Shown here: piece after piece, positions 1 through 64,000 of the stretch
Numbering within the stretch: position 1 is the stretch's first letter
Layout of the letters: every line of letters starts with the position of its first letter
NCBI GenBank assembly: GCA_044222685.1
Contig: JBGAMU010000011.1
Coordinates: 4,582 to 68,581, forward strand
Source of the DNA: Burkholderiaceae bacterium
GTDB taxonomy: Bacteria > Pseudomonadota > Gammaproteobacteria > Burkholderiales > Burkholderiaceae_C
Direction of reading: 5' to 3'
Length of the DNA stretch: 64,000 nt
Position numbers and translations under genes: made by a program
The notes under the pieces: model-generated
Seen by the model: the letters and a program-made list of their open reading frames with translations, nothing else
What the model was told of the DNA's origin: nothing
Databases searched by the model: none

Positions 1-532
1 CGGGGGTGCCGGCCACGATGCCGTAGCGCCGGGTGTGCGCGGCCGGGACTTCCTGCACGGCGAGGATGGTGGCGCGCCACTCGGCATACTGGTCGACCAT
101 TTGTTTCAGCACCGACGGCTTGCCGACCATCAGGTCGTCGGCCAGCAGCACGGCGAACGGCTCGTCGCCGACCAGTCTTTGCCCGCAGAGCACCGCATGT
201 CCAAGACCCAACGCCTGCGCCTGCCGGACATAGATGCACTCCATGTCGTCGGGCTTCACCTGGCGTACCACCTCGAGCAGCTCGGCTTTACCCGCCTGTT
301 CAAGGGCTACCTCGAGCTCGAACGTCATGTCAAAGTGGTCCTCAATGGGCCGCTTATGACGCCCGGTCACGAAGATCATTTCCCTCACGCCGGCCTCGTA
401 GGCCTCCTCGACCGCGTACTGGATCAGCGGTTTATCCACCACGGGCAGCATTTCCTTCGGCTGCGCCTTGGTGGCGGGCAGGAATCGGGTGCCGAGACCG
501 GCGACTGGGAAGATGGCCTTCTTGATCAACAT
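1..532 (-). CDS. galU: UTP--glucose-1-phosphate uridylyltransferase (GalU), 3' end cut by window edge
   Basis: My own minus-strand translation from the ATG at 532 gives [44 protein letters not shown]... This is the GalU-type AGxGTRxLPxTK nucleotide-binding N-terminus. It is absent from the ORF track because it is open-ended. Confidence 0.85.
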
Positions 533-618
533 CGCTTACATAAAATCGTTGGGCGTCACATGAGGGATTCTGGCATGCCGATCGGTGCGTCTCGCTCGAA
601 AAGTGAGCTGGAACACGC

Positions 619-1593
619 ATGGACGTGCTGATCGTCGAACCGCTCGAACCGGAGGTCATGCATTGGCTCGTCGCGCGCCATGCGGTGCGTTATGCGCCCG
701 ACCTCGCGCGTGATCCGCGCGCGTTCCGCCAGGCGCTGTTCAACGTCCGCGCGCTGATCATCCCGCCGTCGGTGGCGCTCGACAGCCAGGCGCTGCACTA
801 CGCGCCGGTGCTGCGTGCCGTGGGCCGCCTGAGCTCGGGCGCCGAGAACATCGATACCGACGCGTGCGCCCGTGCCGGCGTCGAGGTGGTGCGGCCGGTG
901 AGCGCCAGCGCCACCGCCGAGGCCGAGTTCATGATCGGCGCGCTGCTGCAGATGTTCCGCCGCGTGCCGGTGCTCAGCGCCGAGGGCCTGCTGGTCGGCC
1001 GCGAGCTCGGCGGCGCCACCGTCGGCCTGATCGGCATGACGCCGGCGGCGCGTCCGCTGGCGCAGCTGCTGGGCGCCTTCGGCTCGCGCGTGGTCGGCTA
1101 CGACCCGGCGGTGCACGTATCCGACACGCTGTGGAACCGCTGGAAGGTCGAGCCGCTGGGCCTGCGCGAGCTGATGGAGCAGGCCGACGGCGTGTGCGTG
1201 ATGCTGACCTACTTCTCCCGCTACCACGGCCTGCTGGGGGAGCGCTTCCTGCCGTCGTGCAAGCAGAGCCAGGTGCTGGTGAGCATCGCGCACTCGAGCC
1301 TGTTCGACGAGATGGCGCTGGCCGAGGTGCTGGGCTCCGGCCGCATGGCCGCGGCCTGGTTCGACAGCCTGGAGCCCGGCGTGCTCGACCCCGGGCGGCC
1401 GCTGCACGAGGTCGACACGCTGCAGGTCACGCCGCGCGTGGCCAGCACCACACGCGAGTCGCGCATCCGTAGCGCCTGGGCAGTGGCCCGGCGCATCGAC
1501 GAGCTGCTGTCGGCAACGCCGGCGCGCGCCGAGTTCAGGCCGACTGCGCCAGACGATCCCGTTGATCTTCAAGCCGGCGAAGCGCCTGCCTGA
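619..1593 (+). CDS. D-isomer-specific 2-hydroxyacid dehydrogenase family protein, probably catalytically degenerate
   Basis: 324-aa ORF with the family layout (VGLIG...[20 protein letters not shown]). The GxGxxG, catalytic Arg and catalytic His positions are all substituted. Confidence 0.7.
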
Positions 1594-4384
1594 AGTCGGC
1601 CAGCCGCGCACGCTCCTGCTCGACCACGGCCGCCGGCGCGCGCGCCACGAAGCTCTCGTTGCCGAGCTTGGCTTCGGCCTTGCGGATCTCGCCCTGCAGC
1701 CGCTCGATCTCCTTCGACTGACGCGCGCGCTCGGCATCGACGTCGATCGGTACCACCAGCGCCAGCCGGATGTCGCCCACCACGGCCACCGGTGATTGCG
1801 CCGCCGCGGCGCCGAAGGCGTCTTCGTCGTCGAACGACCGCACGTCGGCCAGCCGCCCGATCGTCGACAGCAGCGCACCCGATTGGCTGATGAAGGCCGC
1901 ATCGCCCACCGCGTACAGCGGCACCTTCTGCCCGGGTTGCAGACCCATCTCGCTGCGCAGGCTGCGGATGGCGAGCATCAGCGCCTTGAAGCGGGCCATC
2001 CACGCGTCGGCCTGCGGGTCGATCCTCTCCAGCTGGGCTTGCGGGTAGGGCGCGGTGACGATGGTGTCGCTCGAGCCGGCCGACCTGCGCCCGGCCACCA
2101 CCGACACCGTGTCCCACAGCTCGGCGGTGATGAACGGCGCCACCGGGTGCAGCAGGCGCAGCGCGGTCTCCAGCACGCGCAGCAGCGTGCGGCGCGTCGC
2201 GCGCTGCTGCGACTCGTCGCCCTGCGCGATCTGCACCTTGGCGATCTCGATGTACCAGTCGCAGTACTCGTCCCAGACGAACTGGTAGATGGCATTGGCC
2301 ACGTTGTCGAGGCGGTACTCGGCGAAGCCCTGCGCCACCGCGGCCTCCACGCGTTGCAGTTCGCCGGTGAGCCAGCGGTCGGCGGACGAGAAGCGCAGGT
2401 AGCCGTGCGCCTTGCCACCGGGACTGCAGTCGGCCTTGCTGTGCTCCAGCAGTCCGTTGTCCTTGCCCTCGCAGTTCATCAGCACGAACTTGGTGGCGTT
2501 CCAGAGCTTGTTGCAGAAGTTGCGGTAACCCTCGCAGCGCTTGCTGTCGAAGTTGATGTTGCGGCCCAGGCTCGCCAGCGCGGCGAACGTGAAGCGCAGC
2601 GCGTCGGCGCCGTAGCCCGGGATGCCGTCGGGAAACTCCTTCTCGGTCGACTGGCGGATGGCCGGCGCCGTCTCCGGCTTGCGCAGCCCGGTCGTGCGCT
2701 TGTCAAGCAGCGGCTTGAGCGCGATGCCGTCGATCAGGTCCACCGGATCGAGCACGTTGCCTTCGCTCTTGCTCATCTTCTTGCCGTGCGAATCGCGCAC
2801 CAGGCCGTGGATGTAGACGTGGCGGAACGGCACCTGGCCGGTGAAGTGCGTGGTCATCATGATCATCCGGGCGACCCAGAAGAAGATGATGTCGTAGCCG
2901 GTCACCAGCACGCTGGAGGGCAGGAACAGGTCCTGCTCGATCGTCTTCGCCGGCCAGCCGAGCGTGGAGAAGGGCACCAGCGCCGACGAGTACCAGGTGT
3001 CGAGCACGTCTTCGTCGCGCGTCAGCGTGCCGGTGTAGCCCGCCGCGGCCGCGCGGCTGCGCGCCTCGGCTTCGTCGCGCGCGACGAAGAGCTCGCCGCC
3101 CGACCCGTACCAGGCCGGGATCTGATGCCCCCACCACAGTTGACGCGAGATGCACCAGTCCTGGATGTTGTGCATCCACTGGTTGTAGGTGTTGACCCAT
3201 TGCTCGGGCACGAAGCGCACGGCGCCGGAGTCGACCGCATCGATCGCCTTGGCGGCGATGCTCTTGCCGTCCTTGCCCGGCTTGCTCAACGCGACGAACC
3301 ACTGGTCGGTAAGCATCGGCTCGACGATCTGGCCGGTACGAGCACAGCGCGGCACCATCAGCCGGTGCTTGCGTGTCTCGGCCAGCAGGCCCTGCGCATC
3401 GAGGTCGGCGACGATGCGCTTGCGCGCCTCGAAACGATCGAGCCCGCGATAGGCCGCGGGCGCCAGCTCGTTGAGCGTGGCGTCGAGCGCGAGCACGCCG
3501 ATCATCGGCAGCTGGTGGCGCTGGCCCACCGCATAGTCGTTGGCGTCGTGCGCCGGCGTGACCTTGACGGCGCCGGTGCCGAACTCGCGGTCGACGTAGG
3601 CATCGGCGATCACCGGGATCGAGCGATCGGTGAGCGGCAGGCGCACCTGCTTGCCGACCAGCGCGGCATAGCGATCGTCATCGGGATGCACCATCACTGC
3701 GGTGTCGCCCAGCATCGTCTCGGGCCGCGTGGTGGCCACCGTGAGATGGCCCGAACCGTCGGCCAGCGGATAGCGGATGTGCCAGAGGAAGCCGTCCTCC
3801 TCCTCGCTCTCCACCTCGAGGTCCGACACCGCCGACTTGAGCACCGGGTCCCAGTTGACCAGCCGCTTGCCGCGGTAGATGAGGCCCTCGTCGTACAGCC
3901 GCACGAAGGTTTCGGTGACGATGGTCGACAGCTTCTCGTCCATCGTGAAGTACTCGTGCGACCAGCTCACGCTGTCGCCCATGCGGCGCATCTGTTGCGT
4001 GATGGTGGCGCCGGAGGTGTTCTTCCAGTCCCACACCTGGGCGACGAAATTCTTGCGGCCGAGGTCGTGGCGCGACAGGCCGGCTTCCTGCAGCTGGCGT
4101 TCGACGACGATCTGCGTCGCGATGCCGGCATGGTCGGTACCCGGCACCCACAGCGTGTTGAAGCCGCGCATCCGGTGGTAGCGCGTCAACGAGTCCATGA
4201 TGGTCTGGTTGAACGCGTGGCCCATGTGCAGCGTGCCGGTCACGTTCGGCGGCGGCAGCTGGATGCAGAACGACGGTCGGCCCGGGTCGAGCGTCGGCGC
4301 GTAGACGCCGCTCTTCTCCCACAGCGGTGCCCAGCGCGCCTCGATGGCGGCGGGTTCGAAGGACTTGGCAAGCGGCTGCGTCAT
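1535..4384 (-). CDS. valS: valine--tRNA ligase
   Basis: Carries the class I HIGH motif ([15 protein letters not shown]), KMSKS and a C-terminal coiled coil. I prefer the ATG at 4384 ([11 protein letters not shown]...) over the track's GTG at 4426. Confidence 0.97.
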
Positions 4385-4580
4385 CGCGGGAGTAACTTCG
4401 TGTGTCGGCTGATCCGGCACCAGCACTGAGGCGCGATTCTAGGTGGCGTGCCCGTCTGCGCCGGTCGACGCGCGTGGGCGCTGCCTGTCAACGGGGACGG
4501 GCGTTCGAGGGTTCAGGGTCAGGCGATGTCGTTCATCGACGCGCCGCAGGCACCCGGCGTGCCGCCACCTGGAGCCGATC

Positions 4581-5948
4581 ATGCCCTCTATCGCCCGTTC
4601 GTCACCTCGCCGCGGCGCTCGCGGCCGCGTCCAGTTGTGGTTCGGTGGCCTGCTGTTGGCACTGCTGTCGGCCTGCGGCGGCGGCAGCGACAGCCTGACC
4701 TGCGACGTGCCGTCGCGACAGGCCGGGCTGCGTGACTACTTCAACGACTGGTACTTCTGGTACGCGCTGAGCCCCTATCCGGCTCCGGGATCGTTGCCGA
4801 CGCTCGACGCGTACTTCAACGCCTTGCTCTACACCGGCACCGATCCGAACTTCCCGGCCGACCGCTGGAGCTTCCACCAGAGCACCGAGAGCTTTAACCG
4901 CTTCTTCGGTGATGGCCAGTCGCTCGGCTACGGCATCTTCGTGGCCGGGCTCGAGGTCGCCGGCGCTCCTGCACAGCCGCTGTTCGTGCGCTATGTCGAG
5001 CCGCTGTCGCCGGCCGCCGCTGCCGGCATCACCCGCGGCGACCGCATCGTCTCGATCAATGGCCGCACCGCGGCCGACCTGATCGCCGCCGACGACTTCT
5101 CGATTCTGTCGCCCGATGCCGCCGGCCAGCGCATCGCCGTGGTGCTGCTCAACGGCGCCGCGCAGCGCAGCGTCACCCTCGACGCGGCGATCTTCCCGCT
5201 GTCCCCGGTGCCGGCCACGCGCGTGATCACCACCACGGGCGGCCGCAAAATGGGCTACGTGGCCGTCAAGGACATGATCAGCCAGGCCGCGTCGCCGCTG
5301 GCGGCGGCGTTCCAGACCTTCGCGGCCCAGGGCGTCACCGAACTCGCGATCGACCTGCGCTACAACGGCGGCGGCCTGGTGTCGACCGGGCGCGACATCG
5401 CGTCGTACGTGAATGCAACGCGGACCGCAGGGGCCACCTACGCCAGCCTGCTCTACAACGTGAAGCGCGCGGCCGACAACAACTCGACGTTCCTCTTCAG
5501 TGCACCAGCCAATGCGCTGGCGCTGACCCGGGTCTACGTGCTGCAGGGCGCGCGCACCTGCTCCGCGAGCGAGCAGGTGATCAATGCGCTGCGGCCGTTC
5601 GTGACGGTTGTGCCGATCGGCGACGTCACCTGCGGCAAGCCGGTCGGCTTCCTGCCCACCGACGACGGCTGCGGCGAGACCTACAACATCGTCAACTTCG
5701 AGACGGTGAATGCCAGCAACGAAGGTCGCTACTTCGACGGCTTCGCGCCGGCCTGCACGGTGGCCGAGGACTTCACGCAACCGATGGGCGGCGACGCTGA
5801 TCCGCTGCTGGCGACCGCTCGCAACCATGCCGACGGCATCACCTGCCCGCAGGCGGCGACGCCACAGCGCGAGCAATCGCTGGCGGCCAAGGTGCGACGT
5901 TGGGGCGCAAACCCCGAGGGCGAACGCGGCGCGATGATCCCGCGCTGA
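4581..5948 (+). CDS. S41-family (C-terminal processing type) peptidase lipoprotein with PDZ-like segment
   Basis: Signal peptide plus lipobox (LLLALLSACGGG), a PDZ-like GITRGDRIVSINGRTAADL and the S41 core DLRYNGGG. Start moved to the ATG at 4581. Confidence 0.8.
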   Translation: MPSIARSSPRRGARGRVQLWFGGLLLALLSACGGGSDSLTCDVPSRQAGLRDYFNDWYFWYALSPYPAPGSLPTLDAYFNALLYTGTDPNFPADRWSFHQSTESFNRFFGDGQSLGYGIFVAGLEVAGAPAQPLFVRYVEPLSPAAAAGITRGDRIVSINGRTAADLIAADDFSILSPDAAGQRIAVVLLNGAAQRSVTLDAAIFPLSPVPATRVITTTGGRKMGYVAVKDMISQAASPLAAAFQTFAAQGVTELAIDLRYNGGGLVSTGRDIASYVNATRTAGATYASLLYNVKRAADNNSTFLFSAPANALALTRVYVLQGARTCSASEQVINALRPFVTVVPIGDVTCGKPVGFLPTDDGCGETYNIVNFETVNASNEGRYFDGFAPACTVAEDFTQPMGGDADPLLATARNHADGITCPQAATPQREQSLAAKVRRWGANPEGERGAMIPR

Positions 5949-6034
5949 ATGATGCCCGCGCTGCGGAGTACCGCAGCCACCCCGAGGGGGTCGCGCGGCC
6001 GCGTGGGAGCGACCCGGCGCTGTCCGCGCGGCCG

Positions 6035-7012
6035 CTACATGAAAAGGTGCTCGCCGGCATTCTCGCCGCCGAGCACCACGTAGTTCACCTTGCGCAGGTC
6101 AGCCAGGGCGCGGCCGCCGGCGTAGGAGATCGAGCTCTGCACGTCCTCGCGCATCTCGCGCAGCGTGTCGGCCAGGCGCCCCTTGATCGGCTCGAGGATG
6201 CGCTTGCCCTCGACGTGCTTGTACTCGCCCTTGTTGAAGTCCGACGCCGAGCCGTAGTACTCCTTGTAGAGCTTGCCGTCGACCTCGACCGTCTGGCCCG
6301 GTGACTCCTCATGGCCGGCGAACAGCGAGCCGACCATCACCATGGCCGCGCCGAAACGCACGCTCTTGGCGATGTCGCCGTGGTGGCGGATGCCGCCGTC
6401 GGCGACGATCGGCTTGGTGGCGACACGGGCACACCACTTCAATGCGCTCAGTTGCCAGCCGCCGGTGCCGAAGCCGGTCTTCAGCCGCGTGATGCACACC
6501 TTGCCGGGCCCGATGCCGACCTTGGTGGCGTCGGCGCCCCAGTTCTCCAGATCGATCACCGCCTCGGGCGTGCCCACGTTGCCGGCAATGACGAAGGCAC
6601 TGGGCAGCCGCTGCTTGATGTACTCGATGGTCTTGCGCACGCTGTCGGCATGGCCGTGTGCGATGTCGATCGTGATGTAGTCGGCGCCGATGCCCTCGGC
6701 CGCCAGCCGGTCGACTACCGCATGGTCCGCCGGCTTGACGCCGGCACTGATCGAGACGAACAGGCCCAGCTCGCGCATGCGGCGAGCGAACACCACGCTG
6801 TCGAGATCGAAGCGGTGCATCACGTAGAAGTGGCCGCTGCCGGCCAGCATCTGGGCGATGCTCTCATCGATCACCGTGCGCATGTTGGCCGGCACGACGG
6901 GCAGCACGAAGCGGCGACCGCCGAATTCGACCGAGGGGTCGCACTCCGCACGGCTGTCGACGCGGCACTTGCGCGGCAGAAGCAGGATGTTGTCGTAGTC
7001 GAAGATTTCCAT
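6035..7012 (-). CDS. guaC: GMP reductase
   Basis: [17 protein letters not shown]-terminus and the catalytic loop [17 protein letters not shown] of the IMPDH/GMPR barrel; 325 aa. The longer N-terminal extension in the track is Arg/Ala-rich and not credible. Confidence 0.9.
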
Positions 7013-7022
7013 GTCAGCGGAC

Positions 7023-7057
7023 AAAAAAAAACCGGCCCTGCGAAACGCAGGCCCGGT
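7023..7057 (-). terminator. Rho-independent terminator closing the long minus-strand gene train
   Basis: On the minus strand this reads CCGGGCCTGCG-TTT-CGCAGGGCCGG followed by a run of 9 T. It lies 18-52 nt after the stop at 7075. Confidence 0.6.
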
Positions 7058-7074
7058 GGCCGATTCTACGCCGA

Positions 7075-8364
7075 TCAGGCGCTGCCGTACTTGGTCTCGA
7101 AGGTGATGCCGATCTTCTTGAGCAGCGGCGTGGGCAGCAGTCCACCCGCGCAGACGATGACGGCATCGTTGCGCAGCTTCTGCGTGCCGGCCTTGGTCTT
7201 CAAGGTCACCGTGTCCTGCTCGATCGAGGCCACGGTCGACTCCAGCAGCACCTTGACGCGCCCATCGCGCTGAGCCTGCTCGAGCTGCTGGCGGTTCTTC
7301 TGCTTCACGCGCGAGAAGGCCTCGCTGCGGTACGACAGCGTGACCTCGGTGTCGCGTTCCTCGCCGAGGGCGATCGCCGCCTCTAGCGCGCTGTCGCCGC
7401 CGCCGACCACCAGCACGGCCTTGCCGCTGTACTGGCTCGCATCGATCAGCCGGTAGACCACCTTGGGCGACTCCTCGCCCGGCACCTCCAGCTTGCGCGG
7501 GCTGCCGCGCCGGCCCATCGTCAGCAGCACGCTGCGGGTCCGGTAGGCGCCGGTGTTGGTGCGCACGATGAAGCCGTCGCCGTCTCGCTCGACCGCCTCC
7601 ATGCACTCGCGAAACGCGATCTGCAGGTTCGTGCGCTTGACCACCTTGAGCCAGAAGTCGAGCAGCTTCTCCTTCTGCACTTCACCGAAGCGCACCTTGC
7701 CGATCAGCGCGAGCCGCACCGGCGCCGTCATCGCGACCTTGTTGCGCGGGTAGTGGAACACTGCCCCGCCAAGCGATGCCTCCTGTTCGAGCAGCTTGTA
7801 GCGCAGCTTGTGCTCGATCGACGACAGGCCCGCCGACAGCCCTGCCGGCCCGCAACCGACGATGACGACGTCGTAGTCGTGCCGGCCGCCCTTGCGCTTG
7901 CGGATGACCTCGATCGCCTGCCGGCCCTGTTCGGCCGCCTTGCGGATCAGCCCCATGCCGCCCAGTTCGCCGGCGATGAAGATGCCGGGCACATTGCTCT
8001 CGAACTGCGGCGAGACGTCCGGGATGTCGATGCCGCGCGCCTCGGTGCCGAAGACCAGCTTGATGGCGTCGACCGGGCAGGCGTTGTGGCAGGCGCCGTG
8101 GCCGATGCAGGCCGCACCGTTGATCAGCACGGCCTTGCCCTTGACGATGCCGAGCGCGCCCTCCGGGCAGGCGGTGACGCACGAACTGGACCCCAGGCAG
8201 CGCAACGGGTCGATCACCGGGTGCAGCGACGGTGGCTCGACGAGGCCGGCCTGCACCGCCTCCTTCAACTGCTGCTCGTGCTCGCGCTGGATGCGCCGCT
8301 GGCGGCGCAGGTACAGCGCCCACAGTGCGATCAGGACGGCGGCATAGAGGGCCAGATACCCCAT
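7075..8364 (-). CDS. membrane-tethered ferredoxin-domain / FAD-NAD(P)-dependent (thioredoxin-reductase-like) oxidoreductase
   Basis: N-terminal TM ([17 protein letters not shown]) followed by RRQRR. Two ferredoxin-like ...C..CP motifs and two dinucleotide folds ([26 protein letters not shown]). Confidence 0.8.
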
Positions 8365-8392
8365 GGGCTCGACGGGCGCGGCGTCGGACCGC

Positions 8393-9703
8393 TCAGGGGC
8401 CGACGACCTCGGAGATCTCGATCTTCAGGCCGCGCGCGCCGGGCGCCACCGGCGCCGACAGGCCCTGCAGGTCGCCAGGCTGGGCGGTCGCGTCGCCGCG
8501 CTTGCTGACGCGCGCGCCGACGATGACACGCTGCGCCGACGACAGCTTGGCCGTCGGCGACATGGCCATGCTGTCGTCGAGCTTGAAGGTCAGTGGCAGG
8601 TCCTTGACCTGCTTGCGCAGGATGGCCAGCGGCATGCGCGGGCCTTCGGCCGGGCGGGCGAAGACGAACACGGTGTCCTCCGGCGAGGCCTTGCCGGCGA
8701 TCGAGGCAGCCAGCGTCACCGTGCCGCTGACCGACGGGCCACCGCCGGCGACGGGCCGCTCGGCCGGCGCGGGCGCCGGAGCGGGCGCCGGAGCGGGCGG
8801 CGTGGCAGGCGAGGGCTGCGCCGCGGCCGCGCCGCCGGTCTGGTTGGCCGCCATCATCTGCCGGGCCTCATCGATGCCGCCCTGGATCTGCTGCACGAAC
8901 GGGCTGTTGGGGTCGACCGACTTCATCTTCTCCCAGTGGCGCAGCGCGCCCGCGAAGTCGCGGCGATAGAAGGCGGCCGTGCCGGCGAGCGACAAGGCTT
9001 TCAGGTTGTTCGGATCGACCCGCAGCGCCTGGTCGATCAGCCGACTCGGCTCGCCCTCGAGGCTGCGGCCGTTGACGACCGCCAGCGCATCGGCATAGTC
9101 GGCAATCAGCACCGCATCGTTCGGGCGCAAGGCCATCGCCTGCTTGAAGGCCGGCACCGCCTTGTCGTGCTTGCCGAGCACGGCATACGAGCGACCGAGC
9201 ATGCCCCAGCCTTCGGCGTCGTCGGGCTTCTCCTGCAGACGCGCCGCGAGCTTCTCGGTCATGCCCTCGATCTGCTCCATCGTCACCGAGTGGCCGGCGC
9301 CGTCACCACCGCCGGCCGGCCGGGCGGCCGCGGCAACCGCGGCCGGATCGAGCGCGATGGGGGTGCCGAGCGTGACGTAGCCGACCGCCGCGACGGTGCA
9401 CACAAAGACCGCCAGGCCGCCGATGAACGCCTTCGGGGCGCCGGGTCGCGGCGGCGCCGCCGGCGCTGCCGACAACGCGGCGCCGAGCTGTCGCTCGACC
9501 TTGGCCCGGGCCTCGGCGTGCTGGCTGTCGTTGAGCGCGCCGCTGGAGTGCAGCGCGTCGAGTTGCTGCAGCTGCTGGCGTGCCTGCGCCGCCGCGTCGG
9601 CGGTGGCCGCACCGGCCGCCGATGCGGGTCGCCATAGCGGCCGCGTCAGGATGGCGAGCGCCACCAGCGCCAGCAGCACCGCGCCGATCAGAAAGCCCGT
9701 CAT
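8393..9703 (-). CDS. ccmI: cytochrome c biogenesis protein CcmI (TPR)
   Basis: N-terminal TM pair, TPR repeats, a PAPAPAPAPA linker and a C-terminal domain. Last ccm gene, with a 4-nt overlap on ccmH. Confidence 0.85.
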   Translation of the reverse strand: MTGFLIGAVLLALVALAILTRPLWRPASAAGAATADAAAQARQQLQQLDALHSSGALNDSQHAEARAKVERQLGAALSAAPAAPPRPGAPKAFIGGLAVFVCTVAAVGYVTLGTPIALDPAAVAAAARPAGGGDGAGHSVTMEQIEGMTEKLAARLQEKPDDAEGWGMLGRSYAVLGKHDKAVPAFKQAMALRPNDAVLIADYADALAVVNGRSLEGEPSRLIDQALRVDPNNLKALSLAGTAAFYRRDFAGALRHWEKMKSVDPNSPFVQQIQGGIDEARQMMAANQTGGAAAAQPSPATPPAPAPAPAPAPAERPVAGGGPSVSGTVTLAASIAGKASPEDTVFVFARPAEGPRMPLAILRKQVKDLPLTFKLDDSMAMSPTAKLSSAQRVIVGARVSKRGDATAQPGDLQGLSAPVAPGARGLKIEISEVVGP

Positions 9704-10194
9704 CGCGTCACCTCGCTGCCAGCCGCCGGCGGCACCGGCGAACCGTCGCGCGCCTCATCCTCATCGGGCTCGAACAGCTCGGGCGCCATGCGCGTGCGCC
9801 GTCGCAACACGATCGCCAGCACCGTCAGGCCGATGAGCAGCAGGACGATCGGGCCGATCCACAGCACGGCGGTCGTGGCATTGAACGGCGGACGGTAACG
9901 CACGAAGTCGCCGTAGCGGTCGGTCATGTACTGCACCACTTGGTCGTCGCTGGCACCGCGCTTGAGCTGATCGCGCACCTCGCGGCGCAGGTCTTCCGCC
10001 AGCCCCGAATGCGAGTCGGCGATGGTCTGGTTCTGGCACACCAGGCAGCGCAGCTCGGCGGCGATGCGCAGCATGCGCGCCTCGAGCACCGGGTCGGCCG
10101 ACGCGGGCTCGGCTTCCTTGGCGCAAACCGGCCCGATCGCGATGGCCGCACACAGAAGTAGCGCGCGCGAAGCCGCACGCAGCCAAGTGGCCAC
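9700..10194 (-). CDS. ccmH: cytochrome c-type biogenesis protein CcmH
   Basis: Carries the LRCLVCQNQTIADS motif and a C-terminal TM. The start (GTG near 10194) is my choice; the track ORF extends implausibly over ccmG. Confidence 0.85.
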   Translation of the reverse strand: MATWLRAASRALLLCAAIAIGPVCAKEAEPASADPVLEARMLRIAAELRCLVCQNQTIADSHSGLAEDLRREVRDQLKRGASDDQVVQYMTDRYGDFVRYRPPFNATTAVLWIGPIVLLLIGLTVLAIVLRRRTRMAPELFEPDEDEARDGSPVPPAAGSEVTR

Positions 10195-10268
10195 CGCGGA
10201 GCCGGCTTCGCCGGTCCGCTGGTGGCGCCCCCTCGAGGGGGCGGCGCCGAAGGCGCATCGGGGGTAGG

Positions 10269-10796
10269 TCAAGACAATTCTTTCAGAAGCGGCTTGATGC
10301 GCGTCTCGATGATGGCCGGCGTGACCGGACCGATCTGCTTGAAGCGGATCACGCCTTGCTTGTCGATGATGAAGGTCTCGGGCACACCGTAGACGCCGAA
10401 ATCGATGCCGACGCGGCCGTCCTGGTCGAACAGCGACATGTCGTACGGGTCGCCGAAGCGCGACAGCCAGCCCAGGCCGTCGGGCCGCGAGTCCTTGTAG
10501 TTGAGGCCGACGATCGGCATCGCCTTGGTGCGGGCGAAGGCCACCAGATGCGGGTGCTCGTCGCGGCAGGCGGCGCACCACGAGGCCCACACGTTAAGCA
10601 TCCACACCTTGCCGAGCATGTCCTCGCGGCGCACGGTCCTGGCGGCATCGTCCAGCCGCGTCAGCGTGAAGCCGGGGGCAGGCTTGCCGATCAGCGGCGA
10701 GGGAACCTCGCGCGGGTCGAGCTTCAGGCCCGCCGCCAGGAAACCCACCAAGATGAAGAACACCGCCAGCGGCAGGATGAATTTCAGACTCTTCAT
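10269..10796 (-). CDS. ccmG: thiol:disulfide interchange protein CcmG/DsbE
   Basis: Membrane anchor plus a thioredoxin fold with WASWCAACRDEHP. Confidence 0.9.
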   Translation of the reverse strand: MKSLKFILPLAVFFILVGFLAAGLKLDPREVPSPLIGKPAPGFTLTRLDDAARTVRREDMLGKVWMLNVWASWCAACRDEHPHLVAFARTKAMPIVGLNYKDSRPDGLGWLSRFGDPYDMSLFDQDGRVGIDFGVYGVPETFIIDKQGVIRFKQIGPVTPAIIETRIKPLLKELS

Positions 10797-12781
10797 GGTG
10801 CGGCACCCGCTGTGGTGGCGGGCGCGGCCGCCCGCTCGCGGCTGGTCGCCCGGTAGCGCCGGTCCGACGCGGCGAGCGCGCCACCCAGCGCCATCAGCAG
10901 GCAGCCGCCCCAGATCCAGTCGACGAACGGTTTGTAGTACACCCGCACGATCCAGGCGTTGCCGCCCACCGGCTCGCCGAGCGACACATAGAGGTCGCGC
11001 GTGAAGCCGGTATTGATGGCGGCTTCGGTCATCGGGTTCTGCTGCACGCGGTAGATGCGCTTCTCGGGGCGCATCGTCGCCACCGCCTTGCCATTGCGGG
11101 TGACTTCGATCAGGCCCTGCGCGCCGCCGTAGTTGGGGCCCTGGATCTCGCGCACGCCGCGATAGGTGAACACGTAGCCGGCGAGCTCGGTGGTGTCGCC
11201 CACGTCCATCTTGAGATCACGCTCGATCTCGTAGGTCTTGACCATGCTGACGCCGAAGGCGAAGGCGGCGACGCCCAGATGCGCGACCATCATGCCGATC
11301 ATCGTGCGCGGCAGCAGACGTGCACGCGCCAGTACACCGGCGCCGCCGGCGATGCCGGTGGGCTTGATGCGTTCCCACACGTCGGTGGCGATCGCGAGCA
11401 CGATCCACCAGCTCATCAGGAAACCGAGCGTGGCTATCGCCGTGATGCGACCCATCACCCAGCCGGTGGCAAAGGCGGCGACCACCGCGACCACGCCGGC
11501 CCAGCGCAGACGGCGCGCAAGGTCGGGCAGCGCGGCCTGGCGCCAGCGCGCCAGCGGGGCGATCGCCATCAGGAACACCACCGGCGCCATGATCGGCACG
11601 AACACCGATTCGAAGTACGGCGGGCCGACGGAGATCTTGCCCAGGCCGAGCGCGTCGAGCACCAGCGGGTACAGCGTGCCGAGCAGCACGGTGGCCATCG
11701 CGACCACCAGCATCACGTTGTTGCCGAGCAGCATCGACTCGCGCGAGACGAGCTCGAAGCGCGCACCGAGACCGACCTTGGGTGCCCGCCAGGCATACAG
11801 CGACAGCGAACCGCCGATCACCACCACCAGGAAGGCGAGGATGAACAGGCCGCGCTCGGGGTCGGTGGCGAACGCATGCACCGACGACAGCACGCCCGAG
11901 CGGACCAAGAAGGTGCCGAGCAGCGACAGCGAGAAGGCCATGATCGCCAACAGCACCGTCCACGACTTGAACGCACCGCGTTTCTCGGTCACGGCCAGCG
12001 AGTGGATCAGCGCGGTGCCGACGAGCCACGGCATGAACGAGGCGTTCTCCACCGGGTCCCAGAACCACCAGCCGCCCCAGCCGAGCTCGTAGTACGCCCA
12101 CCAGCTGCCGAGCGCGATGCCGATCGTGAGGAAGATCCAGGCCGCGGTGGTCCACGGCCGCGTCCAGCGCGCCCAGGTGGCGTCGAGGTTGCCGCCGATC
12201 AGCGCGGCGATGGCGAATGCGAAGGCGACCGAGAAGCCGACATAACCCATGTAGAGCATCGGCGGATGGATCACCATGCCCGGGTCCTGCAGCAGCGGGT
12301 TCAGGTCGCGCCCGTCGGGCGCCGCCGGCAGCAGCCGCTCGAACGGATTCGACGTGAGCAGCATGAACAGCAGGAAGCCCACGCTGACGAGTCCCATCAC
12401 CGCCAGGATGCGCGCGACCACCGGGGCCGGCAGATGGCGGCTGAACTGCGCAACCGCCAGCATCCACAGGTTCAGCATCAGCAGCCACAGCAGCAACGAG
12501 CCCTCATGGCCACCCCAGACGCCGGCGATGCGATAGGCCACCGGCAGTGCGGAGTTGGAGTTCGAGGCGACGTACAGCACCGAGAAGTCGTTGTAGATGA
12601 ACGCATACGTCAGGCAGCCGAAGGCAAAGATCACCAGCAGGCACTGCGTCTGCGCGGCCGGACGGGCGAGCGACATCCAGTCATGGCGGCCCTGTGCGGC
12701 GCCGGCGATCGGCAGCGTGCCCTGCACGCAGGCGATCGCGAGCGCCAGCAGCAGCGCGACCTGGCCCAGTTCGGGGATCAT
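10793..12781 (-). CDS. ccmF: haem lyase subunit CcmF
   Basis: 662-aa polytopic protein with the WWD motif [19 protein letters not shown]. Confidence 0.95.
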
Positions 12782-13242
12782 GGCTTGCCTCCGGTGGCGG
12801 CGTTGGAGGTCATGTTGCCGCCGGACTGCTGCGCGCGCTTGAGCGCCTCGCCGGCTTCGGGCGGCATGTAGTTCTCGTCGTGCTTGGCCAGCACCTCGCG
12901 GGCGACGAAGGTACCGTCGTCGCGCAGCTGGCCTTGGGCGACGACGCCTTTGCCTTCCTTGAACAGGTCGGGCAGGATGCCCTGGTACTGCACCGGAATC
13001 GTCTGCGCGGTGTCGGTCACGGCGAACTGCACCACGGTGCCGTCGCGTTTGACGCTGCCTTCCTTGACCAGGCCACCCAGGCGGAACGTGCGGCTCACCG
13101 GCGCCTCCTTGGCCACGATCTGCGACGGCGAATAGAAGAACACCAGGTTGCTCTGGAACGCGTTCAGCACCAGGCCCACCGCCACGCCGACGGCGCAGAC
13201 GATGCCGCCGATGATGGCCAGACGCTTGTGACGTGGTTTCAT
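12778..13242 (-). CDS. ccmE: haem chaperone CcmE
   Basis: [13 protein letters not shown]... membrane anchor and the haem-binding [12 protein letters not shown] motif. Confidence 0.95.
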
Positions 13243-13418
13243 GAAGAAGCCTCCTGAGATGCGGGATCGGCGGCCGCGCGCAAGGCCTGGCGCCGGTGGC
13301 GCGCGACGAGCCACGGTTCGGCGAACATCAGCGCGGCGGTGACGACGTAGGAGCCCCACACGTACAGGCCGTAGCCGCGCATCGAGAAGAAGTCGGACCA
13401 GCTCGACCAGTTCATCAT
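13239..13418 (-). CDS. ccmD: haem exporter protein CcmD
   Basis: 59-aa single-TM protein ([32 protein letters not shown]...) between ccmC and ccmE, with 4-nt overlaps on both sides. Confidence 0.8.
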
Positions 13419-14188
13419 CGCTCCTTGCGCGCGAGCGCCATGTCGCGCACCCAGTCGGTGTCGCGTTCGCGCTCGAGCGCGAGTGCCTGTGCGCGGGTGA
13501 ACACCGTCGCGAAGGCATAGGCCCAGAAGGCAAAGGTCATCAGCATCATGGCGATCAGCATCGTATGGGCCATTTTCGGTGCTGCCGTCATGCTGATGGT
13601 GGCACCTTGATGCAAGGTGTTCCACCAACGCACCGAGAAGTAAATGATCGGCACGTTGACGGCACCCACGATGGCCAGAACCGCGCCGGCCTTGTCGCCG
13701 CGCACCACGTCGTCGATCGACGCCACCAGCGCGATGTAGCCCAGATACAGGAACAGCAGGATGAGTTCCGACGTCAGCCGCGCGTCCCAGACCCACCAGG
13801 TGCCCCAGGTCGGCTTGCCCCAGAAGGCGCCGGTCCACAGCGCGAGGAAGGTGAACATCGCGCCGGTCGGTGCGATCGCACGGGCCAGCATCGAGGCCAT
13901 GCGCGCGTTGAACATCCAGCCGATCGCCGCCCAGAATGCCATCGCGAGGTACAGGATCATCGACATCCACGCCGCCGGCACGTGGATGAAGATGATGCGG
14001 TACGACTCGCCCTGCGTGGCGTCGGTCGGCGCGATGAAAAACCCTACATAAAGTCCGGCCAATGCGAGGCCGGCCGCGATGGTCCACAGCCACGGATTCA
14101 GCAGGCCGGCAAGCCAGTAGAAGCGCGATGGCGCGGCGAAGGTGAACCAGCGGATCGGGCGGTTCATCGGCTCTTCACTCCAGCGCAA
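13415..14188 (-). CDS. ccmC: haem exporter protein CcmC
   Basis: Polytopic protein with the WWD motif [14 protein letters not shown]. Confidence 0.9.
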
Positions 14189-14861
14189 TGCTCAACGCGA
14201 ACGAGGTGGCCAGCGGCGCCGTCAGCGCGGTGAGGATCAGCAGCGCGCCCAGCAGCGAGAAGTGCCCGGCGGTCGACACACCGCTGTCGACCGCGCTGAC
14301 CGCGCCCGCGCCGAAGATCAGCGCCGGCACCGCCAAGGGCAGGATCAGCAGGATCAGCAGCACGCCGGCGCTGCGCAGCCCGAGCGTCAGCGCGGCACCC
14401 ATGCCGCCGAGCAGGCTCAGGATCGGCGTGCCGAGCAGCAGCGACGCGACCAGCGTGCCGAGCGCGGCGCTGCTCATGTCGAGCAGCAGGCCGATCAACG
14501 GCGCCGCCAGCACCAGCGGCGCACCGGTCACCGTCCAGTGTGCGGCGGCCTTGGCGCTGGCCACGACGAAACCCGATTGTCCTGACAAGATCATTTGTTC
14601 GAGTGAACCGTCCGCATGATCGCCTGCATACAGGCTGGTGACCGACAGCATCGACGCCAGCAGTGCGCTCACCCAGACCACGCCGGCCGCGATCTGGCGC
14701 AGCGTCTGCGGCTCGGGCCCGACGCCCAGGGGGAACAGGCTGACGGCGACGATGAAGAACACCACCGGCAGCAAGGCCTCGACGCGGCGGCGCAGGGCCA
14801 ATCGCAGGTCGCGGACGTAGACAGCACTGAAGGCGGCTCCCATGGATGATCGCTCAAGCAA
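14175..14861 (-). CDS. ccmB: haem exporter permease CcmB
   Basis: 228-aa hydrophobic six-TM-like protein between ccmA and ccmC. Confidence 0.9.
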   Translation of the reverse strand: MLERSSMGAAFSAVYVRDLRLALRRRVEALLPVVFFIVAVSLFPLGVGPEPQTLRQIAAGVVWVSALLASMLSVTSLYAGDHADGSLEQMILSGQSGFVVASAKAAAHWTVTGAPLVLAAPLIGLLLDMSSAALGTLVASLLLGTPILSLLGGMGAALTLGLRSAGVLLILLILPLAVPALIFGAGAVSAVDSGVSTAGHFSLLGALLILTALTAPLATSFALSIALE

Positions 14862-14864
14862 GTA

Positions 14865-15542
14865 TCAGGCAAATGGATCTAGGTCAAATTCGGCGAGGGT
14901 CGGCGCCGCGTGGCCTGGCGACAGGTGGCTGGTCAGCAGCACGCTGCCGCCGCGCGCGAGATGATCGTGAAGCAGTTCGTTCACCGCCTGCACGCCGTCG
15001 CTATCGAGTGCGTCGTAGGGTTCGTCGAGGATCCAGATCGAGGCGCGTTGCTCGAGCGCCAGGCGGGCCAGCGTGGCGCGGCGCCGCTGGCCCTGCGACA
15101 GTGTGCGCACCAGCGCATCGCGGCGCGAACCCATGCCGATGCGTTCGAGCGCGGCGCGTATCGCCGGCGCGTCGCTCGGGCGCCCGTGCATGCGAGCCAG
15201 GAAGGTGAGCGACTCCGTCACGCTCAGGTCGTCCTTCAAGGCATTGGCGTGGCCGACATAGACGCGCTGCGCGGCGTAGCCGGCAGCCGCACGCACCGGC
15301 TTGTCACCCCAAAGAATTTTCCCGGACTCGGGAACCGCCAATCCGGCAGCCAGGCGCAGCAGGCTGGTCTTGCCGCGGCCGTTGCGCCCGCGCAGCCACG
15401 TGGCTTCGCCCGGGCGCACCGCCAGGTTGACGCCGCGGAACAACACGCGATTGCCGCGGCGGCAGGCGAGATCGGAGGCAGTGAGTGTCGGCAGCTCCCC
15501 GGCGTCAGAACTCGTAGCGCGCGCCGAGGGAGTAGTTGACAC
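14865..15542 (-). CDS. ccmA: cytochrome c biogenesis ATP-binding export protein CcmA
   Basis: Walker A GRNGRGKTSLLR, signature LSQGQRRR and Walker B IWILDEP. The start overlaps the end of the upstream barrel gene by 38 nt, so the start is uncertain. Confidence 0.9.
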   Translation of the reverse strand: MSTTPSARATSSDAGELPTLTASDLACRRGNRVLFRGVNLAVRPGEATWLRGRNGRGKTSLLRLAAGLAVPESGKILWGDKPVRAAAGYAAQRVYVGHANALKDDLSVTESLTFLARMHGRPSDAPAIRAALERIGMGSRRDALVRTLSQGQRRRATLARLALEQRASIWILDEPYDALDSDGVQAVNELLHDHLARGGSVLLTSHLSPGHAAPTLAEFDLDPFA

Positions 15543-18249
15543 GGTTGGACGATTCCTTCGTGGTGACGGTCAGTGCCGGATCGTTCGGGTCCGGCCCGAC
15601 CCGCGAGGCCTTGCCCAGCTCGTAGGTGACGCTGGACTCCAGCGCCCAGCGCTGCCAGCCGCGATAGGTCACGCGCAGCCCGGGCGTCCAGCGCTGGCTC
15701 GTGCTGCCCTGGGGCGTGCGATCCCGGTAGTACTGCAAGGACGGCTCGAGTTGCCAGACCCCGCCCACCACCGACGAGAGATTGTAAGAGAGCAGCAAAC
15801 CGTCCAGACTGACGCTCGAGATCGCGGTGGTCGAGAACACGTGGGTGTCGCGGGTCGAGTAGAGGTTCAGGCCGATCAGCTGCGCACTCAGCGAATAGAT
15901 GTTGCCCGACGCGGCGCGCTCGGTCTCGAATCCGGCGACGCCTGGCACCGGCGGAATGGCGCCGATGCTCGTCAGCTGCAGGCTGGCACCGACCTGCCAG
16001 GTCTTGTCCAGCGGCTTGGTCATGCCGATCTGGCCCTGTGTGATGTAGGGCGTGGTCAGCTTGATCTGCTCGCGCAGCGCTTCGACCGTGGTGGCAGGCG
16101 GTCCGTTGAGCTTGTCCTGGATGCGCGTGAAGATCTGGCCCGGGTTGGCGATGTCGGCGAAGATGAGGCCGTTGCCGAGTGCGAGCAGGCTCAGCGCACG
16201 CTTGTCGTACAGCGCATTGAAGACGGTGGCGTCCTCCATGATCATGGTCGCCTGCACGGTGGCGATGTTCAGGCCCTTGATCGCAATGTCGTAGTCGTAC
16301 TGCGAGAAGATCGACGCGCCGCCCTTGAAGTAACGCATCTCCAGGCCGACCGCGCGCCGGTCGACCTCGCTGTCGATCTTCTGCTCGATGCCGTACAGCG
16401 CCGCGCCGAAGTTCGGCAACAGGCCGTCGGCATCGATCGAGGCGCCGTAGAAATGGCGTTTCGAATCGAAGAACTTGTCGGTCGGCTGGCCGGCCACCGC
16501 GCCGAGCTTGATCTTGGGCCGCAGCAGGTAGTTGGCCGAAACCCCGTCGAAGCGGCCCATCACGCCGCCGCCGGTGGGCGACTGCCGGCCGAGGCGCACA
16601 CCGTAGCCGCCGCTGATCGACTTGTAGTCGAAGTACAGCGCCGACAGGCGGTTCTTGCTCTTGTCGGTGCGCTCGAGGTCGCTGGTGTACGAGTCGCGGA
16701 ACACGAAACGCATGTCGCGGTCGCCGTCGCGCTGTCGCCAGTTGAGGTCGACGTCGTTGAGCAGCTGGCTGGTCTTGTCGGTGCTGAACAGAGGGTCGCC
16801 GGAAATCTGCGGCAGGCCGGCGACCGGCGAGTCCTTGAAGTCCTGACTGCGGATCTGGCCGTTGCCGCCGAAGTAGTACATCGACACCGATCCCGTCACC
16901 GTGGTTTCGGTCGCCGGGCGCGGGCGGCCTTCGGTGGCCGCCGCCGGCGTGGCCGGCAGCGCAGCGAGTTCGCGTCGCACGCGATCGGTGCCGTCGCCCT
17001 GGGGATACAGCTGCAGGTAGGTTTCGAACTCGATGCGAGCACGAGCGACATCGCCCGAGCGTGCGCGCGCCACGCCGGCCATCTCTTGCGCGGTGCGGGT
17101 GTTGCGGTTCGGCGGCAGGTTGAGCAGTTCGTTGAGCGCCTCGAGCGCACCTGGGTAGTTCAGTTGCGTCATGGCCGCCTGCGCGGTCGCCAGCAGCGCA
17201 TTGGAACGTGTCTCCACTTCGGCCGCACTCAGCACGGGCGGCTCGGCTATTGCGGGCGCAGTGACCGCGGGTGCGGCAGGTGCGACCGGCGGCGGGACAG
17301 TCGGCGCAGGGACCACCGGCGCAGGTGTCGTGGACGGCGCTGGCACCGGCACAGGCACCGGCATCGGACTGGGCGCGGGCGCGGGACCCGGTGGTGGTAC
17401 CGGCGTCGGCGCTGCACGCGGCGCGGGAGCCGGTGGCTGTGCTGGAGCGGGAGCGGGTGCCGGGGCAGGCGCTGTGGCGACAACCGCCGGCGCGGCCGGC
17501 GCCGCTGCCACGATGGACGCCTGCGGGAACGCCGACAACTGCTGCAGCACCGCCTCGGCCTGCGTCCGGTTGGTGAAGTGGCCGAGCTGGATCTCGTAGC
17601 GGCGTCGACCGTCGACGATGCGCTCTGCGGTGAACACGTCGTAGTTCTGCAGCCCGCGCGGAATCAACGTCGACAACTGAACGTTCGGCTGGCTCGACGA
17701 CTGCAACACGATCACGAACCGGCGGTCGGTCTCGGGCAGCGTCGCGGGTGTGGACTGCGTCGGCGCGTCGCTGGCCGCCACCGCGGGCGCAGGTGCGCGC
17801 CGAACCGGTGCGCCTTGGGCAGCGGTGACCGCGGCGCCGGCGCCTTCGATGACGACTTCGATGCTGCGATTGCCAGAGCCCGCGCGTACCGTCAGACGGG
17901 TCTGGTCGGCGGTGCGCAGCACGATCTTGCGGGCCCGCTCGCCGCGCTCGATCTCGTCGGCGATCGCCAGCTCGGGCAGGCCCTGCCGGGCGCCGAGGCG
18001 CAGCGTCTGCGTGGCGCGGATGTCGGCGTTCGTCTGCGTGACCAGCGAATAGAAGATCAGCGTCAGGTCGCCCGATCGGGTGGAGACCGCACGCTGGAAC
18101 TGCACCTCGGTGGCGAAGCGCAGTTGCAGGACGGCGTTGCTGCCTTCGCGGCGGACGTCAAACTGATCGATGGTCTGCGCATGGACTGCGCTGTTGCAGG
18201 CGGCCAGGACGGCCATCGTGACGATGCTGGGTCGGAGGAATGGATTCAC
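15505..18249 (-). CDS. outer-membrane beta-barrel protein with SPOR-like, Pro/Ala-rich and TPR N-terminal region (candidate porin of a porin-cytochrome complex)
   Basis: Signal peptide MNPFLRPSIVTMAVLAACNSAVHA. SPOR-like segment (RYEIQLGHFTNRTQAEAVLQQL) and a ~90-aa P/A linker. The ~465 C-terminal residues show alternating-hydrophobicity strands and end ...YSLGARYEF. Confidence 0.75.
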   Translation of the reverse strand: MNPFLRPSIVTMAVLAACNSAVHAQTIDQFDVRREGSNAVLQLRFATEVQFQRAVSTRSGDLTLIFYSLVTQTNADIRATQTLRLGARQGLPELAIADEIERGERARKIVLRTADQTRLTVRAGSGNRSIEVVIEGAGAAVTAAQGAPVRRAPAPAVAASDAPTQSTPATLPETDRRFVIVLQSSSQPNVQLSTLIPRGLQNYDVFTAERIVDGRRRYEIQLGHFTNRTQAEAVLQQLSAFPQASIVAAAPAAPAVVATAPAPAPAPAPAQPPAPAPRAAPTPVPPPGPAPAPSPMPVPVPVPAPSTTPAPVVPAPTVPPPVAPAAPAVTAPAIAEPPVLSAAEVETRSNALLATAQAAMTQLNYPGALEALNELLNLPPNRNTRTAQEMAGVARARSGDVARARIEFETYLQLYPQGDGTDRVRRELAALPATPAAATEGRPRPATETTVTGSVSMYYFGGNGQIRSQDFKDSPVAGLPQISGDPLFSTDKTSQLLNDVDLNWRQRDGDRDMRFVFRDSYTSDLERTDKSKNRLSALYFDYKSISGGYGVRLGRQSPTGGGVMGRFDGVSANYLLRPKIKLGAVAGQPTDKFFDSKRHFYGASIDADGLLPNFGAALYGIEQKIDSEVDRRAVGLEMRYFKGGASIFSQYDYDIAIKGLNIATVQATMIMEDATVFNALYDKRALSLLALGNGLIFADIANPGQIFTRIQDKLNGPPATTVEALREQIKLTTPYITQGQIGMTKPLDKTWQVGASLQLTSIGAIPPVPGVAGFETERAASGNIYSLSAQLIGLNLYSTRDTHVFSTTAISSVSLDGLLLSYNLSSVVGGVWQLEPSLQYYRDRTPQGSTSQRWTPGLRVTYRGWQRWALESSVTYELGKASRVGPDPNDPALTVTTKESSNRVNYSLGARYEF
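17236..17508 (-). repeat. Pro/Ala-rich low-complexity linker coding region
   Basis: APAAPAVVATAPAPAPAPAPAQPPAPAP...PVPVPVPAP...; GC-rich short-period DNA repeats. Confidence 0.8.
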
Positions 18250-18331
18250 TGATCTTTTCGTTCGAATGAGTGGATGCGTTCAGAAAGAGGTCCCGACGAT
18301 CGCGGGGCCGACCGCGCGGGCGATGGCATGG

Positions 18332-20833
18332 TCACCAGCTGCGATAGGGGGTTCCTCGGCTGCCGAGCGGGCGATGGCAACCGGATTGCGAGCAATCCGT
18401 GACGCCGGTGGATCTCTCGTGTGTCAGCGACTTCCTCTCCATGCTGCCGAGGAACGACTGACCGCTCGTGTGGCATCCCTTGCACCAGCCGGCACCGTTG
18501 CCCTGGCTGTTGTTGTGGTTCATCGTCATGGAGCTCCACGACGTGGTGTTGCTATGGCAGGCGTTGCAGTCCATCGCCGCGCCGTTGAGCAGTTGCACCT
18601 CGGGGATGTGGTTGCTCGGCTTGGCCAGCGCACCCTGCGTGCCCTGTGACACGTAGCTGCCGTTGTGGCACAGCTTGCACTGCGTGGCCGTCACCACCGT
18701 GTGGTTCATCGTCACCGCGGTCGAGAAGCTGGCTTGCGAGCGGTGGCATGAATCACACTTCGACACGCCGGTCGTCACCGGGATGTGGGTGCTCGGCTTG
18801 CCGCGCGCCGTGGCACCGTTGTGGCAGGTGTCGCAGGTGCCGGTGCCCACCGCATTGGCGGGCGAGTGGGCGAAGGTCACCGTGGCCCAGCTGGTGGTCG
18901 ACCGGTGGCAGCTCTCGCAGTTGCCGGTGATGGTGGCGTGCGTCGCGTTGTTGGGTTTGCCGACGGCGTTGAGGAAGGCGCCGGTGTGGCAGTTCGCGCA
19001 GTTGGTGCTGATCGAATAGTTCGCGTGCAGCCGACCGTTGGCCCAGCTCGTGAAGCTGCCCTTGTGGCACGCGTCGCAATTGGCTGCTGCAGTGATGGCC
19101 ACCGTCTGGTAAGGGATGTGATTCGTCGGCCTGCCGTCGGCCGGCGGGTAGCTGCCGGTGTGGCAGCTCGCGCACGCCGCGGTGACCACCATCTGCGTGT
19201 GGTTCCACTTCGTCGGTGTCCACAGCTGCGGGCTCACGTTGTGGCAGCTGAAGCAGTTGACGGTGGTGGGGAAGTGGTTCGCCGGTTTCGGCGTCGCCGC
19301 TCCGCCCGCGCCGTGGCACGACGTGCAGTTGGTCGCCGCGTTGAAGGTGCTGTGGTCGGTGCGGGCGCCGGCCCATGTGGCCGTGCTCTTGTGGCAGCTC
19401 TCGCAGTTGCCGGTCACGGTGGCGTGCGTGGCGTTGTTCGGCTTGCCGACGGCATTGAGATAGGCGCCGCTATGGCAGGTGACGCAGCCGGTGGCGACCG
19501 AGAAGTTGGTGTGGAAGCGCCCGTTGGCCCAGGTCGCGAAGCTGCCCTTGTGGCAGGCGTCGCAATTGGCGGCGGCCGACACCGCGACGGTCTGGTACGG
19601 CACGTGGTTGGTCGGCCGGCCGTCGGCCGGCGGGAAGCCGCCGGGGTGGGAGGTCGCGCAGGCCGCCGGGAAGGTGAACTGGGTGTGGTTCCACTTGGTC
19701 GGGGTCCAGCCGGCCGGGCTGACGGTGTGGCAGCCGAAGCAGTTGGCAGTGGTGGGGAAGTGCGCCGCCGGCTTCGGCGTCGCGGTGCCGCCCGCGGTGT
19801 GGCAGGTGGTGCAATTGGTTGCGGCGGTGAACGCGCTATGGTCGACCCTGGCCCCGCCCCAGGTGCTGGTGGTCTTGTGGCAGCTCTCGCAGTTTCCTGT
19901 CACGGTGGCATGCGTGGCGTTGTTGGGCTTGCCGACCGCGTTGAGGAACGTGCCGCTGTGGCAGGCGGCGCAGCCCGTCGTCACCGCGAAATTTGCGTGG
20001 AAGCGCCCGTTGGCCCAGGTGCTGAAGCTTCCCTTGTGGCAGGCGTCGCAGTTGGCGGCCGCCGCGACCGTGACGGTCTGATAGGGGACGTGGTTCGTCG
20101 GCCGGCCGTCGGCCGGCGGATACGCGCCGCTGTGACAGGTGGCGCATTGCGCCGTCACCACCATCTGCGTGTGATTCCACGCCGAAGGCCGCCAACTGGT
20201 GAACGTCTTGTGGCAGCTGTCGCAGGACTGGCCGGCATTGGTCGGCATGTGCTGCGCCGGCTTGCCGGTGGCGCGGCCTGCGCCGTGGCAGGTGGCGCAG
20301 GTGCCGGCGACCACGCCAACGTGGTCGAAGCCGGCCGCCGGCGACCAGGCGCTGGTGCGGTGACACGCATCGCACGACGCGCTGGTCTGGATGTGGTTGG
20401 ACGACTTGCCGCCAGCCGTGGAACCGTTGTGGCAGCTCTGGCAGCTGCCCGGCAGCACGCCGGCGTGGGTGAACCTGGCGCCGACATAGGTCTTCGTGTT
20501 GTGGCACGAATCGCAGGTCAGCTGGGCCGGGAAGGTCACGTGGTTCATCGGCTTCACGACGTTGCCTCGCGAGAACCGCAGGCCCGACACGTGGCACGAG
20601 GCACAGTCTCTCGGCGTGCCCTTGAAGATGCCGTTCAGGTGGCAGGACTCGCAGCGCGTCTGCACGTGCATGCCGGTCAGTGCGAAGCCGGTCTTCAGGT
20701 GGTCGAAGTCCTTGCCGCCCGACATCTGCGCCATGCTGGGCGGGGCCAGCAGCGCCATGGCGAGCCACAGTGCCGCGCCGAATCGAGCCGAGGCCGTTCG
20801 CCACATCCATCCCAGTTGAAACAGCTGCTTCAT
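18332..20833 (-). CDS. multihaem c-type cytochrome, 27 CxxCH + 1 CxxxxCH + 1 degenerate CxxSH
   Basis: I counted the motifs in the 881-aa track translation. Start set at MKQLFQLGWMWRTASARFGAALWLAMALLAPPSMAQ (signal peptide), overlapping the stop of the upstream cytochrome (ATGA). Ser/Thr/Asn/Ala-rich. Confidence 0.9.
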   Translation of the reverse strand: MKQLFQLGWMWRTASARFGAALWLAMALLAPPSMAQMSGGKDFDHLKTGFALTGMHVQTRCESCHLNGIFKGTPRDCASCHVSGLRFSRGNVVKPMNHVTFPAQLTCDSCHNTKTYVGARFTHAGVLPGSCQSCHNGSTAGGKSSNHIQTSASCDACHRTSAWSPAAGFDHVGVVAGTCATCHGAGRATGKPAQHMPTNAGQSCDSCHKTFTSWRPSAWNHTQMVVTAQCATCHSGAYPPADGRPTNHVPYQTVTVAAAANCDACHKGSFSTWANGRFHANFAVTTGCAACHSGTFLNAVGKPNNATHATVTGNCESCHKTTSTWGGARVDHSAFTAATNCTTCHTAGGTATPKPAAHFPTTANCFGCHTVSPAGWTPTKWNHTQFTFPAACATSHPGGFPPADGRPTNHVPYQTVAVSAAANCDACHKGSFATWANGRFHTNFSVATGCVTCHSGAYLNAVGKPNNATHATVTGNCESCHKSTATWAGARTDHSTFNAATNCTSCHGAGGAATPKPANHFPTTVNCFSCHNVSPQLWTPTKWNHTQMVVTAACASCHTGSYPPADGRPTNHIPYQTVAITAAANCDACHKGSFTSWANGRLHANYSISTNCANCHTGAFLNAVGKPNNATHATITGNCESCHRSTTSWATVTFAHSPANAVGTGTCDTCHNGATARGKPSTHIPVTTGVSKCDSCHRSQASFSTAVTMNHTVVTATQCKLCHNGSYVSQGTQGALAKPSNHIPEVQLLNGAAMDCNACHSNTTSWSSMTMNHNNSQGNGAGWCKGCHTSGQSFLGSMERKSLTHERSTGVTDCSQSGCHRPLGSRGTPYRSW
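18878..20176 (-). repeat. about 2.7 tandem copies of a ~161-aa (~485-nt) five-haem module inside the 27-haem cytochrome gene
   Basis: WNHTQ(M/F)..., C..(C/S)H..(Y/F)PPADGRPTNH(V/I)PYQTV...NCDACHKGSF..WANGR.H..., NAVGKPNNATHAT(V/I)TGNCESCH recur at aa 268, 429 and 591 of the track translation. Confidence 0.85.
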
Positions 20834-22746
20834 GGTCCCCACCCTGTTGGCTGGCCGCCTGCCAGGCGGCTCGAATGACCCAGGGCCCATCGACCGTCGT
20901 CGGGGCCGGGTTCGTCTCTGATACCGACACGCGTCTTCACGCGCTTCCAGTTCTCGGTCACGTGGCACTGCTCGCACGCCGGGCCGAAGGCACCGTCGTG
21001 CGTGTCGTCGCGGCGGTGGCAGGCAATGCAGTTGGTGCCGGTGTCGGCGGCAGCCTTGCCCTTGGGGGCCGGCCGCGTGTGGCAGGCCTCGCAGGCCACC
21101 TTGCGGTGCGCGCCGTCGAGCACGTATCTCGCGCGGCGGGTGTGGTCGTAGTCCCAGATGCCCCAGGCGCGCGCGTTGTGGCAGCTCTCGCAGGCGGTGC
21201 CGAACTTGAGCTTGTGCTTGTCGTCCTTCTCGTGGCAGCTGAAGCAGTCACGCGGCGCGTCCTTGTAGCGCGCGGTCTTATGGCAGTCGGCGCACTTCAC
21301 CGGAACGTGTTTGCCCACCAGCGGGAAGCGCGTGGCTGCGTGGTCAAAGCGCGGCACCTTCCAGTCGCGGTCGTTATGGCAGCTCTCGCACTTGGGGCCG
21401 AGCTGGCCCTCGTGCTTGTCGTCCTTCTTGTGGCACGACAGGCAGTCCCTGGGCGTATCGCGATAGTGCTTGAGGTCCTTGTGGCAGTCCTTGCACTGCA
21501 CCTTCTTCGCCGCATGCGCGTTGCGCAGCTGGAACTTGGTCTTGTCGTGGTCGAAGCGCTTCACGTCCTTCCAGTCGCGCTCGCTGTGGCACGACTCGCA
21601 CTTCGTGCCGAGCGTCGCCTCGTGCTTGTCGTCCTTCTTGTGGCAGCCGATGCAGTCCTTCGGCGCCTCCTTGTAGTTCGTGCTCTTGTGGCAGTCGCCG
21701 CACTTGGTGTCGATGTGCTTGCCCAGCAGCGGGAACTTGGTCTTGTCGTGGTCGAACTTGCCTTTTTCCTTCCAGCTGCTCTCGACGTGGCAGGCCGCGC
21801 AGTCGCGACCCAGGCTGCCCTTGTGGCCCTTGGCGGAGTCGTCGTCCTTCTTGTGGCAGTCGATGCAGGCGGTGCCGACCTTGTCCTTGTAGAGGTGCCC
21901 GGTGTGGCAGTCGGCGCACTTGGTCTGCTTGTGCTTGCCGCGCAGCAGGTACTTGGTGTCGGTGTCGTGGTTGAAGGTGCTCGGCTTCCACGCCTTCACA
22001 CCGTGGCAGCTGTCGCACTTGTCGCCGTACAAGCCCTTGTGGCCCTTGTTGCCGTCGTCATCCTTCTTGTGGCAGCCGATGCAGGTGCGCGGCGCGGCCT
22101 TGTAGTCGTCGCCCTTCTTGTGGCAGTCGACGCACTTGGCGTCGGCGTGCTTGCCCTTCAGCGCGAAGCGCGTCTTGTCATGGTCGAACTTGGCCTTCTC
22201 TTTCCAGTCGTTGTCGGTGTGGCAGTCGGCGCACTTGGTGCCGAGCGATCCCTTGTGCACGTCGTCCTTCCTGTGGCACGCGTTGCAGTCCGACGGCGCC
22301 TCCCAGTACTTCTTCTTCGGCTCGTGGCACTTCTCGCAGGCCACCTGCTTGTGCTTGCCGCGCAGCGCGTAGTCAGACTCGTCGTGATCGAACTTCTGCT
22401 TGTCGAAGACGACGATGCGCGCCGCGCGGCCCTTGTGGTCGGTGTGGCAGCTGCGACAGGTCGCCTGCGGCTTCTGTCGCCCGTGGTAGCCGGTGCGCTC
22501 ACGCATGTCGACGCCCACTTCCTTGTGGCAGTCCATGCACAGCCGGTCCTGCGCGTTCTTGTCGAAGCGCACGTGGCACTTCGAGCAGTCCTCTTCCCAC
22601 TTGGCGTGCCCCTGGATCAGCTCGCCGGGGCGCAGCACGGACTCGATGTTCTGCGCGGCCGCAGGAACGACCGCGAAGAGCGCGAGCAGCAACGTCCACA
22701 GCCAGCGTAGGCAGGATAGTTGTGGAGTGGCGCGCCACGGTGTCAA
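20830..22746 (-). CDS. multihaem c-type cytochrome, 24 CxxCH arranged as eight c7/c3-like triads
   Basis: Repeating FDH(D/A)xT.F.L.GKH...C..CH...C..CHKKDDKH...C..CH units; Lys-rich. No in-frame ATG precedes the signal peptide (WLWTLLLALFAVVPAAAQ). I propose the TTG at 22746, which follows GAGGA. Confidence 0.9.
   Translation of the reverse strand: MTPWRATPQLSCLRWLWTLLLALFAVVPAAAQNIESVLRPGELIQGHAKWEEDCSKCHVRFDKNAQDRLCMDCHKEVGVDMRERTGYHGRQKPQATCRSCHTDHKGRAARIVVFDKQKFDHDESDYALRGKHKQVACEKCHEPKKKYWEAPSDCNACHRKDDVHKGSLGTKCADCHTDNDWKEKAKFDHDKTRFALKGKHADAKCVDCHKKGDDYKAAPRTCIGCHKKDDDGNKGHKGLYGDKCDSCHGVKAWKPSTFNHDTDTKYLLRGKHKQTKCADCHTGHLYKDKVGTACIDCHKKDDDSAKGHKGSLGRDCAACHVESSWKEKGKFDHDKTKFPLLGKHIDTKCGDCHKSTNYKEAPKDCIGCHKKDDKHEATLGTKCESCHSERDWKDVKRFDHDKTKFQLRNAHAAKKVQCKDCHKDLKHYRDTPRDCLSCHKKDDKHEGQLGPKCESCHNDRDWKVPRFDHAATRFPLVGKHVPVKCADCHKTARYKDAPRDCFSCHEKDDKHKLKFGTACESCHNARAWGIWDYDHTRRARYVLDGAHRKVACEACHTRPAPKGKAAADTGTNCIACHRRDDTHDGAFGPACEQCHVTENWKRVKTRVGIRDEPGPDDGRWALGHSSRLAGGQPTGWGP
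20962..22587 (-). repeat. array of eight c7-like triheme modules (protein-level repeat)
   Basis: 24 CxxCH motifs with regular spacing; FDHDKT.F.L.GKH and CHKKDDKH recur. Confidence 0.8.
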
Positions 22747-22763
22747 TCCAATCCTCGGAGTCG

Positions 22764-23849
22764 TCAGTAGGCGTGCACAGCGAACACGTGGACGACGGCG
22801 CTGATGACGAGAAGGTAGATGAACGGCAGATGCGCCATGTGCCAGAGCGCGAAGACACGCTCGTACGCCGTGTACTGCGCGACGCGCACCACGGCATTCA
22901 GGTAGTGATCCACCAGGCGCCTGGCGCGCCGCCGGCGGCGCCGAAGATCGTGCGGCGACCACTTGTGGCGCACGGCCATCTGCTCCAGCGGCTTGCGCAG
23001 CTCGATCACGCATCGCAGATAGGTGAACCATTGCTGCACCGGCAGCCAGGTCACTTGGCGCAGGTGCGTGACCCAGGTGGAGTCGGCGTGCAGTTCGCGT
23101 TGCTCGAAGGCAAGCAGGCGAGCTTCGACCTTGGGCGCGAAGTGAAGGCGCGACCGCGCCGCGTTCTCGACGAAGCCCGCATTCTCGCGCAGTGTGTGCA
23201 GCGTCGTGCGTTCACCGTTCAGTCCACGGTGGACACGCACATAGATGAATCGGCCGATCACCCCGCTGGCCACCACGATGCCCATGCTGTACAGCGCGAC
23301 GCCTGCGTTGAGAGACCCGATCTTGAACGTCGAGTGCACAAGGATCAGCCACGGCCCGGTGATGCCCAGGAAGAGATGGAACCAGAACCACCACTTCACC
23401 TTGCCGATGCCGCGCATGAAGCCGACGTACTTGCGAAGCGGGTAGACGAACAGCGCGAGCATCATCGAGCCGCCGGTCACACCGATCCAGTAATTGGTGT
23501 CGCCATTCACCTTCACGAGACCAAGCTGCGTGATCTCCCAGGCGGCGAACACCAGGGCGCCGAGCAGCAGGTACAGCAACAGGTCCTCGCGCGCTGGGCT
23601 GCTGTCGGCCGACTTGCGTGGGGGAACCGTGGCGTCCAGCTCGGCGTCGGTCTTGTTTGGCTCGAGTTGCGCTACAGCCGGCTTCGCTTGCGGCGCCACG
23701 AGTTCAGCTTGCGGCGTCGTGCCTGCCCGGCGGCGACGGCCACGCGGAAACACGGTCTGATCCAGCGGCTCAGCGCTGGCATCGACGTTCGGATCGATCA
23801 GGGTGGCGGTGTTCATGCGGGGCGAATCAACGCGCCGGTCGGGGTTCAA
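22764..23849 (-). CDS. inner-membrane protein with paired transmembrane histidines (candidate dihaem-b electron carrier)
   Basis: About five hydrophobic helices. FHLFLGITGPWLILVHS and WHMAHLPFIYLLVISAVVHVFAVH carry His residues about 14 positions apart. Start is TTG at 23849 or ATG at 23816. Confidence 0.7.
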   Translation of the reverse strand: MNPDRRVDSPRMNTATLIDPNVDASAEPLDQTVFPRGRRRRAGTTPQAELVAPQAKPAVAQLEPNKTDAELDATVPPRKSADSSPAREDLLLYLLLGALVFAAWEITQLGLVKVNGDTNYWIGVTGGSMMLALFVYPLRKYVGFMRGIGKVKWWFWFHLFLGITGPWLILVHSTFKIGSLNAGVALYSMGIVVASGVIGRFIYVRVHRGLNGERTTLHTLRENAGFVENAARSRLHFAPKVEARLLAFEQRELHADSTWVTHLRQVTWLPVQQWFTYLRCVIELRKPLEQMAVRHKWSPHDLRRRRRRARRLVDHYLNAVVRVAQYTAYERVFALWHMAHLPFIYLLVISAVVHVFAVHAY

Positions 23850-23992
23850 TCGCCCAGCGTGCTCTCAGGTAGATGTGCGGAATGTACTTTTTGCGAAAGA
23901 CCATTGTCGGGTCGGCTTCGCGCTTCTTTGGTGTGAAAAGGTTGCGATCCGAAATGGGCCCCACTGCGAATGCGGGGCCGACAGGCTGGTTT

Positions 23993-24008
23993 CTTAACGG
24001 CCGTTAAG
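23993..24008. promoter_or_regulatory. perfect palindrome CTTAAC-GGCC-GTTAAG upstream of the cytochrome gene train
   Basis: Read directly; lies ~145 nt upstream of the start at 23849 in a relatively AT-rich intergenic region. Confidence 0.3.
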
Positions 24009-24088
24009 TCAGTCGCAGGCGATGGCCTCGATTCAAATCGCAAAGCAGTGCAATGCCGCCCCTCTGCGGCCCGACAGCGCTTTCAGGC

Positions 24089-24106
24089 GATTGATTCGAG
24101 TCAATC
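24089..24106. promoter_or_regulatory. palindrome GATTGA-N6-TCAATC
   Basis: Read directly in the same intergenic region (23850-24198). Confidence 0.25.
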
Positions 24107-24198
24107 ACCGTGGGTAGCATCCGGTTGCCAAACCCGTTGTCACGAGAACGCCAATGACCGCGCGGCGCGCTGGGCCATGGCATGACTTAAGCCTGACT

Positions 24199-25269
24199 TC
24201 AGAATGGTTCGCTTACGCGTGACGGCGTTCGATGGTCACCGAACAGGTAGACCAGATCTGCACTGCCGGAGTGGCCGACCGATTTGCCACTCTGCGCCAG
24301 CCAGGTTGTCGCGCGTGCTCGTCCGGCGTCGCGCAGTCGCAGCAGCAGTTGGGGATGTGTCAACAACCTGGACTCCGCCGGCAGGTCGGCCAGGTCATCG
24401 TGTCCGTCGATCAAATGCCAGCGCAACGCACGAAGACGTCGTTCCAACGGTCCGGGCCACCAGGCCTGCCGCGCCATCGACGTGGCGCTCGCGAGCCAGT
24501 GCATTTCGCGCAGGAACGCGGCATTGAACGCGATCTCGACCGCGCGAGCGCGGATCTCGCCCACCGCCTCGGGTGTGTCACCCAGCGTCCAGGGGCTCAG
24601 CATCACCACCAGCACATCGCGCACGGCGACATCGTGGACGAGCGGAAACAGCGCGGGGTTGGCGCTGTAGCCGCCGTCCCAGTAGGGTTCGCCATCAATC
24701 GTCACCGCACGCTGCAACGTCGGCAGACAGGCCGAGGCCAGCACGACATCGACCGACAGCTCATCGTTGCCAAAGACGCGCAGCCGGCCGCTGTTGGCCT
24801 GTGTCGCGGCGATGAACAGGCGCACGTCACGTTGGCGTCGCAGTCTCTCGAAGTCGACCGCCTTCACCAGCAGATCGCGCAACGGATCCATGCGCAACGG
24901 ATTCATGTGAGTCGGCGAGAACATCGACGCCCACTGCAGCATCATGCGACCCGCCGGCGTGAGCCGATCCCCACTGGCGCCGACCAGGCCCGCGGCCTCC
25001 CAGGACACGGACCCACCGAGCGCGTTCCAGAACCCGTCGAGGGCGGCTCGCGCGCCGGCAGGGCCCGAATCGAGCAGGCCATGCGCGAGCACCACGGCAT
25101 TGACTGCACCGGCGCTGGTGCCGCTGACGGCGGCGATGGGGTGCGAGGATTGTTCGAGGAGCGTGTCGAGCACGCCCCAGGTATAGGCGCCGTGCGCTCC
25201 GCCGCCTTGCAGGGCCAGGCTCAAGCGGTGAGGCGCGCGTTCCAGTCCGAGCATCGATGGGCGGAGCAT
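24199..25269 (-). CDS. patatin-like phospholipase
   Basis: GGGAHGAYTWGVLD oxyanion loop, GTSAGA nucleophile elbow and WDGGYSANP Asp motif. Start moved to MLRPSMLGLE. Confidence 0.85.
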   Translation of the reverse strand: MLRPSMLGLERAPHRLSLALQGGGAHGAYTWGVLDTLLEQSSHPIAAVSGTSAGAVNAVVLAHGLLDSGPAGARAALDGFWNALGGSVSWEAAGLVGASGDRLTPAGRMMLQWASMFSPTHMNPLRMDPLRDLLVKAVDFERLRRQRDVRLFIAATQANSGRLRVFGNDELSVDVVLASACLPTLQRAVTIDGEPYWDGGYSANPALFPLVHDVAVRDVLVVMLSPWTLGDTPEAVGEIRARAVEIAFNAAFLREMHWLASATSMARQAWWPGPLERRLRALRWHLIDGHDDLADLPAESRLLTHPQLLLRLRDAGRARATTWLAQSGKSVGHSGSADLVYLFGDHRTPSRVSEPF

Positions 25270-25411
25270 GCCATTGCTTAAGGTCAAGTAAGGCTTGGCG
25301 TCATGTGACCGTTTGTTTGCGGGGTTTCGACCGGCGCGGTGGGGTCTCTGCGTACCCGCGTGGACTGAAGCTGACAAGAATGACAGCCGTCAATACAGCG
25401 CCCTCCCGATC

Positions 25412-26101
25412 ATGCGGTTGTTAGTGGTTGAAGACGATCCGCTGATGGGCTCGGCGGTCCAGAAGTCCCTGCTGCGCACGGGTCATGCCGTCGACTGGAT
25501 TCGCCGAGGCGGCGAGCTGATCCACGCGCTGCGCACCTTTGCCTACGACGCGGTGCTGGTCGACCTGGGTCTGCCAGACATCGGCGGCGAGTTGTTGGTG
25601 CGCCAGGCCAAGGCCCACAACGCACGCTTGCCAGTCGTGGTGATGACCGCCCGGGGTGCCGTCAGCGATCGGGTGACGCTACTCGACGTCGGGGCGGACG
25701 ACTATCTGGTCAAGCCGTTCGACTTGAACGAGCTCGGCGCCAGGCTGCGCGCCGTGATGCGGCGAACGCCATCTAACGGCGGCAGGGACTGCGAGGCCGA
25801 TCTCGAAGTGGGCATGTTGACGTTCAGCCCGTCGCGCCGCTCGGCCACTTGGCACGGGACGCCGGTGCGCCTGACCAACAAGGAATACAGGGTGCTGGAG
25901 ATGCTGGTGCGCCGCAGGCACCAGGTGCTCACGCGTGCGCAGCTCGAAAGTGCCATGTACGACGACGGCGATGACGTCGACAGCAACTCCGTCGAGGTCT
26001 ACATCCACTTTCTGCGCCGCAAGTTCAGCGCCTCGCTGATCCAGACCGTGCGCGGCGTGGGCTACCAGCTCGGCGACACGCGCGCGTTGGCATCTCTCTG
26101 A
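25412..26101 (+). CDS. OmpR/QseB-family response regulator (no adjacent kinase)
   Basis: MRLLVVEDDPLMG..., VLVDLGLPD, VVVMTARG, DDYLVKPF, and a winged-helix C-terminus ending RGVGYQL. Confidence 0.9.
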   Translation: MRLLVVEDDPLMGSAVQKSLLRTGHAVDWIRRGGELIHALRTFAYDAVLVDLGLPDIGGELLVRQAKAHNARLPVVVMTARGAVSDRVTLLDVGADDYLVKPFDLNELGARLRAVMRRTPSNGGRDCEADLEVGMLTFSPSRRSATWHGTPVRLTNKEYRVLEMLVRRRHQVLTRAQLESAMYDDGDDVDSNSVEVYIHFLRRKFSASLIQTVRGVGYQLGDTRALASL

Positions 26102-26596
26102 CGCACATCTCGCGCGGCGCGCAGCAGCGCGACATTGCTCAACCGACATCGATTCGAACGCACGCGCGCCGGGCGTGATCGCCGGCGCGCGGCCCGTTGA
26201 CGCACGGGGTTCCCCCCTGACTGCGGGGGACGCTGAAGGGGCGCCGAGGCTTCGCTTTCAGGCGCATTTAAGAAAGCACGGAGACCCCGCGGTTTATCGC
26301 TCGCTGATTGGGGGATTCCCCTCTTTTTCGCGGCGGGTCCTCCCCCAACGACGTAACGCAATGGCGTCGGTACCTTGACAACCCATGCGAGGCCCGAAAA
26401 GGGCGTCGTGTCACAAGCGGACAAGTCCTGTCCGGGGGATGTCATGAAACCAGTCTCGAGCTCTACGACCTGCCAGTTGCGAATCGGCCTTCGGGCGGCG
26501 TCGCAATCCGGTGTGGCACGCGCGTTTCCGCGCGAGGACCTCGAGACCAGACCCGGGTCGTGTGTTGTACCTGTCGGGCACCGTGGGAGCGTCACT

Positions 26597-29500
26597 ATGA
26601 AGACCCAGAGCAGCGCCAAGCCGTTCCAGATGATCCGACTGTCAGCCGCGCTCGTGATGGCGCTGGCGCTGTGGCTGCTGCTGAGCGTCGCCGCGCAGGC
26701 CGCGCCGTTGAGGCTCAAGGTCATCGGCGTCGCCGCCAATGGCACGCAGACGGACATCACCGCTACCGCGGACTATCGCTGGACGGTAGAGCAGGACGCG
26801 ACCAAGGCATCGGTTCCCGGCAGGGCCGCCGACATCACCAACTACTCGTTCAGCTTCCATACCAGCTACATGCCGGTCGTGGCGGCCGGGCGGGCGGGTA
26901 CGGCGAGCAAGACAGCGCCTCACCAGGATCCTGACGTCCTGCGCCTGTACAGCCAGGCGCTGCCCGACCTCGATGCAAGCAAGCGCTACTACGTGTCGGT
27001 CGCGGCGGTGGGCTACCAGATGGGTGGTGCGCCGGTCGTGTTCAACGGCGGCACGCCGGAGGCCACCGTCTATCTCAATCAGTACGAGCTGCCGACGGCA
27101 CAGATCTCCGTCTTTGCGTTCAACGACAACAGCCCGATCAACGGTGCACCCGACCTGCCGCAGGAGCAGGGCCTTGCCGGCTTCACCGTGAAACTCATCG
27201 AGGCAGGCGGTACCTTCGGGCAATCGGGTGGCGAAGTCACGCAGGACGCGTTCGGCAATCCACTGGGTACGACCTATAACGCAGACGGCACCGTCAGAGT
27301 TCGCGGCAGCGGCATCATCCTCACCGACGCCAACGGCGTCGCGGTGATCAAGAACCTGTTCCCCGCCAAGTACACGATCTTCATCAACCCGCCGGTCGGT
27401 TCCGACTGGCACCAGACCTCGACGATCGAAGGCACCAAGGGCAGCGACGCCTGGGTCAAGAACAACGAACCCCAGTTCTTCCAGGAGTTCGGTCCGCCCG
27501 GCCACCACGTCTTCCTGGGCTTCACCCGGTCGGGGTTCATCGCGCGCAATGCGAACAACACGCCGGTGCTGAATGGCGCCAACGCGATCACGGGCCGGAT
27601 CGTCAATACGCACTACTCGCGTCCGCCCATCTATACGTTCCACAACGGCGCGCCGGTGAACGACTGCTGGGTCGGCCTGAACGAGACCAAGGCCAACGGC
27701 GGCCGCGCGCTTTACGCGGCGGCCTGCAACAAGGACAGCACGTTCCGCATCCCGAACGTGCCGGCAGGGACTTACGAGCTGGTGGTCTGGGACGAGCCGC
27801 TCGACATGATCATCGCGGCGACGACGATCACCGTTCCCGCCGGTGGTCTGACGATGGGTGACGTGCCCGTGGCCAGCTGGTTCGGGCGCTACCAGGGCCG
27901 CGTGTTCCAGGACATCGACGGCACCGGCTTGCCGTACTTCGTGGCGGACTTCGATCGCCCCTACGTGTACGTCAATCCGATCACCGGCGTGGAAGAGGAG
28001 CGCCAGCAATCGTTCAAGGCGGGTGACCTCAAGCCGCCGTTCGGCTCCGGCATCGCCAACAACCTTCGATTCCGCGACGGCAGCATCTACCAATCGACGA
28101 CGACCAAGGACGACGGCACGTTCGCCTTCACCGAGGTTTTCCCCTTCTTCAACTGGCTGGTCGCCGAGATCGACTACGCGCGCTTCAAGGCGACCAGCGC
28201 CAACGTGGTCGTCGACGGCGGCGGGCCGATCGATCCTGCGGCCAACCGGGCAAAGCTGTGGAACGCCGCGCCTGGCAGTTTCGGCAGCAACGACCCAGCG
28301 CTCAAGTACGACCCATGGACGCGGCTCAATCCGCAGTTGCAGGCGCCCGGCGAGTGCCCGGAGGGGAGGGCAGCCCCCTGCTACTTCCGCACGGAGAGCG
28401 TCGCAGGCGGTCCGGGCGCGATTCTGCTCGAAGGCATGCAGACCTTCCTCGGCCAGACCAACCACGTCGAGTGGGGCAAGGTCCCCTACAAGATCGACGA
28501 GAACGGCGGCATTGCCGGCATCGTCTACTACGGCATCACCCGGGCCGAGGACGACCCGCGATATGCCGCAGCGGAAAACTGGGAGCCTGGCATTCCGCGC
28601 GTCCAGGTCAACGTATTCCTCGACTGCGATGCCGATGGCGTGCCCGACAAGCCGAAGAACGACGGCACGGGCGAATGCGAGGCCGGTGGCCTGAGTACGC
28701 AGGGATACCAGTACGTCAAGCCCGACGTCGACAACTATCCGTTCTGCTGGCGCGATCCGGCTTCCTGCGGACTGACCGCGCCCAGCAAGGGCCCTGAAGA
28801 CGTGGTACGCGGTGGCAATGGCACTGCCTTCAGCTACGGCGACGTGCTGCGCTGGGGTGCGCCAGGCACCTACGCGACGCGGGCGGACGCCGAGGCTGCG
28901 CAACTTCATGTCGGCCTCGGCAAGACCGACTCCTGGGACGATTCGGTCCCGTTCGGTTGCCCCGATCCGACGCCGTACACGATTCCCAACTCGACAACGC
29001 AACTCGACTGCTTCGACGGCCTGCGCAACTTCAATCAGGTGCGCCCGTCGGTGTTCGACGGTGGTTTTGCGTTCGGCCGTGTGGCTGGCCAGGCCGAGTT
29101 GCCGATGATCATCGGCGCCAACGGTGACGGCAAATACATCCTCGAAGCCGTGGCTCCCCCGGGATATCTGCACCAGGGCAATGGCGACAAGAACGTCGTC
29201 TTCGGTGATTCGCTGAAGGCCTCGCCGGCCGCGCTGCCACACGAGTGCGTCGGCATGGAGCTCGACGTTCCGCAGTTCCTCACATTGTTCCCTGGCGAGC
29301 CTAACCCGAACTTCGGCAACCCACAGTACCCGAACAACAAGTGGCGCAAGTGCGACATGAAGTCCGTTCCGCTGACACCGGGGCTCAATGCGGCGCCCAA
29401 CTTCTTCATGTTCACCGAGGCGCCTGTTGCGGGCCACGGCGTGGGCTTCATCCTCGACGACACTGCAGCCGAGTTCAACCGCTTCGCGCCCACATTCGGC

Positions 29501-32500
29501 GAGAAGTTCTCGCCCCCGCACCTGCCGGTGTCGATCCAGGACTGGACCGGACGCGAAATCTCGCGTGTGTACTCCGACCAGTTCGGTTCATACAACTTCC
29601 TGGTCCCCTCGAGCTTCACGATCAATCCGCCGTATCCGTCGGGCGTGATGCCGAGCATGATGGTCGCGTGCATGAATCACGCGGGCCCGATCAAGATCGG
29701 CGTCAACGCCGACGGCACCGACAAGATGGGCATCGATCCATTCTTCAACCGGGCCTACTCGCAGTTCTGCTACACGTTCCAGTACCTGCCGGGCAAGACG
29801 ACGTACCTCGACACGCCGGTACTGCCGGTGGCGGCTTTCGCAGCCGTGGACAAGAACCCGCTGGATTGCGAGTGCGCCGACGGCACACCGGGGATCTACA
29901 GCGCCACCAATTCGAGCACGGACAACGGCCCGTGGGTGCCGGCCGCCGGCAGCCGGCAGTTGACCATCGTCTCGATGGGCAAGATGGATGTGATCAACCC
30001 GGCGTTCGACCCGGCCGATGCGAGCACCACGAAGACCATTCAACGCGACTACGGCTTTGGTGACGCGGGCGGTAGCGTCACGCTGGGCGGCGTCGCGCTG
30101 ACGATCAATTCCTGGGCTGACGGCATCATCACGGCCACCGTGCCCTCCGGCGCGAGCACCGGCCAATTGATGGTCAGGCGCGGCGACAACGGCAAGGAGT
30201 CGGTGGTCGGCCTGACGGTTCACGTCGGCGGGCCGGCGCCCAAGAAGGTGAATCCGAACGCGGTCGCGGGCAGCGGTGTCTACAAGACGATCCAGGCCGC
30301 GATCGACTCGGTGACCGACGCCAACATGTTGCTGAACGGCGGCGCGTTGATCACCGTGGCGCCGGGAACGTACAACGAGTACGTCATCATGGACAAGCGC
30401 GTTCGCCTGCAGGGCTGGGGCGCCGGGTCCGTCACCATCAACGCCGCCAAGGCGAGCGCCGCTGGCCTGGCCGACTGGCGCGCGAAGATCAACGCAAAGG
30501 CAAGCGGCCCGAACGCCACGTTCACCCTGCTGCCTGGTCAGACGCTGGGCATCGACCCGGCCAACAACGAGCCGCTGCTGTTCGGTGCCGAGGAGGGTCC
30601 TGGCATCCTCGTGGTTGGCAGGCAGAGTCCCCTCGGTGGAGTGGGACCGTTCAGCGAATGCCTGTTCGGCAACACCGCGGCACTGCACATCGACGGCTTG
30701 ACGATCACCGGCGCCGACAGTGGCGGCGGCATCCTCGCCAGTGGCTATGCCTGTGGCTTGACGGTGTCAAACAGCCGCATCCTCAGCAACTACGGCACTT
30801 ACGGCGGCGGTGTGCGCATCGGCCACACCACGCTGACCGCGGTGGTCAACGGCGCCGACGCCTACACCGACGGCGTCAATCGCAGCCCGACGCTGCATCA
30901 CAACTGGATCTCGCAGAACGGCGCCACCGAAGCGGGCGGCAGCGGCGGCATCACGCTGGGTACCGGCTCGAACAACTACTCGGTTTCCGACAACTACGTC
31001 TGCGGCAACTTCTCGATGGCCGACGGCGGCGGCCTGAGCCACCTCGGTCGGTCCGAGGGCTCGATCACGAGCAACGCCTCGCCGGCGAACACCATTGTTC
31101 GCAACAAGTTCATCTTCAACCAGACCTTCAATCAGGCTGCAGACCCGATGGGTGGCGGGCTGTCGATCGCCGGCCATGTCGTGCTCGCCGGCGGCGCGCC
31201 GGCAGGGACCGGTGACGTGGTGGTCAACGCCAACCTGATCCAGGGCAACCAGGCCGGCGCCGGCGCCGGTGGTGGCGTGAGCGTCGCCCGCACGTTGGCG
31301 GCCGACGACATCGACCTGACCAACAACATGATCGTCAACAACGTGGCGGCCTACACCGGCGGCGGCGTGGCGTTGACGGGCACTTCGACAGGTGTTCGGC
31401 TCGTCAACAACACCGTGGCCAGCAACGTCAGTACGGCAACCAACCGGCAGGCAGCCCATCCGCTGGGCTGGACGAATCCTTCGCTGCCGCAAGTCGCCGG
31501 ACTCGCGGTGCTGAGCGGGAGCAGCCCGACGCTGCTCAACAACATCCTGTGGGCCAACCGTTCATACGTCTACCTGATCAACGGAACCACGAGCGGGCTC
31601 TTCAACCCGGGGACGACGGACGTCAACGCGGAAGCGCCGGATGCGGTCTACGCGGATCTGGGTCGCATCGGTGCCGGCGACGCCCTGACGCCGCGGTACA
31701 GCGTATTGACTCTCGGCGGCGTGGGCAATGCGACCTATGACACCGGGCTGACCGGATGCTCGAACACGGCGCCGGCGGCTCTGCCCTTCTTCTGCAATCG
31801 GCTCGTCGCGGCAAACAGCTTGTCACTGTTCGAGTCGCCGAACGACTTCCTGTCGATCATCGATCCGACCCAGCCGGTGGTGCTGCCTGAAACGACCGTG
31901 CTGCTGCAATCGGCGCTGACATTCGACGAGACCGGCAACTTCATCAACGTGATCTTCAGTCCGCTCACGCTGTGGAACCCGGACGGATCGCTGCGCGCCG
32001 ACTACCACCTCTCCGGCACCTCGGTGGCCAGGGACAACGGCCGCGCGCAGAGCGCCGCAGCCGGCGTCAACGCGACGATCGGAGCCGGGTTCGTGCCTGC
32101 CGCGGACTTCGACGCCAACGCGCGCAGCGCGGCGGTAGACATCGGGGCCGACGAGTTCGTCGGCGCGGCGGCGGACCTGTCCATCACCCAGACCGACGAC
32201 GTGGCCAGCGTCAACGCGGGCGGAACGCTCACCTACACCATCACGGTTCGCAACTTCGGGCCTAACGCAGTGACCGGGGCCACGGTGACCGATATTTTCC
32301 CCGCGGCGCTCACGGTCAACAGCTGGACCTGCACGCCAGCCACGGGCTCGAGCTGCACGGTGGTCGGCAGCGGCAACAACAGGACGGGCACGGTGACGTT
32401 GACGAACGGCGGCAGCGCGACGTTCACGGCCAACGTGACCGTGGCGGCGACCGCAAGCGGACTGCTGACCAATACCGCCAGCGTCGCGGTGCCGGGCAGC

Positions 32501-33163
32501 CTGACCGATCCGCAGCCTAGCAACAACGTCGCCACGGATACCGACATGATCGTGATTCCGCGGCCGACGCTTGCTGTTACCGACAACTTCAATCGTGGCA
32601 ACGCAAACACGCTCGGGCCGAACTGGCAGCAGCTTGTTGCGCTCGGAAATGGCGGTATCCGGGTCAATGGCAATCAGGCGTTCTGCGTGAACTCAGGACT
32701 AGCGGCGGCTCTTTGCCTCGCTGGCGCAAATGGCTACTGGAACGGTCCGGGAGCGACATTCGGATCGAAGCAAGCCGCGTCATTCACCTTCGCCAACGCG
32801 ACGCTGAACAACGCGAGCCTGTACCTGAAGGCGACGGGGACATTGAACGCCGCTGGCGCCTACCCGAACGCGCTGCGCGTGCGCTACTCGACCGGCGGCG
32901 GCGGGCAAGTGATCGTCGAAGCAACGACGAACGGTGGCCTCTCCTTCACGACTGCGGGCAGCATGGCAGCTAGCTTCGTCAGTGGTGACACGCTGACTGC
33001 GCTGACCGACAGCTCCGGATTCACCTACGTCTGGAAGACCTCCGGCGCTACGACGACGCTGCTCGGTGGCGCGCCCACAGGGGCCACGGGAGCCGGGCGG
33101 ACCGGCATCTTCTTACCCCCCGGAGGCCGAGTCGACAACTTTTCGGGCGGCACCGTGCCGTGA
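26597..33163 (+). CDS. 2188-aa secreted multidomain protein (SdrD-B/Cna-B-like folds, IPT/TIG-like, right-handed parallel beta-helix repeats, DUF11-like repeat, C-terminal ~190-aa module)
   Basis: Signal peptide MKTQSSAKPFQMIRLSAALVMALALWLLLSVAAQA. Beta-helix repeats (ITGADSGGGI..., NNMIVNNVAAYTGGGVAL, NNTVASN). DUF11-like ADLSITQTDDV...TYTITVRNFGPNAVTGATVTD. Many paired Cys residues. Confidence 0.85.
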   Translation: MKTQSSAKPFQMIRLSAALVMALALWLLLSVAAQAAPLRLKVIGVAANGTQTDITATADYRWTVEQDATKASVPGRAADITNYSFSFHTSYMPVVAAGRAGTASKTAPHQDPDVLRLYSQALPDLDASKRYYVSVAAVGYQMGGAPVVFNGGTPEATVYLNQYELPTAQISVFAFNDNSPINGAPDLPQEQGLAGFTVKLIEAGGTFGQSGGEVTQDAFGNPLGTTYNADGTVRVRGSGIILTDANGVAVIKNLFPAKYTIFINPPVGSDWHQTSTIEGTKGSDAWVKNNEPQFFQEFGPPGHHVFLGFTRSGFIARNANNTPVLNGANAITGRIVNTHYSRPPIYTFHNGAPVNDCWVGLNETKANGGRALYAAACNKDSTFRIPNVPAGTYELVVWDEPLDMIIAATTITVPAGGLTMGDVPVASWFGRYQGRVFQDIDGTGLPYFVADFDRPYVYVNPITGVEEERQQSFKAGDLKPPFGSGIANNLRFRDGSIYQSTTTKDDGTFAFTEVFPFFNWLVAEIDYARFKATSANVVVDGGGPIDPAANRAKLWNAAPGSFGSNDPALKYDPWTRLNPQLQAPGECPEGRAAPCYFRTESVAGGPGAILLEGMQTFLGQTNHVEWGKVPYKIDENGGIAGIVYYGITRAEDDPRYAAAENWEPGIPRVQVNVFLDCDADGVPDKPKNDGTGECEAGGLSTQGYQYVKPDVDNYPFCWRDPASCGLTAPSKGPEDVVRGGNGTAFSYGDVLRWGAPGTYATRADAEAAQLHVGLGKTDSWDDSVPFGCPDPTPYTIPNSTTQLDCFDGLRNFNQVRPSVFDGGFAFGRVAGQAELPMIIGANGDGKYILEAVAPPGYLHQGNGDKNVVFGDSLKASPAALPHECVGMELDVPQFLTLFPGEPNPNFGNPQYPNNKWRKCDMKSVPLTPGLNAAPNFFMFTEAPVAGHGVGFILDDTAAEFNRFAPTFGEKFSPPHLPVSIQDWTGREISRVYSDQFGSYNFLVPSSFTINPPYPSGVMPSMMVACMNHAGPIKIGVNADGTDKMGIDPFFNRAYSQFCYTFQYLPGKTTYLDTPVLPVAAFAAVDKNPLDCECADGTPGIYSATNSSTDNGPWVPAAGSRQLTIVSMGKMDVINPAFDPADASTTKTIQRDYGFGDAGGSVTLGGVALTINSWADGIITATVPSGASTGQLMVRRGDNGKESVVGLTVHVGGPAPKKVNPNAVAGSGVYKTIQAAIDSVTDANMLLNGGALITVAPGTYNEYVIMDKRVRLQGWGAGSVTINAAKASAAGLADWRAKINAKASGPNATFTLLPGQTLGIDPANNEPLLFGAEEGPGILVVGRQSPLGGVGPFSECLFGNTAALHIDGLTITGADSGGGILASGYACGLTVSNSRILSNYGTYGGGVRIGHTTLTAVVNGADAYTDGVNRSPTLHHNWISQNGATEAGGSGGITLGTGSNNYSVSDNYVCGNFSMADGGGLSHLGRSEGSITSNASPANTIVRNKFIFNQTFNQAADPMGGGLSIAGHVVLAGGAPAGTGDVVVNANLIQGNQAGAGAGGGVSVARTLAADDIDLTNNMIVNNVAAYTGGGVALTGTSTGVRLVNNTVASNVSTATNRQAAHPLGWTNPSLPQVAGLAVLSGSSPTLLNNILWANRSYVYLINGTTSGLFNPGTTDVNAEAPDAVYADLGRIGAGDALTPRYSVLTLGGVGNATYDTGLTGCSNTAPAALPFFCNRLVAANSLSLFESPNDFLSIIDPTQPVVLPETTVLLQSALTFDETGNFINVIFSPLTLWNPDGSLRADYHLSGTSVARDNGRAQSAAAGVNATIGAGFVPAADFDANARSAAVDIGADEFVGAAADLSITQTDDVASVNAGGTLTYTITVRNFGPNAVTGATVTDIFPAALTVNSWTCTPATGSSCTVVGSGNNRTGTVTLTNGGSATFTANVTVAATASGLLTNTASVAVPGSLTDPQPSNNVATDTDMIVIPRPTLAVTDNFNRGNANTLGPNWQQLVALGNGGIRVNGNQAFCVNSGLAAALCLAGANGYWNGPGATFGSKQAASFTFANATLNNASLYLKATGTLNAAGAYPNALRVRYSTGGGGQVIVEATTNGGLSFTTAGSMAASFVSGDTLTALTDSSGFTYVWKTSGATTTLLGGAPTGATGAGRTGIFLPPGGRVDNFSGGTVP

Positions 33164-33260
33164 TCGAGATCGCCGACGAGAACTCGATTGACAAGGTAAC
33201 GAACTCCGCCGGGTGTCTGCCCGGTGGAAGACAGCAGAAGACACCAGGAGTCGCACCATC

Positions 33261-34520
33261 ATGATTGCCAAGACTTTTCGCAAGGCCCTGCTGCCGATGG
33301 CCGTGGTGGCAGCGCTTGGGGCCGCTTCGTCGGCAGGCGCGGCAGTGTTCGTGCAGTGCGGGCCCGGAAACAGTGGCGTCGACCCGGCGACGGGAAAGAT
33401 TCGCCCGGCGTTCGACGCTGATGCGGGCCCGGCCGGCGTGGCGTGCAAGCACCTCAGCGCAGGCGACGGTTTCATCAGCATGGCCGACGGCCGGAGCCTC
33501 TACACCTTCGGCTTCGCCGACGTGACCAGCAAGACCTCGGCCGAGATCGCGCTCGACGCTCTGACGGCGAACTTTGCCGCGCCCACCATCAAGCTCAAGC
33601 AGAACCAGGACTTCTACCTGACGCTGACCAACGTGGCGATGACGATGCGGCCCGATCTGTTCGACCCGCACACCGTGCACTTCCACGGCTTCCCGCAGGC
33701 GGCACCGGTGTTCGATGGCATGCCTGAGGGCTCCTTCGGCGTGAACATGGGTTCGTCGGTCACCTACTACTACAAGCTCAACGACCCGGGCACCTACATG
33801 TACCACTGCCACCAGGAGGCCACCGAGCACATGCAGATGGGCATGCTCGGCAACCTGTATGTCGAGCCCGCGCAGGACGGCACGTCGTTCACCTACCCAC
33901 CCGTCGGTGGACGGCCCTACACGAAGTTCGTCTACAACGACGGCGACGGCTCCACCGGCTACGACATCGCCGTGCCGCTGCAGCTCTCGTCGATGGACCA
34001 CAACTTCCATGACGCCAGCCTGAGCATCAATCCGCTGCCCTTCAAGAACATGAAGGACACCTACGCGATGATCAACGGGCGCGGATACCCGGACACCGTG
34101 AGGCCCACTCCGCTCGATCCGCCCGCCGAGAAGGTCGACTACCTCACCGGCGTCGTCGATCCGGTGCCGTCTTCGCAGCCGCTCAGCGCCCTGATCACCG
34201 CCAGCAAGGGCCAGCGCGTGCTGCTGCGCCTGTCGAATCTGAGCGTCACCAACTACTACACCGTCACGGCGCAGGGCCTGCCGATGAAGGTGGTGGGCGC
34301 TGGTGCACGCCAGTTGCGCGGGCCCGACGGCAAGAACCTGTACTACGACACCACCTCGGTGACGCTCGGCGGCGGTGAGTCGGCGGAGGTGCTGATCGAC
34401 ACCAGTCAGGTGGAGCCGGGAACCTACTTCCTCTACACCACCAACCTGAACTACCTCAGCAACAACGATCAAGACAGCGGCGGAATGATGACGGAGATCG
34501 TCATCGCGGCGGCGCCGTGA
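33261..34520 (+). CDS. multicopper-oxidase family protein 1 (type-1 Cu site plus half of a trinuclear-cluster ligand set in its N-terminal domain)
   Basis: AGGAG RBS upstream and a Sec-type signal. HTVHFHG (HxxHxH) and YHCHQEATEHMQMGM (HCH..H....M). The second cupredoxin-like half has no ligands. Confidence 0.85.
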   Translation: MIAKTFRKALLPMAVVAALGAASSAGAAVFVQCGPGNSGVDPATGKIRPAFDADAGPAGVACKHLSAGDGFISMADGRSLYTFGFADVTSKTSAEIALDALTANFAAPTIKLKQNQDFYLTLTNVAMTMRPDLFDPHTVHFHGFPQAAPVFDGMPEGSFGVNMGSSVTYYYKLNDPGTYMYHCHQEATEHMQMGMLGNLYVEPAQDGTSFTYPPVGGRPYTKFVYNDGDGSTGYDIAVPLQLSSMDHNFHDASLSINPLPFKNMKDTYAMINGRGYPDTVRPTPLDPPAEKVDYLTGVVDPVPSSQPLSALITASKGQRVLLRLSNLSVTNYYTVTAQGLPMKVVGAGARQLRGPDGKNLYYDTTSVTLGGGESAEVLIDTSQVEPGTYFLYTTNLNYLSNNDQDSGGMMTEIVIAAAP

Positions 34521-34561
34521 TCGCAAACGAGACCCACCCGGCAGTTGTCAGGAGAGGCGCA

Positions 34562-35986
34562 ATGAAGAGCATGTCGAAATTCAGGTCGTTGCCAGGGGTC
34601 CTCCGGACCGGTCTTGCGGCCCTGCTGCTGGGCATGGTCGGCCAGGCGCAGGCCTACATCAACGGCTGGGAGGGATCGTGCGATGCCGATGCGACCGGGA
34701 AGGCATGCCCGCCCGCGACCGTTCGCACGTTCACGCTGACGGCCAAGCACGACTTCATCAGCACGTCCGACGGTGGCAGCCACTACGCATGGGGCTACTC
34801 CTTCGGTACCGATCTGCCGATGCAGTACCCCGGGCCGACGCTGATCGCCAGGCAGGGCGACACGGTCAAGATCGTGCTCAACAACACTCTGCCCGCGCCG
34901 GTGTCGATCATCTTCCCTGGCGTGCAGGGTGTCACCGCGACCGGTGGCAACCCCGGGCTGCTGACACGCGAGGCGCGCGCGGTGCCGATGTCCGAGAACG
35001 CGATCGTGGCCGGTCCGACCTACACCTTCGTTGCCGACAAGCCAGGAACCTACCTGTACCACAGCGGCACGAATCCCGACCTGCAGATCGAGATGGGTCT
35101 GGTCGGGGCGCTCATCGTGCGGCCGAACGGTTACGACATGGGCACACCGGCATCCCACGCCGGCCGCAAGGCCTATGAGCAACCCGGCACCCACTACGAC
35201 CGCGAGAACCTGTTCCTGCTGAGCGAAATCGACCCGGCCATCCACTGGCAGGTGTACACGCAGGTGTTCGGTAATCAGCCGATCGCGGTCGACACGACGG
35301 CGATCAGGCCCAGCATCTGGTTCATCAACGGCCGCAACGCGCCCGACACGCTGCTGGACGACCACGTCGACTGGCTGCCGACGCAACCGTACAACGCGCT
35401 GCCGCGCATGCATCCCGGCGAACGACTGCTGATGCGCGTGGTGAGCGCGGGGCGTGACCTGCATCCCTTCCACCACCATGGCAATCACGCCACGCCGATC
35501 GCGCGCGACGCTCGTGTGCTCGAGAGCGCTCCAGGCGCCGGTCCGGACCTGACTTCGCCGGACTTCACCGTCCGCGCGATTCCGGGACAGACCATGGACC
35601 TCATCTTCGAGTGGACAGGCAAGGGGATCGGCTGGGATGTCTACGGCACCGCGGCCGTCAATCCGCATAGCTGCACTCCCGATGGCAGCGGGTTCGATCC
35701 CGTCAGCAGGGAATGGTGTGCCGACCACTACAAACCCATCCCGGTGATCATCCCCGGTGCGCTCGATCTCTCCTTCGGCGAGAGCTGGAGTGGCAGTCCG
35801 TTTCTGGGCCTGGTCGGTTCGTTGCCGCAAGGACATCCGGGGCTCAACACCACTGGCGGCTACTTCCACATGTGGCACTCCCACAATGAAAAAGAGATCA
35901 CCACCGACGACATCTTCCCGGGCGGGATGATGACCATGCTCATCGTCGAGCCCTGGTCAGTGCTTCTGTTCGAAGACAAGCCGTAA
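34562..35986 (+). CDS. multicopper-oxidase family protein 2 (no type-1 Cys; HxxHxH + HSH in C-terminal domain)
   Basis: Signal peptide MKSMSKFRSLPGVLRTGLAALLLGMVGQAQA. HPFHHHGNH and HMWHSHNEKE. The N-terminal domain is ligand-less (SIIFPG, YLYHSGT). Confidence 0.85.
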   Translation: MKSMSKFRSLPGVLRTGLAALLLGMVGQAQAYINGWEGSCDADATGKACPPATVRTFTLTAKHDFISTSDGGSHYAWGYSFGTDLPMQYPGPTLIARQGDTVKIVLNNTLPAPVSIIFPGVQGVTATGGNPGLLTREARAVPMSENAIVAGPTYTFVADKPGTYLYHSGTNPDLQIEMGLVGALIVRPNGYDMGTPASHAGRKAYEQPGTHYDRENLFLLSEIDPAIHWQVYTQVFGNQPIAVDTTAIRPSIWFINGRNAPDTLLDDHVDWLPTQPYNALPRMHPGERLLMRVVSAGRDLHPFHHHGNHATPIARDARVLESAPGAGPDLTSPDFTVRAIPGQTMDLIFEWTGKGIGWDVYGTAAVNPHSCTPDGSGFDPVSREWCADHYKPIPVIIPGALDLSFGESWSGSPFLGLVGSLPQGHPGLNTTGGYFHMWHSHNEKEITTDDIFPGGMMTMLIVEPWSVLLFEDKP

Positions 35987-36009
35987 CCGCAAATTGGGGG
36001 AGTGCAATC

Positions 36010-38001
36010 ATGCGCACCAGAAAACTCACACTCAAGTTCGGCGTCGCGGCACTGAGTTGTACCTCGTTGTCGCTGGTCGCAGGCCAGGCACTCGCGGCTG
36101 AGTACTGGCTGAAGGTCGCAGCGACGACGGTGCAGATGCCCGATCCCGCCGGCACTCCCGCGACGATCGGTGTACCGATGTGGGGCTACGCCAGCTGCAC
36201 GGCCAGCTTCGCCACCTGCAGCAGTCCCACGGTGCCAGGTCCGGCGCTGACAGTGCCGCCTGGCGACACGACTCTGACAGTGCATCTGCTGAACGGTCTG
36301 TCGGTGCCGACGTCTCTCGTGATCAACGGCCTGGTCAAGCCGATGACACCGGTGTGGGACACGGGTGCGTCCGGCAGTCGCCCCAACGCGACCGCGCGCG
36401 TGCGCTCGTTCGACACCGAAGCTCAAGCAAACAACGGCACGCAGGCCGACTACGTCTGGGGCAGCGCGGCCAACCCGCTCAAGCCCGGCACCTATCTGTA
36501 CCAGAGCGGCACGCAGCCCCAGGTGCAGGTGCAGATGGGCTTGTACGGCGCGGTGACCAAGAACGTGACGGACGCAGTCGCCGCCACGGCGACCGACCCA
36601 GCGATACCGGGCCAGGCCTACACGGGCGCCGGCTATGCCTTCGACAATGAAACCACGCTCCTGTACAGCGAGATCGACACCGACCTGCATACCGCTGTCG
36701 CAACTGGGACCTATGGAACGACCGGTCCGACCAGCACGATCAACTACGCACCGAAGTACTTCCTGATCAACGGCAAACCCTACCAGTTCGGAGCGTCGGT
36801 TATCGAACCCAGCGGCAGCCCCGGCACCACGTTGCTGCGCCTGCTCAACGCCGGGCTAACCACGCACGTGCCGATGATCCAGGGCAAGCACTGGGACGTG
36901 ATCGCCGAGGACGGCAGACCCTACGCCTATCGCCGGACCCAGTACACCGCGCTGCTGCCCGCGGCGAAGACGGTCGACGTACTGCTGACGCCCGAGATCG
37001 GCGCAACCTACCCGATCCTGGATCGGCGTCTCAGCCTGTCGAACAGCGGGGCGTCGGACGGCGGCATGTTGGCGTTCCTGCGCTTCGCGGCGCTCGGCTC
37101 GATGGGGCTCGGCGGCGGGGCAGGCGGCAATGCAGCGCCCGTGGCTGAAGCCGACCCCTACGAGTCCGTTGTGGGTGTCACGCTCAACGTCGCGGCGCCC
37201 GGCGTGTTGAGCAACGACACCGATGCCGATAGCCCGATCATCAAGGCCGTCGCCGCCAGCGGTGCGACCGCGGGCGGCGGAACGTACGCGTTGAACGCCA
37301 ATGGCTCGTTCACCTATTCGCCGCCAGCTGGGAACCTGTCGACCGATAGCTTCACCTATCAGGCCACCGACGGCAGGGCGTTGAGCGTCGCGGCGACCGT
37401 GACCATCACCCTGACCACGCCGCCGGCGCCGAGCCTGCCCACGCTCGACGCTTTCGCGACACCTGGCAATAGTCTCGGTGGCAACTGGAGCCAGCAGGTG
37501 GAGACCACGGCCTCGGTGCCGGACGTCGGAGTCAGCGCGGCAGGCGTCGCGGCCGCCAACACGATCGCCCTGGGTGGTTTGGCGGTCTGGAACGCGGCGC
37601 CATTCGGAGCGACTCAGGGCGCCAGTTTCACTGGCGGAGGGCCGCCTGCGTCCACGGCCTACCTTGTTCTCAAGGCCAGCGGAGGTAACTCCATCGCAGC
37701 GCCGGCCAACTACGTTCGCGTGGGTTGCGAAAGCGGCCAGATCGTCGTTTCGACAATGATGGGCGGCAGCAACGTCTCCGTGTTCACAAAGCAGGCGGCG
37801 TTTGGCAGCTGCAGCGGTAGCGGGTCAATGAGCGCCGTGGTCGACGCCAAAGGCTTGGTGACCGTGTTCCAGGGCGCGACCTTCGCCGGCGGCGTACAGC
37901 TGCCCGACGTCCCCGTGTGGAAGGGCGGCGGCCGCATCGGCATCCAGCTGACGACGGTGGGAGCCACGGCCGATGACTTCGCCGGTGGTACGTTGCCTTG
38001 A
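36010..38001 (+). CDS. copper-ligand-less multicopper-oxidase paralogue fused to cadherin/Big-like segment and the shared C-terminal module
   Basis: YLYQSGTQPQVQVQMGLYG aligns with the MCO1/2 motifs but lacks His and Cys. APGVLSNDTDADSPI...FTYSPPAG...FTYQATDG is cadherin-like. The C-terminus ends DDFAGGTLP. Confidence 0.75.
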   Translation: MRTRKLTLKFGVAALSCTSLSLVAGQALAAEYWLKVAATTVQMPDPAGTPATIGVPMWGYASCTASFATCSSPTVPGPALTVPPGDTTLTVHLLNGLSVPTSLVINGLVKPMTPVWDTGASGSRPNATARVRSFDTEAQANNGTQADYVWGSAANPLKPGTYLYQSGTQPQVQVQMGLYGAVTKNVTDAVAATATDPAIPGQAYTGAGYAFDNETTLLYSEIDTDLHTAVATGTYGTTGPTSTINYAPKYFLINGKPYQFGASVIEPSGSPGTTLLRLLNAGLTTHVPMIQGKHWDVIAEDGRPYAYRRTQYTALLPAAKTVDVLLTPEIGATYPILDRRLSLSNSGASDGGMLAFLRFAALGSMGLGGGAGGNAAPVAEADPYESVVGVTLNVAAPGVLSNDTDADSPIIKAVAASGATAGGGTYALNANGSFTYSPPAGNLSTDSFTYQATDGRALSVAATVTITLTTPPAPSLPTLDAFATPGNSLGGNWSQQVETTASVPDVGVSAAGVAAANTIALGGLAVWNAAPFGATQGASFTGGGPPASTAYLVLKASGGNSIAAPANYVRVGCESGQIVVSTMMGGSNVSVFTKQAAFGSCSGSGSMSAVVDAKGLVTVFQGATFAGGVQLPDVPVWKGGGRIGIQLTTVGATADDFAGGTLP

Positions 38002-38060
38002 TCGAAAGCCGCATCCAGGTGAGTCCCGCTCGTGTTCGTCTGACGCGTAGGTCTCGGGCC

Positions 38061-38528
38061 ATGACATCGCGGTTTGGTGTGGCACTCGTCGCGCTGTCGT
38101 CGGCGATCTTCGTGACGCAGCTAGTCGGTTGCGCCACGGCTCCCGACTCCGCAGCGCTGCTGGCAGCGATTCAGGCCGAAAGGTCAGTGGTCGAGACGAA
38201 TTACGGTATCAGGGTCGAAGGGCTACGCCTCACCGCGGCCGGGTCGATGCTCGACTTTCGCTATCGGGTCCTCGATGCGCAGAAGGCTGCTCCATTCCTT
38301 AACGGCAAGATCCAGGCGTATCTGCTCGACGACGTGCGCAATGCGAAGCTCGGCGTGCCCAACACGCCCAAGCTCGGGCGCATCCGCCAGACCGCACGGA
38401 ACAACGTGATCCACGTCGACCGCAGCTACTTCATCATGTTCGGCAATCCGGGCAAGGCTCTGCAAAGCGGCGACAAGGTGGCCTTGCTGCTGGGCGAGGT
38501 CAAGATCACCGATCTGACGGTGGAGTAG
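38061..38528 (+). CDS. small lipoprotein of unknown function
   Basis: MTSRFGVALVALSSAIFVTQLVGC lipobox; 155 aa; no motif I recognise. Confidence 0.6.
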   Translation: MTSRFGVALVALSSAIFVTQLVGCATAPDSAALLAAIQAERSVVETNYGIRVEGLRLTAAGSMLDFRYRVLDAQKAAPFLNGKIQAYLLDDVRNAKLGVPNTPKLGRIRQTARNNVIHVDRSYFIMFGNPGKALQSGDKVALLLGEVKITDLTVE

Positions 38529-38592
38529 CGCCGCTGGGCCGAGCATGACGTCACGCCGCCGCAGACGTGAGCTCGGGCAAGATGTGGTCAAC

Positions 38593-40065
38593 ATGTCGCG
38601 AATCGGCTTTCGAGACTTTGCAGTGCAGTTCCTGGCCATCTTCGGGTGGGCCGCGGCGACATCGGCTGCATCGGCGGCCGTCATCGCTCCCGAGCTCGAA
38701 CGCGTGATGGCGGCGCGCGGCACTCATGCCGATACGCCGGTGATCCTGCGATTTGCCGAGCCGCTGGACCTGCAGCCGCTGGCCGTGACCGATCGTCTCG
38801 CCCGCGACAACAGGTTGCTGTTGGCCCTCAAGGCGCGCGCAGCGCGCAATCGCGCCGTCGTCGAGCCGTTTCTTGCGATGCAGGGTGCCGTCGGTGTCAA
38901 GGATCTGTGGATCATCAACGGTCTGGCGGCAACACTGCCTGCGGTGGCGGTGAAGCAATTGGCCGGCCAGGCCGGCGTCGAGCGCATCGACGTTGACTCG
39001 TTCGTCCAGGGCGGACGTTCACAACACGCTTCCTCGCCGCGTACGCCAGCGCCGCAGACCAAAACGCAAACGGCAGTGGCACCCCCTGCGATCGCGGTCG
39101 ACCCAGTCGCGTTGTCGCGTACGACTGTGAGCTGGAACGTCGCCGCGATCCGCGCGCCGCAGCTGTGGGCGCTCGGCCATACCGGCACAGGAGTGGTGGT
39201 CGCAGCCATGGATACCGGCGTGGACCTTGCGCATCCGGACCTGCAGCGCCGTTGGCGCGGGGGGACGAACAGCTGGTTCGATCCACACGGTGAGCAAGCG
39301 ACACCCTACGACGGGTCCGGTCACGGCACGCAGGCGATGGGAGTCATCGTCGGCGGATCGTCGATAGGTGTCGCTCCCGACGCGCGCTGGGTCGCTGTGA
39401 AGCTCTACAACGCCGACGGGCGCGCGCGCATGAGCGACATTCACCTGGCCTTTCAATGGCTGATGGATCCCGACGGCGATCCGGCAACGCTCGATGCACC
39501 CGATATCGTCAACGCCTCATGGGCGCTGACCGGTCGGGGTGCGGGCGCCTGCATCCTCGAGTTCAGCGACGATGTCCGCGCCCTGCGCAGCGCCGGCATT
39601 GCAGTCGTTTTTGCCGCGGGCAACGATGGCCCGGCGCCAGGCACCAGCAACAGCCCGGGCAACAACCCGGGTGTTCTGTCGGTCGGTGCCGTGGATCGCA
39701 GGCTGCAAGTGGGGCGGCAAGTGAGCCGCGGTCCATCGGCCTGCGAAGGTACGGTGTTCCCTCGTCTGGTGGCGCCCGGAATGAACGTTCGCACGACCGA
39801 TGTCTCGCACGGCGGGCTGCCGTCGTACGCCACCGTGTCCGGCAGTTCGCTGGCCGCGCCGCATGTGGCGGGTGTGATGGCGTTGCTGGCCGGTGCATTT
39901 CCCAGGGCCTCGGTGACCGAACTGGAGGGCGCGCTTGTCCAGGGCGCGCTCGACCTGGGCGACGATGGCGCCGACAACACGTACGGCAGCGGCCTGGCCG
40001 ATGCCTTGGCGGCATTCCACATCCTGCAGAAGGCCAGCGGATCGGTCGTGACAGGCCATCGCTGA
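38593..40065 (+). CDS. subtilisin-like S8 serine protease with I9-type propeptide
   Basis: Catalytic triad contexts VVVAAMDTGVD, GSGHGTQAMG and SGSSLAAPHVAG, with an N-terminal signal peptide and propeptide. Confidence 0.9.
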   Translation: MSRIGFRDFAVQFLAIFGWAAATSAASAAVIAPELERVMAARGTHADTPVILRFAEPLDLQPLAVTDRLARDNRLLLALKARAARNRAVVEPFLAMQGAVGVKDLWIINGLAATLPAVAVKQLAGQAGVERIDVDSFVQGGRSQHASSPRTPAPQTKTQTAVAPPAIAVDPVALSRTTVSWNVAAIRAPQLWALGHTGTGVVVAAMDTGVDLAHPDLQRRWRGGTNSWFDPHGEQATPYDGSGHGTQAMGVIVGGSSIGVAPDARWVAVKLYNADGRARMSDIHLAFQWLMDPDGDPATLDAPDIVNASWALTGRGAGACILEFSDDVRALRSAGIAVVFAAGNDGPAPGTSNSPGNNPGVLSVGAVDRRLQVGRQVSRGPSACEGTVFPRLVAPGMNVRTTDVSHGGLPSYATVSGSSLAAPHVAGVMALLAGAFPRASVTELEGALVQGALDLGDDGADNTYGSGLADALAAFHILQKASGSVVTGHR

Positions 40066-40089
40066 AACCAGACATCCCGAGGTGCTCTG

Positions 40090-40713
40090 ATGAACGTACG
40101 TGCTGAATCCATGGGCCTTGCAGTGGCGCTCGCACTCGCGACAGGTGGCGCGCTGCTCAGCCCGTCCGTCGGTTCGGCGCACGAGGGCAAGCAACATGCA
40201 ACGCGGTGGCCCGGCTCCAACGACTACCTGCGCTCGGTACGTTCGTACGCGGTGCCGGATGTCGTGCTGACCGACGGCGACGCGCGCCAGGTGCGCCTGC
40301 GCGAACTGTTGGCGAGCAACGACCCGGTGATGATGAACTTCATCTTCACCACCTGCGGCACGATCTGCCCAGTGATGGTCAAGGTCTTCGCCGACGTGCC
40401 TGATCGGCTCGGTGCTCAGGCAAAGAACCTGCGCTTGATCTCGATCTCGATCGATCCCGACAACGACACACCGGCCCAGCTCAAGGCCTACGCCAGGAGC
40501 TTCGGCGCTGGTGAGCGGTGGAAGTTCCTGACCGGCAGCGCGCAGGACATCAAGAGCCTGCAACTCGCCTTCGATGGCTACCGTGGCGACAAGATGAACC
40601 ACGAGCCGCTCACGCTGATGCGTCATGCCGTGGGCAAACCCTGGATCCGTATCGACGGCTTCGCGAACCCCGACGAGCTGGTTCGCGAGTACCGCAAAGG
40701 GGGGCCGCAGTGA
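40090..40713 (+). CDS. SCO1/SenC-family copper chaperone
   Basis: Thioredoxin-like fold with FIFTTCGTICPVM (CxxxC) and a downstream His (KMNHEP). Confidence 0.85.
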   Translation: MNVRAESMGLAVALALATGGALLSPSVGSAHEGKQHATRWPGSNDYLRSVRSYAVPDVVLTDGDARQVRLRELLASNDPVMMNFIFTTCGTICPVMVKVFADVPDRLGAQAKNLRLISISIDPDNDTPAQLKAYARSFGAGERWKFLTGSAQDIKSLQLAFDGYRGDKMNHEPLTLMRHAVGKPWIRIDGFANPDELVREYRKGGPQ

Positions 40714-42377
40714 CGCTGCTCGGCGCGTCCGGTGTTTCCACCCTGCGGCGAGCGGCGTGGCTGCCTTCGGGGCTCGCCGTGCTAATGCATGTCTTCTTGG
40801 CGGTTGGTGCCTGGGCGCAGGCCGCTGCGCCCGAGGCAAGTGGCGATGCCGCGCAACTGGCGCTCGGCCAGCGCATCTATCGGGAGGGCATCGGTGCGTC
40901 TGGCCAAGCGCTGAGGGCGGTTGGCGCGGCGCAGGCGGCACTCGGTGGCAAGGACGCGGCCTGCGCCACCTGCCACCGCAGGAGCGGGTTTGGCTCCAGT
41001 GAGGGCAGGTTCGTCATCCGGCCGATCATCGCACCGGCATTGCTGCAGGAGCAGAGCGTCGCGCTGCACGCACCGCGCGTCAAGGCGCGAGTGGGGACGA
41101 GTCAACGCCCGGCCTACAACGAGGCCTTGCTGGCGCGCGCCATTCGAGGCGGCGTCGACGCCGCTGGCAAGCCGCTCGATGCCGTGATGCCGCGCTACGC
41201 GCTGAGCGACGACGAGATGAAAGCACTGTCGGCGTATCTGTTCTCGCTCGGCGCCAAACCATCGCCAGGCGTGGACGAGCACGACATCCACTTCGCCACC
41301 GTGATCCAACCCGGCGTCGCGCCGGAGCGGCGCCGTGCGATGCTCGACGTGATGCAGGCCTTCGTCAAGGACAAGGGTGCCAACGTGCGTTCGGACGAGC
41401 AACGCCGCGAGGCCGGCAACATGCGCATGTACCGCTCCTACCGCAAGTGGGTGCTGCATGTGTGGGAGTTGAATGGGCCGAGCGAAACCTGGTCAGCGCA
41501 ACTCGAGGCGTTGTACAGCCAGCAGCCAGTGTTCGCCTTCATTGGTGGCCTGGGCAACGCGAGCTGGGGCCCGATCCATGCCTTCAGCGAGCGCCTCGAG
41601 ATCCCGAGCGTGTTGCCGCAGGTGGATCTGCCGTTGCTGACCAGCATCAACCAATACACCTTCTACTTCTCGCGCGGCATGGTGCTCGAGGCGGAGGTGC
41701 TGGCCAAGTTCGTGCGTGAGCAGGGGGACGCGGGCCCGATCGTCCAGGTCTATCGCCGCGAAGAGGCGGGCGCGGCAGCGGCTGCGGCGTTCCGTGCCGC
41801 GCTGACGACTGGCGCGACGGTGGAGGACCGCGTGCTCGAAGGGCCGGCGACCGAGGCGTTCTGGCAACAGCTGTACGCCGGCAAGCCCGCCGCGGTGGTG
41901 CTGTGGCTCGGCGCATCGGATCTAGTGGGGGCACCTGCGCCGGGCGGCACTGCGCCCAGCGTGTACCTGTCCTCCAATCTGCTGCCGGGTCGGCTTCCCG
42001 ATGCGCTCGCCAAGGCCAATGCGCGACTCGTGTACCCGTCCGACCTTCCGCCCAAGCGCGAGGCGCGTCTGCTGCGCCACAAGCTGTGGCTGCACAACAA
42101 GGGCATTGCGGTCACCGACGAGGTGGTTCAGGTGAACACCCAGTTCACGATGACGGTGGTCAGCGATGTGGTGGGGCACATCATGGACAGCTTCTCGCGC
42201 GACTACTTCGTCGAGCGCATCGAGCATGTGGTCGGCCAGACACCGATGGCTTCGGTGTACCAGAACGTCAGCCTCGGTCCCGGCCAGCGTTTCGCGGCCA
42301 AGGGCAGCTCGGTGGTGCAGGTGCTCGACGCCGACAAGAAGCAGCTGAAGGCGCTGTCGGGCTGGATCGTGCCCTGA
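40710..42377 (+). CDS. monohaem cytochrome c domain fused to a type-1 periplasmic binding-protein-like domain
   Basis: The GTG start overlaps the SCO1 stop (GTGA). Signal/TM segment, then CATCH with a downstream Met (AVMPRY). The ~380 C-terminal residues look like a Leu/Ile/Val-binding-protein fold. Confidence 0.75.
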   Translation: MTLLGASGVSTLRRAAWLPSGLAVLMHVFLAVGAWAQAAAPEASGDAAQLALGQRIYREGIGASGQALRAVGAAQAALGGKDAACATCHRRSGFGSSEGRFVIRPIIAPALLQEQSVALHAPRVKARVGTSQRPAYNEALLARAIRGGVDAAGKPLDAVMPRYALSDDEMKALSAYLFSLGAKPSPGVDEHDIHFATVIQPGVAPERRRAMLDVMQAFVKDKGANVRSDEQRREAGNMRMYRSYRKWVLHVWELNGPSETWSAQLEALYSQQPVFAFIGGLGNASWGPIHAFSERLEIPSVLPQVDLPLLTSINQYTFYFSRGMVLEAEVLAKFVREQGDAGPIVQVYRREEAGAAAAAAFRAALTTGATVEDRVLEGPATEAFWQQLYAGKPAAVVLWLGASDLVGAPAPGGTAPSVYLSSNLLPGRLPDALAKANARLVYPSDLPPKREARLLRHKLWLHNKGIAVTDEVVQVNTQFTMTVVSDVVGHIMDSFSRDYFVERIEHVVGQTPMASVYQNVSLGPGQRFAAKGSSVVQVLDADKKQLKALSGWIVP

Positions 42378-42400
42378 TGGCGCTGGCGCCACGGCGCCGC

Positions 42401-43105
42401 TCAGGCCACGAGACCACCTTCCGCCGAGTCCTTCACCAGGCGGGCGAACGCGAACGGTCGCTCGATCAGGCCCAGCTCGAGTGCAATGAGCGTCAGCTCG
42501 GCGGCATTGCGCAGACCCAGCTTGTGCATCAGGTTGGCGCGGTGCTTCTCCACCGTCTTCGGGCTGACGCTCAGAAACTCGGCCGCGGTGCGATTGGTGC
42601 GGCCCTCGGCGATGAGCTGCAGAATGCTGCGCTCGCGATGGGTCAGCTTCTCCAGCGGGGACGATTTGGTGCCGTTGCTGCCCGGATGCAGAAAGCTCTG
42701 CACGACGTGGCGCGAGACGTCGGGACTGAGGTAGTTCTTGCCGCTGGCCACCGAGCGCATCGCCATCAGCAGCTCGTCGAACGACGCGTCCTTCAGCACA
42801 TAACCGTCGGCGCCGGCGCGCAGGGCCTCGCGCACGTAGTCTTCGGTCCGCAGTGTCGTCAGCATCACGACCTTCACCTGCGGCTGCCGACGCTTGATCT
42901 GCGACACGGTCTCCAGCCCACTGACGCCGGCCAGCACGATGTCCATCAGCACCACGTCGGGGTCGAGGTTGAGCGACGCCTGGACGGCCTCCTTGCCGTT
43001 GCTCGAGTGCGCGACCACCGCGAAATCGTCGTGCGCGGATATCAGCGCGCACAGGCCCAGGCGAAAGAGGTTGTTGTCGTCGACAAGCAGCACGCGGATG
43101 CTCAT
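42401..43105 (-). CDS. NarL/LuxR-family response regulator
   Basis: MSIRVLLVDDNNLFR..., VVLMDIVL, and a C-terminal HTH (LTHRERSILQLIAEGRTNRTAAEFLSVSPKTVEKHR). Its ATG overlaps the upstream stop (ATGA). Confidence 0.9.
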   Translation of the reverse strand: MSIRVLLVDDNNLFRLGLCALISAHDDFAVVAHSSNGKEAVQASLNLDPDVVLMDIVLAGVSGLETVSQIKRRQPQVKVVMLTTLRTEDYVREALRAGADGYVLKDASFDELLMAMRSVASGKNYLSPDVSRHVVQSFLHPGSNGTKSSPLEKLTHRERSILQLIAEGRTNRTAAEFLSVSPKTVEKHRANLMHKLGLRNAAELTLIALELGLIERPFAFARLVKDSAEGGLVA

Positions 43106-43692
43106 GATGGATTCCGGGAGACCGGCCTTGGCGGAGGGAAGGAGGGCACGTCGCCGTTGGCAGGCGTGCCGGGAAGAGCAGGGTTGGCGGTGAGTGGCCG
43201 ACCGGTGGACGAGATCGCGAACAACCATTCGCGATACGACTTGAGGCCTTCGAAGTGCTGGTATCCGGCGGCGAATCCGGCCTGCTTGACCGGCGCCTTC
43301 TCCGACAGGCTGTACACGCCGGCGACGCGGTCACCGATGCGCAACAGGCCCCATTCGTCACCGCCGGTCACCGGGTCGCGATAGGCGCGTCGCAGGTGGC
43401 GCACCGGCATCGGGTAGCGGTCGTCCTCGAGCAGATCCTCGATGCCGGTCGGCAACACCCGTGGCGTGCCCGGCGGCGCGCCGAAGTAGTAGCGCTGGAT
43501 GGCACGGCGGTACTGGTCGCCGACGAACAGCAGCTCCTGCTCCTGGCCGCGCTGGCGCGCCAGCGCCCACACGTCCACCGCCGCCATCAGCGCAATGCCA
43601 CCCAGCGTCAGTGCGACGAGCAGGGCGAGCAGGACGATCCCACCGGTTCTGCGGGTCCGCGGGCGGTGGGCGAGGGGCGCGCGTGCCGTCAT
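43102..43692 (-). CDS. T2SS minor pseudopilin-like protein (no Glu+5; GspK/J-like)
   Basis: N-terminal hydrophobic helix GGIVLLALLVALTLGGIALMA lacking the GFTLIE signature; sits in the operon after two pseudopilins. Confidence 0.6.
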   Translation of the reverse strand: MTARAPLAHRPRTRRTGGIVLLALLVALTLGGIALMAAVDVWALARQRGQEQELLFVGDQYRRAIQRYYFGAPPGTPRVLPTGIEDLLEDDRYPMPVRHLRRAYRDPVTGGDEWGLLRIGDRVAGVYSLSEKAPVKQAGFAAGYQHFEGLKSYREWLFAISSTGRPLTANPALPGTPANGDVPSFPPPRPVSRNPS

Positions 43693-44099
43693 TCGGTGCC
43701 CCTCACCGTGACGCCGGGATACGGCCGCGGGGCCGGTTGCACGTCATAGACGGCGCCCTGTGTCGGGTCCGGCGGCGCGACGACGACCCAGTTGGCTGCT
43801 TCGGTGACCGGGTCTACCGGCATCTGCCGCAGGTAGCGCTTGGCCACCAGCTCCTCGAGCGACTCCGGGTACTTGCCCTGGTCGCCATAGAACTTGTCGA
43901 TGGCATCGCGGATGGTGGCCACGTTCTGCCGCTGCACGCTGAAGCGTCCGTTGTCGACGGCGGTGAAGTAGCGCGGGATAGCCAGCGTCAGCAACAGCGC
44001 GATGAGGGAGAGCACCACCATCAGTTCGATCAGCGTGAAGCCCGCCGCCGCGCGCAGGCCCGGTCGCTGGTGGGGATGGCGGCCTGTGGTGTATCGCAT
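43689..44099 (-). CDS. GspG-like pseudopilin paralogue
   Basis: Prepilin cleavage/methylation motif AGFTLIELMVVLSLIALL, then GspG-like YGDQGKYPESLEELV...PVDP. Confidence 0.8.
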   Translation of the reverse strand: MRYTTGRHPHQRPGLRAAAGFTLIELMVVLSLIALLLTLAIPRYFTAVDNGRFSVQRQNVATIRDAIDKFYGDQGKYPESLEELVAKRYLRQMPVDPVTEAANWVVVAPPDPTQGAVYDVQPAPRPYPGVTVRGTE

Positions 44100-44104
44100 T
44101 TCCG

Positions 44105-44623
44105 CTACCAGGAGCTGTAGGGCGTGCCATCGAGCGCCACCCTGGATGACTTGGAGGACACGTCGAACACGTCAGCGCCGGCCGATGTGTCGCCCGGACG
44201 GCTGGCGTATGCACGAATGTCCCAGGTCTGCGCAGCGGGTACCTGCGCGTCGGCGAAGAATGGGTCTCTCGGCAGTTGACGCAGGATGACGATGCGTTGC
44301 GAGGCGTCGGTCTGGCCCAGGCCGAGGTCGCGTTTGTTGGCCATGTCGAGCACCTCGGTCAGCTTGTCCAGCGACGGCGGATAACCCGATTCGCCGGCGG
44401 CCTTGGCCAGCACACCGGAGTCGGTGGCTGCCTTGTAGGCATCCAGGCCGTTGCGAATCGTGCGCAACGCCTGGCGCAACTCGGCCTCCTTGAAGCGCGT
44501 GGTGGTGACTTCATAGAGCGGCAGCGCCACCATGGCGAGCAGACCTACGATCGCCAAGGTGATCAGCATTTCGACGAGCGTGAACCCGCGCGTCGCCGCT
44601 GTGGAGCGGGCCAGCATCCTCAC
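44105..44623 (-). CDS. GspG-like pseudopilin paralogue
   Basis: RGFTLVEMLITLAIVGLLA motif, plus GYPPSLDKL...LPRDPF. Confidence 0.8.
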   Translation of the reverse strand: MRMLARSTAATRGFTLVEMLITLAIVGLLAMVALPLYEVTTTRFKEAELRQALRTIRNGLDAYKAATDSGVLAKAAGESGYPPSLDKLTEVLDMANKRDLGLGQTDASQRIVILRQLPRDPFFADAQVPAAQTWDIRAYASRPGDTSAGADVFDVSSKSSRVALDGTPYSSW

Positions 44624-46662
44624 GGCTTGACCTTGGGTTCGCCGGCCGAAGGCGTCGGCTCCGTGGTGGCGGGAGCGCCGGGAATCGGGCTTTGGCCCGA
44701 CGATGCGGACCCAGCCGGATCGGCCGCAAGCGGCGCTCCGGCGCCGGCCGGCGTCGCTGCCGGCGCGGGCTGCGGCGATGGGGCCGCGCTGCCGCCACGA
44801 CCGGGCAGAGGTGCCCGGGTCGGGCCGGGCCGCGCACCGGTTGGCGGCGGGGCCGCGCCACCGGTGGACTGGCCCGTCGCCGCGCCGATCGGATCGAGCT
44901 GCAGTGCACGCTCGCGCATGCTGCTTTCGGTCCCGGAGAACACATTGCGTACCGACGCGTCGAGCGTGGCGGGCGGCCGCACGATGCGCGGCGTGATGGA
45001 CAGGACGATCTCCGACTTCTTGTCCGAGCCGCTGTTGTTGCCGAACAGCTTGCCTACGGTGGGCAGGTGGCCAAGGCCGGGCACCCTGGCCGACGTGTTC
45101 TTGTCGTCGGCCGAGATCAGGCCGCCCAGGATCTGCGTCTCGCCGTCGCGCAGACGCACCACGGTCTGCGCATTGCGTGTGCCGATCTGGTACGCGAGCG
45201 ACCCGTTCGGTCCCGGAATCTCCTTGACGATGCTGCTCACCTCCAGGCTGACGCGGATGCCGACCTCCTGGTCGGAGTAGACCTGCGGCTCGAACTCGAG
45301 CTTGAGGCCGACGTCCTGGTACTGCACCGAGCCGGTCACGACGCCGCTGCCGGTGTTGGTGGGCGTCACCGTGTTGGTGATGATCGGCACGCGGTCACCG
45401 ATCAGGATGCGTGCCTTCTCCTTGTTGCGGGCCCGGATGCGCGGGCTGGCCAGCAGCTTGGAGTCGGAGTCCTCCAGCCGCAGGTTGATGCCCAGACTGA
45501 GCTGGTTCACCAGCAGGTCGTTGCGGGTCAGCGCCTTCAGGCCGCCGATGGTGTTGGCGCTCTCGGGGGTGGAGATGCTGACTGCGTTGGGAATCTCGAC
45601 ACCCAGGTTGGACAGGCGGTCGTGCGACACCTCGAGCACCTCGACCTCGAGCATCACCTCTGCTTCGGGAACGTCGTGGGCGGCGATGACCTTGCTGGCC
45701 ACGGCGATCGCGTCGGCGGTGTCACGCATCACCAGCGTACCGCTGCGTTCGTCGACCGAGAGGTCCTTGATCTTCAGCACCGACTTCAGCACGGTCTGCA
45801 TGTACTTGACGTCGACGTTCGTCACCTGGAACGTGCGCACCTGCAGGTCCTGGTACTCCTTGAACTTGGCTGCGGTGGCCGGGTAGATGAACAAGGTGTT
45901 GGCGTTCAGCGCGCGCTTTTCCAGCTGGTTCTGCAGCAGGATCAGATCCACCGTGTCCTCGACGGCCGCGTCCTTCACGAAGATGGTCGTCTTCAGGTCG
46001 GCGCGCACGTCGCGATCGAGGATCACGTTCAACCCGGTGGTGCGCGACAACGCCTCGAACACCATGCGCAGGTTGGCGTCGCGAAACTGCAGCGTCACCG
46101 GCTTGTTCATGATCGACTGCGCCGCGGCCTGGGCGGCGCGGGTCTGGCGTGTCTTCTCGACGTGTTCGCGGATCGCGGCGTTCTGGCGTTGAGCCGCGGC
46201 GTTGGAGGGGTTGTCGGCCAGCACGGCGTCGACCCGCTCCTGGGCCGCGCTGACATTGCCTGCTCGCAGCTGCCTGTCCGCTTCGGCCAGCAGCTTGGCG
46301 CCGCGCGCGTCGAGCTCGATCATCTTCAGGCCGCGTCGTGCCCGGTCGTTGCTCACGTCGACCTGCAGTGCCTTGTTGAAGAGCGCGGCCGCTTCGGTGT
46401 CGTTGCCGCTGCGTCGAGCCGCCTCGGCCCGCTCCACCAGGTCGCGGCCGTGGGCCTGTGTGGCCTTGAGCAGATCGATGCGGTACTCGGCGTTGGTCGG
46501 CTCGAGCCGGCTGGCCTCCTGCAGCTTGGCCAGCGCCGCGTCGCGGTTGCCCTCCGCAAGCAGGCGCATGCCGTCGTTGTGAACCCGGCTGCCTGCGCAG
46601 CCCCACAGCAGCAGGGCCACGACCAACGGCAGCCGTCTGGCAGCGCCCTTGACGATGTTCAC
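44620..46662 (-). CDS. secretin (GspD/PilQ superfamily) with N-terminal TPR region and Pro/Ala-rich C-terminal tail
   Basis: Lipobox-like LLLWGCAG, TPR-like helices, N0/N1-like VTLQFRDANLRMVFEAL and a secretin core ...VPGLGHLPTVGKLFGN.... Confidence 0.9.
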   Translation of the reverse strand: MNIVKGAARRLPLVVALLLWGCAGSRVHNDGMRLLAEGNRDAALAKLQEASRLEPTNAEYRIDLLKATQAHGRDLVERAEAARRSGNDTEAAALFNKALQVDVSNDRARRGLKMIELDARGAKLLAEADRQLRAGNVSAAQERVDAVLADNPSNAAAQRQNAAIREHVEKTRQTRAAQAAAQSIMNKPVTLQFRDANLRMVFEALSRTTGLNVILDRDVRADLKTTIFVKDAAVEDTVDLILLQNQLEKRALNANTLFIYPATAAKFKEYQDLQVRTFQVTNVDVKYMQTVLKSVLKIKDLSVDERSGTLVMRDTADAIAVASKVIAAHDVPEAEVMLEVEVLEVSHDRLSNLGVEIPNAVSISTPESANTIGGLKALTRNDLLVNQLSLGINLRLEDSDSKLLASPRIRARNKEKARILIGDRVPIITNTVTPTNTGSGVVTGSVQYQDVGLKLEFEPQVYSDQEVGIRVSLEVSSIVKEIPGPNGSLAYQIGTRNAQTVVRLRDGETQILGGLISADDKNTSARVPGLGHLPTVGKLFGNNSGSDKKSEIVLSITPRIVRPPATLDASVRNVFSGTESSMRERALQLDPIGAATGQSTGGAAPPPTGARPGPTRAPLPGRGGSAAPSPQPAPAATPAGAGAPLAADPAGSASSGQSPIPGAPATTEPTPSAGEPKVKP

Positions 46663-47243
46663 TTGCTTCTCCCGGTGACGTTGAGCGTCTGCTGAACGTT
46701 GGTTGGCAGATAGGTCATTACCACCTCGTTGGCGTTGAGTGCGTCGACCCGGTAGGTGTTGTTGTCCAGCATGTCGCCGGCCGCGACGACCAGCAGCGCG
46801 TCGCCCTTGGCGAGAAACGCCTGCGGCTTGGCGGCGCCGCTTTCCAGCAGGCCGACGAAACTGAACGGCAGCGGTGGCGTGACCGGCTGGGGTTTGGGTG
46901 GCGGCGGTGGCGGCGGCGCAGGCGGCGGTGGGGCTGGAGGAGGCGGCAGCCAGCTCAGACTGGCGAACGGAGTGCCTTTGCTGCGCGGAATCGTCTTCGT
47001 GCGATCGACGGCGACGCCGGCGGCAGCTGCGTCCGCTGGCGGCACCGGCGCCGACGACGGCGTCGCGATGATCGAGGGTGCACTGGCCGGCCTGCTGCCG
47101 GGTGCCGACGGGCGCGCGACCTCCTCCACCACGTCGTCGCCGGCCGCGCGGTGGTTGCGCGACAACTGCGCGCTCACGTAGAACGTCGAGATGCCGGCGC
47201 AGGCGATGAACAGCAGACGAACGGGCTTGCTGGGTGTGGCCAT
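46659..47243 (-). CDS. GspC/PilP-like secretin-coupling protein with polyproline tract
   Basis: N-terminal TM, a PPPPAPPPPAPPPPPPPKPQP tract and a C-terminal beta-rich ~70 aa (PFSFVGLLESG...YRVDALNANEVVMTYL). Confidence 0.5.
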   Translation of the reverse strand: MATPSKPVRLLFIACAGISTFYVSAQLSRNHRAAGDDVVEEVARPSAPGSRPASAPSIIATPSSAPVPPADAAAAGVAVDRTKTIPRSKGTPFASLSWLPPPPAPPPPAPPPPPPPKPQPVTPPLPFSFVGLLESGAAKPQAFLAKGDALLVVAAGDMLDNNTYRVDALNANEVVMTYLPTNVQQTLNVTGRSK

Positions 47244-47244
47244 G

Positions 47245-47787
47245 TCACGGGCCCCGATACACGAACGTGAACCGAACCAGGGAGTCGAGTGCGCCGCTGC
47301 CGGAGTCAGTGCGCGACATGCGCAGTTCGTCGAGCGCCACGTGCGGCATCGCTTCCAGCACGTCGGCCGTGAAGGCCTTGAGCGCTGCGTACTCGTTGCG
47401 CACGGGGAAGGTGACGCTGTACGACACCAGCGACGTGTTGGGCTCCGCCTTCAGCTGGTAGTCGCCCTTGGCGAGCAGCACGTGGTGTCGTCCAGCGATG
47501 GTGAAGACCGCGGCCAGGTCGCTCGAGCACTGCGTCAGCGGCGGAAAGCGCGACATGAACTCGACCAGCTGTTCGCCGCTGGACGGGCGGCGGGCCGGCG
47601 GCCCTTGGCGTGCCAAGGCGCTGGCCTGTGCCGCCAGCGTCGCTTGCAGCGTCTCTGCCTGGCGACTGACCTGCGGCATCCAGGCGACGGTGAACGCTGC
47701 GAGTGCGAGCAGCAACAACGACAACAGGCCCGCGTAACCCAGGCGGCGCAACGCGAGCTGCCAGCCGATCAGCAGCAGCCGGTTCAT
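47245..47787 (-). CDS. GspM/PilO-like inner-membrane assembly protein
   Basis: MNRLLLIGWQLALRRLGYAGLLSLLLLALAAF TM followed by a coiled-coil-like segment. Call rests on position and size only. Confidence 0.5.
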   Translation of the reverse strand: MNRLLLIGWQLALRRLGYAGLLSLLLLALAAFTVAWMPQVSRQAETLQATLAAQASALARQGPPARRPSSGEQLVEFMSRFPPLTQCSSDLAAVFTIAGRHHVLLAKGDYQLKAEPNTSLVSYSVTFPVRNEYAALKAFTADVLEAMPHVALDELRMSRTDSGSGALDSLVRFTFVYRGP

Positions 47788-48326
47788 GGCGCCACCCCCC
47801 AGCCGGCCTGAACCTGGAAGCGGACCGGTGTGCCCGGTGTCTGCGCCTGCACCTGATGCGAGACCAGCACCACTTGCGACAGGCGTGGGTCCTTCTGCAG
47901 GGCGCTCAGGTACGCCAGCATCTCCTGCAGGTTGCGCGCCTCGGCGGTGAGCCGGATGCTCTTCTTGGCGACCGATGGCTCCACCGAGAGCAGCGCAACG
48001 GACTGGATCGGCGCCGACTCCAGCGTGTCCAGCAGGTCGGCCCATGGCGTGGTCAGGCCCTGCGACACCTTGCTGACCACCCTGGCGCGGGCGGCCTCGC
48101 CGGGCTCCAGTGGCCTTGCACGCGATGCACTGCTGGCGATCGACGTGCGCCGCGCCTCCAGCGCCGCCAGCCGCTCGGCCTGCTCGGCGGTGTCGGCCAC
48201 CATCAGCCCGAGCCGCACCGCGCCGGCGACGAAGAGCACGCCGCTCACCAGCAGCATGGCGGCGCCGCGCGGCGAGATGCGCCGCGTCTGCGGTGCGAAG
48301 TCCAGCTGCAGGCGGGCCGTCTTCAT
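47784..48326 (-). CDS. PilN/GspL(periplasmic)-like assembly protein
   Basis: MKTARLQLDFAP..., one TM (AAMLLVSGVLFVAGAV), a coiled coil and a ferredoxin-like C-terminus; 4-nt overlaps on both sides. Confidence 0.55.
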   Translation of the reverse strand: MKTARLQLDFAPQTRRISPRGAAMLLVSGVLFVAGAVRLGLMVADTAEQAERLAALEARRTSIASSASRARPLEPGEAARARVVSKVSQGLTTPWADLLDTLESAPIQSVALLSVEPSVAKKSIRLTAEARNLQEMLAYLSALQKDPRLSQVVLVSHQVQAQTPGTPVRFQVQAGWGVAP

Positions 48327-49183
48327 GGCGTCGGTGCCTCGCGATCGAACACGGTCCAGCGCGACGCCACGGCCTTGCCGGGCAGCTGCGGCGCCACCAA
48401 CACGTAGGCTGCCTGTTTGTCGACGTCGAGGCCGGCGGTGGCCAGCAGCCGGTCGACCCGCGTGTCCAGCAGCGCGGCGCTGGCCGTCGGCGCCAGCCCG
48501 AACCCGCACATCAGGCGCTGGGCGCGCTCGTTGTGCAGGCCGGGATCCGGCCGGTCCAGCCACGGGCCACTGCTGATCGCGGCAATGGCGCCGTTGAAGA
48601 CCTGCGCCACGACGGCCTCGCGCCCACTCGCCACGGCGAACACCGCCGAGCCGGGCTTCAGCGCCTGCGCATGACGATTCCACTGGACGCAGAAGTCGGG
48701 CTGCACGCGGCGCAGCGCGAGTCGATGGCGTGTCGCGAGTTCGATCAACGCCTGGATCTGTGCCTTGGACACCGCAGCGATCAGCAGGTGGCGACCGCCG
48801 CTCTGCAACTGCCAGCGCACCTCGTGCTGCGCGGCTGCGTCGCCCAGCAGTTCGAGCACGCAGGCAGACGCCACCGCCTGCAGCTGGCGGTCGCTGCTGG
48901 CGGCGAAGTCGCCTTCGACCACGTCGAGATGCAGAAACGCGTCGGCCAGCTCGACGTGAAGCCCGGCACCGGTCAGCGGCATGGTTCGGGCCAGCTCGCC
49001 GAGCACCGCGGCGATGGCGTCGCTCTGCTCGTCGAGAGACGGGCCGGCCGGCGCACCGTCGGCTTCGCCGGATTCGGCATCCCAGGTGCCGGTCGCGTGG
49101 GTCGCACTGGCCATCACCCTCGGCTGCAACCACCCGCACTCCAGCGTGCCGCACACCGAGCCGGGCACGATGCGCAGCCGCAC
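48323..49183 (-). CDS. GspL/PilM-like cytoplasmic assembly protein
   Basis: Call rests on position between gspE and the PilN-like gene. No TM seen. Start uncertain: GTG at 49183 or 49168, or ATG at 49114. Confidence 0.45.
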   Translation of the reverse strand: MRLRIVPGSVCGTLECGWLQPRVMASATHATGTWDAESGEADGAPAGPSLDEQSDAIAAVLGELARTMPLTGAGLHVELADAFLHLDVVEGDFAASSDRQLQAVASACVLELLGDAAAQHEVRWQLQSGGRHLLIAAVSKAQIQALIELATRHRLALRRVQPDFCVQWNRHAQALKPGSAVFAVASGREAVVAQVFNGAIAAISSGPWLDRPDPGLHNERAQRLMCGFGLAPTASAALLDTRVDRLLATAGLDVDKQAAYVLVAPQLPGKAVASRWTVFDREAPTP

Positions 49184-49187
49184 CAGG

Positions 49188-50923
<1,736 letters not shown>

Positions 50924-50927
<4 letters not shown>

Positions 50928-52135
50928 TGGAGGCTGGAGGCGAGATCGAAGATCGGCAGGTACATCAGCACGACGATGGCGCCGATGACCAGACCGATCA
51001 CCACCATCAGCACGGGCTCGAACAGGCGGCTGGTCAGCTCGACCGAGCGCTGCAGACGCGCCTCATGGAAGGCGGCGATGCGCTCGAGGATTTCCGCCAT
51101 TGCACCAGTGCGTTCGGCGACGGCCAGCATGCTCGTCGCCACGGGGTCGGCCAGGCGCGCCTGCTGCAGCGCGTCGCTGATGCTGCGACCCTGCTGGATC
51201 AGCATGACGGCTCGCTCGAGCCGCCCCCGGTCGTCGCTGCCGAGCAGATTGGCGCCGAGCTGCAGTGCCCGCGGCGCGGCAATACCACCCTTGATGAGCA
51301 TGCCCGTCGTGCGGTACAGCTGCGCGTGGCGGAACAGCCGGATCGTCGATCCGATCAACGGCACCGCCTCGATCCAGCGCGCGCGGGCGCCGTTGCGCAG
51401 CACCTGGCGCAGGCTCACGAAGCCCGCCGCCAGCGCCAGCACGACGCCGCCGCCGACGGCTCCCGCGTGTCCGGCGACCAGGCGTCCCCACGTCATCAGC
51501 ACCTGCGACGACCACGGCAGTTCGCGCCGCGTGCTCTCGATGAGCACGGCGAACTTCGGCACCACGAAGCCGAGCAGGAAGACGACCACCAGGCTGCCGA
51601 CCGCCAGCAGCAGCATCGGGTAGACCGCCGCGCCGACCACCTTGTCGCGCAGCGCCTTGATGCTCAGCTGATGCTGGGCGTAGCGCACGAGTGCCGTGCT
51701 GAGATCACCCGTCTGCTCGCTGGCACTGACGGTGGCAATCAGCAGCGGTGGAAACTGATGCGGTTGACGTCCGAATGAGGCCGACAGCGGCAGCCCCTCC
51801 GAGACGCCCCTGACCACGTCGAGCAGCACGGCTCGTCGGGCCGCCACCGTCTCGTTGTTGGCCAGCGTCCGCAAGGCGTCGACGACGGACAGGCCCGCCG
51901 CCAGCAGCGACGCCAGTTCATGCGAGAACGTGGCGATGTCCAAGCCGCCGCGCGGCGAGCCGAGCCAGCGCGTCCTCGAGATAGGCTCCCGCCCGCCACG
52001 CATCGAACAGTCGAGAACCTGAAATCCGCTCTGCGTGGCCCTGGCGCGGGCGGTGAGGGCATCGGGCGCGTCGATGCGCAGGCTTTGCACGGAGCCGCCC
52101 GGCGTGCGCACGACCAGATCGAAGGGGTTTGCCAT
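50924..52135 (-). CDS. gspF: type II secretion platform protein GspF
   Basis: 403 aa with a duplicated GspF/PilC domain and three TM segments; 4-nt overlap with gspE. Confidence 0.95.
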
Positions 52136-52147
52136 CGCGTCGTTGGC

Positions 52148-52573
52148 TCAGGAGCCCCAGGAGGTCACGTCGGTCGCCTCGCCGCTGCCGCCGACCTGTC
52201 GATCGGAGCCGAAGGACGACAGGTCGTAGTCGCCGTGGTCGCCCGGCGACTTGTAGATGTAGCGCACACCCCAGGGATCAGGCGGCACCGCCTTCTTGAG
52301 GTACGGGCCGGCCCATTTGTCGACGTTCTGCGGCCGTGTGTTCAGCGCCTCGAGGCCTTGCTCGCTGGTCGGGTAACTGCCCACGTCGAGCCGGTACTGG
52401 TCGAGCGCCTTCTCGAGCGAGTCGATCTGTGCCCGGGCGATCTTGGTGTTGGACTTGCCCACCTGGTCGAAGAACCGTGGGCCCACCAGGCCGGCAAGCA
52501 GCCCGATGATGACCACCACCACCAGCAGTTCGAGCAATGTGAAGCCGCGGCCGCGGCCGATGCCCTCAGCCAC
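52148..52573 (-). CDS. gspG: major pseudopilin GspG
   Basis: GRGFTLLELLVVVVIIGLLAGLV..., ARAQIDSLEKALDQYRLDVGSYPTSEQGLEAL and DPWGVRYIYKSPGDHGDYDLSSFGSDRQVGG. I chose the GTG at 52573 because the ATG at 52672 would give a 44-aa leader. Confidence 0.9.
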   Translation of the reverse strand: MAEGIGRGRGFTLLELLVVVVIIGLLAGLVGPRFFDQVGKSNTKIARAQIDSLEKALDQYRLDVGSYPTSEQGLEALNTRPQNVDKWAGPYLKKAVPPDPWGVRYIYKSPGDHGDYDLSSFGSDRQVGGSGEATDVTSWGS

Positions 52574-52697
52574 CGGCGTCGGCCGAATGCATCGAAGTGA
52601 AGACCGGGTCGTCACAGCTGAGTGCTCCGTCGTTCGATGCCGGTCCCGGGCAGCGAAATGCGCCCTCGTCATCTGACGAACACTGTTGTTCGACGGT

Positions 52698-52714
52698 CTT
52701 AAAGTCGACTTAAG
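52698..52714. promoter_or_regulatory. near-palindrome CTTAAAGTCGACTTAAG upstream of gspG
   Basis: Read directly in the SLT-gspG intergenic region. It shares the CTTAAG-type half-site with the 23993 palindrome. Confidence 0.25.
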
Positions 52715-52794
52715 TCAGGTAGGGTCACCCCCCCGGATAGGCGGGCGGGTCTGCAGGGATGCGTACCTGCCGCGGCTCGACGCGGCCGTTCGCG

Positions 52795-53439
52795 CTAGAG
52801 CGCGTCCGCGTGCCTGAAGCGTGCCTGAAGCGAGAGCACCTTGGGCACGTAGGCCCGTGTCTCGGCGATGTCGGGGATGCGCCGCCCGGCGCGCATCACC
52901 GCGCCTTCACCCGCGTTGTAGGCCGCCAGCGCGAGCGACACGTCGCCGGCAAAGTAGTCCAGCAGCCAGCGCAGGTAGGCCGTGCCGCCGCGCACGTTGT
53001 CGGCGACGGCATAGGCATCACGCACGTTGAAGCGACGCGCCGTGTCGGGCATCAACTGCATCAACCCCATCGCCCCCTTGCGCGAGCGTGCATGGGGATC
53101 GAAGTTGGATTCGACTGCGATCAAGGCCTTCAGCAGCGCGGCCTCGACAGCGTACTCGCGTGCCACCTCGCCGATCAGGCCGTGCAGTCCCGCGGGAAGG
53201 GGTCGAAGCGCGAACGGGGCGCGTCGCGGTGCGTTCAACGCCGCGTCCGCCTCGGCAGGAGTCGCACCGCCTCGGGCACGCTCGTCGGGAATCAACACCG
53301 TTGGCGTCTGCGCCGATGCGAAGTTGGACAGCACGACGGCGCCGCCCGACTCGACGCCAGGGCCTACGTAGATTTGGGCCTGCGCCGCACCGACGACCAG
53401 GCAGCCGGTGACAAGCTTCGACAGGAACGCGTGCTTCAT
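52795..53439 (-). CDS. lytic transglycosylase (SLT domain), secreted
   Basis: Signal peptide MKHAFLSKLVTGCLVVGAAQA. LIAVESNFDPHARSRKGAMGLMQLMP and AYNAGEGAV. Confidence 0.85.
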   Translation of the reverse strand: MKHAFLSKLVTGCLVVGAAQAQIYVGPGVESGGAVVLSNFASAQTPTVLIPDERARGGATPAEADAALNAPRRAPFALRPLPAGLHGLIGEVAREYAVEAALLKALIAVESNFDPHARSRKGAMGLMQLMPDTARRFNVRDAYAVADNVRGGTAYLRWLLDYFAGDVSLALAAYNAGEGAVMRAGRRIPDIAETRAYVPKVLSLQARFRHADAL

Positions 53440-53643
53440 CGAATCCGTGGCACTGCGCACGGCGCAGCGTTTGGGGTCATTTGACGCTGGCCGGCCGGTG
53501 AGCGCCAGGATGCTGGGACCCGCCACAATAGGTGGGATGTCTCCTACCGAACGGATGGTGATTCACCCGCCATCTCGATTCGGAAGACACCGCCTTGAAA
53601 ACCATGAGGTCGCATCGACCCTTCCGCCGCCGAGAATCACGCC

Positions 53644-54354
53644 ATGCGCCTGCTCTTTGCTGAGGACGACGGGTTGCTCGGCCGCGCGACCTGCGTCGCG
53701 CTGCTCCAGGTCGGCCATGCCGTCGACTGGGTGACGAGTGGCGAGCAGTTGCTGGCCGCGCTGGAGCGCGAGCCCTACGATTGCCTGCTGCTGGATCTCG
53801 GCCTGCCAGGGCTGTCGGGTGAGGATTGCCTTCGCGCCATACGTGCGGGGCAGCGTCGACTGCCGGTGATCGTGTTGACGGCGCGCGGCCAGAAGGACGA
53901 CCGCATAGCGGTTCTCGACCTGGGCGCGGACGACTACATGGTCAAGCCCTACGACCTCGAAGAGATGGCGGCCCGTGTGCGCGCGGTGGTCCGGCGAAAC
54001 CGCGAGAGCGAATCGTCGGAGTTGGCGCATGGGCCGCTGGTGCTGCGGCCGCTGACGCGAACGGTGTTGTGGCAAGGCCAACCCGTCACGCTGACAGGCA
54101 AGGAGTTCATGCTGCTGGAGGCGATGATGCGTGCCACCGATCGAGCGGTGACCCGCGAGCACCTCGAGGCCTCGCTGTACGGCTGGGGCGAGGAGATCGG
54201 CAGCAACGCGGTGGAGGTTCATGTGCACCACCTGCGGCGCAAGCTGAGTCGCCGGCTGATCGTCACCGTCCGGGGTGTGGGCTATCGGCTTGGCGCGGCG
54301 GACCAGCTCGGCGAAACGGTCCACGACGAGGCCGGCGCGCGCGACGCCGGATAA
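53644..54354 (+). CDS. OmpR/QseB-family response regulator
   Basis: MRLLFAEDDGLLG..., LLLDLGLPG, VIVLTARG, DDYMVKPY, and RGVGYRL. Confidence 0.9.
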   Translation: MRLLFAEDDGLLGRATCVALLQVGHAVDWVTSGEQLLAALEREPYDCLLLDLGLPGLSGEDCLRAIRAGQRRLPVIVLTARGQKDDRIAVLDLGADDYMVKPYDLEEMAARVRAVVRRNRESESSELAHGPLVLRPLTRTVLWQGQPVTLTGKEFMLLEAMMRATDRAVTREHLEASLYGWGEEIGSNAVEVHVHHLRRKLSRRLIVTVRGVGYRLGAADQLGETVHDEAGARDAG

Positions 54355-54374
54355 CCCGCCCGCGCACACCTCGG

Positions 54375-54905
54375 CTAACGCATCAGGTCCTTGACGATCT
54401 CTCGGTCGAGCAGCACGAGTTCGGCGGTGTCGCCGTTCGTGTTCAGACCGGCGCTCCGATCGTCACCGGCCGGCATGCGCGGCGATCGCACCACGCAGTC
54501 CCCACTGAGCGGGTCGGCCGCAGCGTAGACGACTTGCCTGCCGCTTTCCCAACGCAGCACCATTTCGTTCAATGCCGACAGTCGTTCGTCGGTGTGCGCG
54601 TCGATGAGGATGACCGCATCGCCGCGTGCGGCCTCCAGGCCCAGCACGAGTGCCGACGCCCGATCGAGCGGGTCATCGAGCGCAATCAAGCGAAAGCCCG
54701 GCAAGTCGCACCACGCGCGCAACACGCGCTCGGTGGCGTCGCCGCTGGCGCGATCGACGACGATGATCTCCCACGGGTATCCGCATTCGGTCAATCGGTC
54801 GCTCAACGCGGGCAGCAGCGTGCGCAACGCGTCAAGGTCGTTCTGCGCGGGCACGACGCAGGAGAGGCAACGGCGCACGCCGTTGAGCTGTGCCCAGCCC
54901 GACAC
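54375..54905 (-). CDS. short family-2 glycosyltransferase-like protein (degenerate DxD)
   Basis: LSCVVPAQNDLDAL...WEIIVVDRASGDAT...GDAVILIDAH. Only ~176 aa and the start is uncertain (track ORF runs to 55079). Confidence 0.5.
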   Translation of the reverse strand: MSGWAQLNGVRRCLSCVVPAQNDLDALRTLLPALSDRLTECGYPWEIIVVDRASGDATERVLRAWCDLPGFRLIALDDPLDRASALVLGLEAARGDAVILIDAHTDERLSALNEMVLRWESGRQVVYAAADPLSGDCVVRSPRMPAGDDRSAGLNTNGDTAELVLLDREIVKDLMR

Positions 54906-55144
54906 ATGGGCCCATGTGACCTCGGAATCGTCGCGATCCGCGGGGTACCAGCGACAGGGCGGGTGACTGGCGGGATGCGACAGCGGCGTATGCACGGGGC
55001 GCCTCGAATGGCCTGGGGTGACTTGATTCTTGTCATGGCCCCTTAAGGACGCATTAAAACGCGTCCGCCGTGTCAACAATGCACGCCTGTCGCCCCGCTC
55101 GATCGTGGGGACGACCGGGGGCCTCGCTTGACACGAGGTTCGGG

Positions 55145-56482
55145 CTACCGGGCAGACGGGTCTTGTGCGTTCTCGTCCGACGCGAAGACCGTCGGTTGCG
55201 GAAAGCTGACCTCAACGCGAAGCCCACCCAGGGGTGACTCACCCAGCGAGAGCCTGGCGCGATGCAGTTCCGCGACCGAGTGGACGATCGACAGACCCAG
55301 CCCAACCCCACCGGCCTGCGTCATGCCGTCGCGGTGCGTGCTCAGCTCCACGCGGCCGCCGTCGGGCGTGTAGGCGATGGCATTGGCCAGCAAGTTGCGC
55401 ATCAGCACCTGCACGGCGAAGCGATGACCGACCATCACATGCACCTGCAGCCGCGCCGCGAATTCCAGGTGCTTGCGAGCACCTCGGTATCCCAGGTCCT
55501 CCATGATCTGCTGATAGAGGTCGGACAGGTCGATCGCTTCGAACTGCGACTCGGCGTCCTTGGGCATCGTCTCGATGCGGGCCAGGTCGAGCAGCTGGTC
55601 GATCAGATGGGCCGCACGATCGGCGCCGACCATCATCGAGTCGAGCGCCTGCCTCAAGTCGTCTGGGGTGCTGGCTTTGGTCGCCAATTGCGCATGTGCG
55701 CGCAGGCCGGCCAGCGGCGTGCGCATCTCGTGCGCGGCAACCGCGGTGAACCCGCGCTCGACGGACAGTGCATGCGCGACCCGTTCGAACAGCGCATCAA
55801 CGGCCTTCAGGATCGGCAGCAGTTCGCGCGGGGGTTGCTCGATGGTGATCGGTGTCATGTCCAGTGGTCTGCGTTCACCCAGCTGGTCGGCGAGGTCATC
55901 GATCGATCGCAACGAGCGTCGTAGCCAGATCCACGTGGTGCCGAACACCAGCGACAGCGGGATCAACAGGAACCCGACGTAATACAGCGTGATGCTGGCG
56001 GTCTGTGTCCAGCGTTCCTCGATGTTCTCGGCCACCTGGACGACGAATTCGCGGTTGTCGGTAGGAACCGCAAAGGTCCGGTACTGCTCCCCCTGCAACC
56101 GGACCGTGTTGAAGCCGAAATGCTCCAGCGGCGTCAGAGGACGATCGGCCGGCGACTCGTGACTGCGCATCAACAGCGAACCGTGTCGGGTCCAGACCTG
56201 AAAGCGATAGAGCAGCGCCACCGAGGGTCTGGTCTTCATGTTCAGCGGCATGCTGTGTATGCCCTCGCGAATCTCCTGCAGTTCCTCCTCGATCTCCTCT
56301 TCCACGAACGCCAGCACGGTAGCGCCCAGGTGCTCGAGCCGGGCGTCCATCATCTGGTCTTCCTCGATGCTGGAGGCCCAGTACATGGCCATGCCACCGA
56401 AGGCCAGCGAGGCCAACAGCGCCACGGCGGCAATCGACAGCAACCGGCTGCGCAGTGACCATGCGGACTGGCGATCTGACAT
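55145..56482 (-). CDS. sensor histidine kinase (QseC/PmrB-like) with shortened ATP-binding domain
   Basis: Two TMs flank a ~150-aa periplasmic domain. H-box VAAHEMRTPLAGL, N-box LMRNLLANAIAY and G2 GVGLGLSIV are present. The G1 (DxGxG) and F boxes are absent. Confidence 0.85.
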   Translation of the reverse strand: MSDRQSAWSLRSRLLSIAAVALLASLAFGGMAMYWASSIEEDQMMDARLEHLGATVLAFVEEEIEEELQEIREGIHSMPLNMKTRPSVALLYRFQVWTRHGSLLMRSHESPADRPLTPLEHFGFNTVRLQGEQYRTFAVPTDNREFVVQVAENIEERWTQTASITLYYVGFLLIPLSLVFGTTWIWLRRSLRSIDDLADQLGERRPLDMTPITIEQPPRELLPILKAVDALFERVAHALSVERGFTAVAAHEMRTPLAGLRAHAQLATKASTPDDLRQALDSMMVGADRAAHLIDQLLDLARIETMPKDAESQFEAIDLSDLYQQIMEDLGYRGARKHLEFAARLQVHVMVGHRFAVQVLMRNLLANAIAYTPDGGRVELSTHRDGMTQAGGVGLGLSIVHSVAELHRARLSLGESPLGGLRVEVSFPQPTVFASDENAQDPSAR

Positions 56483-56483
56483 C

Positions 56484-57020
56484 TCAGGGCAACAGCGCGG
56501 CGACCGGCTGATCCGCCGCGTCGAGCCGGCGGGCAGGAATGCCGTCGGGCGATAACAGGACGATGCGGAAGTCGTGCAGCGTGTGCTCGCCGTAGCGCCA
56601 GTAGTGGATTCCTAGGCTTCGCGCCAGGCGTCGGGTCGATGCCTCGTCGCCCGAAAGGAATCTCCAGTTGCCTCTGGCAAGGCCGCGCTCGACTCGCAAC
56701 CGTGCCCAATCGGACGGGCGATCCTGTGTCGGGTCGAGACCGACGACCACGAAGTTGAGGTCCAGCCGCCGATCGTCTGCGAGCTTCTGGATCTGCTCCA
56801 TCGTGCGCAGGCTGGTCGCGCAGACGCGTCGGCAGGCGCCATAGGCCATCGTCATGACAGTCGTCTGGCCGCGCAAGGCGTTGAGCTCGAAGGGGCGTTG
56901 CTGATCGTCCAGCCATCGCCCGGGCTGACGAAGGATGTCCTGCCCGTTGGCCCCCAGCGAGAAGAGCCAGCCGATCAGCAGGACGAACCAGCGGAAGCGT
57001 GATGTGGAGCCGGCGCGCAT
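56484..57020 (-). CDS. SCO1/SenC-like thioredoxin-fold protein
   Basis: Signal/anchor, MTMAYGACRRVCATS (CxxxC) and GEHTLHDFRIVLLSPDG. Its stop abuts the kinase start. Confidence 0.65.
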   Translation of the reverse strand: MRAGSTSRFRWFVLLIGWLFSLGANGQDILRQPGRWLDDQQRPFELNALRGQTTVMTMAYGACRRVCATSLRTMEQIQKLADDRRLDLNFVVVGLDPTQDRPSDWARLRVERGLARGNWRFLSGDEASTRRLARSLGIHYWRYGEHTLHDFRIVLLSPDGIPARRLDAADQPVAALLP

Positions 57021-57158
57021 GGAGGAATGGGACGCGACCGGGAAAGCCTAACGCAAATCAAGCCGGCCGATCACGCCAATGCTGGCGAAACTGCACGCCT
57101 GCCCTCTAGACTCGGTGCCGCGGGGCCAATTTGGCCGTGAGGGTTCAAGAGGATCGAC

Positions 57159-58541
57159 ATGGCAATCCACCTTGCGACGGGCAGGTTGGCAACCACCCTG
57201 TGCGCGGCGTTGTGCCTCGCGCTCACCTGCGCGGTCGCGCGCGCGGAGACCGACGCGGAGCGCATCCGTCGGCTCGAACAAAGGCTCGCCGCCAATCAAC
57301 GTCTGATCGAGCAACTGGCCGCACGGGTGGCCGAACTGGAGCGCGGGGCCGCGTCGGGTGCAGCCGCCAAGACCGTCGCGGCGCCTGTGCCTCAGGCGGC
57401 GGCATCCGCCGTTGCGCCGCCCGACCAGGCGAAAGCCATCGCCAGCCTGCAAGACAGCGTCAACCAGATCTCCGAAGGGTTGGGTCGGCGGGACGCCGAG
57501 TCGGGGCTGCCGCTGCACGGCTTTGCCGACGTCAGCGCGGGTTGGTCATCAGCGCGGGACCCTCAGCGCCTGCGCGGTTTCAACGCAGGTTCACTCGACA
57601 TCTATTTGACCCCGCAGATCGGCGATCGCGCCAAGGCGTTGGTCGAGGTGGTGTTCGAGTCGCTGCCGGGTGGTGTGCAGGAGGTCGATCCCGAGCGCTT
57701 GCAGATCGGCTACACGGTCAACGACGCGATGACCGTGTGGATGGGCCGCTTCCACACACCGATGGGACAGTGGAACACGTTGTTCCATCACGGGGCGAAT
57801 CTGCAGACCGGCATTTCGCGTCCGCGGTTCATCGACTTCGAGGACAAGGGCGGCTTGCTGCCCACTCACACCGTCGGGCTGTGGGCCAATGGCAAGGTGC
57901 GCCTGGGTGGTTCCCAGCTGACCTACGATGGATACGTCGGCAACGGGCCCAGCATCCGGGATCGAGGCCTCCAGGTCAACACATTCACCGACGACAACGG
58001 CAGCAAGCTCTACGGCCTGAACCTGGGCTATCAACCCCAGACGATGTTCGGCGGTCTGACGGTGGGATTGCATGGCATGGCGACGCGGGTGAACACGTAC
58101 TCAACCAGCGGCGTCCAGCGCGACTCGACGCGCCTACGTATGGCGGGAACGTACCTCGGGTACGACGCAAACGACTGGGACGTCCTTGCAGAGGTGTACC
58201 GACTGGCCAATCGTGAAGCCGGCAGCAGCGCAAGCCGATCCAGTTCCCTCTGGTTCGTTCAGGTTGCTCGCGCCTTGGGGCTGTGGACGCCCTTCGCCCG
58301 CTTGGAGCGTGTTCATCTCGACCCCCTTGATCCCTATTTCGCGAATCAAGCGGCCGGGCGTTCATATCGAAGAGCCACTGCAGGCCTGCGCTACGAGCTT
58401 CACCCGCGAGCGGCACTGAAGGTCGAATTCAGCGACACCCGCGAATCGGCCGCTTCATTGGTTGACGGCGACGGCCTCCAGCAGCCCTTCGAGGCGGCGC
58501 GATACAGGCGGACGGCCGTCGAGTACTCGATTGCCTTCTGA
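57159..58541 (+). CDS. outer-membrane porin (OprO/P-like) with N-terminal coiled coil
   Basis: Signal peptide, ETDAERIRRLEQRLAANQRLIEQLAARVAELE, then beta-strand periodicity ending AVEYSIAF. Confidence 0.7.
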   Translation: MAIHLATGRLATTLCAALCLALTCAVARAETDAERIRRLEQRLAANQRLIEQLAARVAELERGAASGAAAKTVAAPVPQAAASAVAPPDQAKAIASLQDSVNQISEGLGRRDAESGLPLHGFADVSAGWSSARDPQRLRGFNAGSLDIYLTPQIGDRAKALVEVVFESLPGGVQEVDPERLQIGYTVNDAMTVWMGRFHTPMGQWNTLFHHGANLQTGISRPRFIDFEDKGGLLPTHTVGLWANGKVRLGGSQLTYDGYVGNGPSIRDRGLQVNTFTDDNGSKLYGLNLGYQPQTMFGGLTVGLHGMATRVNTYSTSGVQRDSTRLRMAGTYLGYDANDWDVLAEVYRLANREAGSSASRSSSLWFVQVARALGLWTPFARLERVHLDPLDPYFANQAAGRSYRRATAGLRYELHPRAALKVEFSDTRESAASLVDGDGLQQPFEAARYRRTAVEYSIAF

Positions 58542-58550
58542 TCCTCGGCA

Positions 58551-58952
58551 ATGAAGCCCGCCTGGCCCTGCCTCATCGTCGTGGCGTTGCTGTGGTTTGG
58601 CGACGCCGGCGCCGGCGAGGTCATTGCCCACCCGACGGTGCACCTCAGCTCGAGCGATGTGCGCAACGTGTTTCTCGGCGAGAAGCAACTGATGGGTAGT
58701 CAGCGCCTGTTTCCGGTCGACAACTCGGCTCTTCAGACCGAGTTCCTGGCCAAGGTGCTGCAAACCGACGAGCGCAAATACTCCGCGCGCTGGATACGCA
58801 AGACCTTCCGCGAAGGACTGGTTGCGCCGATCGTGAAGGGGAGTGACGCGGAGGTCATCTCCTTCGTCCGATCGACGCCCGGCGCGATCGGCTACGTGAC
58901 GACAACCCCCGGCGAGGCAAACGGCACCGTGAAGGTGCTCGAGAAATTCTGA
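58551..58952 (+). CDS. small PstS-like (PBP-like) periplasmic protein
   Basis: Signal peptide; DVRNVFLGEK..., VRSTPGAIGYV. Only 133 aa, so roughly half a binding-protein fold. Confidence 0.55.
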   Translation: MKPAWPCLIVVALLWFGDAGAGEVIAHPTVHLSSSDVRNVFLGEKQLMGSQRLFPVDNSALQTEFLAKVLQTDERKYSARWIRKTFREGLVAPIVKGSDAEVISFVRSTPGAIGYVTTTPGEANGTVKVLEKF

Positions 58953-58978
58953 GATGCGCTGGCCAGTGGCAGGCCCGC

Positions 58979-59662
58979 CTATGGAGGGTCGAGCTGCGAA
59001 AGCGGCCCCAGCTGATAGCCGACGCCACGCACTGTCTGCACCAGCTTGTTGCCGAACTTGCGACGCAGGAAGTGAACGTAGACCTCGACCGCATTGCTGC
59101 CAACGTCCTCGCCCCAGCCGTAGAGCGCCTCCTCGAGCTGGGCACGGGTGACCACCTGACTCTTCTTGCGCACCAGCGTTTCCAGCAGCCAGTATTCCTT
59201 GTTCGTCAAGGCGACCGGTTTGCCGTTCCAGGTGGCACTCCGACGTGCGGGGTGCAACTTCAACGGACCGTGTTCTGCATCTTCTGAAAGTTCGGCTACC
59301 GACGATGCTCGACGCAGCACCGCCCGCACGCGAGCGCCCAGCTCGTCGAGGTCGACCGGCTTCGTCAGGTAGTCGTCGGCGCCGATATCCAGCAGGTTGA
59401 TTCGGTCCCGGACACCGCCGCGCGCGGTGACCACGATGATCGGCATGCCTGGCACGCGGCTGCGTATGCTCCTGAGCAGGGTCTCACCCGGGGTGTCTGG
59501 CAGGCCCAGGTCGAGCAGGACGCAGTCGTAGTCGTGCAGCAGCATCGCGGCCGCCATCGCCTCGCCGCAGTTCGCCCAGTCGGCGACATAACCCGTGCGC
59601 TCCAGCTCGCGCTGGAGCGCGCTCCCCACGAGGTCATCGTCCTCGATCACCAACACACGCAT
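58979..59662 (-). CDS. OmpR/QseB-family response regulator (no adjacent kinase)
   Basis: MRVLVIEDDDLVG..., VLLDLGLPD, IIVVTARG, DDYLTKPV, and RGVGYQL. Confidence 0.9.
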   Translation of the reverse strand: MRVLVIEDDDLVGSALQRELERTGYVADWANCGEAMAAAMLLHDYDCVLLDLGLPDTPGETLLRSIRSRVPGMPIIVVTARGGVRDRINLLDIGADDYLTKPVDLDELGARVRAVLRRASSVAELSEDAEHGPLKLHPARRSATWNGKPVALTNKEYWLLETLVRKKSQVVTRAQLEEALYGWGEDVGSNAVEVYVHFLRRKFGNKLVQTVRGVGYQLGPLSQLDPP

Positions 59663-59823
59663 ACTGCTTGTCCCGCGGGTGGAGTCCCACCGCCGGATTC
59701 TTCGTTTGATTGCCATCCATCATGCGGCAATCCTGTGCATGAAACGACCGGGACCCCGCGATCTGAGGGGCGCCGCGGGTTTGTCGACGTCGCAGATGCA
59801 ACCCGCGGATGCGGGGGTCGGCG

Positions 59824-60519
59824 CTACTTCACGACGCAGCGCTCGCCGGCCACGGCGACGATCGCTCCGTCCGGCGCCTCGATCCAGGCACGCGCCCTGA
59901 GACGCGCCGGCTGCGCCGTGTCGGGCCAGCGCAGCGCACGCAGCACCTGAACCCGGCCGTTGGACCGCAGCGCATCGAGATCGAGCGGGCCGGCCACCGT
60001 GCGCATCAGCTGGCGCGCCACGGGTGTGCCGTCCGTGCCGACCGGCACCACTTCCACCAGAGCCAGCCAGCCGGTGCTTCGCGCCGGCCATCGCCCTCGC
60101 GCGTCGATCTGCAGAGCGAAGTAGCCGTTCCAGGCGGGCCCAGAGGTCACACGCAACGCAGGGGCAGGGCGCGGCAGCGCGGTGCGCCGCAGCGACGGCC
60201 GGCTCGCGTCGATGGCGAATCCTTCGATGCGTTGGCTGCGCTGCCGGGCCTCGGGCGTTGCGGCGGCAGCCAGCGGTGCGTCGTCGCCTTGCGCTCCGGG
60301 AACGATCCAGTCGAACAACCACGCACTGCGCGGAGCAGGCATCGCCGGCGCGGTTGCCCAGCAATCGGCGCAATCGGCGTCGATGAAGCGTTCGATCACG
60401 GCGGTGGCGCCACTGGGACATTCCGCTGGTGGCGGCACACCCTGCGGCGCAGCGGCCACGATCGCGGTGAATGTCAACCCGAGCGTGACTCCTAGAATCA
60501 GTCGATGCATGAAGCGCAT
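59824..60519 (-). CDS. secreted hypothetical protein
   Basis: MRFMHRLILGVTLGLTFTAIVAAAP signal and a CPSG...DADCADCW cysteine cluster. Only the last ~231 codons of the 893-aa track ORF are credible. Confidence 0.5.
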   Translation of the reverse strand: MRFMHRLILGVTLGLTFTAIVAAAPQGVPPPAECPSGATAVIERFIDADCADCWATAPAMPAPRSAWLFDWIVPGAQGDDAPLAAAATPEARQRSQRIEGFAIDASRPSLRRTALPRPAPALRVTSGPAWNGYFALQIDARGRWPARSTGWLALVEVVPVGTDGTPVARQLMRTVAGPLDLDALRSNGRVQVLRALRWPDTAQPARLRARAWIEAPDGAIVAVAGERCVVK

Positions 60520-62898
60520 TCTCGCGGCAATCCGTTGCACGATGCCGCAGGCCCTGATGATGGCCTGCTCTCGAAATTGAATGACGAGCAGCGTGCCGCG
60601 GTCACGCTGCCGGCGGTGCCCGCGCTGATCCTCGCCGGCGCCGGCTCGGGCAAGACGCGTGTTCTCACCACGCGCATCGCCTGGCTGCTGTCCACCGGCC
60701 AGGTGTCGCCGGGTGGCGTGCTGGCCGTGACGTTCACCAACAAGGCGGCCAAGGAGATGCTGACGCGGCTGTCGGCGATGCTGCCGATCAACGTGCGCGG
60801 CATGTGGATCGGCACCTTCCACGGCCTGTGCAACCGCTTCCTGCGCGCGCACTGGAAGCTCGCGGGCCTGCCGCAGAGCTTCCAGATCCTCGACAGCGGC
60901 GACCAGCTGTCGGCGGTGAAGCGCGTGATCAAGGCGATGAACGTCGACGAGGACCGCTTCGTGCCGAAGCAGGTGAGCTGGTTCATCGCCGGCAGCAAGG
61001 ACGACGGCCTGCGCCCGAAGGACGTGCCGGTGAACGACCCGCACACGCGCAGGATGGTCGAGATCTTCCAGGCCTACGAAGACCAGTGCCAGCGCGAAGG
61101 CGTGGTCGACTTCGCCGAGCTGATGCTGCGCAGCTACGAGCTGCTGCGCGACAACGACGCCGTGCGCGAGCACTACCAGCGGCGTTTCGCCCACGTGCTG
61201 GTCGACGAGTTCCAGGACACCAACCGATTGCAGTACCAATGGCTGCAGATGTTCGCGCCGCCGCCCGGTCGGCTCGGACAGGGCGTGTTCGCGGTCGGCG
61301 ACGACGATCAGAGCATCTACGCGTTCCGCGGCGCGCTGGTCGGCAACATGGCCGACTTCGAGCGCGAGTACCGCGTGCCGCAGGTGATCAAGCTCGAGCG
61401 CAACTACCGTTCGTTCGGCAACATCCTCGACACCGCCAACGCGCTGATCTCGCACAACACGCGGCGCCTCGGCAAGAACCTGCGCACCGAGGCCGGCCCC
61501 GGCGAGCCGGTGCGTGTGGTCGAGGCCAACAGCGACTATGCCGAGGCGCAGTGGCTGCTCGAGGAGCTGCAGCAGCTGCACCGCGCCGGCACGCCGCGCA
61601 GCGAGCTGGCGCTGCTCTACCGCAGCAACGCGCAGAGCCGCGTGCTGGAGAGTGCGCTGTTCAACGCCGGTGTGCCGTACCGGGTGTACGGCGGCCTTCG
61701 CTTCTTCGAGCGCGCCGAGGTCAAGCACGCGCTGGCGTACCTGCGGCTGATCGAGAACCCGAGCGACGACACGTCCTACCTGCGGGTGGTGAACTTTCCG
61801 GCGCGTGGCATCGGCGCGCGCAGCATCGAGCAGCTGCAGGACGCCGCTCGGGTCAGCGGGCGCAGCCTGTACCAGAGCGCCGGCGCACTGACGGGCAAGG
61901 CCGGCAGCAACATCACCGCGTTCAATGCGCTGGTCGATGCGATGCGCGACGCGACGCGCGGCCTCACGCTGCGCGAGATCATCGAGCACGTGCTGCACGC
62001 GACCGGACTGATCGACTTCTATCGCACCGAGAAGGAAGGCGCCGACCGTATCGAGAACCTGGAAGAGCTGGTCAACGCCGCCGAAGCCTTCGTCACGCAG
62101 GAGGGCTTCGGCAAGGATGCGGTCGCGCTGCCGATCGACGAGACTGCCGGTGCCATCGCCGCCGGTGTGCCCGCCGCCGTGGCGGCGGCCGAGGTGACGC
62201 CGGACGCCGAGACCGGCGAGATCGTCTCGCCGCTGGCGGCGTTCCTCACCCACGCCGCGCTCGAGGCGGGCGACAACCAGGCGCAGGCCGGCGCCGACGC
62301 GGTGCAGCTGATGACGGTGCACTCGGCCAAGGGCCTGGAGTTCGATTGCGTGTTCATCACCGGCCTCGAGGAGGGCCTGTTCCCGCACGAGAACTCGCTG
62401 TCCGACGCCGACGGACTGGAGGAGGAGCGCCGCCTGATGTACGTGGCGATCACGCGGGCCAGGAAGCGCCTGTACCTCACCTTCAGCCAGACGCGGCTGC
62501 TGCACGGCCAGACCCGCTACAACGTCAAGAGCCGTTTCCTCGAAGAGCTGCCCGAGGGCGCGCTGAAGTGGCTGACGCCGCGCAACCAGGGCTTCGGCTC
62601 GGGCTTCGCCCGCCAGTACCAGGAGGCCTGGTCACGCGGCAGCGGGCTCGGCTCGATGATCGGCGCCGGGCGCGTCGAGGCGCGGCCGTCGGCGATGGAG
62701 CTCAACCGCAGCGTGACGGCGGGCGCGTCGGGGCCGTCGCTGCGCGTCGGCCAGAGCGTGTTCCACACCAAGTTCGGCGAGGGCGTGATCCTCACGCTGG
62801 AGGGCAGCGGCAACGATGCCCGGGCGCAGGTCAACTTCGGCCGTCATGGCGCCAAGTGGCTCGCACTCGGCGTCGCCAAGCTGACGCCGATCGTTTGA
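60505..62898 (+). CDS. uvrD: ATP-dependent DNA helicase UvrD/Rep family
   Basis: LNDEQRAAV..., ILAGAGSGKTRVLT, VDEFQDTN, and the LMTVHSAKGLEFD and YVAITRAR motifs. The true start is probably downstream of 60505. Confidence 0.95.
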   Translation: MHEAHSRGNPLHDAAGPDDGLLSKLNDEQRAAVTLPAVPALILAGAGSGKTRVLTTRIAWLLSTGQVSPGGVLAVTFTNKAAKEMLTRLSAMLPINVRGMWIGTFHGLCNRFLRAHWKLAGLPQSFQILDSGDQLSAVKRVIKAMNVDEDRFVPKQVSWFIAGSKDDGLRPKDVPVNDPHTRRMVEIFQAYEDQCQREGVVDFAELMLRSYELLRDNDAVREHYQRRFAHVLVDEFQDTNRLQYQWLQMFAPPPGRLGQGVFAVGDDDQSIYAFRGALVGNMADFEREYRVPQVIKLERNYRSFGNILDTANALISHNTRRLGKNLRTEAGPGEPVRVVEANSDYAEAQWLLEELQQLHRAGTPRSELALLYRSNAQSRVLESALFNAGVPYRVYGGLRFFERAEVKHALAYLRLIENPSDDTSYLRVVNFPARGIGARSIEQLQDAARVSGRSLYQSAGALTGKAGSNITAFNALVDAMRDATRGLTLREIIEHVLHATGLIDFYRTEKEGADRIENLEELVNAAEAFVTQEGFGKDAVALPIDETAGAIAAGVPAAVAAAEVTPDAETGEIVSPLAAFLTHAALEAGDNQAQAGADAVQLMTVHSAKGLEFDCVFITGLEEGLFPHENSLSDADGLEEERRLMYVAITRARKRLYLTFSQTRLLHGQTRYNVKSRFLEELPEGALKWLTPRNQGFGSGFARQYQEAWSRGSGLGSMIGAGRVEARPSAMELNRSVTAGASGPSLRVGQSVFHTKFGEGVILTLEGSGNDARAQVNFGRHGAKWLALGVAKLTPIV

Positions 62899-62963
62899 GC
62901 GCCCCAGGACCGGGCGAACCCGGCCCGTCCCCCGAGGGGGTTCAAGGCGCCCGGCGAAGCCGG

Positions 62964-63794
62964 TCACCTTGAGAGGGTCTCGGGCAGCGCCGTGGTGGGA
63001 GGCGCCTCGTCGCTGCCGAAGCAGTCGACGAAGGTGAACCACAGCGAGACGTAGAACGCGCCGGAGAACACCAAGCCGGCGGGCAGCCCGATCAGGCCGA
63101 CGAGCTGGCGCAGGCCAAGCAGGTTGAACAGCAGCGCGGCGACGATGCCGAAGACCGTGACGGCCGCGGTCCAAGCCAGGCTGTACAGCATGAAGGCGCC
63201 CTTGGCGCGCCACAACGCCACCGTGCTGGAGAACAGCGACTGGTTCGCCGACTGGCCGCCCCAGACGGCCAGCGCCGGTGCGTGCCAATACGGGATCGAC
63301 ACCAGCACCATCAGCGTGATGCGCATCAGCAGACCGCTCAGCAGCCGTGGATCGGACAGCGCCGCTTCGACCTCGGACGCCGGCACGTCGGGCTTGGCCA
63401 ACACCACTTGCAGCCTTTCGAAGGCGCCGCCGTCGACCCAGTGGCTCAGCATCAGCACCGCCACCGAGGCAATGCCGTAGCCGACACACAGCTTGATCAG
63501 CGCGCCGCGGCCCGGCGCGCCGGCCTTCAGCGGGGCGATGAAGAGCTGCGGGCCGAGGCTCTCGTTGCGCAGCGCGGCGCGCGACGCAGCCATGAAGCCG
63601 AGCGTCATCAGCGGCAGCGTGGCCAGGCCGATCACGCCGCCGACAACGGGAATCGACATCAGCAGCATCGCGCCGATCAGGAAGATCATGAACAGACCGG
63701 TGAACGCGAGCGGGCGGCGGAAGTACAGGCGCAGCCCATCGCGCATCCAGGTCCAGCCTTGGCGCGGCGCTACGACTTGAAGTTTGAGTCCCAT
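62964..63794 (-). CDS. polytopic membrane protein of unknown function
   Basis: MGLKLQVVAPRQGWTWMRDGLRLYFRRPLAFTGLFMIFLIGAMLLM...; several hydrophobic helices. Confidence 0.6.
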   Translation of the reverse strand: MGLKLQVVAPRQGWTWMRDGLRLYFRRPLAFTGLFMIFLIGAMLLMSIPVVGGVIGLATLPLMTLGFMAASRAALRNESLGPQLFIAPLKAGAPGRGALIKLCVGYGIASVAVLMLSHWVDGGAFERLQVVLAKPDVPASEVEAALSDPRLLSGLLMRITLMVLVSIPYWHAPALAVWGGQSANQSLFSSTVALWRAKGAFMLYSLAWTAAVTVFGIVAALLFNLLGLRQLVGLIGLPAGLVFSGAFYVSLWFTFVDCFGSDEAPPTTALPETLSR

Positions 63795-63823
63795 GGGGTG
63801 GTGTCGAGATGCCTTCAGCGCGG

Positions 63824-64000
63824 CGGATGCCACGGGGTGGCGATGCGTTGGCGCAGCAGCCGCTCGAAGTGTGCCGGATCCTTGGGCTGCAGCACCGCGG
63901 CCTCGCGCGGCAGGTGCAGATCGGCCAGCCGTGACAGCCAGAAGCGCAGCGCGGCGGCACGCAGCAGGGCGGGCAGCAGGCGATGCTCCAGCGCCGTCAG
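63824..64000 (-). CDS. 3' end of an unidentified gene running off the window
   Basis: My minus-strand translation gives ...[61 protein letters not shown]-stop. Confidence 0.3.

What the first reader, a model, noticed from the sequence alone, without database searches (positions are those of the whole stretch)
42401..53439. Atypical T2SS: inverted G-F-E order, PilMNOP-like core, TPR-secretin and GspG-only pseudopilins
Transcription order is: SLT transglycosylase, GspG, GspF, GspE, four small assembly proteins, secretin, two further GspG-like pseudopilins, one Glu-less pseudopilin-like protein, and a LuxR regulator. A canonical GspC-M operon has H, I, J and K tip pseudopilins and a different order. 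None of those four is recognisable here, and no prepilin peptidase is present. As I recall, multiple GspG (XcpT)-type paralogues are also a feature of the P. putida Xcm cluster needed for Mn-oxidase export. Geobacter uses an atypical T2SS (Oxp) for a multicopper protein. The cluster ends 23 nt from the end of the oxidase operon, which makes the oxidase proteins, the giant protein and possibly the 27-haem cytochrome its likely cargo.
Basis: partly seen in the sequence, partly recalled or inferred. Interest (0 to 1): 0.7.

Follow-up and report, generated by a model that had tools for sequence, protein, structure and literature searches.

The report
Xcm-type secretion machine beside copper oxidases
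This 13-gene cluster is a real but non-standard protein-export machine of the little-studied "Xcm" type, first linked to manganese-oxidase export in Pseudomonas putida, and here, as in several other bacteria, it sits next to a copper-oxidase operon that is its most likely cargo.

Summary
On the minus strand, 42401-53439 holds SLT, GspG, GspF-like, GspE/PilB-like, four small assembly genes, a lipidated TPR-secretin, two Glu5 pseudopilins, one Glu-less pseudopilin-like protein and a LuxR-type response regulator. From GspG to LuxR the genes overlap or lie at most 12 nt apart. The cluster ends 23 nt from a convergent multicopper-oxidase (MCO) operon.

Only GspG passes a curated T2SS model. E, F and D fall below both the T2SS and the type IVa pilus cut-offs. 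The four small proteins are PilM/cyto-GspL-like (by predicted fold), PilN (Pfam), PilO-like and PilP-like (both weak).

The module is widespread in Beta- and Gammaproteobacteria. The P. putida copy is followed by CsgEFG homologues and preceded by the last two genes of the mnxG Mn-oxidase operon. This fits the xcm cluster of de Vrind 2003 as I recall its abstract. Ralstonia megaplasmids carry the same module, probably their "unorthodox T2SS".

MCO operons lie beside this module in three different arrangements: convergent here, co-directional in Cupriavidus metallidurans CH34, and upstream in Pseudomonas. Many lineages have no MCO nearby.

Verdict: a new member of a known but poorly characterised kind. 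MCO cargo is plausible but unproven. Interest is moderate.

The parts
52795..53439 (-). Lytic transglycosylase (SLT) with a signal peptide. It is likely the peptidoglycan-clearing accessory of the machine.
   Evidence: Pfam SLT E 1e-28. The ATG at 53439 gives MKHAFLSKLVTGCLVVGAAQAQ. SLT homologues lie next to the module in several related loci. About 120 nt separate it from the longest GspG reading frame (more from the likelier internal starts), so it may be a separate transcript.
52148..52672 (-). Major pseudopilin GspG (Xcm T1-type). The maximal ORF is given; the real start is probably the GTG at 52615 or 52573. The prepilin site is G|FTLLE.
   Evidence: TIGR01710 170.4 bits against a cut-off of 88.85; Pfam T2SSG E 1.5e-40. 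N-terminal motif; sequence.
50924..52135 (-). Inner-membrane platform protein, GspF/PilC family.
   Evidence: Pfam T2SSF, two domains, E 8e-47. TIGR02120 GspF 226 bits (cut-off 424), HofC 209, PilC 161; all below cut-off.
49188..50927 (-). Assembly ATPase, about equally distant from GspE and PilB, with a PilB-like N-terminal region and a tetra-Cys motif.
   Evidence: GspE model 472 bits (cut-off 630); PilB model 471 bits (cut-off 676). PDB: PilB 5zfr aligns over residues 35-577, whereas EpsE/GspE align only from residue 186. It is 57.6% identical to the Ralstonia module ATPase and 41-44% to annotated GspE, the latter over the C-terminal two thirds to three quarters (query residues 144 or 187 to 576).
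48323..49207 (-). "M": soluble actin-like protein with a PilM/cyto-GspL fold. It is encoded separately from the membrane partner. Its start overlaps the ATPase stop by 20 nt.
   Evidence: No Pfam, NCBIfam or PDB sequence hit. AlphaFold2 model pLDDT 88.8. Foldseek: PilM 5eoy E 1.4e-11; cyto-EpsL 1yf5 E 1.7e-11, TM 0.59; GspL 4pht TM 0.58-0.60. The start was inferred from conserved VS..W starts in relatives and from the 294-aa gene call in L001.
47784..48320 (-). "N": PilN-family bitopic protein. It has a conserved cytoplasmic N-terminal L-x-L-D/E-F motif followed by a TM helix.
   Evidence: Pfam PilN E 0.0068 for this protein alone; 19 of 21 family members hit PilN, best E 1.3e-7. N-termini.
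47245..47787 (-). "O": PilO/GspM-like bitopic protein.
   Evidence: The family profile A5 has M. xanthus PilO (3jc8_O) as best PDB hit, E 0.0037, over residues 26-158. This is weak, but it is the component expected at this position.
46659..47243 (-). "P": PilP-like protein with an N-terminal TM or signal anchor, a Pro-rich linker and a C-terminal beta domain.
   Evidence: The family profile A6 has Neisseria PilP (2ivw, 4av2_M) as best PDB hits, E 0.003. This is weak, but it is the component expected at this position.
44620..46662 (-). Outer-membrane secretin with a lipobox (LLLWGC), an N-terminal TPR domain, N0 (STN), a single N1 domain, the secretin core and a Pro/Ala-rich tail. It is probably self-piloting.
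   Evidence: Pfam Secretin E 1e-39, Secretin_N, STN and TPR_14 above their gathering cut-offs; other TPR models hit below cut-off. GspD model 157 bits (cut-off 351), PilQ 152 (cut-off 284), MshL 96 (cut-off 250). The best extended match to a natural protein for the TPR part is TadD/PA4299, the partner of secretin RcpA (8odn_B, E 0.0012). The P. putida orthologue has the same architecture. The closest 120 homologues, about half with TPR Pfam hits, come from Burkholderiales and unassigned metagenomes.
44105..44623 (-). Pseudopilin 2 (Xcm T2-type), G|FTLVE, with a GspG-like head.
   Evidence: N_methyl motif. The family profile A9 aligns to GspG 5wda over residues 11-116, E 5e-7. No GspH/I/J/K hit.
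43689..44099 (-). Pseudopilin 3 (Xcm T3-type), G|FTLIE, with a GspG-like head.
   Evidence: TIGR01710 51.7 bits, partial and below cut-off. The profile A10 hits GspG 5wda at E 9e-11 and head-only GspG constructs (2kep at E 0.0015). No GspH/I/J/K hit.
43102..43692 (-). "X": Glu-less pseudopilin-like protein (XcmX-type). It is the signature subunit of the family and is proposed to act as the tip or cap.
   Evidence: No Pfam or NCBIfam model matches. Family size: 3704 representatives at E<=0.001. Gly at -1 is near-invariant (244 of 245 non-gap sequences) and +5 is Ala or Gly in most sequences and never Glu in 270 sequences. AlphaFold2 pLDDT 82, showing a long N-terminal helix plus a small sheet. 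The best fold hit is PulG 1t92, but it is not significant (E 1.3). It is 46-49% identical to the P. putida-group counterpart.
42401..43105 (-). NarL/LuxR-type response regulator. It is the last gene of the operon and its start overlaps the stop of X by 4 nt.
   Evidence: Response_reg E 1.5e-25 and GerE E 7e-17. A homologue is present in 30 of 63 related loci, directly after X in those whose hit order was listed and upstream of the module in Cupriavidus and Paraburkholderia.
26375..42377 (+). Convergent putative cargo and maturation operon:
- giant DUF11 protein, 26375-33163
- cupredoxin proteins MCO1 33213-34520, MCO2 34517-35986 and MCO3 36010-38001
- lipoprotein, 37998-38528
- S8 protease, 38545-40065
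- SCO1 copper chaperone, 40090-40713
- cytochrome c fused to a periplasmic-binding-protein domain, about 40710-42377
   Evidence: Pfam hits. Sec-type signal peptides. Copper-site motifs. The operon is conserved next to the module in L006, L009, L010, L013, L016, L017, L019, L021 and L073, and is co-directional in C. metallidurans CH34 (L085). The SCO1 and cyt c-binding-protein genes are homologous to genes of the P. putida mnxG operon.

Best explanation
This is an Xcm-type machine of the type IV filament superfamily. It is a two-step protein-secretion system that sits between a classical T2SS and a type IVa pilus system.

Shown from sequence:
- Twelve structural and regulatory genes are packed as one operon, with an SLT gene upstream.
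- Three prepilin-type subunits have Glu5 and one conserved subunit lacks it.
- The M, N, O and P genes are split in the PilM/N/O/P manner.
- The secretin is lipidated and carries a TPR domain.
- Every protein of the neighbouring MCO operon whose N-terminus was examined begins with a signal-peptide-like hydrophobic stretch.
- The same module recurs next to MCO operons in other bacteria.

Inferred mechanism:
1. A prepilin peptidase encoded elsewhere cleaves G1, G2 and G3, and perhaps X.
2. The PilB/GspE-like ATPase, docked on the actin-like M protein and the GspF platform, polymerises GspG into a short periplasmic pseudopilus.
3. That pseudopilus is primed by a tip made of G2, G3 and the Glu-less X, which would play the role of GspK.
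4. M binds the conserved cytoplasmic N-terminus of N. N-O-P connect the inner-membrane platform to the N0 domain of the secretin.
5. The secretin reaches the outer membrane by its own lipid anchor and pilotin-like TPR domain.
6. SLT opens the peptidoglycan.

The most likely cargo is the set of folded periplasmic proteins encoded by the convergent operon. These are the cupredoxin proteins MCO1, MCO2 and MCO3 and the giant DUF11 protein. They would be loaded with copper by SCO1 and perhaps trimmed by the S8 protease. Export would place a metal or phenol oxidase on the cell surface, as proposed for the Mn oxidase of P. putida GB-1.
For: Family identity:
- The order G1-F-E-M-N-O-P-D-G2-G3-X is conserved in dozens of species of Comamonadaceae and other Burkholderiales MAGs, Oxalobacteraceae, Cupriavidus, Paraburkholderia, Ralstonia, Thiobacillaceae, Nitrosospira and Methylophilaceae.
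- P. putida-group loci have E-M-N-O-P-D-G2-G3-X. In P. putida 31303 this is followed by CsgE/F/G homologues; the group's loci have no G-F pair within 10 kb upstream of X. This matches the published description of xcm as I recall it.
- The ATPase is 57.6% identical to the Ralstonia module ATPase and 41-44% to annotated GspE.

Component typing:
- GspG passes its equivalog model.
- The M fold matches PilM and cyto-GspL.
- N matches PilN in 19 of 21 homologues.
- O matches PilO and P matches PilP, each as the top PDB hit.
- The G2 and G3 heads match only GspG.
- X is Glu-less across the family.

Cargo link:
- MCO operon homologues are convergent after LuxR in at least 9 loci where the X protein is only 46-67% identical to the window's.
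- They are co-directional directly after X in C. metallidurans CH34.
- In 9 of 10 Pseudomonas loci a homologue of the cyt c-binding-protein gene lies directly upstream of E. In P. putida 31303 it is followed by a SurA-like gene, the same domain pair as the last two genes of the mnxG operon listed for GB-1 (PMC11409713 Table 4).
- SCO1 or cyt c-binding-protein homologues occur in 19 of 63 informative loci.

Genetics in the literature: a Gsp-related pathway and the ccm genes are needed for Mn oxidation in P. putida (PMC3056050; PMC4509608).
Against: - No experiment bears on this locus.
- Most loci with the module have no MCO gene within 10-14 kb. This includes the Ralstonia, Paraburkholderia, Collimonas, Thiobacillus and Nitrosospira loci examined. 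The machine is therefore not exclusively an MCO exporter, and the adjacency could partly reflect shared ancestry among related Burkholderiales.
- The MCOs here are two-domain-type proteins, unlike MnxG, which the literature describes as a large MCO. No sequence comparison with MnxG was possible.
- The O, P and X assignments rest on weak hits (E about 0.003, and E 1.3 for the X fold).
- The de Vrind 2003 paper could not be read here. Its gene list is from my memory of the abstract.
- PilB-like and PilMNOP-like features would also fit a fibre-forming system.
Confidence: 0.65

Rival explanations
1. It is the same Xcm-type secretion machine, but it is general-purpose. Its substrates are encoded elsewhere, and the MCO operon is only a neighbour, co-inherited or co-regulated, for example by copper.
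For: Only 12 of 63 informative loci have MCO homologues nearby. The Ralstonia and Paraburkholderia copies and the sampled Collimonas, Thiobacillus and Nitrosospira loci have unrelated neighbours. T2SS substrates are usually not encoded beside the machine (general knowledge).
Against: The linkage recurs in three different gene arrangements, in lineages as far apart as Pseudomonas, Cupriavidus, Herbaspirillum and the Comamonadaceae/Burkholderiales MAGs. Rearrangement with retained proximity argues for a functional tie. P. putida genetics link this system to Mn-oxidase export (literature).
Confidence: 0.2
2. It is a fibre-forming system. It would build a surface pseudopilus or type IV-like pilus for adhesion, for scaffolding the oxidase or mineral, or for electron transfer, rather than secreting proteins.
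For: The N-terminal region of the ATPase aligns with PilB and not with GspE N1E. The M-N-O-P genes are split as in T4aP. The secretin is short, with N0 and one N1 domain. In P. putida the module is adjacent to curli-type CsgEFG genes.
Against: The major subunit passes the GspG equivalog model and is not a PilA-type pilin. No PilT-type retraction ATPase was seen among the genes annotated in the window. All four subunits have small GspG-like heads. The published phenotype of xcm mutants is a transport defect (literature, from memory).
Confidence: 0.1
3. It is an ordinary T2SS (Gsp) or an ordinary type IVa pilus cluster that has merely diverged in sequence.
For: Generic Pfam families T2SSE, T2SSF, T2SSG and Secretin all match.
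Against: E, F and D fall well below the GspE/F/D and the PilB/C/Q equivalog cut-offs. There are no GspC, H, I, J, K, L or M matches. The gene order and the extra X family are conserved as a distinct module across classes. Identity to annotated GspE is 41-44%, against 57.6% within the module family.
Confidence: 0.03

Closest known systems
Xcm system of Pseudomonas putida GB-1/KT2440 (de Vrind et al. 2003, Mol Microbiol 47:993; cited in PMC4509608 and PMC3056050)
   Same: - Homologous XcmX-type Glu-less subunit, 46-49% identical.
- Two pseudopilin genes directly upstream of X.
- Homologous ATPase, about 55% identical.
- M-N-O-P genes in the same order.
- Secretin with the same TPR, STN, Secretin_N and Secretin architecture.
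- No GspC/L/M or H-K.
- No prepilin peptidase seen in the cluster.
- Adjacent to an MCO operon with SCO1 and cyt c-binding-protein genes.
   Different: - Here G1 and F are contiguous with the rest. In P. putida no G-F pair lies within 10 kb upstream of X, which fits my recollection that xcmT1-xcmS is a separate two-gene operon.
- There are no CsgE/F/G homologues here.
- A LuxR-type regulator and an SLT gene are attached here.
- The neighbouring oxidase is a set of three small cupredoxin proteins plus a giant DUF11 protein, not MnxG.
- The MCO operon is convergent here rather than upstream.
"Unorthodox" T2SS clusters of the Ralstonia solanacearum species complex megaplasmid (PMC6428702, citing Li et al. 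2016)
   Same: The core order G1-F-E-(M)-N-(O,P)-D-G2-G3-X is the same on a R. pseudosolanacearum megaplasmid. The X family is present on 110 Ralstonia megaplasmid records.
   Different: No MCO operon lies within 14 kb in the copy examined. The equation with the "unorthodox T2SS" of the paper is my inference, because the paper gives no coordinates that I compared.
Classical T2SS (Gsp/Xcp/Eps/Pul)
   Same: GspG-type major pseudopilin; GspE/F/D-family ATPase, platform and secretin; presumed two-step export of folded periplasmic proteins.
   Different: - The order is G-F-E instead of C-D-E-F-G-...-M.
- There are no GspH/I/J/K. Instead there are two GspG-like subunits plus the Glu-less X.
- GspL is replaced by separate PilM-like and PilN-like proteins.
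- GspM and GspC are replaced by PilO-like and PilP-like proteins.
- The secretin has only N0 and one N1 domain, plus a lipidated TPR domain.
- E, F and D fall below the curated GspE/F/D cut-offs.
Type IVa pilus PilMNOPQ/PilBC machinery
   Same: A split M-N-O-P alignment subcomplex upstream of the secretin; an ATPase with a PilB-like N-terminal region; a short N0-N1 secretin. A TPR lipoprotein pilotin (PilF/PilW/Tgl, from general knowledge) is paralleled here by a TPR domain fused to the secretin.
   Different: The major subunit is GspG-type. There is no PilT/PilU. The secretin has no AMIN domains. PilB, PilC and PilQ models score below their cut-offs.
Geobacter Pul/Oxp atypical T2SS that secretes the multicopper protein OmpB (Mehta et al. 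2006; described in PMC3543383)
   Same: It is an atypical T2SS with three pseudopilins (PulG, OxpG, TklG) that is needed for export of a multicopper oxidase.
   Different: Homology to the present module was not tested. One deltaproteobacterial MAG (L068) does carry an X-family module.

Membership tests
Xcm-type system (P. putida xcm; Ralstonia 'unorthodox' T2SS) | XcmX-type pseudopilin-like subunit with a prepilin-like Gly but no Glu5 | tested here: met
   Window 43102-43692 has G|IVLLA. It is 46-49% identical to the protein at the equivalent position in P. putida-group loci. The family never has Glu at +5 in 270 sequences.
Xcm-type system (P. putida xcm; Ralstonia 'unorthodox' T2SS) | Two XcpT/GspG-like pseudopilin genes immediately upstream of X | tested here: met
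   G2 and G3 are at 44105-44623 and 43689-44099. They are homologous and syntenic with the two genes upstream of X in L076.
Xcm-type system (P. putida xcm; Ralstonia 'unorthodox' T2SS) | XcpR (ATPase) and XcpQ (secretin) homologues are present, while XcpP/Y/Z (GspC/L/M) are absent | tested here: met
   E and D are present. No GspC/L/M model matches. PilM/N/O/P-like genes are found instead, in the same order as in P. putida.
Xcm-type system (P. putida xcm; Ralstonia 'unorthodox' T2SS) | Separate xcmT1-xcmS (G-F) operon and csmEFG genes downstream of xcmX, as in P. putida | tested here: not met
   Here G1-F are contiguous with E, and no CsgE/F/G homologues follow X. The contiguous layout is the common one in Betaproteobacteria. 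These look like Pseudomonas-specific traits rather than features that define the family.
Xcm-type system (P. putida xcm; Ralstonia 'unorthodox' T2SS) | Required for export of a metal-oxidising multicopper enzyme | not testable with these tools
   Only genomic linkage to MCO operons could be shown.
Classical T2SS (Gsp) | GspG major pseudopilin | tested here: met
   TIGR01710 170.4 bits against a cut-off of 88.85.
Classical T2SS (Gsp) | GspE, GspF and GspD at equivalog level | tested here: not met
   GspE 472 bits against 630; GspF 226 against 424; GspD 157 against 351.
Classical T2SS (Gsp) | Minor pseudopilins GspH, I, J and K | tested here: not met
   The only matches are to the N-terminal helix, for example gspH at 34 bits (cut-off 80) and gspJ at 18 bits. 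The G2 and G3 profiles hit GspG only. X is 196 aa and its predicted fold is a single long helix plus a small sheet, without the large inserted domain that I recall from GspK.
Classical T2SS (Gsp) | GspC, GspL (fused cytoplasmic and periplasmic domains) and GspM | tested here: not met
   No model matches. The cyto-GspL/PilM-like fold lies on a soluble 294-aa protein that is separate from the PilN-like membrane protein.
Type IVa pilus system | PilB, PilC and PilQ at equivalog/subfamily level | tested here: not met
   PilB 471 bits against 676; PilC 161 against 700; PilQ 152 against 284.
Type IVa pilus system | PilM-PilN-PilO-PilP alignment subcomplex encoded upstream of the secretin | tested here: inconclusive
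   The M fold matches PilM, but matches cyto-GspL equally well. N matches PilN in 19 of 21 homologues, but this protein scores 16.9 bits against a gathering score of 22.8. O and P have only weak top hits to PilO and PilP, E about 0.003.
Type IVa pilus system | PilA-type major pilin and PilT retraction ATPase | tested here: not met
   The major subunit is GspG-type. No PilT-like gene was found among the window genes that were annotated.
MSHA pilus system | MshL-type secretin | tested here: not met
   TIGR02519 MshL 95.9 bits against a cut-off of 250.

The most novel reading that the evidence does not exclude
Xcm-type modules form a distinct and widespread branch of the type IV filament superfamily, intermediate between type IVa pili and the T2SS. 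Their features would be a split PilM/PilN pair, a secretin fused to its pilotin, and a tip built from GspG-like subunits capped by a Glu-less subunit. In this reading the branch is specialised for placing copper-dependent metal oxidases and very large surface proteins on the cell surface. In this lineage, cargo would be marked by the roughly 200-residue C-terminal domain shared by the giant protein and MCO3.
Probability: 0.2. Interest if true: 0.7.

Novelty: new member of a known kind. Interest (0 to 1): 0.45.

Why it matters
How bacteria move large, copper-loaded metal oxidases across the outer membrane is still unclear. In P. putida the only clue is that a poorly described "Xcm" pathway is needed.

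This locus and its relatives give that pathway a defined 11-gene core, with an added regulator and SLT gene in this lineage. The parts are specific: a PilMNOP-like core, a lipidated TPR-secretin, and three Glu5 pseudopilins (one bona fide GspG and two with GspG-like heads) plus one Glu-less pseudopilin-like subunit.

The module is widespread, with thousands of sequence clusters of the signature subunit. It is repeatedly found beside MCO operons, including next to genes matching the end of the mnxG operon and in the genetically tractable C. metallidurans CH34.

That makes the cargo question directly testable. It also points to a family that current curated models (NCBIfam, Pfam) leave mostly as "hypothetical protein" or as generic "GspE/PulE family".

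Tried and rejected
- An exact-sequence look-up of the secretin found no contig. The look-up through a 92%-identical X homologue worked.
A narrower one (A2) worked.
- A paper search for "xcmX" inside words returned only noise. The de Vrind 2003 paper is not in the library, so its content is from memory plus citing papers.
- The sequence profile of the M protein found nothing in PDB or Pfam. Only the predicted structure typed it.
- The fold search with the X model gave no significant match (best PulG, E 1.3). X is therefore called pilin-like from its N-terminus and its helix-plus-sheet model only.
- The PilN-like profile against PDB gave only a spurious NapD hit.
- Canonical T2SS, T4aP and MSHA membership were considered and rejected on the curated cut-offs.
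- I looked for a common alternative cargo next to modules that lack MCOs and found only unrelated genes: an ABC transporter, DnaK, a solute-binding protein and an alginate-export porin.
- I searched the window for further copies of the C-terminal domain shared by the giant protein and MCO3. There are only those two.
HMM scores, PDB scores and identity bands were used instead.

Full report
**1. What is in the window**

The window is about 67% G+C throughout. The interval 42401-53439 carries, all on the minus strand:

| Gene | Coordinates | Key evidence |
|---|---|---|
| SLT lytic transglycosylase | 52795-53439 | Pfam SLT |
| GspG | 52148-52672 | Passes the curated model: TIGR01710 170 bits, cut-off 88.85 |
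| GspF/PilC-family platform | 50924-52135 | Pfam T2SSF |
| GspE/PilB-family ATPase | 49188-50927 | Pfam T2SSE |
| M, N, O, P (four small genes) | 48323-49207, 47784-48320, 47245-47787, 46659-47243 | See section 2 |
| Secretin | 44620-46662 | Lipobox, TPR repeats, STN/N0, one Secretin_N domain, Secretin core |
| Pseudopilins G2, G3 | 44105-44623, 43689-44099 | G\|FTL[VI]E N-termini |
| X, pseudopilin-like | 43102-43692 | G\|IVLLA, no Glu5 |
| Response regulator | 42401-43105 | Receiver and GerE domains |

From GspG to the regulator, neighbouring genes overlap by 4-20 nt or are at most 12 nt apart, so the twelve genes look like one operon. SLT lies about 120 nt or more upstream.

The convergent plus-strand operon ends at 42377, which is 23 nt from the regulator's stop codon. 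No prepilin-peptidase motif occurs in any frame of the window. Only these three canonical prepilin N-termini are present.

**2. Typing the parts**

Curated models:
- The ATPase scores 472 bits on the GspE model and 471 on the PilB model. Both are well below the cut-offs of 630 and 676.
- The platform scores 226 on GspF (cut-off 424).
- The secretin scores 157 on GspD (cut-off 351), 152 on PilQ (284) and 96 on MshL (250).

Solved structures:
- PilB aligns to the ATPase over residues 35-577, whereas GspE/EpsE align only from residue 186. The N-terminal region is therefore PilB-like and not the GspL-binding N1E domain.
- In annotated plasmid and chromid records the ATPase is 57.6% identical to the ATPase of the same module in Ralstonia. 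It is only 41-44% identical to proteins annotated GspE, and only over the C-terminal two thirds to three quarters.

The four small proteins:
- None of the four small proteins reaches a curated Pfam or NCBIfam cut-off; only N has a sub-threshold PilN match.
- Using homologues from related loci, N is PilN: 19 of 21 family members hit Pfam PilN, best E 1.3e-7.
- The O profile's best PDB hit is PilO (E 0.0037).
- The P profile's best PDB hits are PilP (E 0.003).
- The M profile hits nothing. Its AlphaFold2 model (pLDDT 88.8) matches P. aeruginosa PilM (E 1.4e-11) and the cytoplasmic domains of EpsL/GspL (E 1.7e-11, TM up to 0.60).
- M is soluble and is encoded separately from N. The cytoplasmic N-terminus of N carries a conserved L-x-L-D/E-F motif.
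- The core is thus organised like PilM-N-O-P and not like GspL-M-C.

The pseudopilins:
- Outside the N-terminal helix, the G2 and G3 profiles match only GspG.
- The X model (pLDDT 82) is a long helix plus a small sheet. PulG is its best, non-significant, fold match.
- No GspH, I, J or K is detectable.

The secretin's TPR domain has, as its best extended match to a natural protein, TadD, the TPR lipoprotein partner of the Tad secretin RcpA (E 0.0012). Together with the lipobox, this suggests a pilotin fused to its secretin. That is an inference from weak evidence.

**3. What family it is**

The Glu-less protein has no Pfam or NCBIfam model, but it belongs to a large family. An exhaustive search found 3704 representative clusters at E<=0.001. 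In 270 members the Gly at -1 is near-invariant (244 of 245 non-gap sequences) and position +5 is Ala or Gly in most and never Glu.

Scanning one genome per species with this family returned 80 loci. Mapping the window's proteins onto them shows the order G1-F-E-M-N-O-P-D-G2-G3-X in:
- Comamonadaceae and other Burkholderiales MAGs;
- Collimonas, Herbaspirillum and Glaciimonas;
- Thiobacillaceae and Hydrogenophilales;
- Nitrosospira and Methylophilaceae.

The same order occurs in Cupriavidus metallidurans CH34, Paraburkholderia and a Ralstonia pseudosolanacearum megaplasmid taken from the plasmid collection.

In ten Pseudomonas species of the putida group the locus is E-M-N-O-P-D-G2-G3-X, with no G-F pair within 10 kb upstream of X. 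In P. putida 31303:
- the secretin has the same TPR-STN-Secretin_N-Secretin architecture;
- X is followed by CsgE, CsgF and CsgG homologues.

This is what I recall from the abstract of de Vrind et al. 2003. There, xcmT1-xcmS form a separate two-gene operon; xcmX is clustered with xcmT2, xcmT3 and csmE/F/G; KT2440 and R. solanacearum have comparable clusters with xcpR and xcpQ but no xcpP/Y/Z. That paper is cited for the Xcm cluster in PMC4509608 and for Mn oxidation in PMC3056050. I could not read the paper itself.

The Ralstonia literature speaks of two "unorthodox" T2SS with seven core genes (PMC6428702). The X family occurs on 110 Ralstonia megaplasmid records. I infer that these are the same family.

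**4. The cargo question**

The convergent operon encodes:
- a 2262-residue DUF11 protein;
- three cupredoxin proteins;
- a small lipoprotein;
- an S8 protease;
- an SCO1 copper chaperone;
- a cytochrome c fused to a periplasmic-binding-protein domain.

Every operon protein whose N-terminus was examined begins with a signal-peptide-like hydrophobic stretch, as expected for two-step export.

Homologues of this operon lie next to the module in three arrangements:
- They lie convergent after the LuxR gene in at least nine loci where the X protein is only 46-67% identical to the window's (L006, L009, L010, L013, L016, L017, L019, L021, L073).
- In C. metallidurans CH34 the MCO1-MCO2-MCO3-giant genes follow X directly on the same strand.
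- In 9 of 10 Pseudomonas loci a homologue of the cyt c-binding-protein gene sits immediately upstream of the ATPase. In P. putida 31303 it is followed by a SurA-like gene. PMC11409713 (Table 4) lists a gene pair with these annotations as the last two genes of the GB-1 mnxG operon (mnxG, YVTN protein, SCO1, SCO1, cyt c/binding protein, SurA). The Pseudomonas loci end at this point, so mnxG itself was not seen.

Proximity that is retained through rearrangement, across two proteobacterial classes, is good comparative evidence for a functional link.

The link is not universal. Of 63 loci with at least 6 kb downstream of X, 12 have MCO homologues and 19 have SCO1 or cyt c-binding-protein homologues. 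The Ralstonia, Paraburkholderia, Collimonas, Thiobacillus and Nitrosospira loci examined show unrelated neighbours.

I therefore rate "Xcm-type machine" as very likely. I rate "exports the neighbouring MCO proteins and giant protein" as somewhat better than even. Nothing ties the multihaem cytochromes to the system.

**5. Comparison with known systems, and novelty**

- The machine works like a T2SS, with a GspG pseudopilus, an ATPase, a platform and a secretin.
- It fails the membership tests for the classical Gsp system, for T4aP and for MSHA.
- It meets the tests for the Xcm family.
- It differs from the P. putida prototype in several ways. G and F are contiguous with the rest. A LuxR regulator and an SLT gene are attached. 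The csm genes are absent. The adjacent oxidase is different.
- The Geobacter Pul/Oxp system also has three pseudopilins and exports a multicopper protein (PMC3543383). Homology to it was not tested.

The finding is a new member of a known but barely characterised kind. What may be new is the explicit parts list and the recurrent MCO linkage. In the citing papers I read and in the one annotated GenBank record examined, the small genes appear only as hypotheticals.

**6. Verdict**

Interest is 0.45.

Noticed in passing
window 33213-34520, 34517-35986, 36010-38001: The three cupredoxin proteins look like a split multicopper oxidase.
- MCO1 carries HTVHFHG and HCHQEATEHMQMGM, which are type 1 plus type 3 ligands.
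- MCO2 carries HPFHHHG and HMWHSH and has no HCH-type (type 1 copper) motif.
- MCO3 has no copper motifs.

MCO1's closest solved relatives are two-domain MCOs (3g5w, 3gdc, 2zwn) and Cu nitrite reductases, whose copper sites lie at subunit interfaces. A heteromeric MCO1-MCO2 enzyme is possible.
   Followed up: partly
window 32564-33163 and 37402-38001: The giant DUF11 protein and MCO3 share a C-terminal domain of about 200 residues (32% identity, E 2e-8) that ends in D-x-F-x-G-G-T-[VL]-P. It matched no Pfam or NCBIfam family at E<=0.001. Only these two copies occur in the window. It could be an anchoring domain or a sorting domain.
   Followed up: partly
window 15505-23849 (minus strand): A possible porin-cytochrome module lies here:
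- a 914-aa protein with TPR and SPOR hits and an outer-membrane-type C-terminus (...GARYEF);
- an 881-aa ORF with 27 CxxCH motifs (18332-20977);
- a 733-aa ORF with 24 CxxCH motifs and MtrC/cytochrome c7 hits (20830-23031);
- a 361-aa ORF with a C-terminal hydrophobic segment.

Together they suggest extracellular electron transfer.
   Followed up: partly
window 8393-15542 (minus strand): Genes of a cytochrome c maturation (ccm) cluster lie close by: CcmH/I, CcmF and a CcmC-like gene were typed. In P. putida, ccm mutants lose Mn(II) oxidation (PMC3056050). This window therefore holds all three gene classes known genetically for that trait: ccm, an Xcm-type system and an MCO.
   Followed up: no
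window 53644-57020: Just upstream of the cluster are an OmpR-type response regulator (53644-54354, plus strand), a sensor kinase with a 2CSK_N domain (55145-56482, minus strand) and a second SCO1 gene (56484-57020, minus strand). This resembles copper-sensing CopRS/CusRS systems, as I recall them, and could control the oxidase and secretion genes.
   Followed up: no
L085 14680-28403 (Cupriavidus metallidurans CH34 megaplasmid NC_007974.2, record 1332868-1361278): In this well-studied metal-resistant strain, homologues of MCO1, MCO2, MCO3, the giant protein, the small lipoprotein and the cyt c-binding protein follow the Xcm-type module on the same strand. The plasmid-collection record carries no annotation for this stretch.
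   Followed up: partly
proteins P0040, P0098, P0118: Some close homologues of the TPR-secretin are 820-940 residues long and carry a cohesin domain (PF00963). This hints at a protein-docking function on the secretin in some species.
   Followed up: no
L035, L040, L043, L048, L059, L067, L069, L070, L075, L083: X-family genes also occur without any detectable module partner within 10 kb. Some genomes have two or three X copies (Paraburkholderia). Orphan or diverged contexts therefore exist.
   Followed up: no
window 44620-44920 (secretin residues about 580-680): The secretin ends in a low-complexity tail of about 100 residues rich in Pro, Ala and Gly. Classical GspD has an S-domain at this position. 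The function of the tail is unknown.
   Followed up: no
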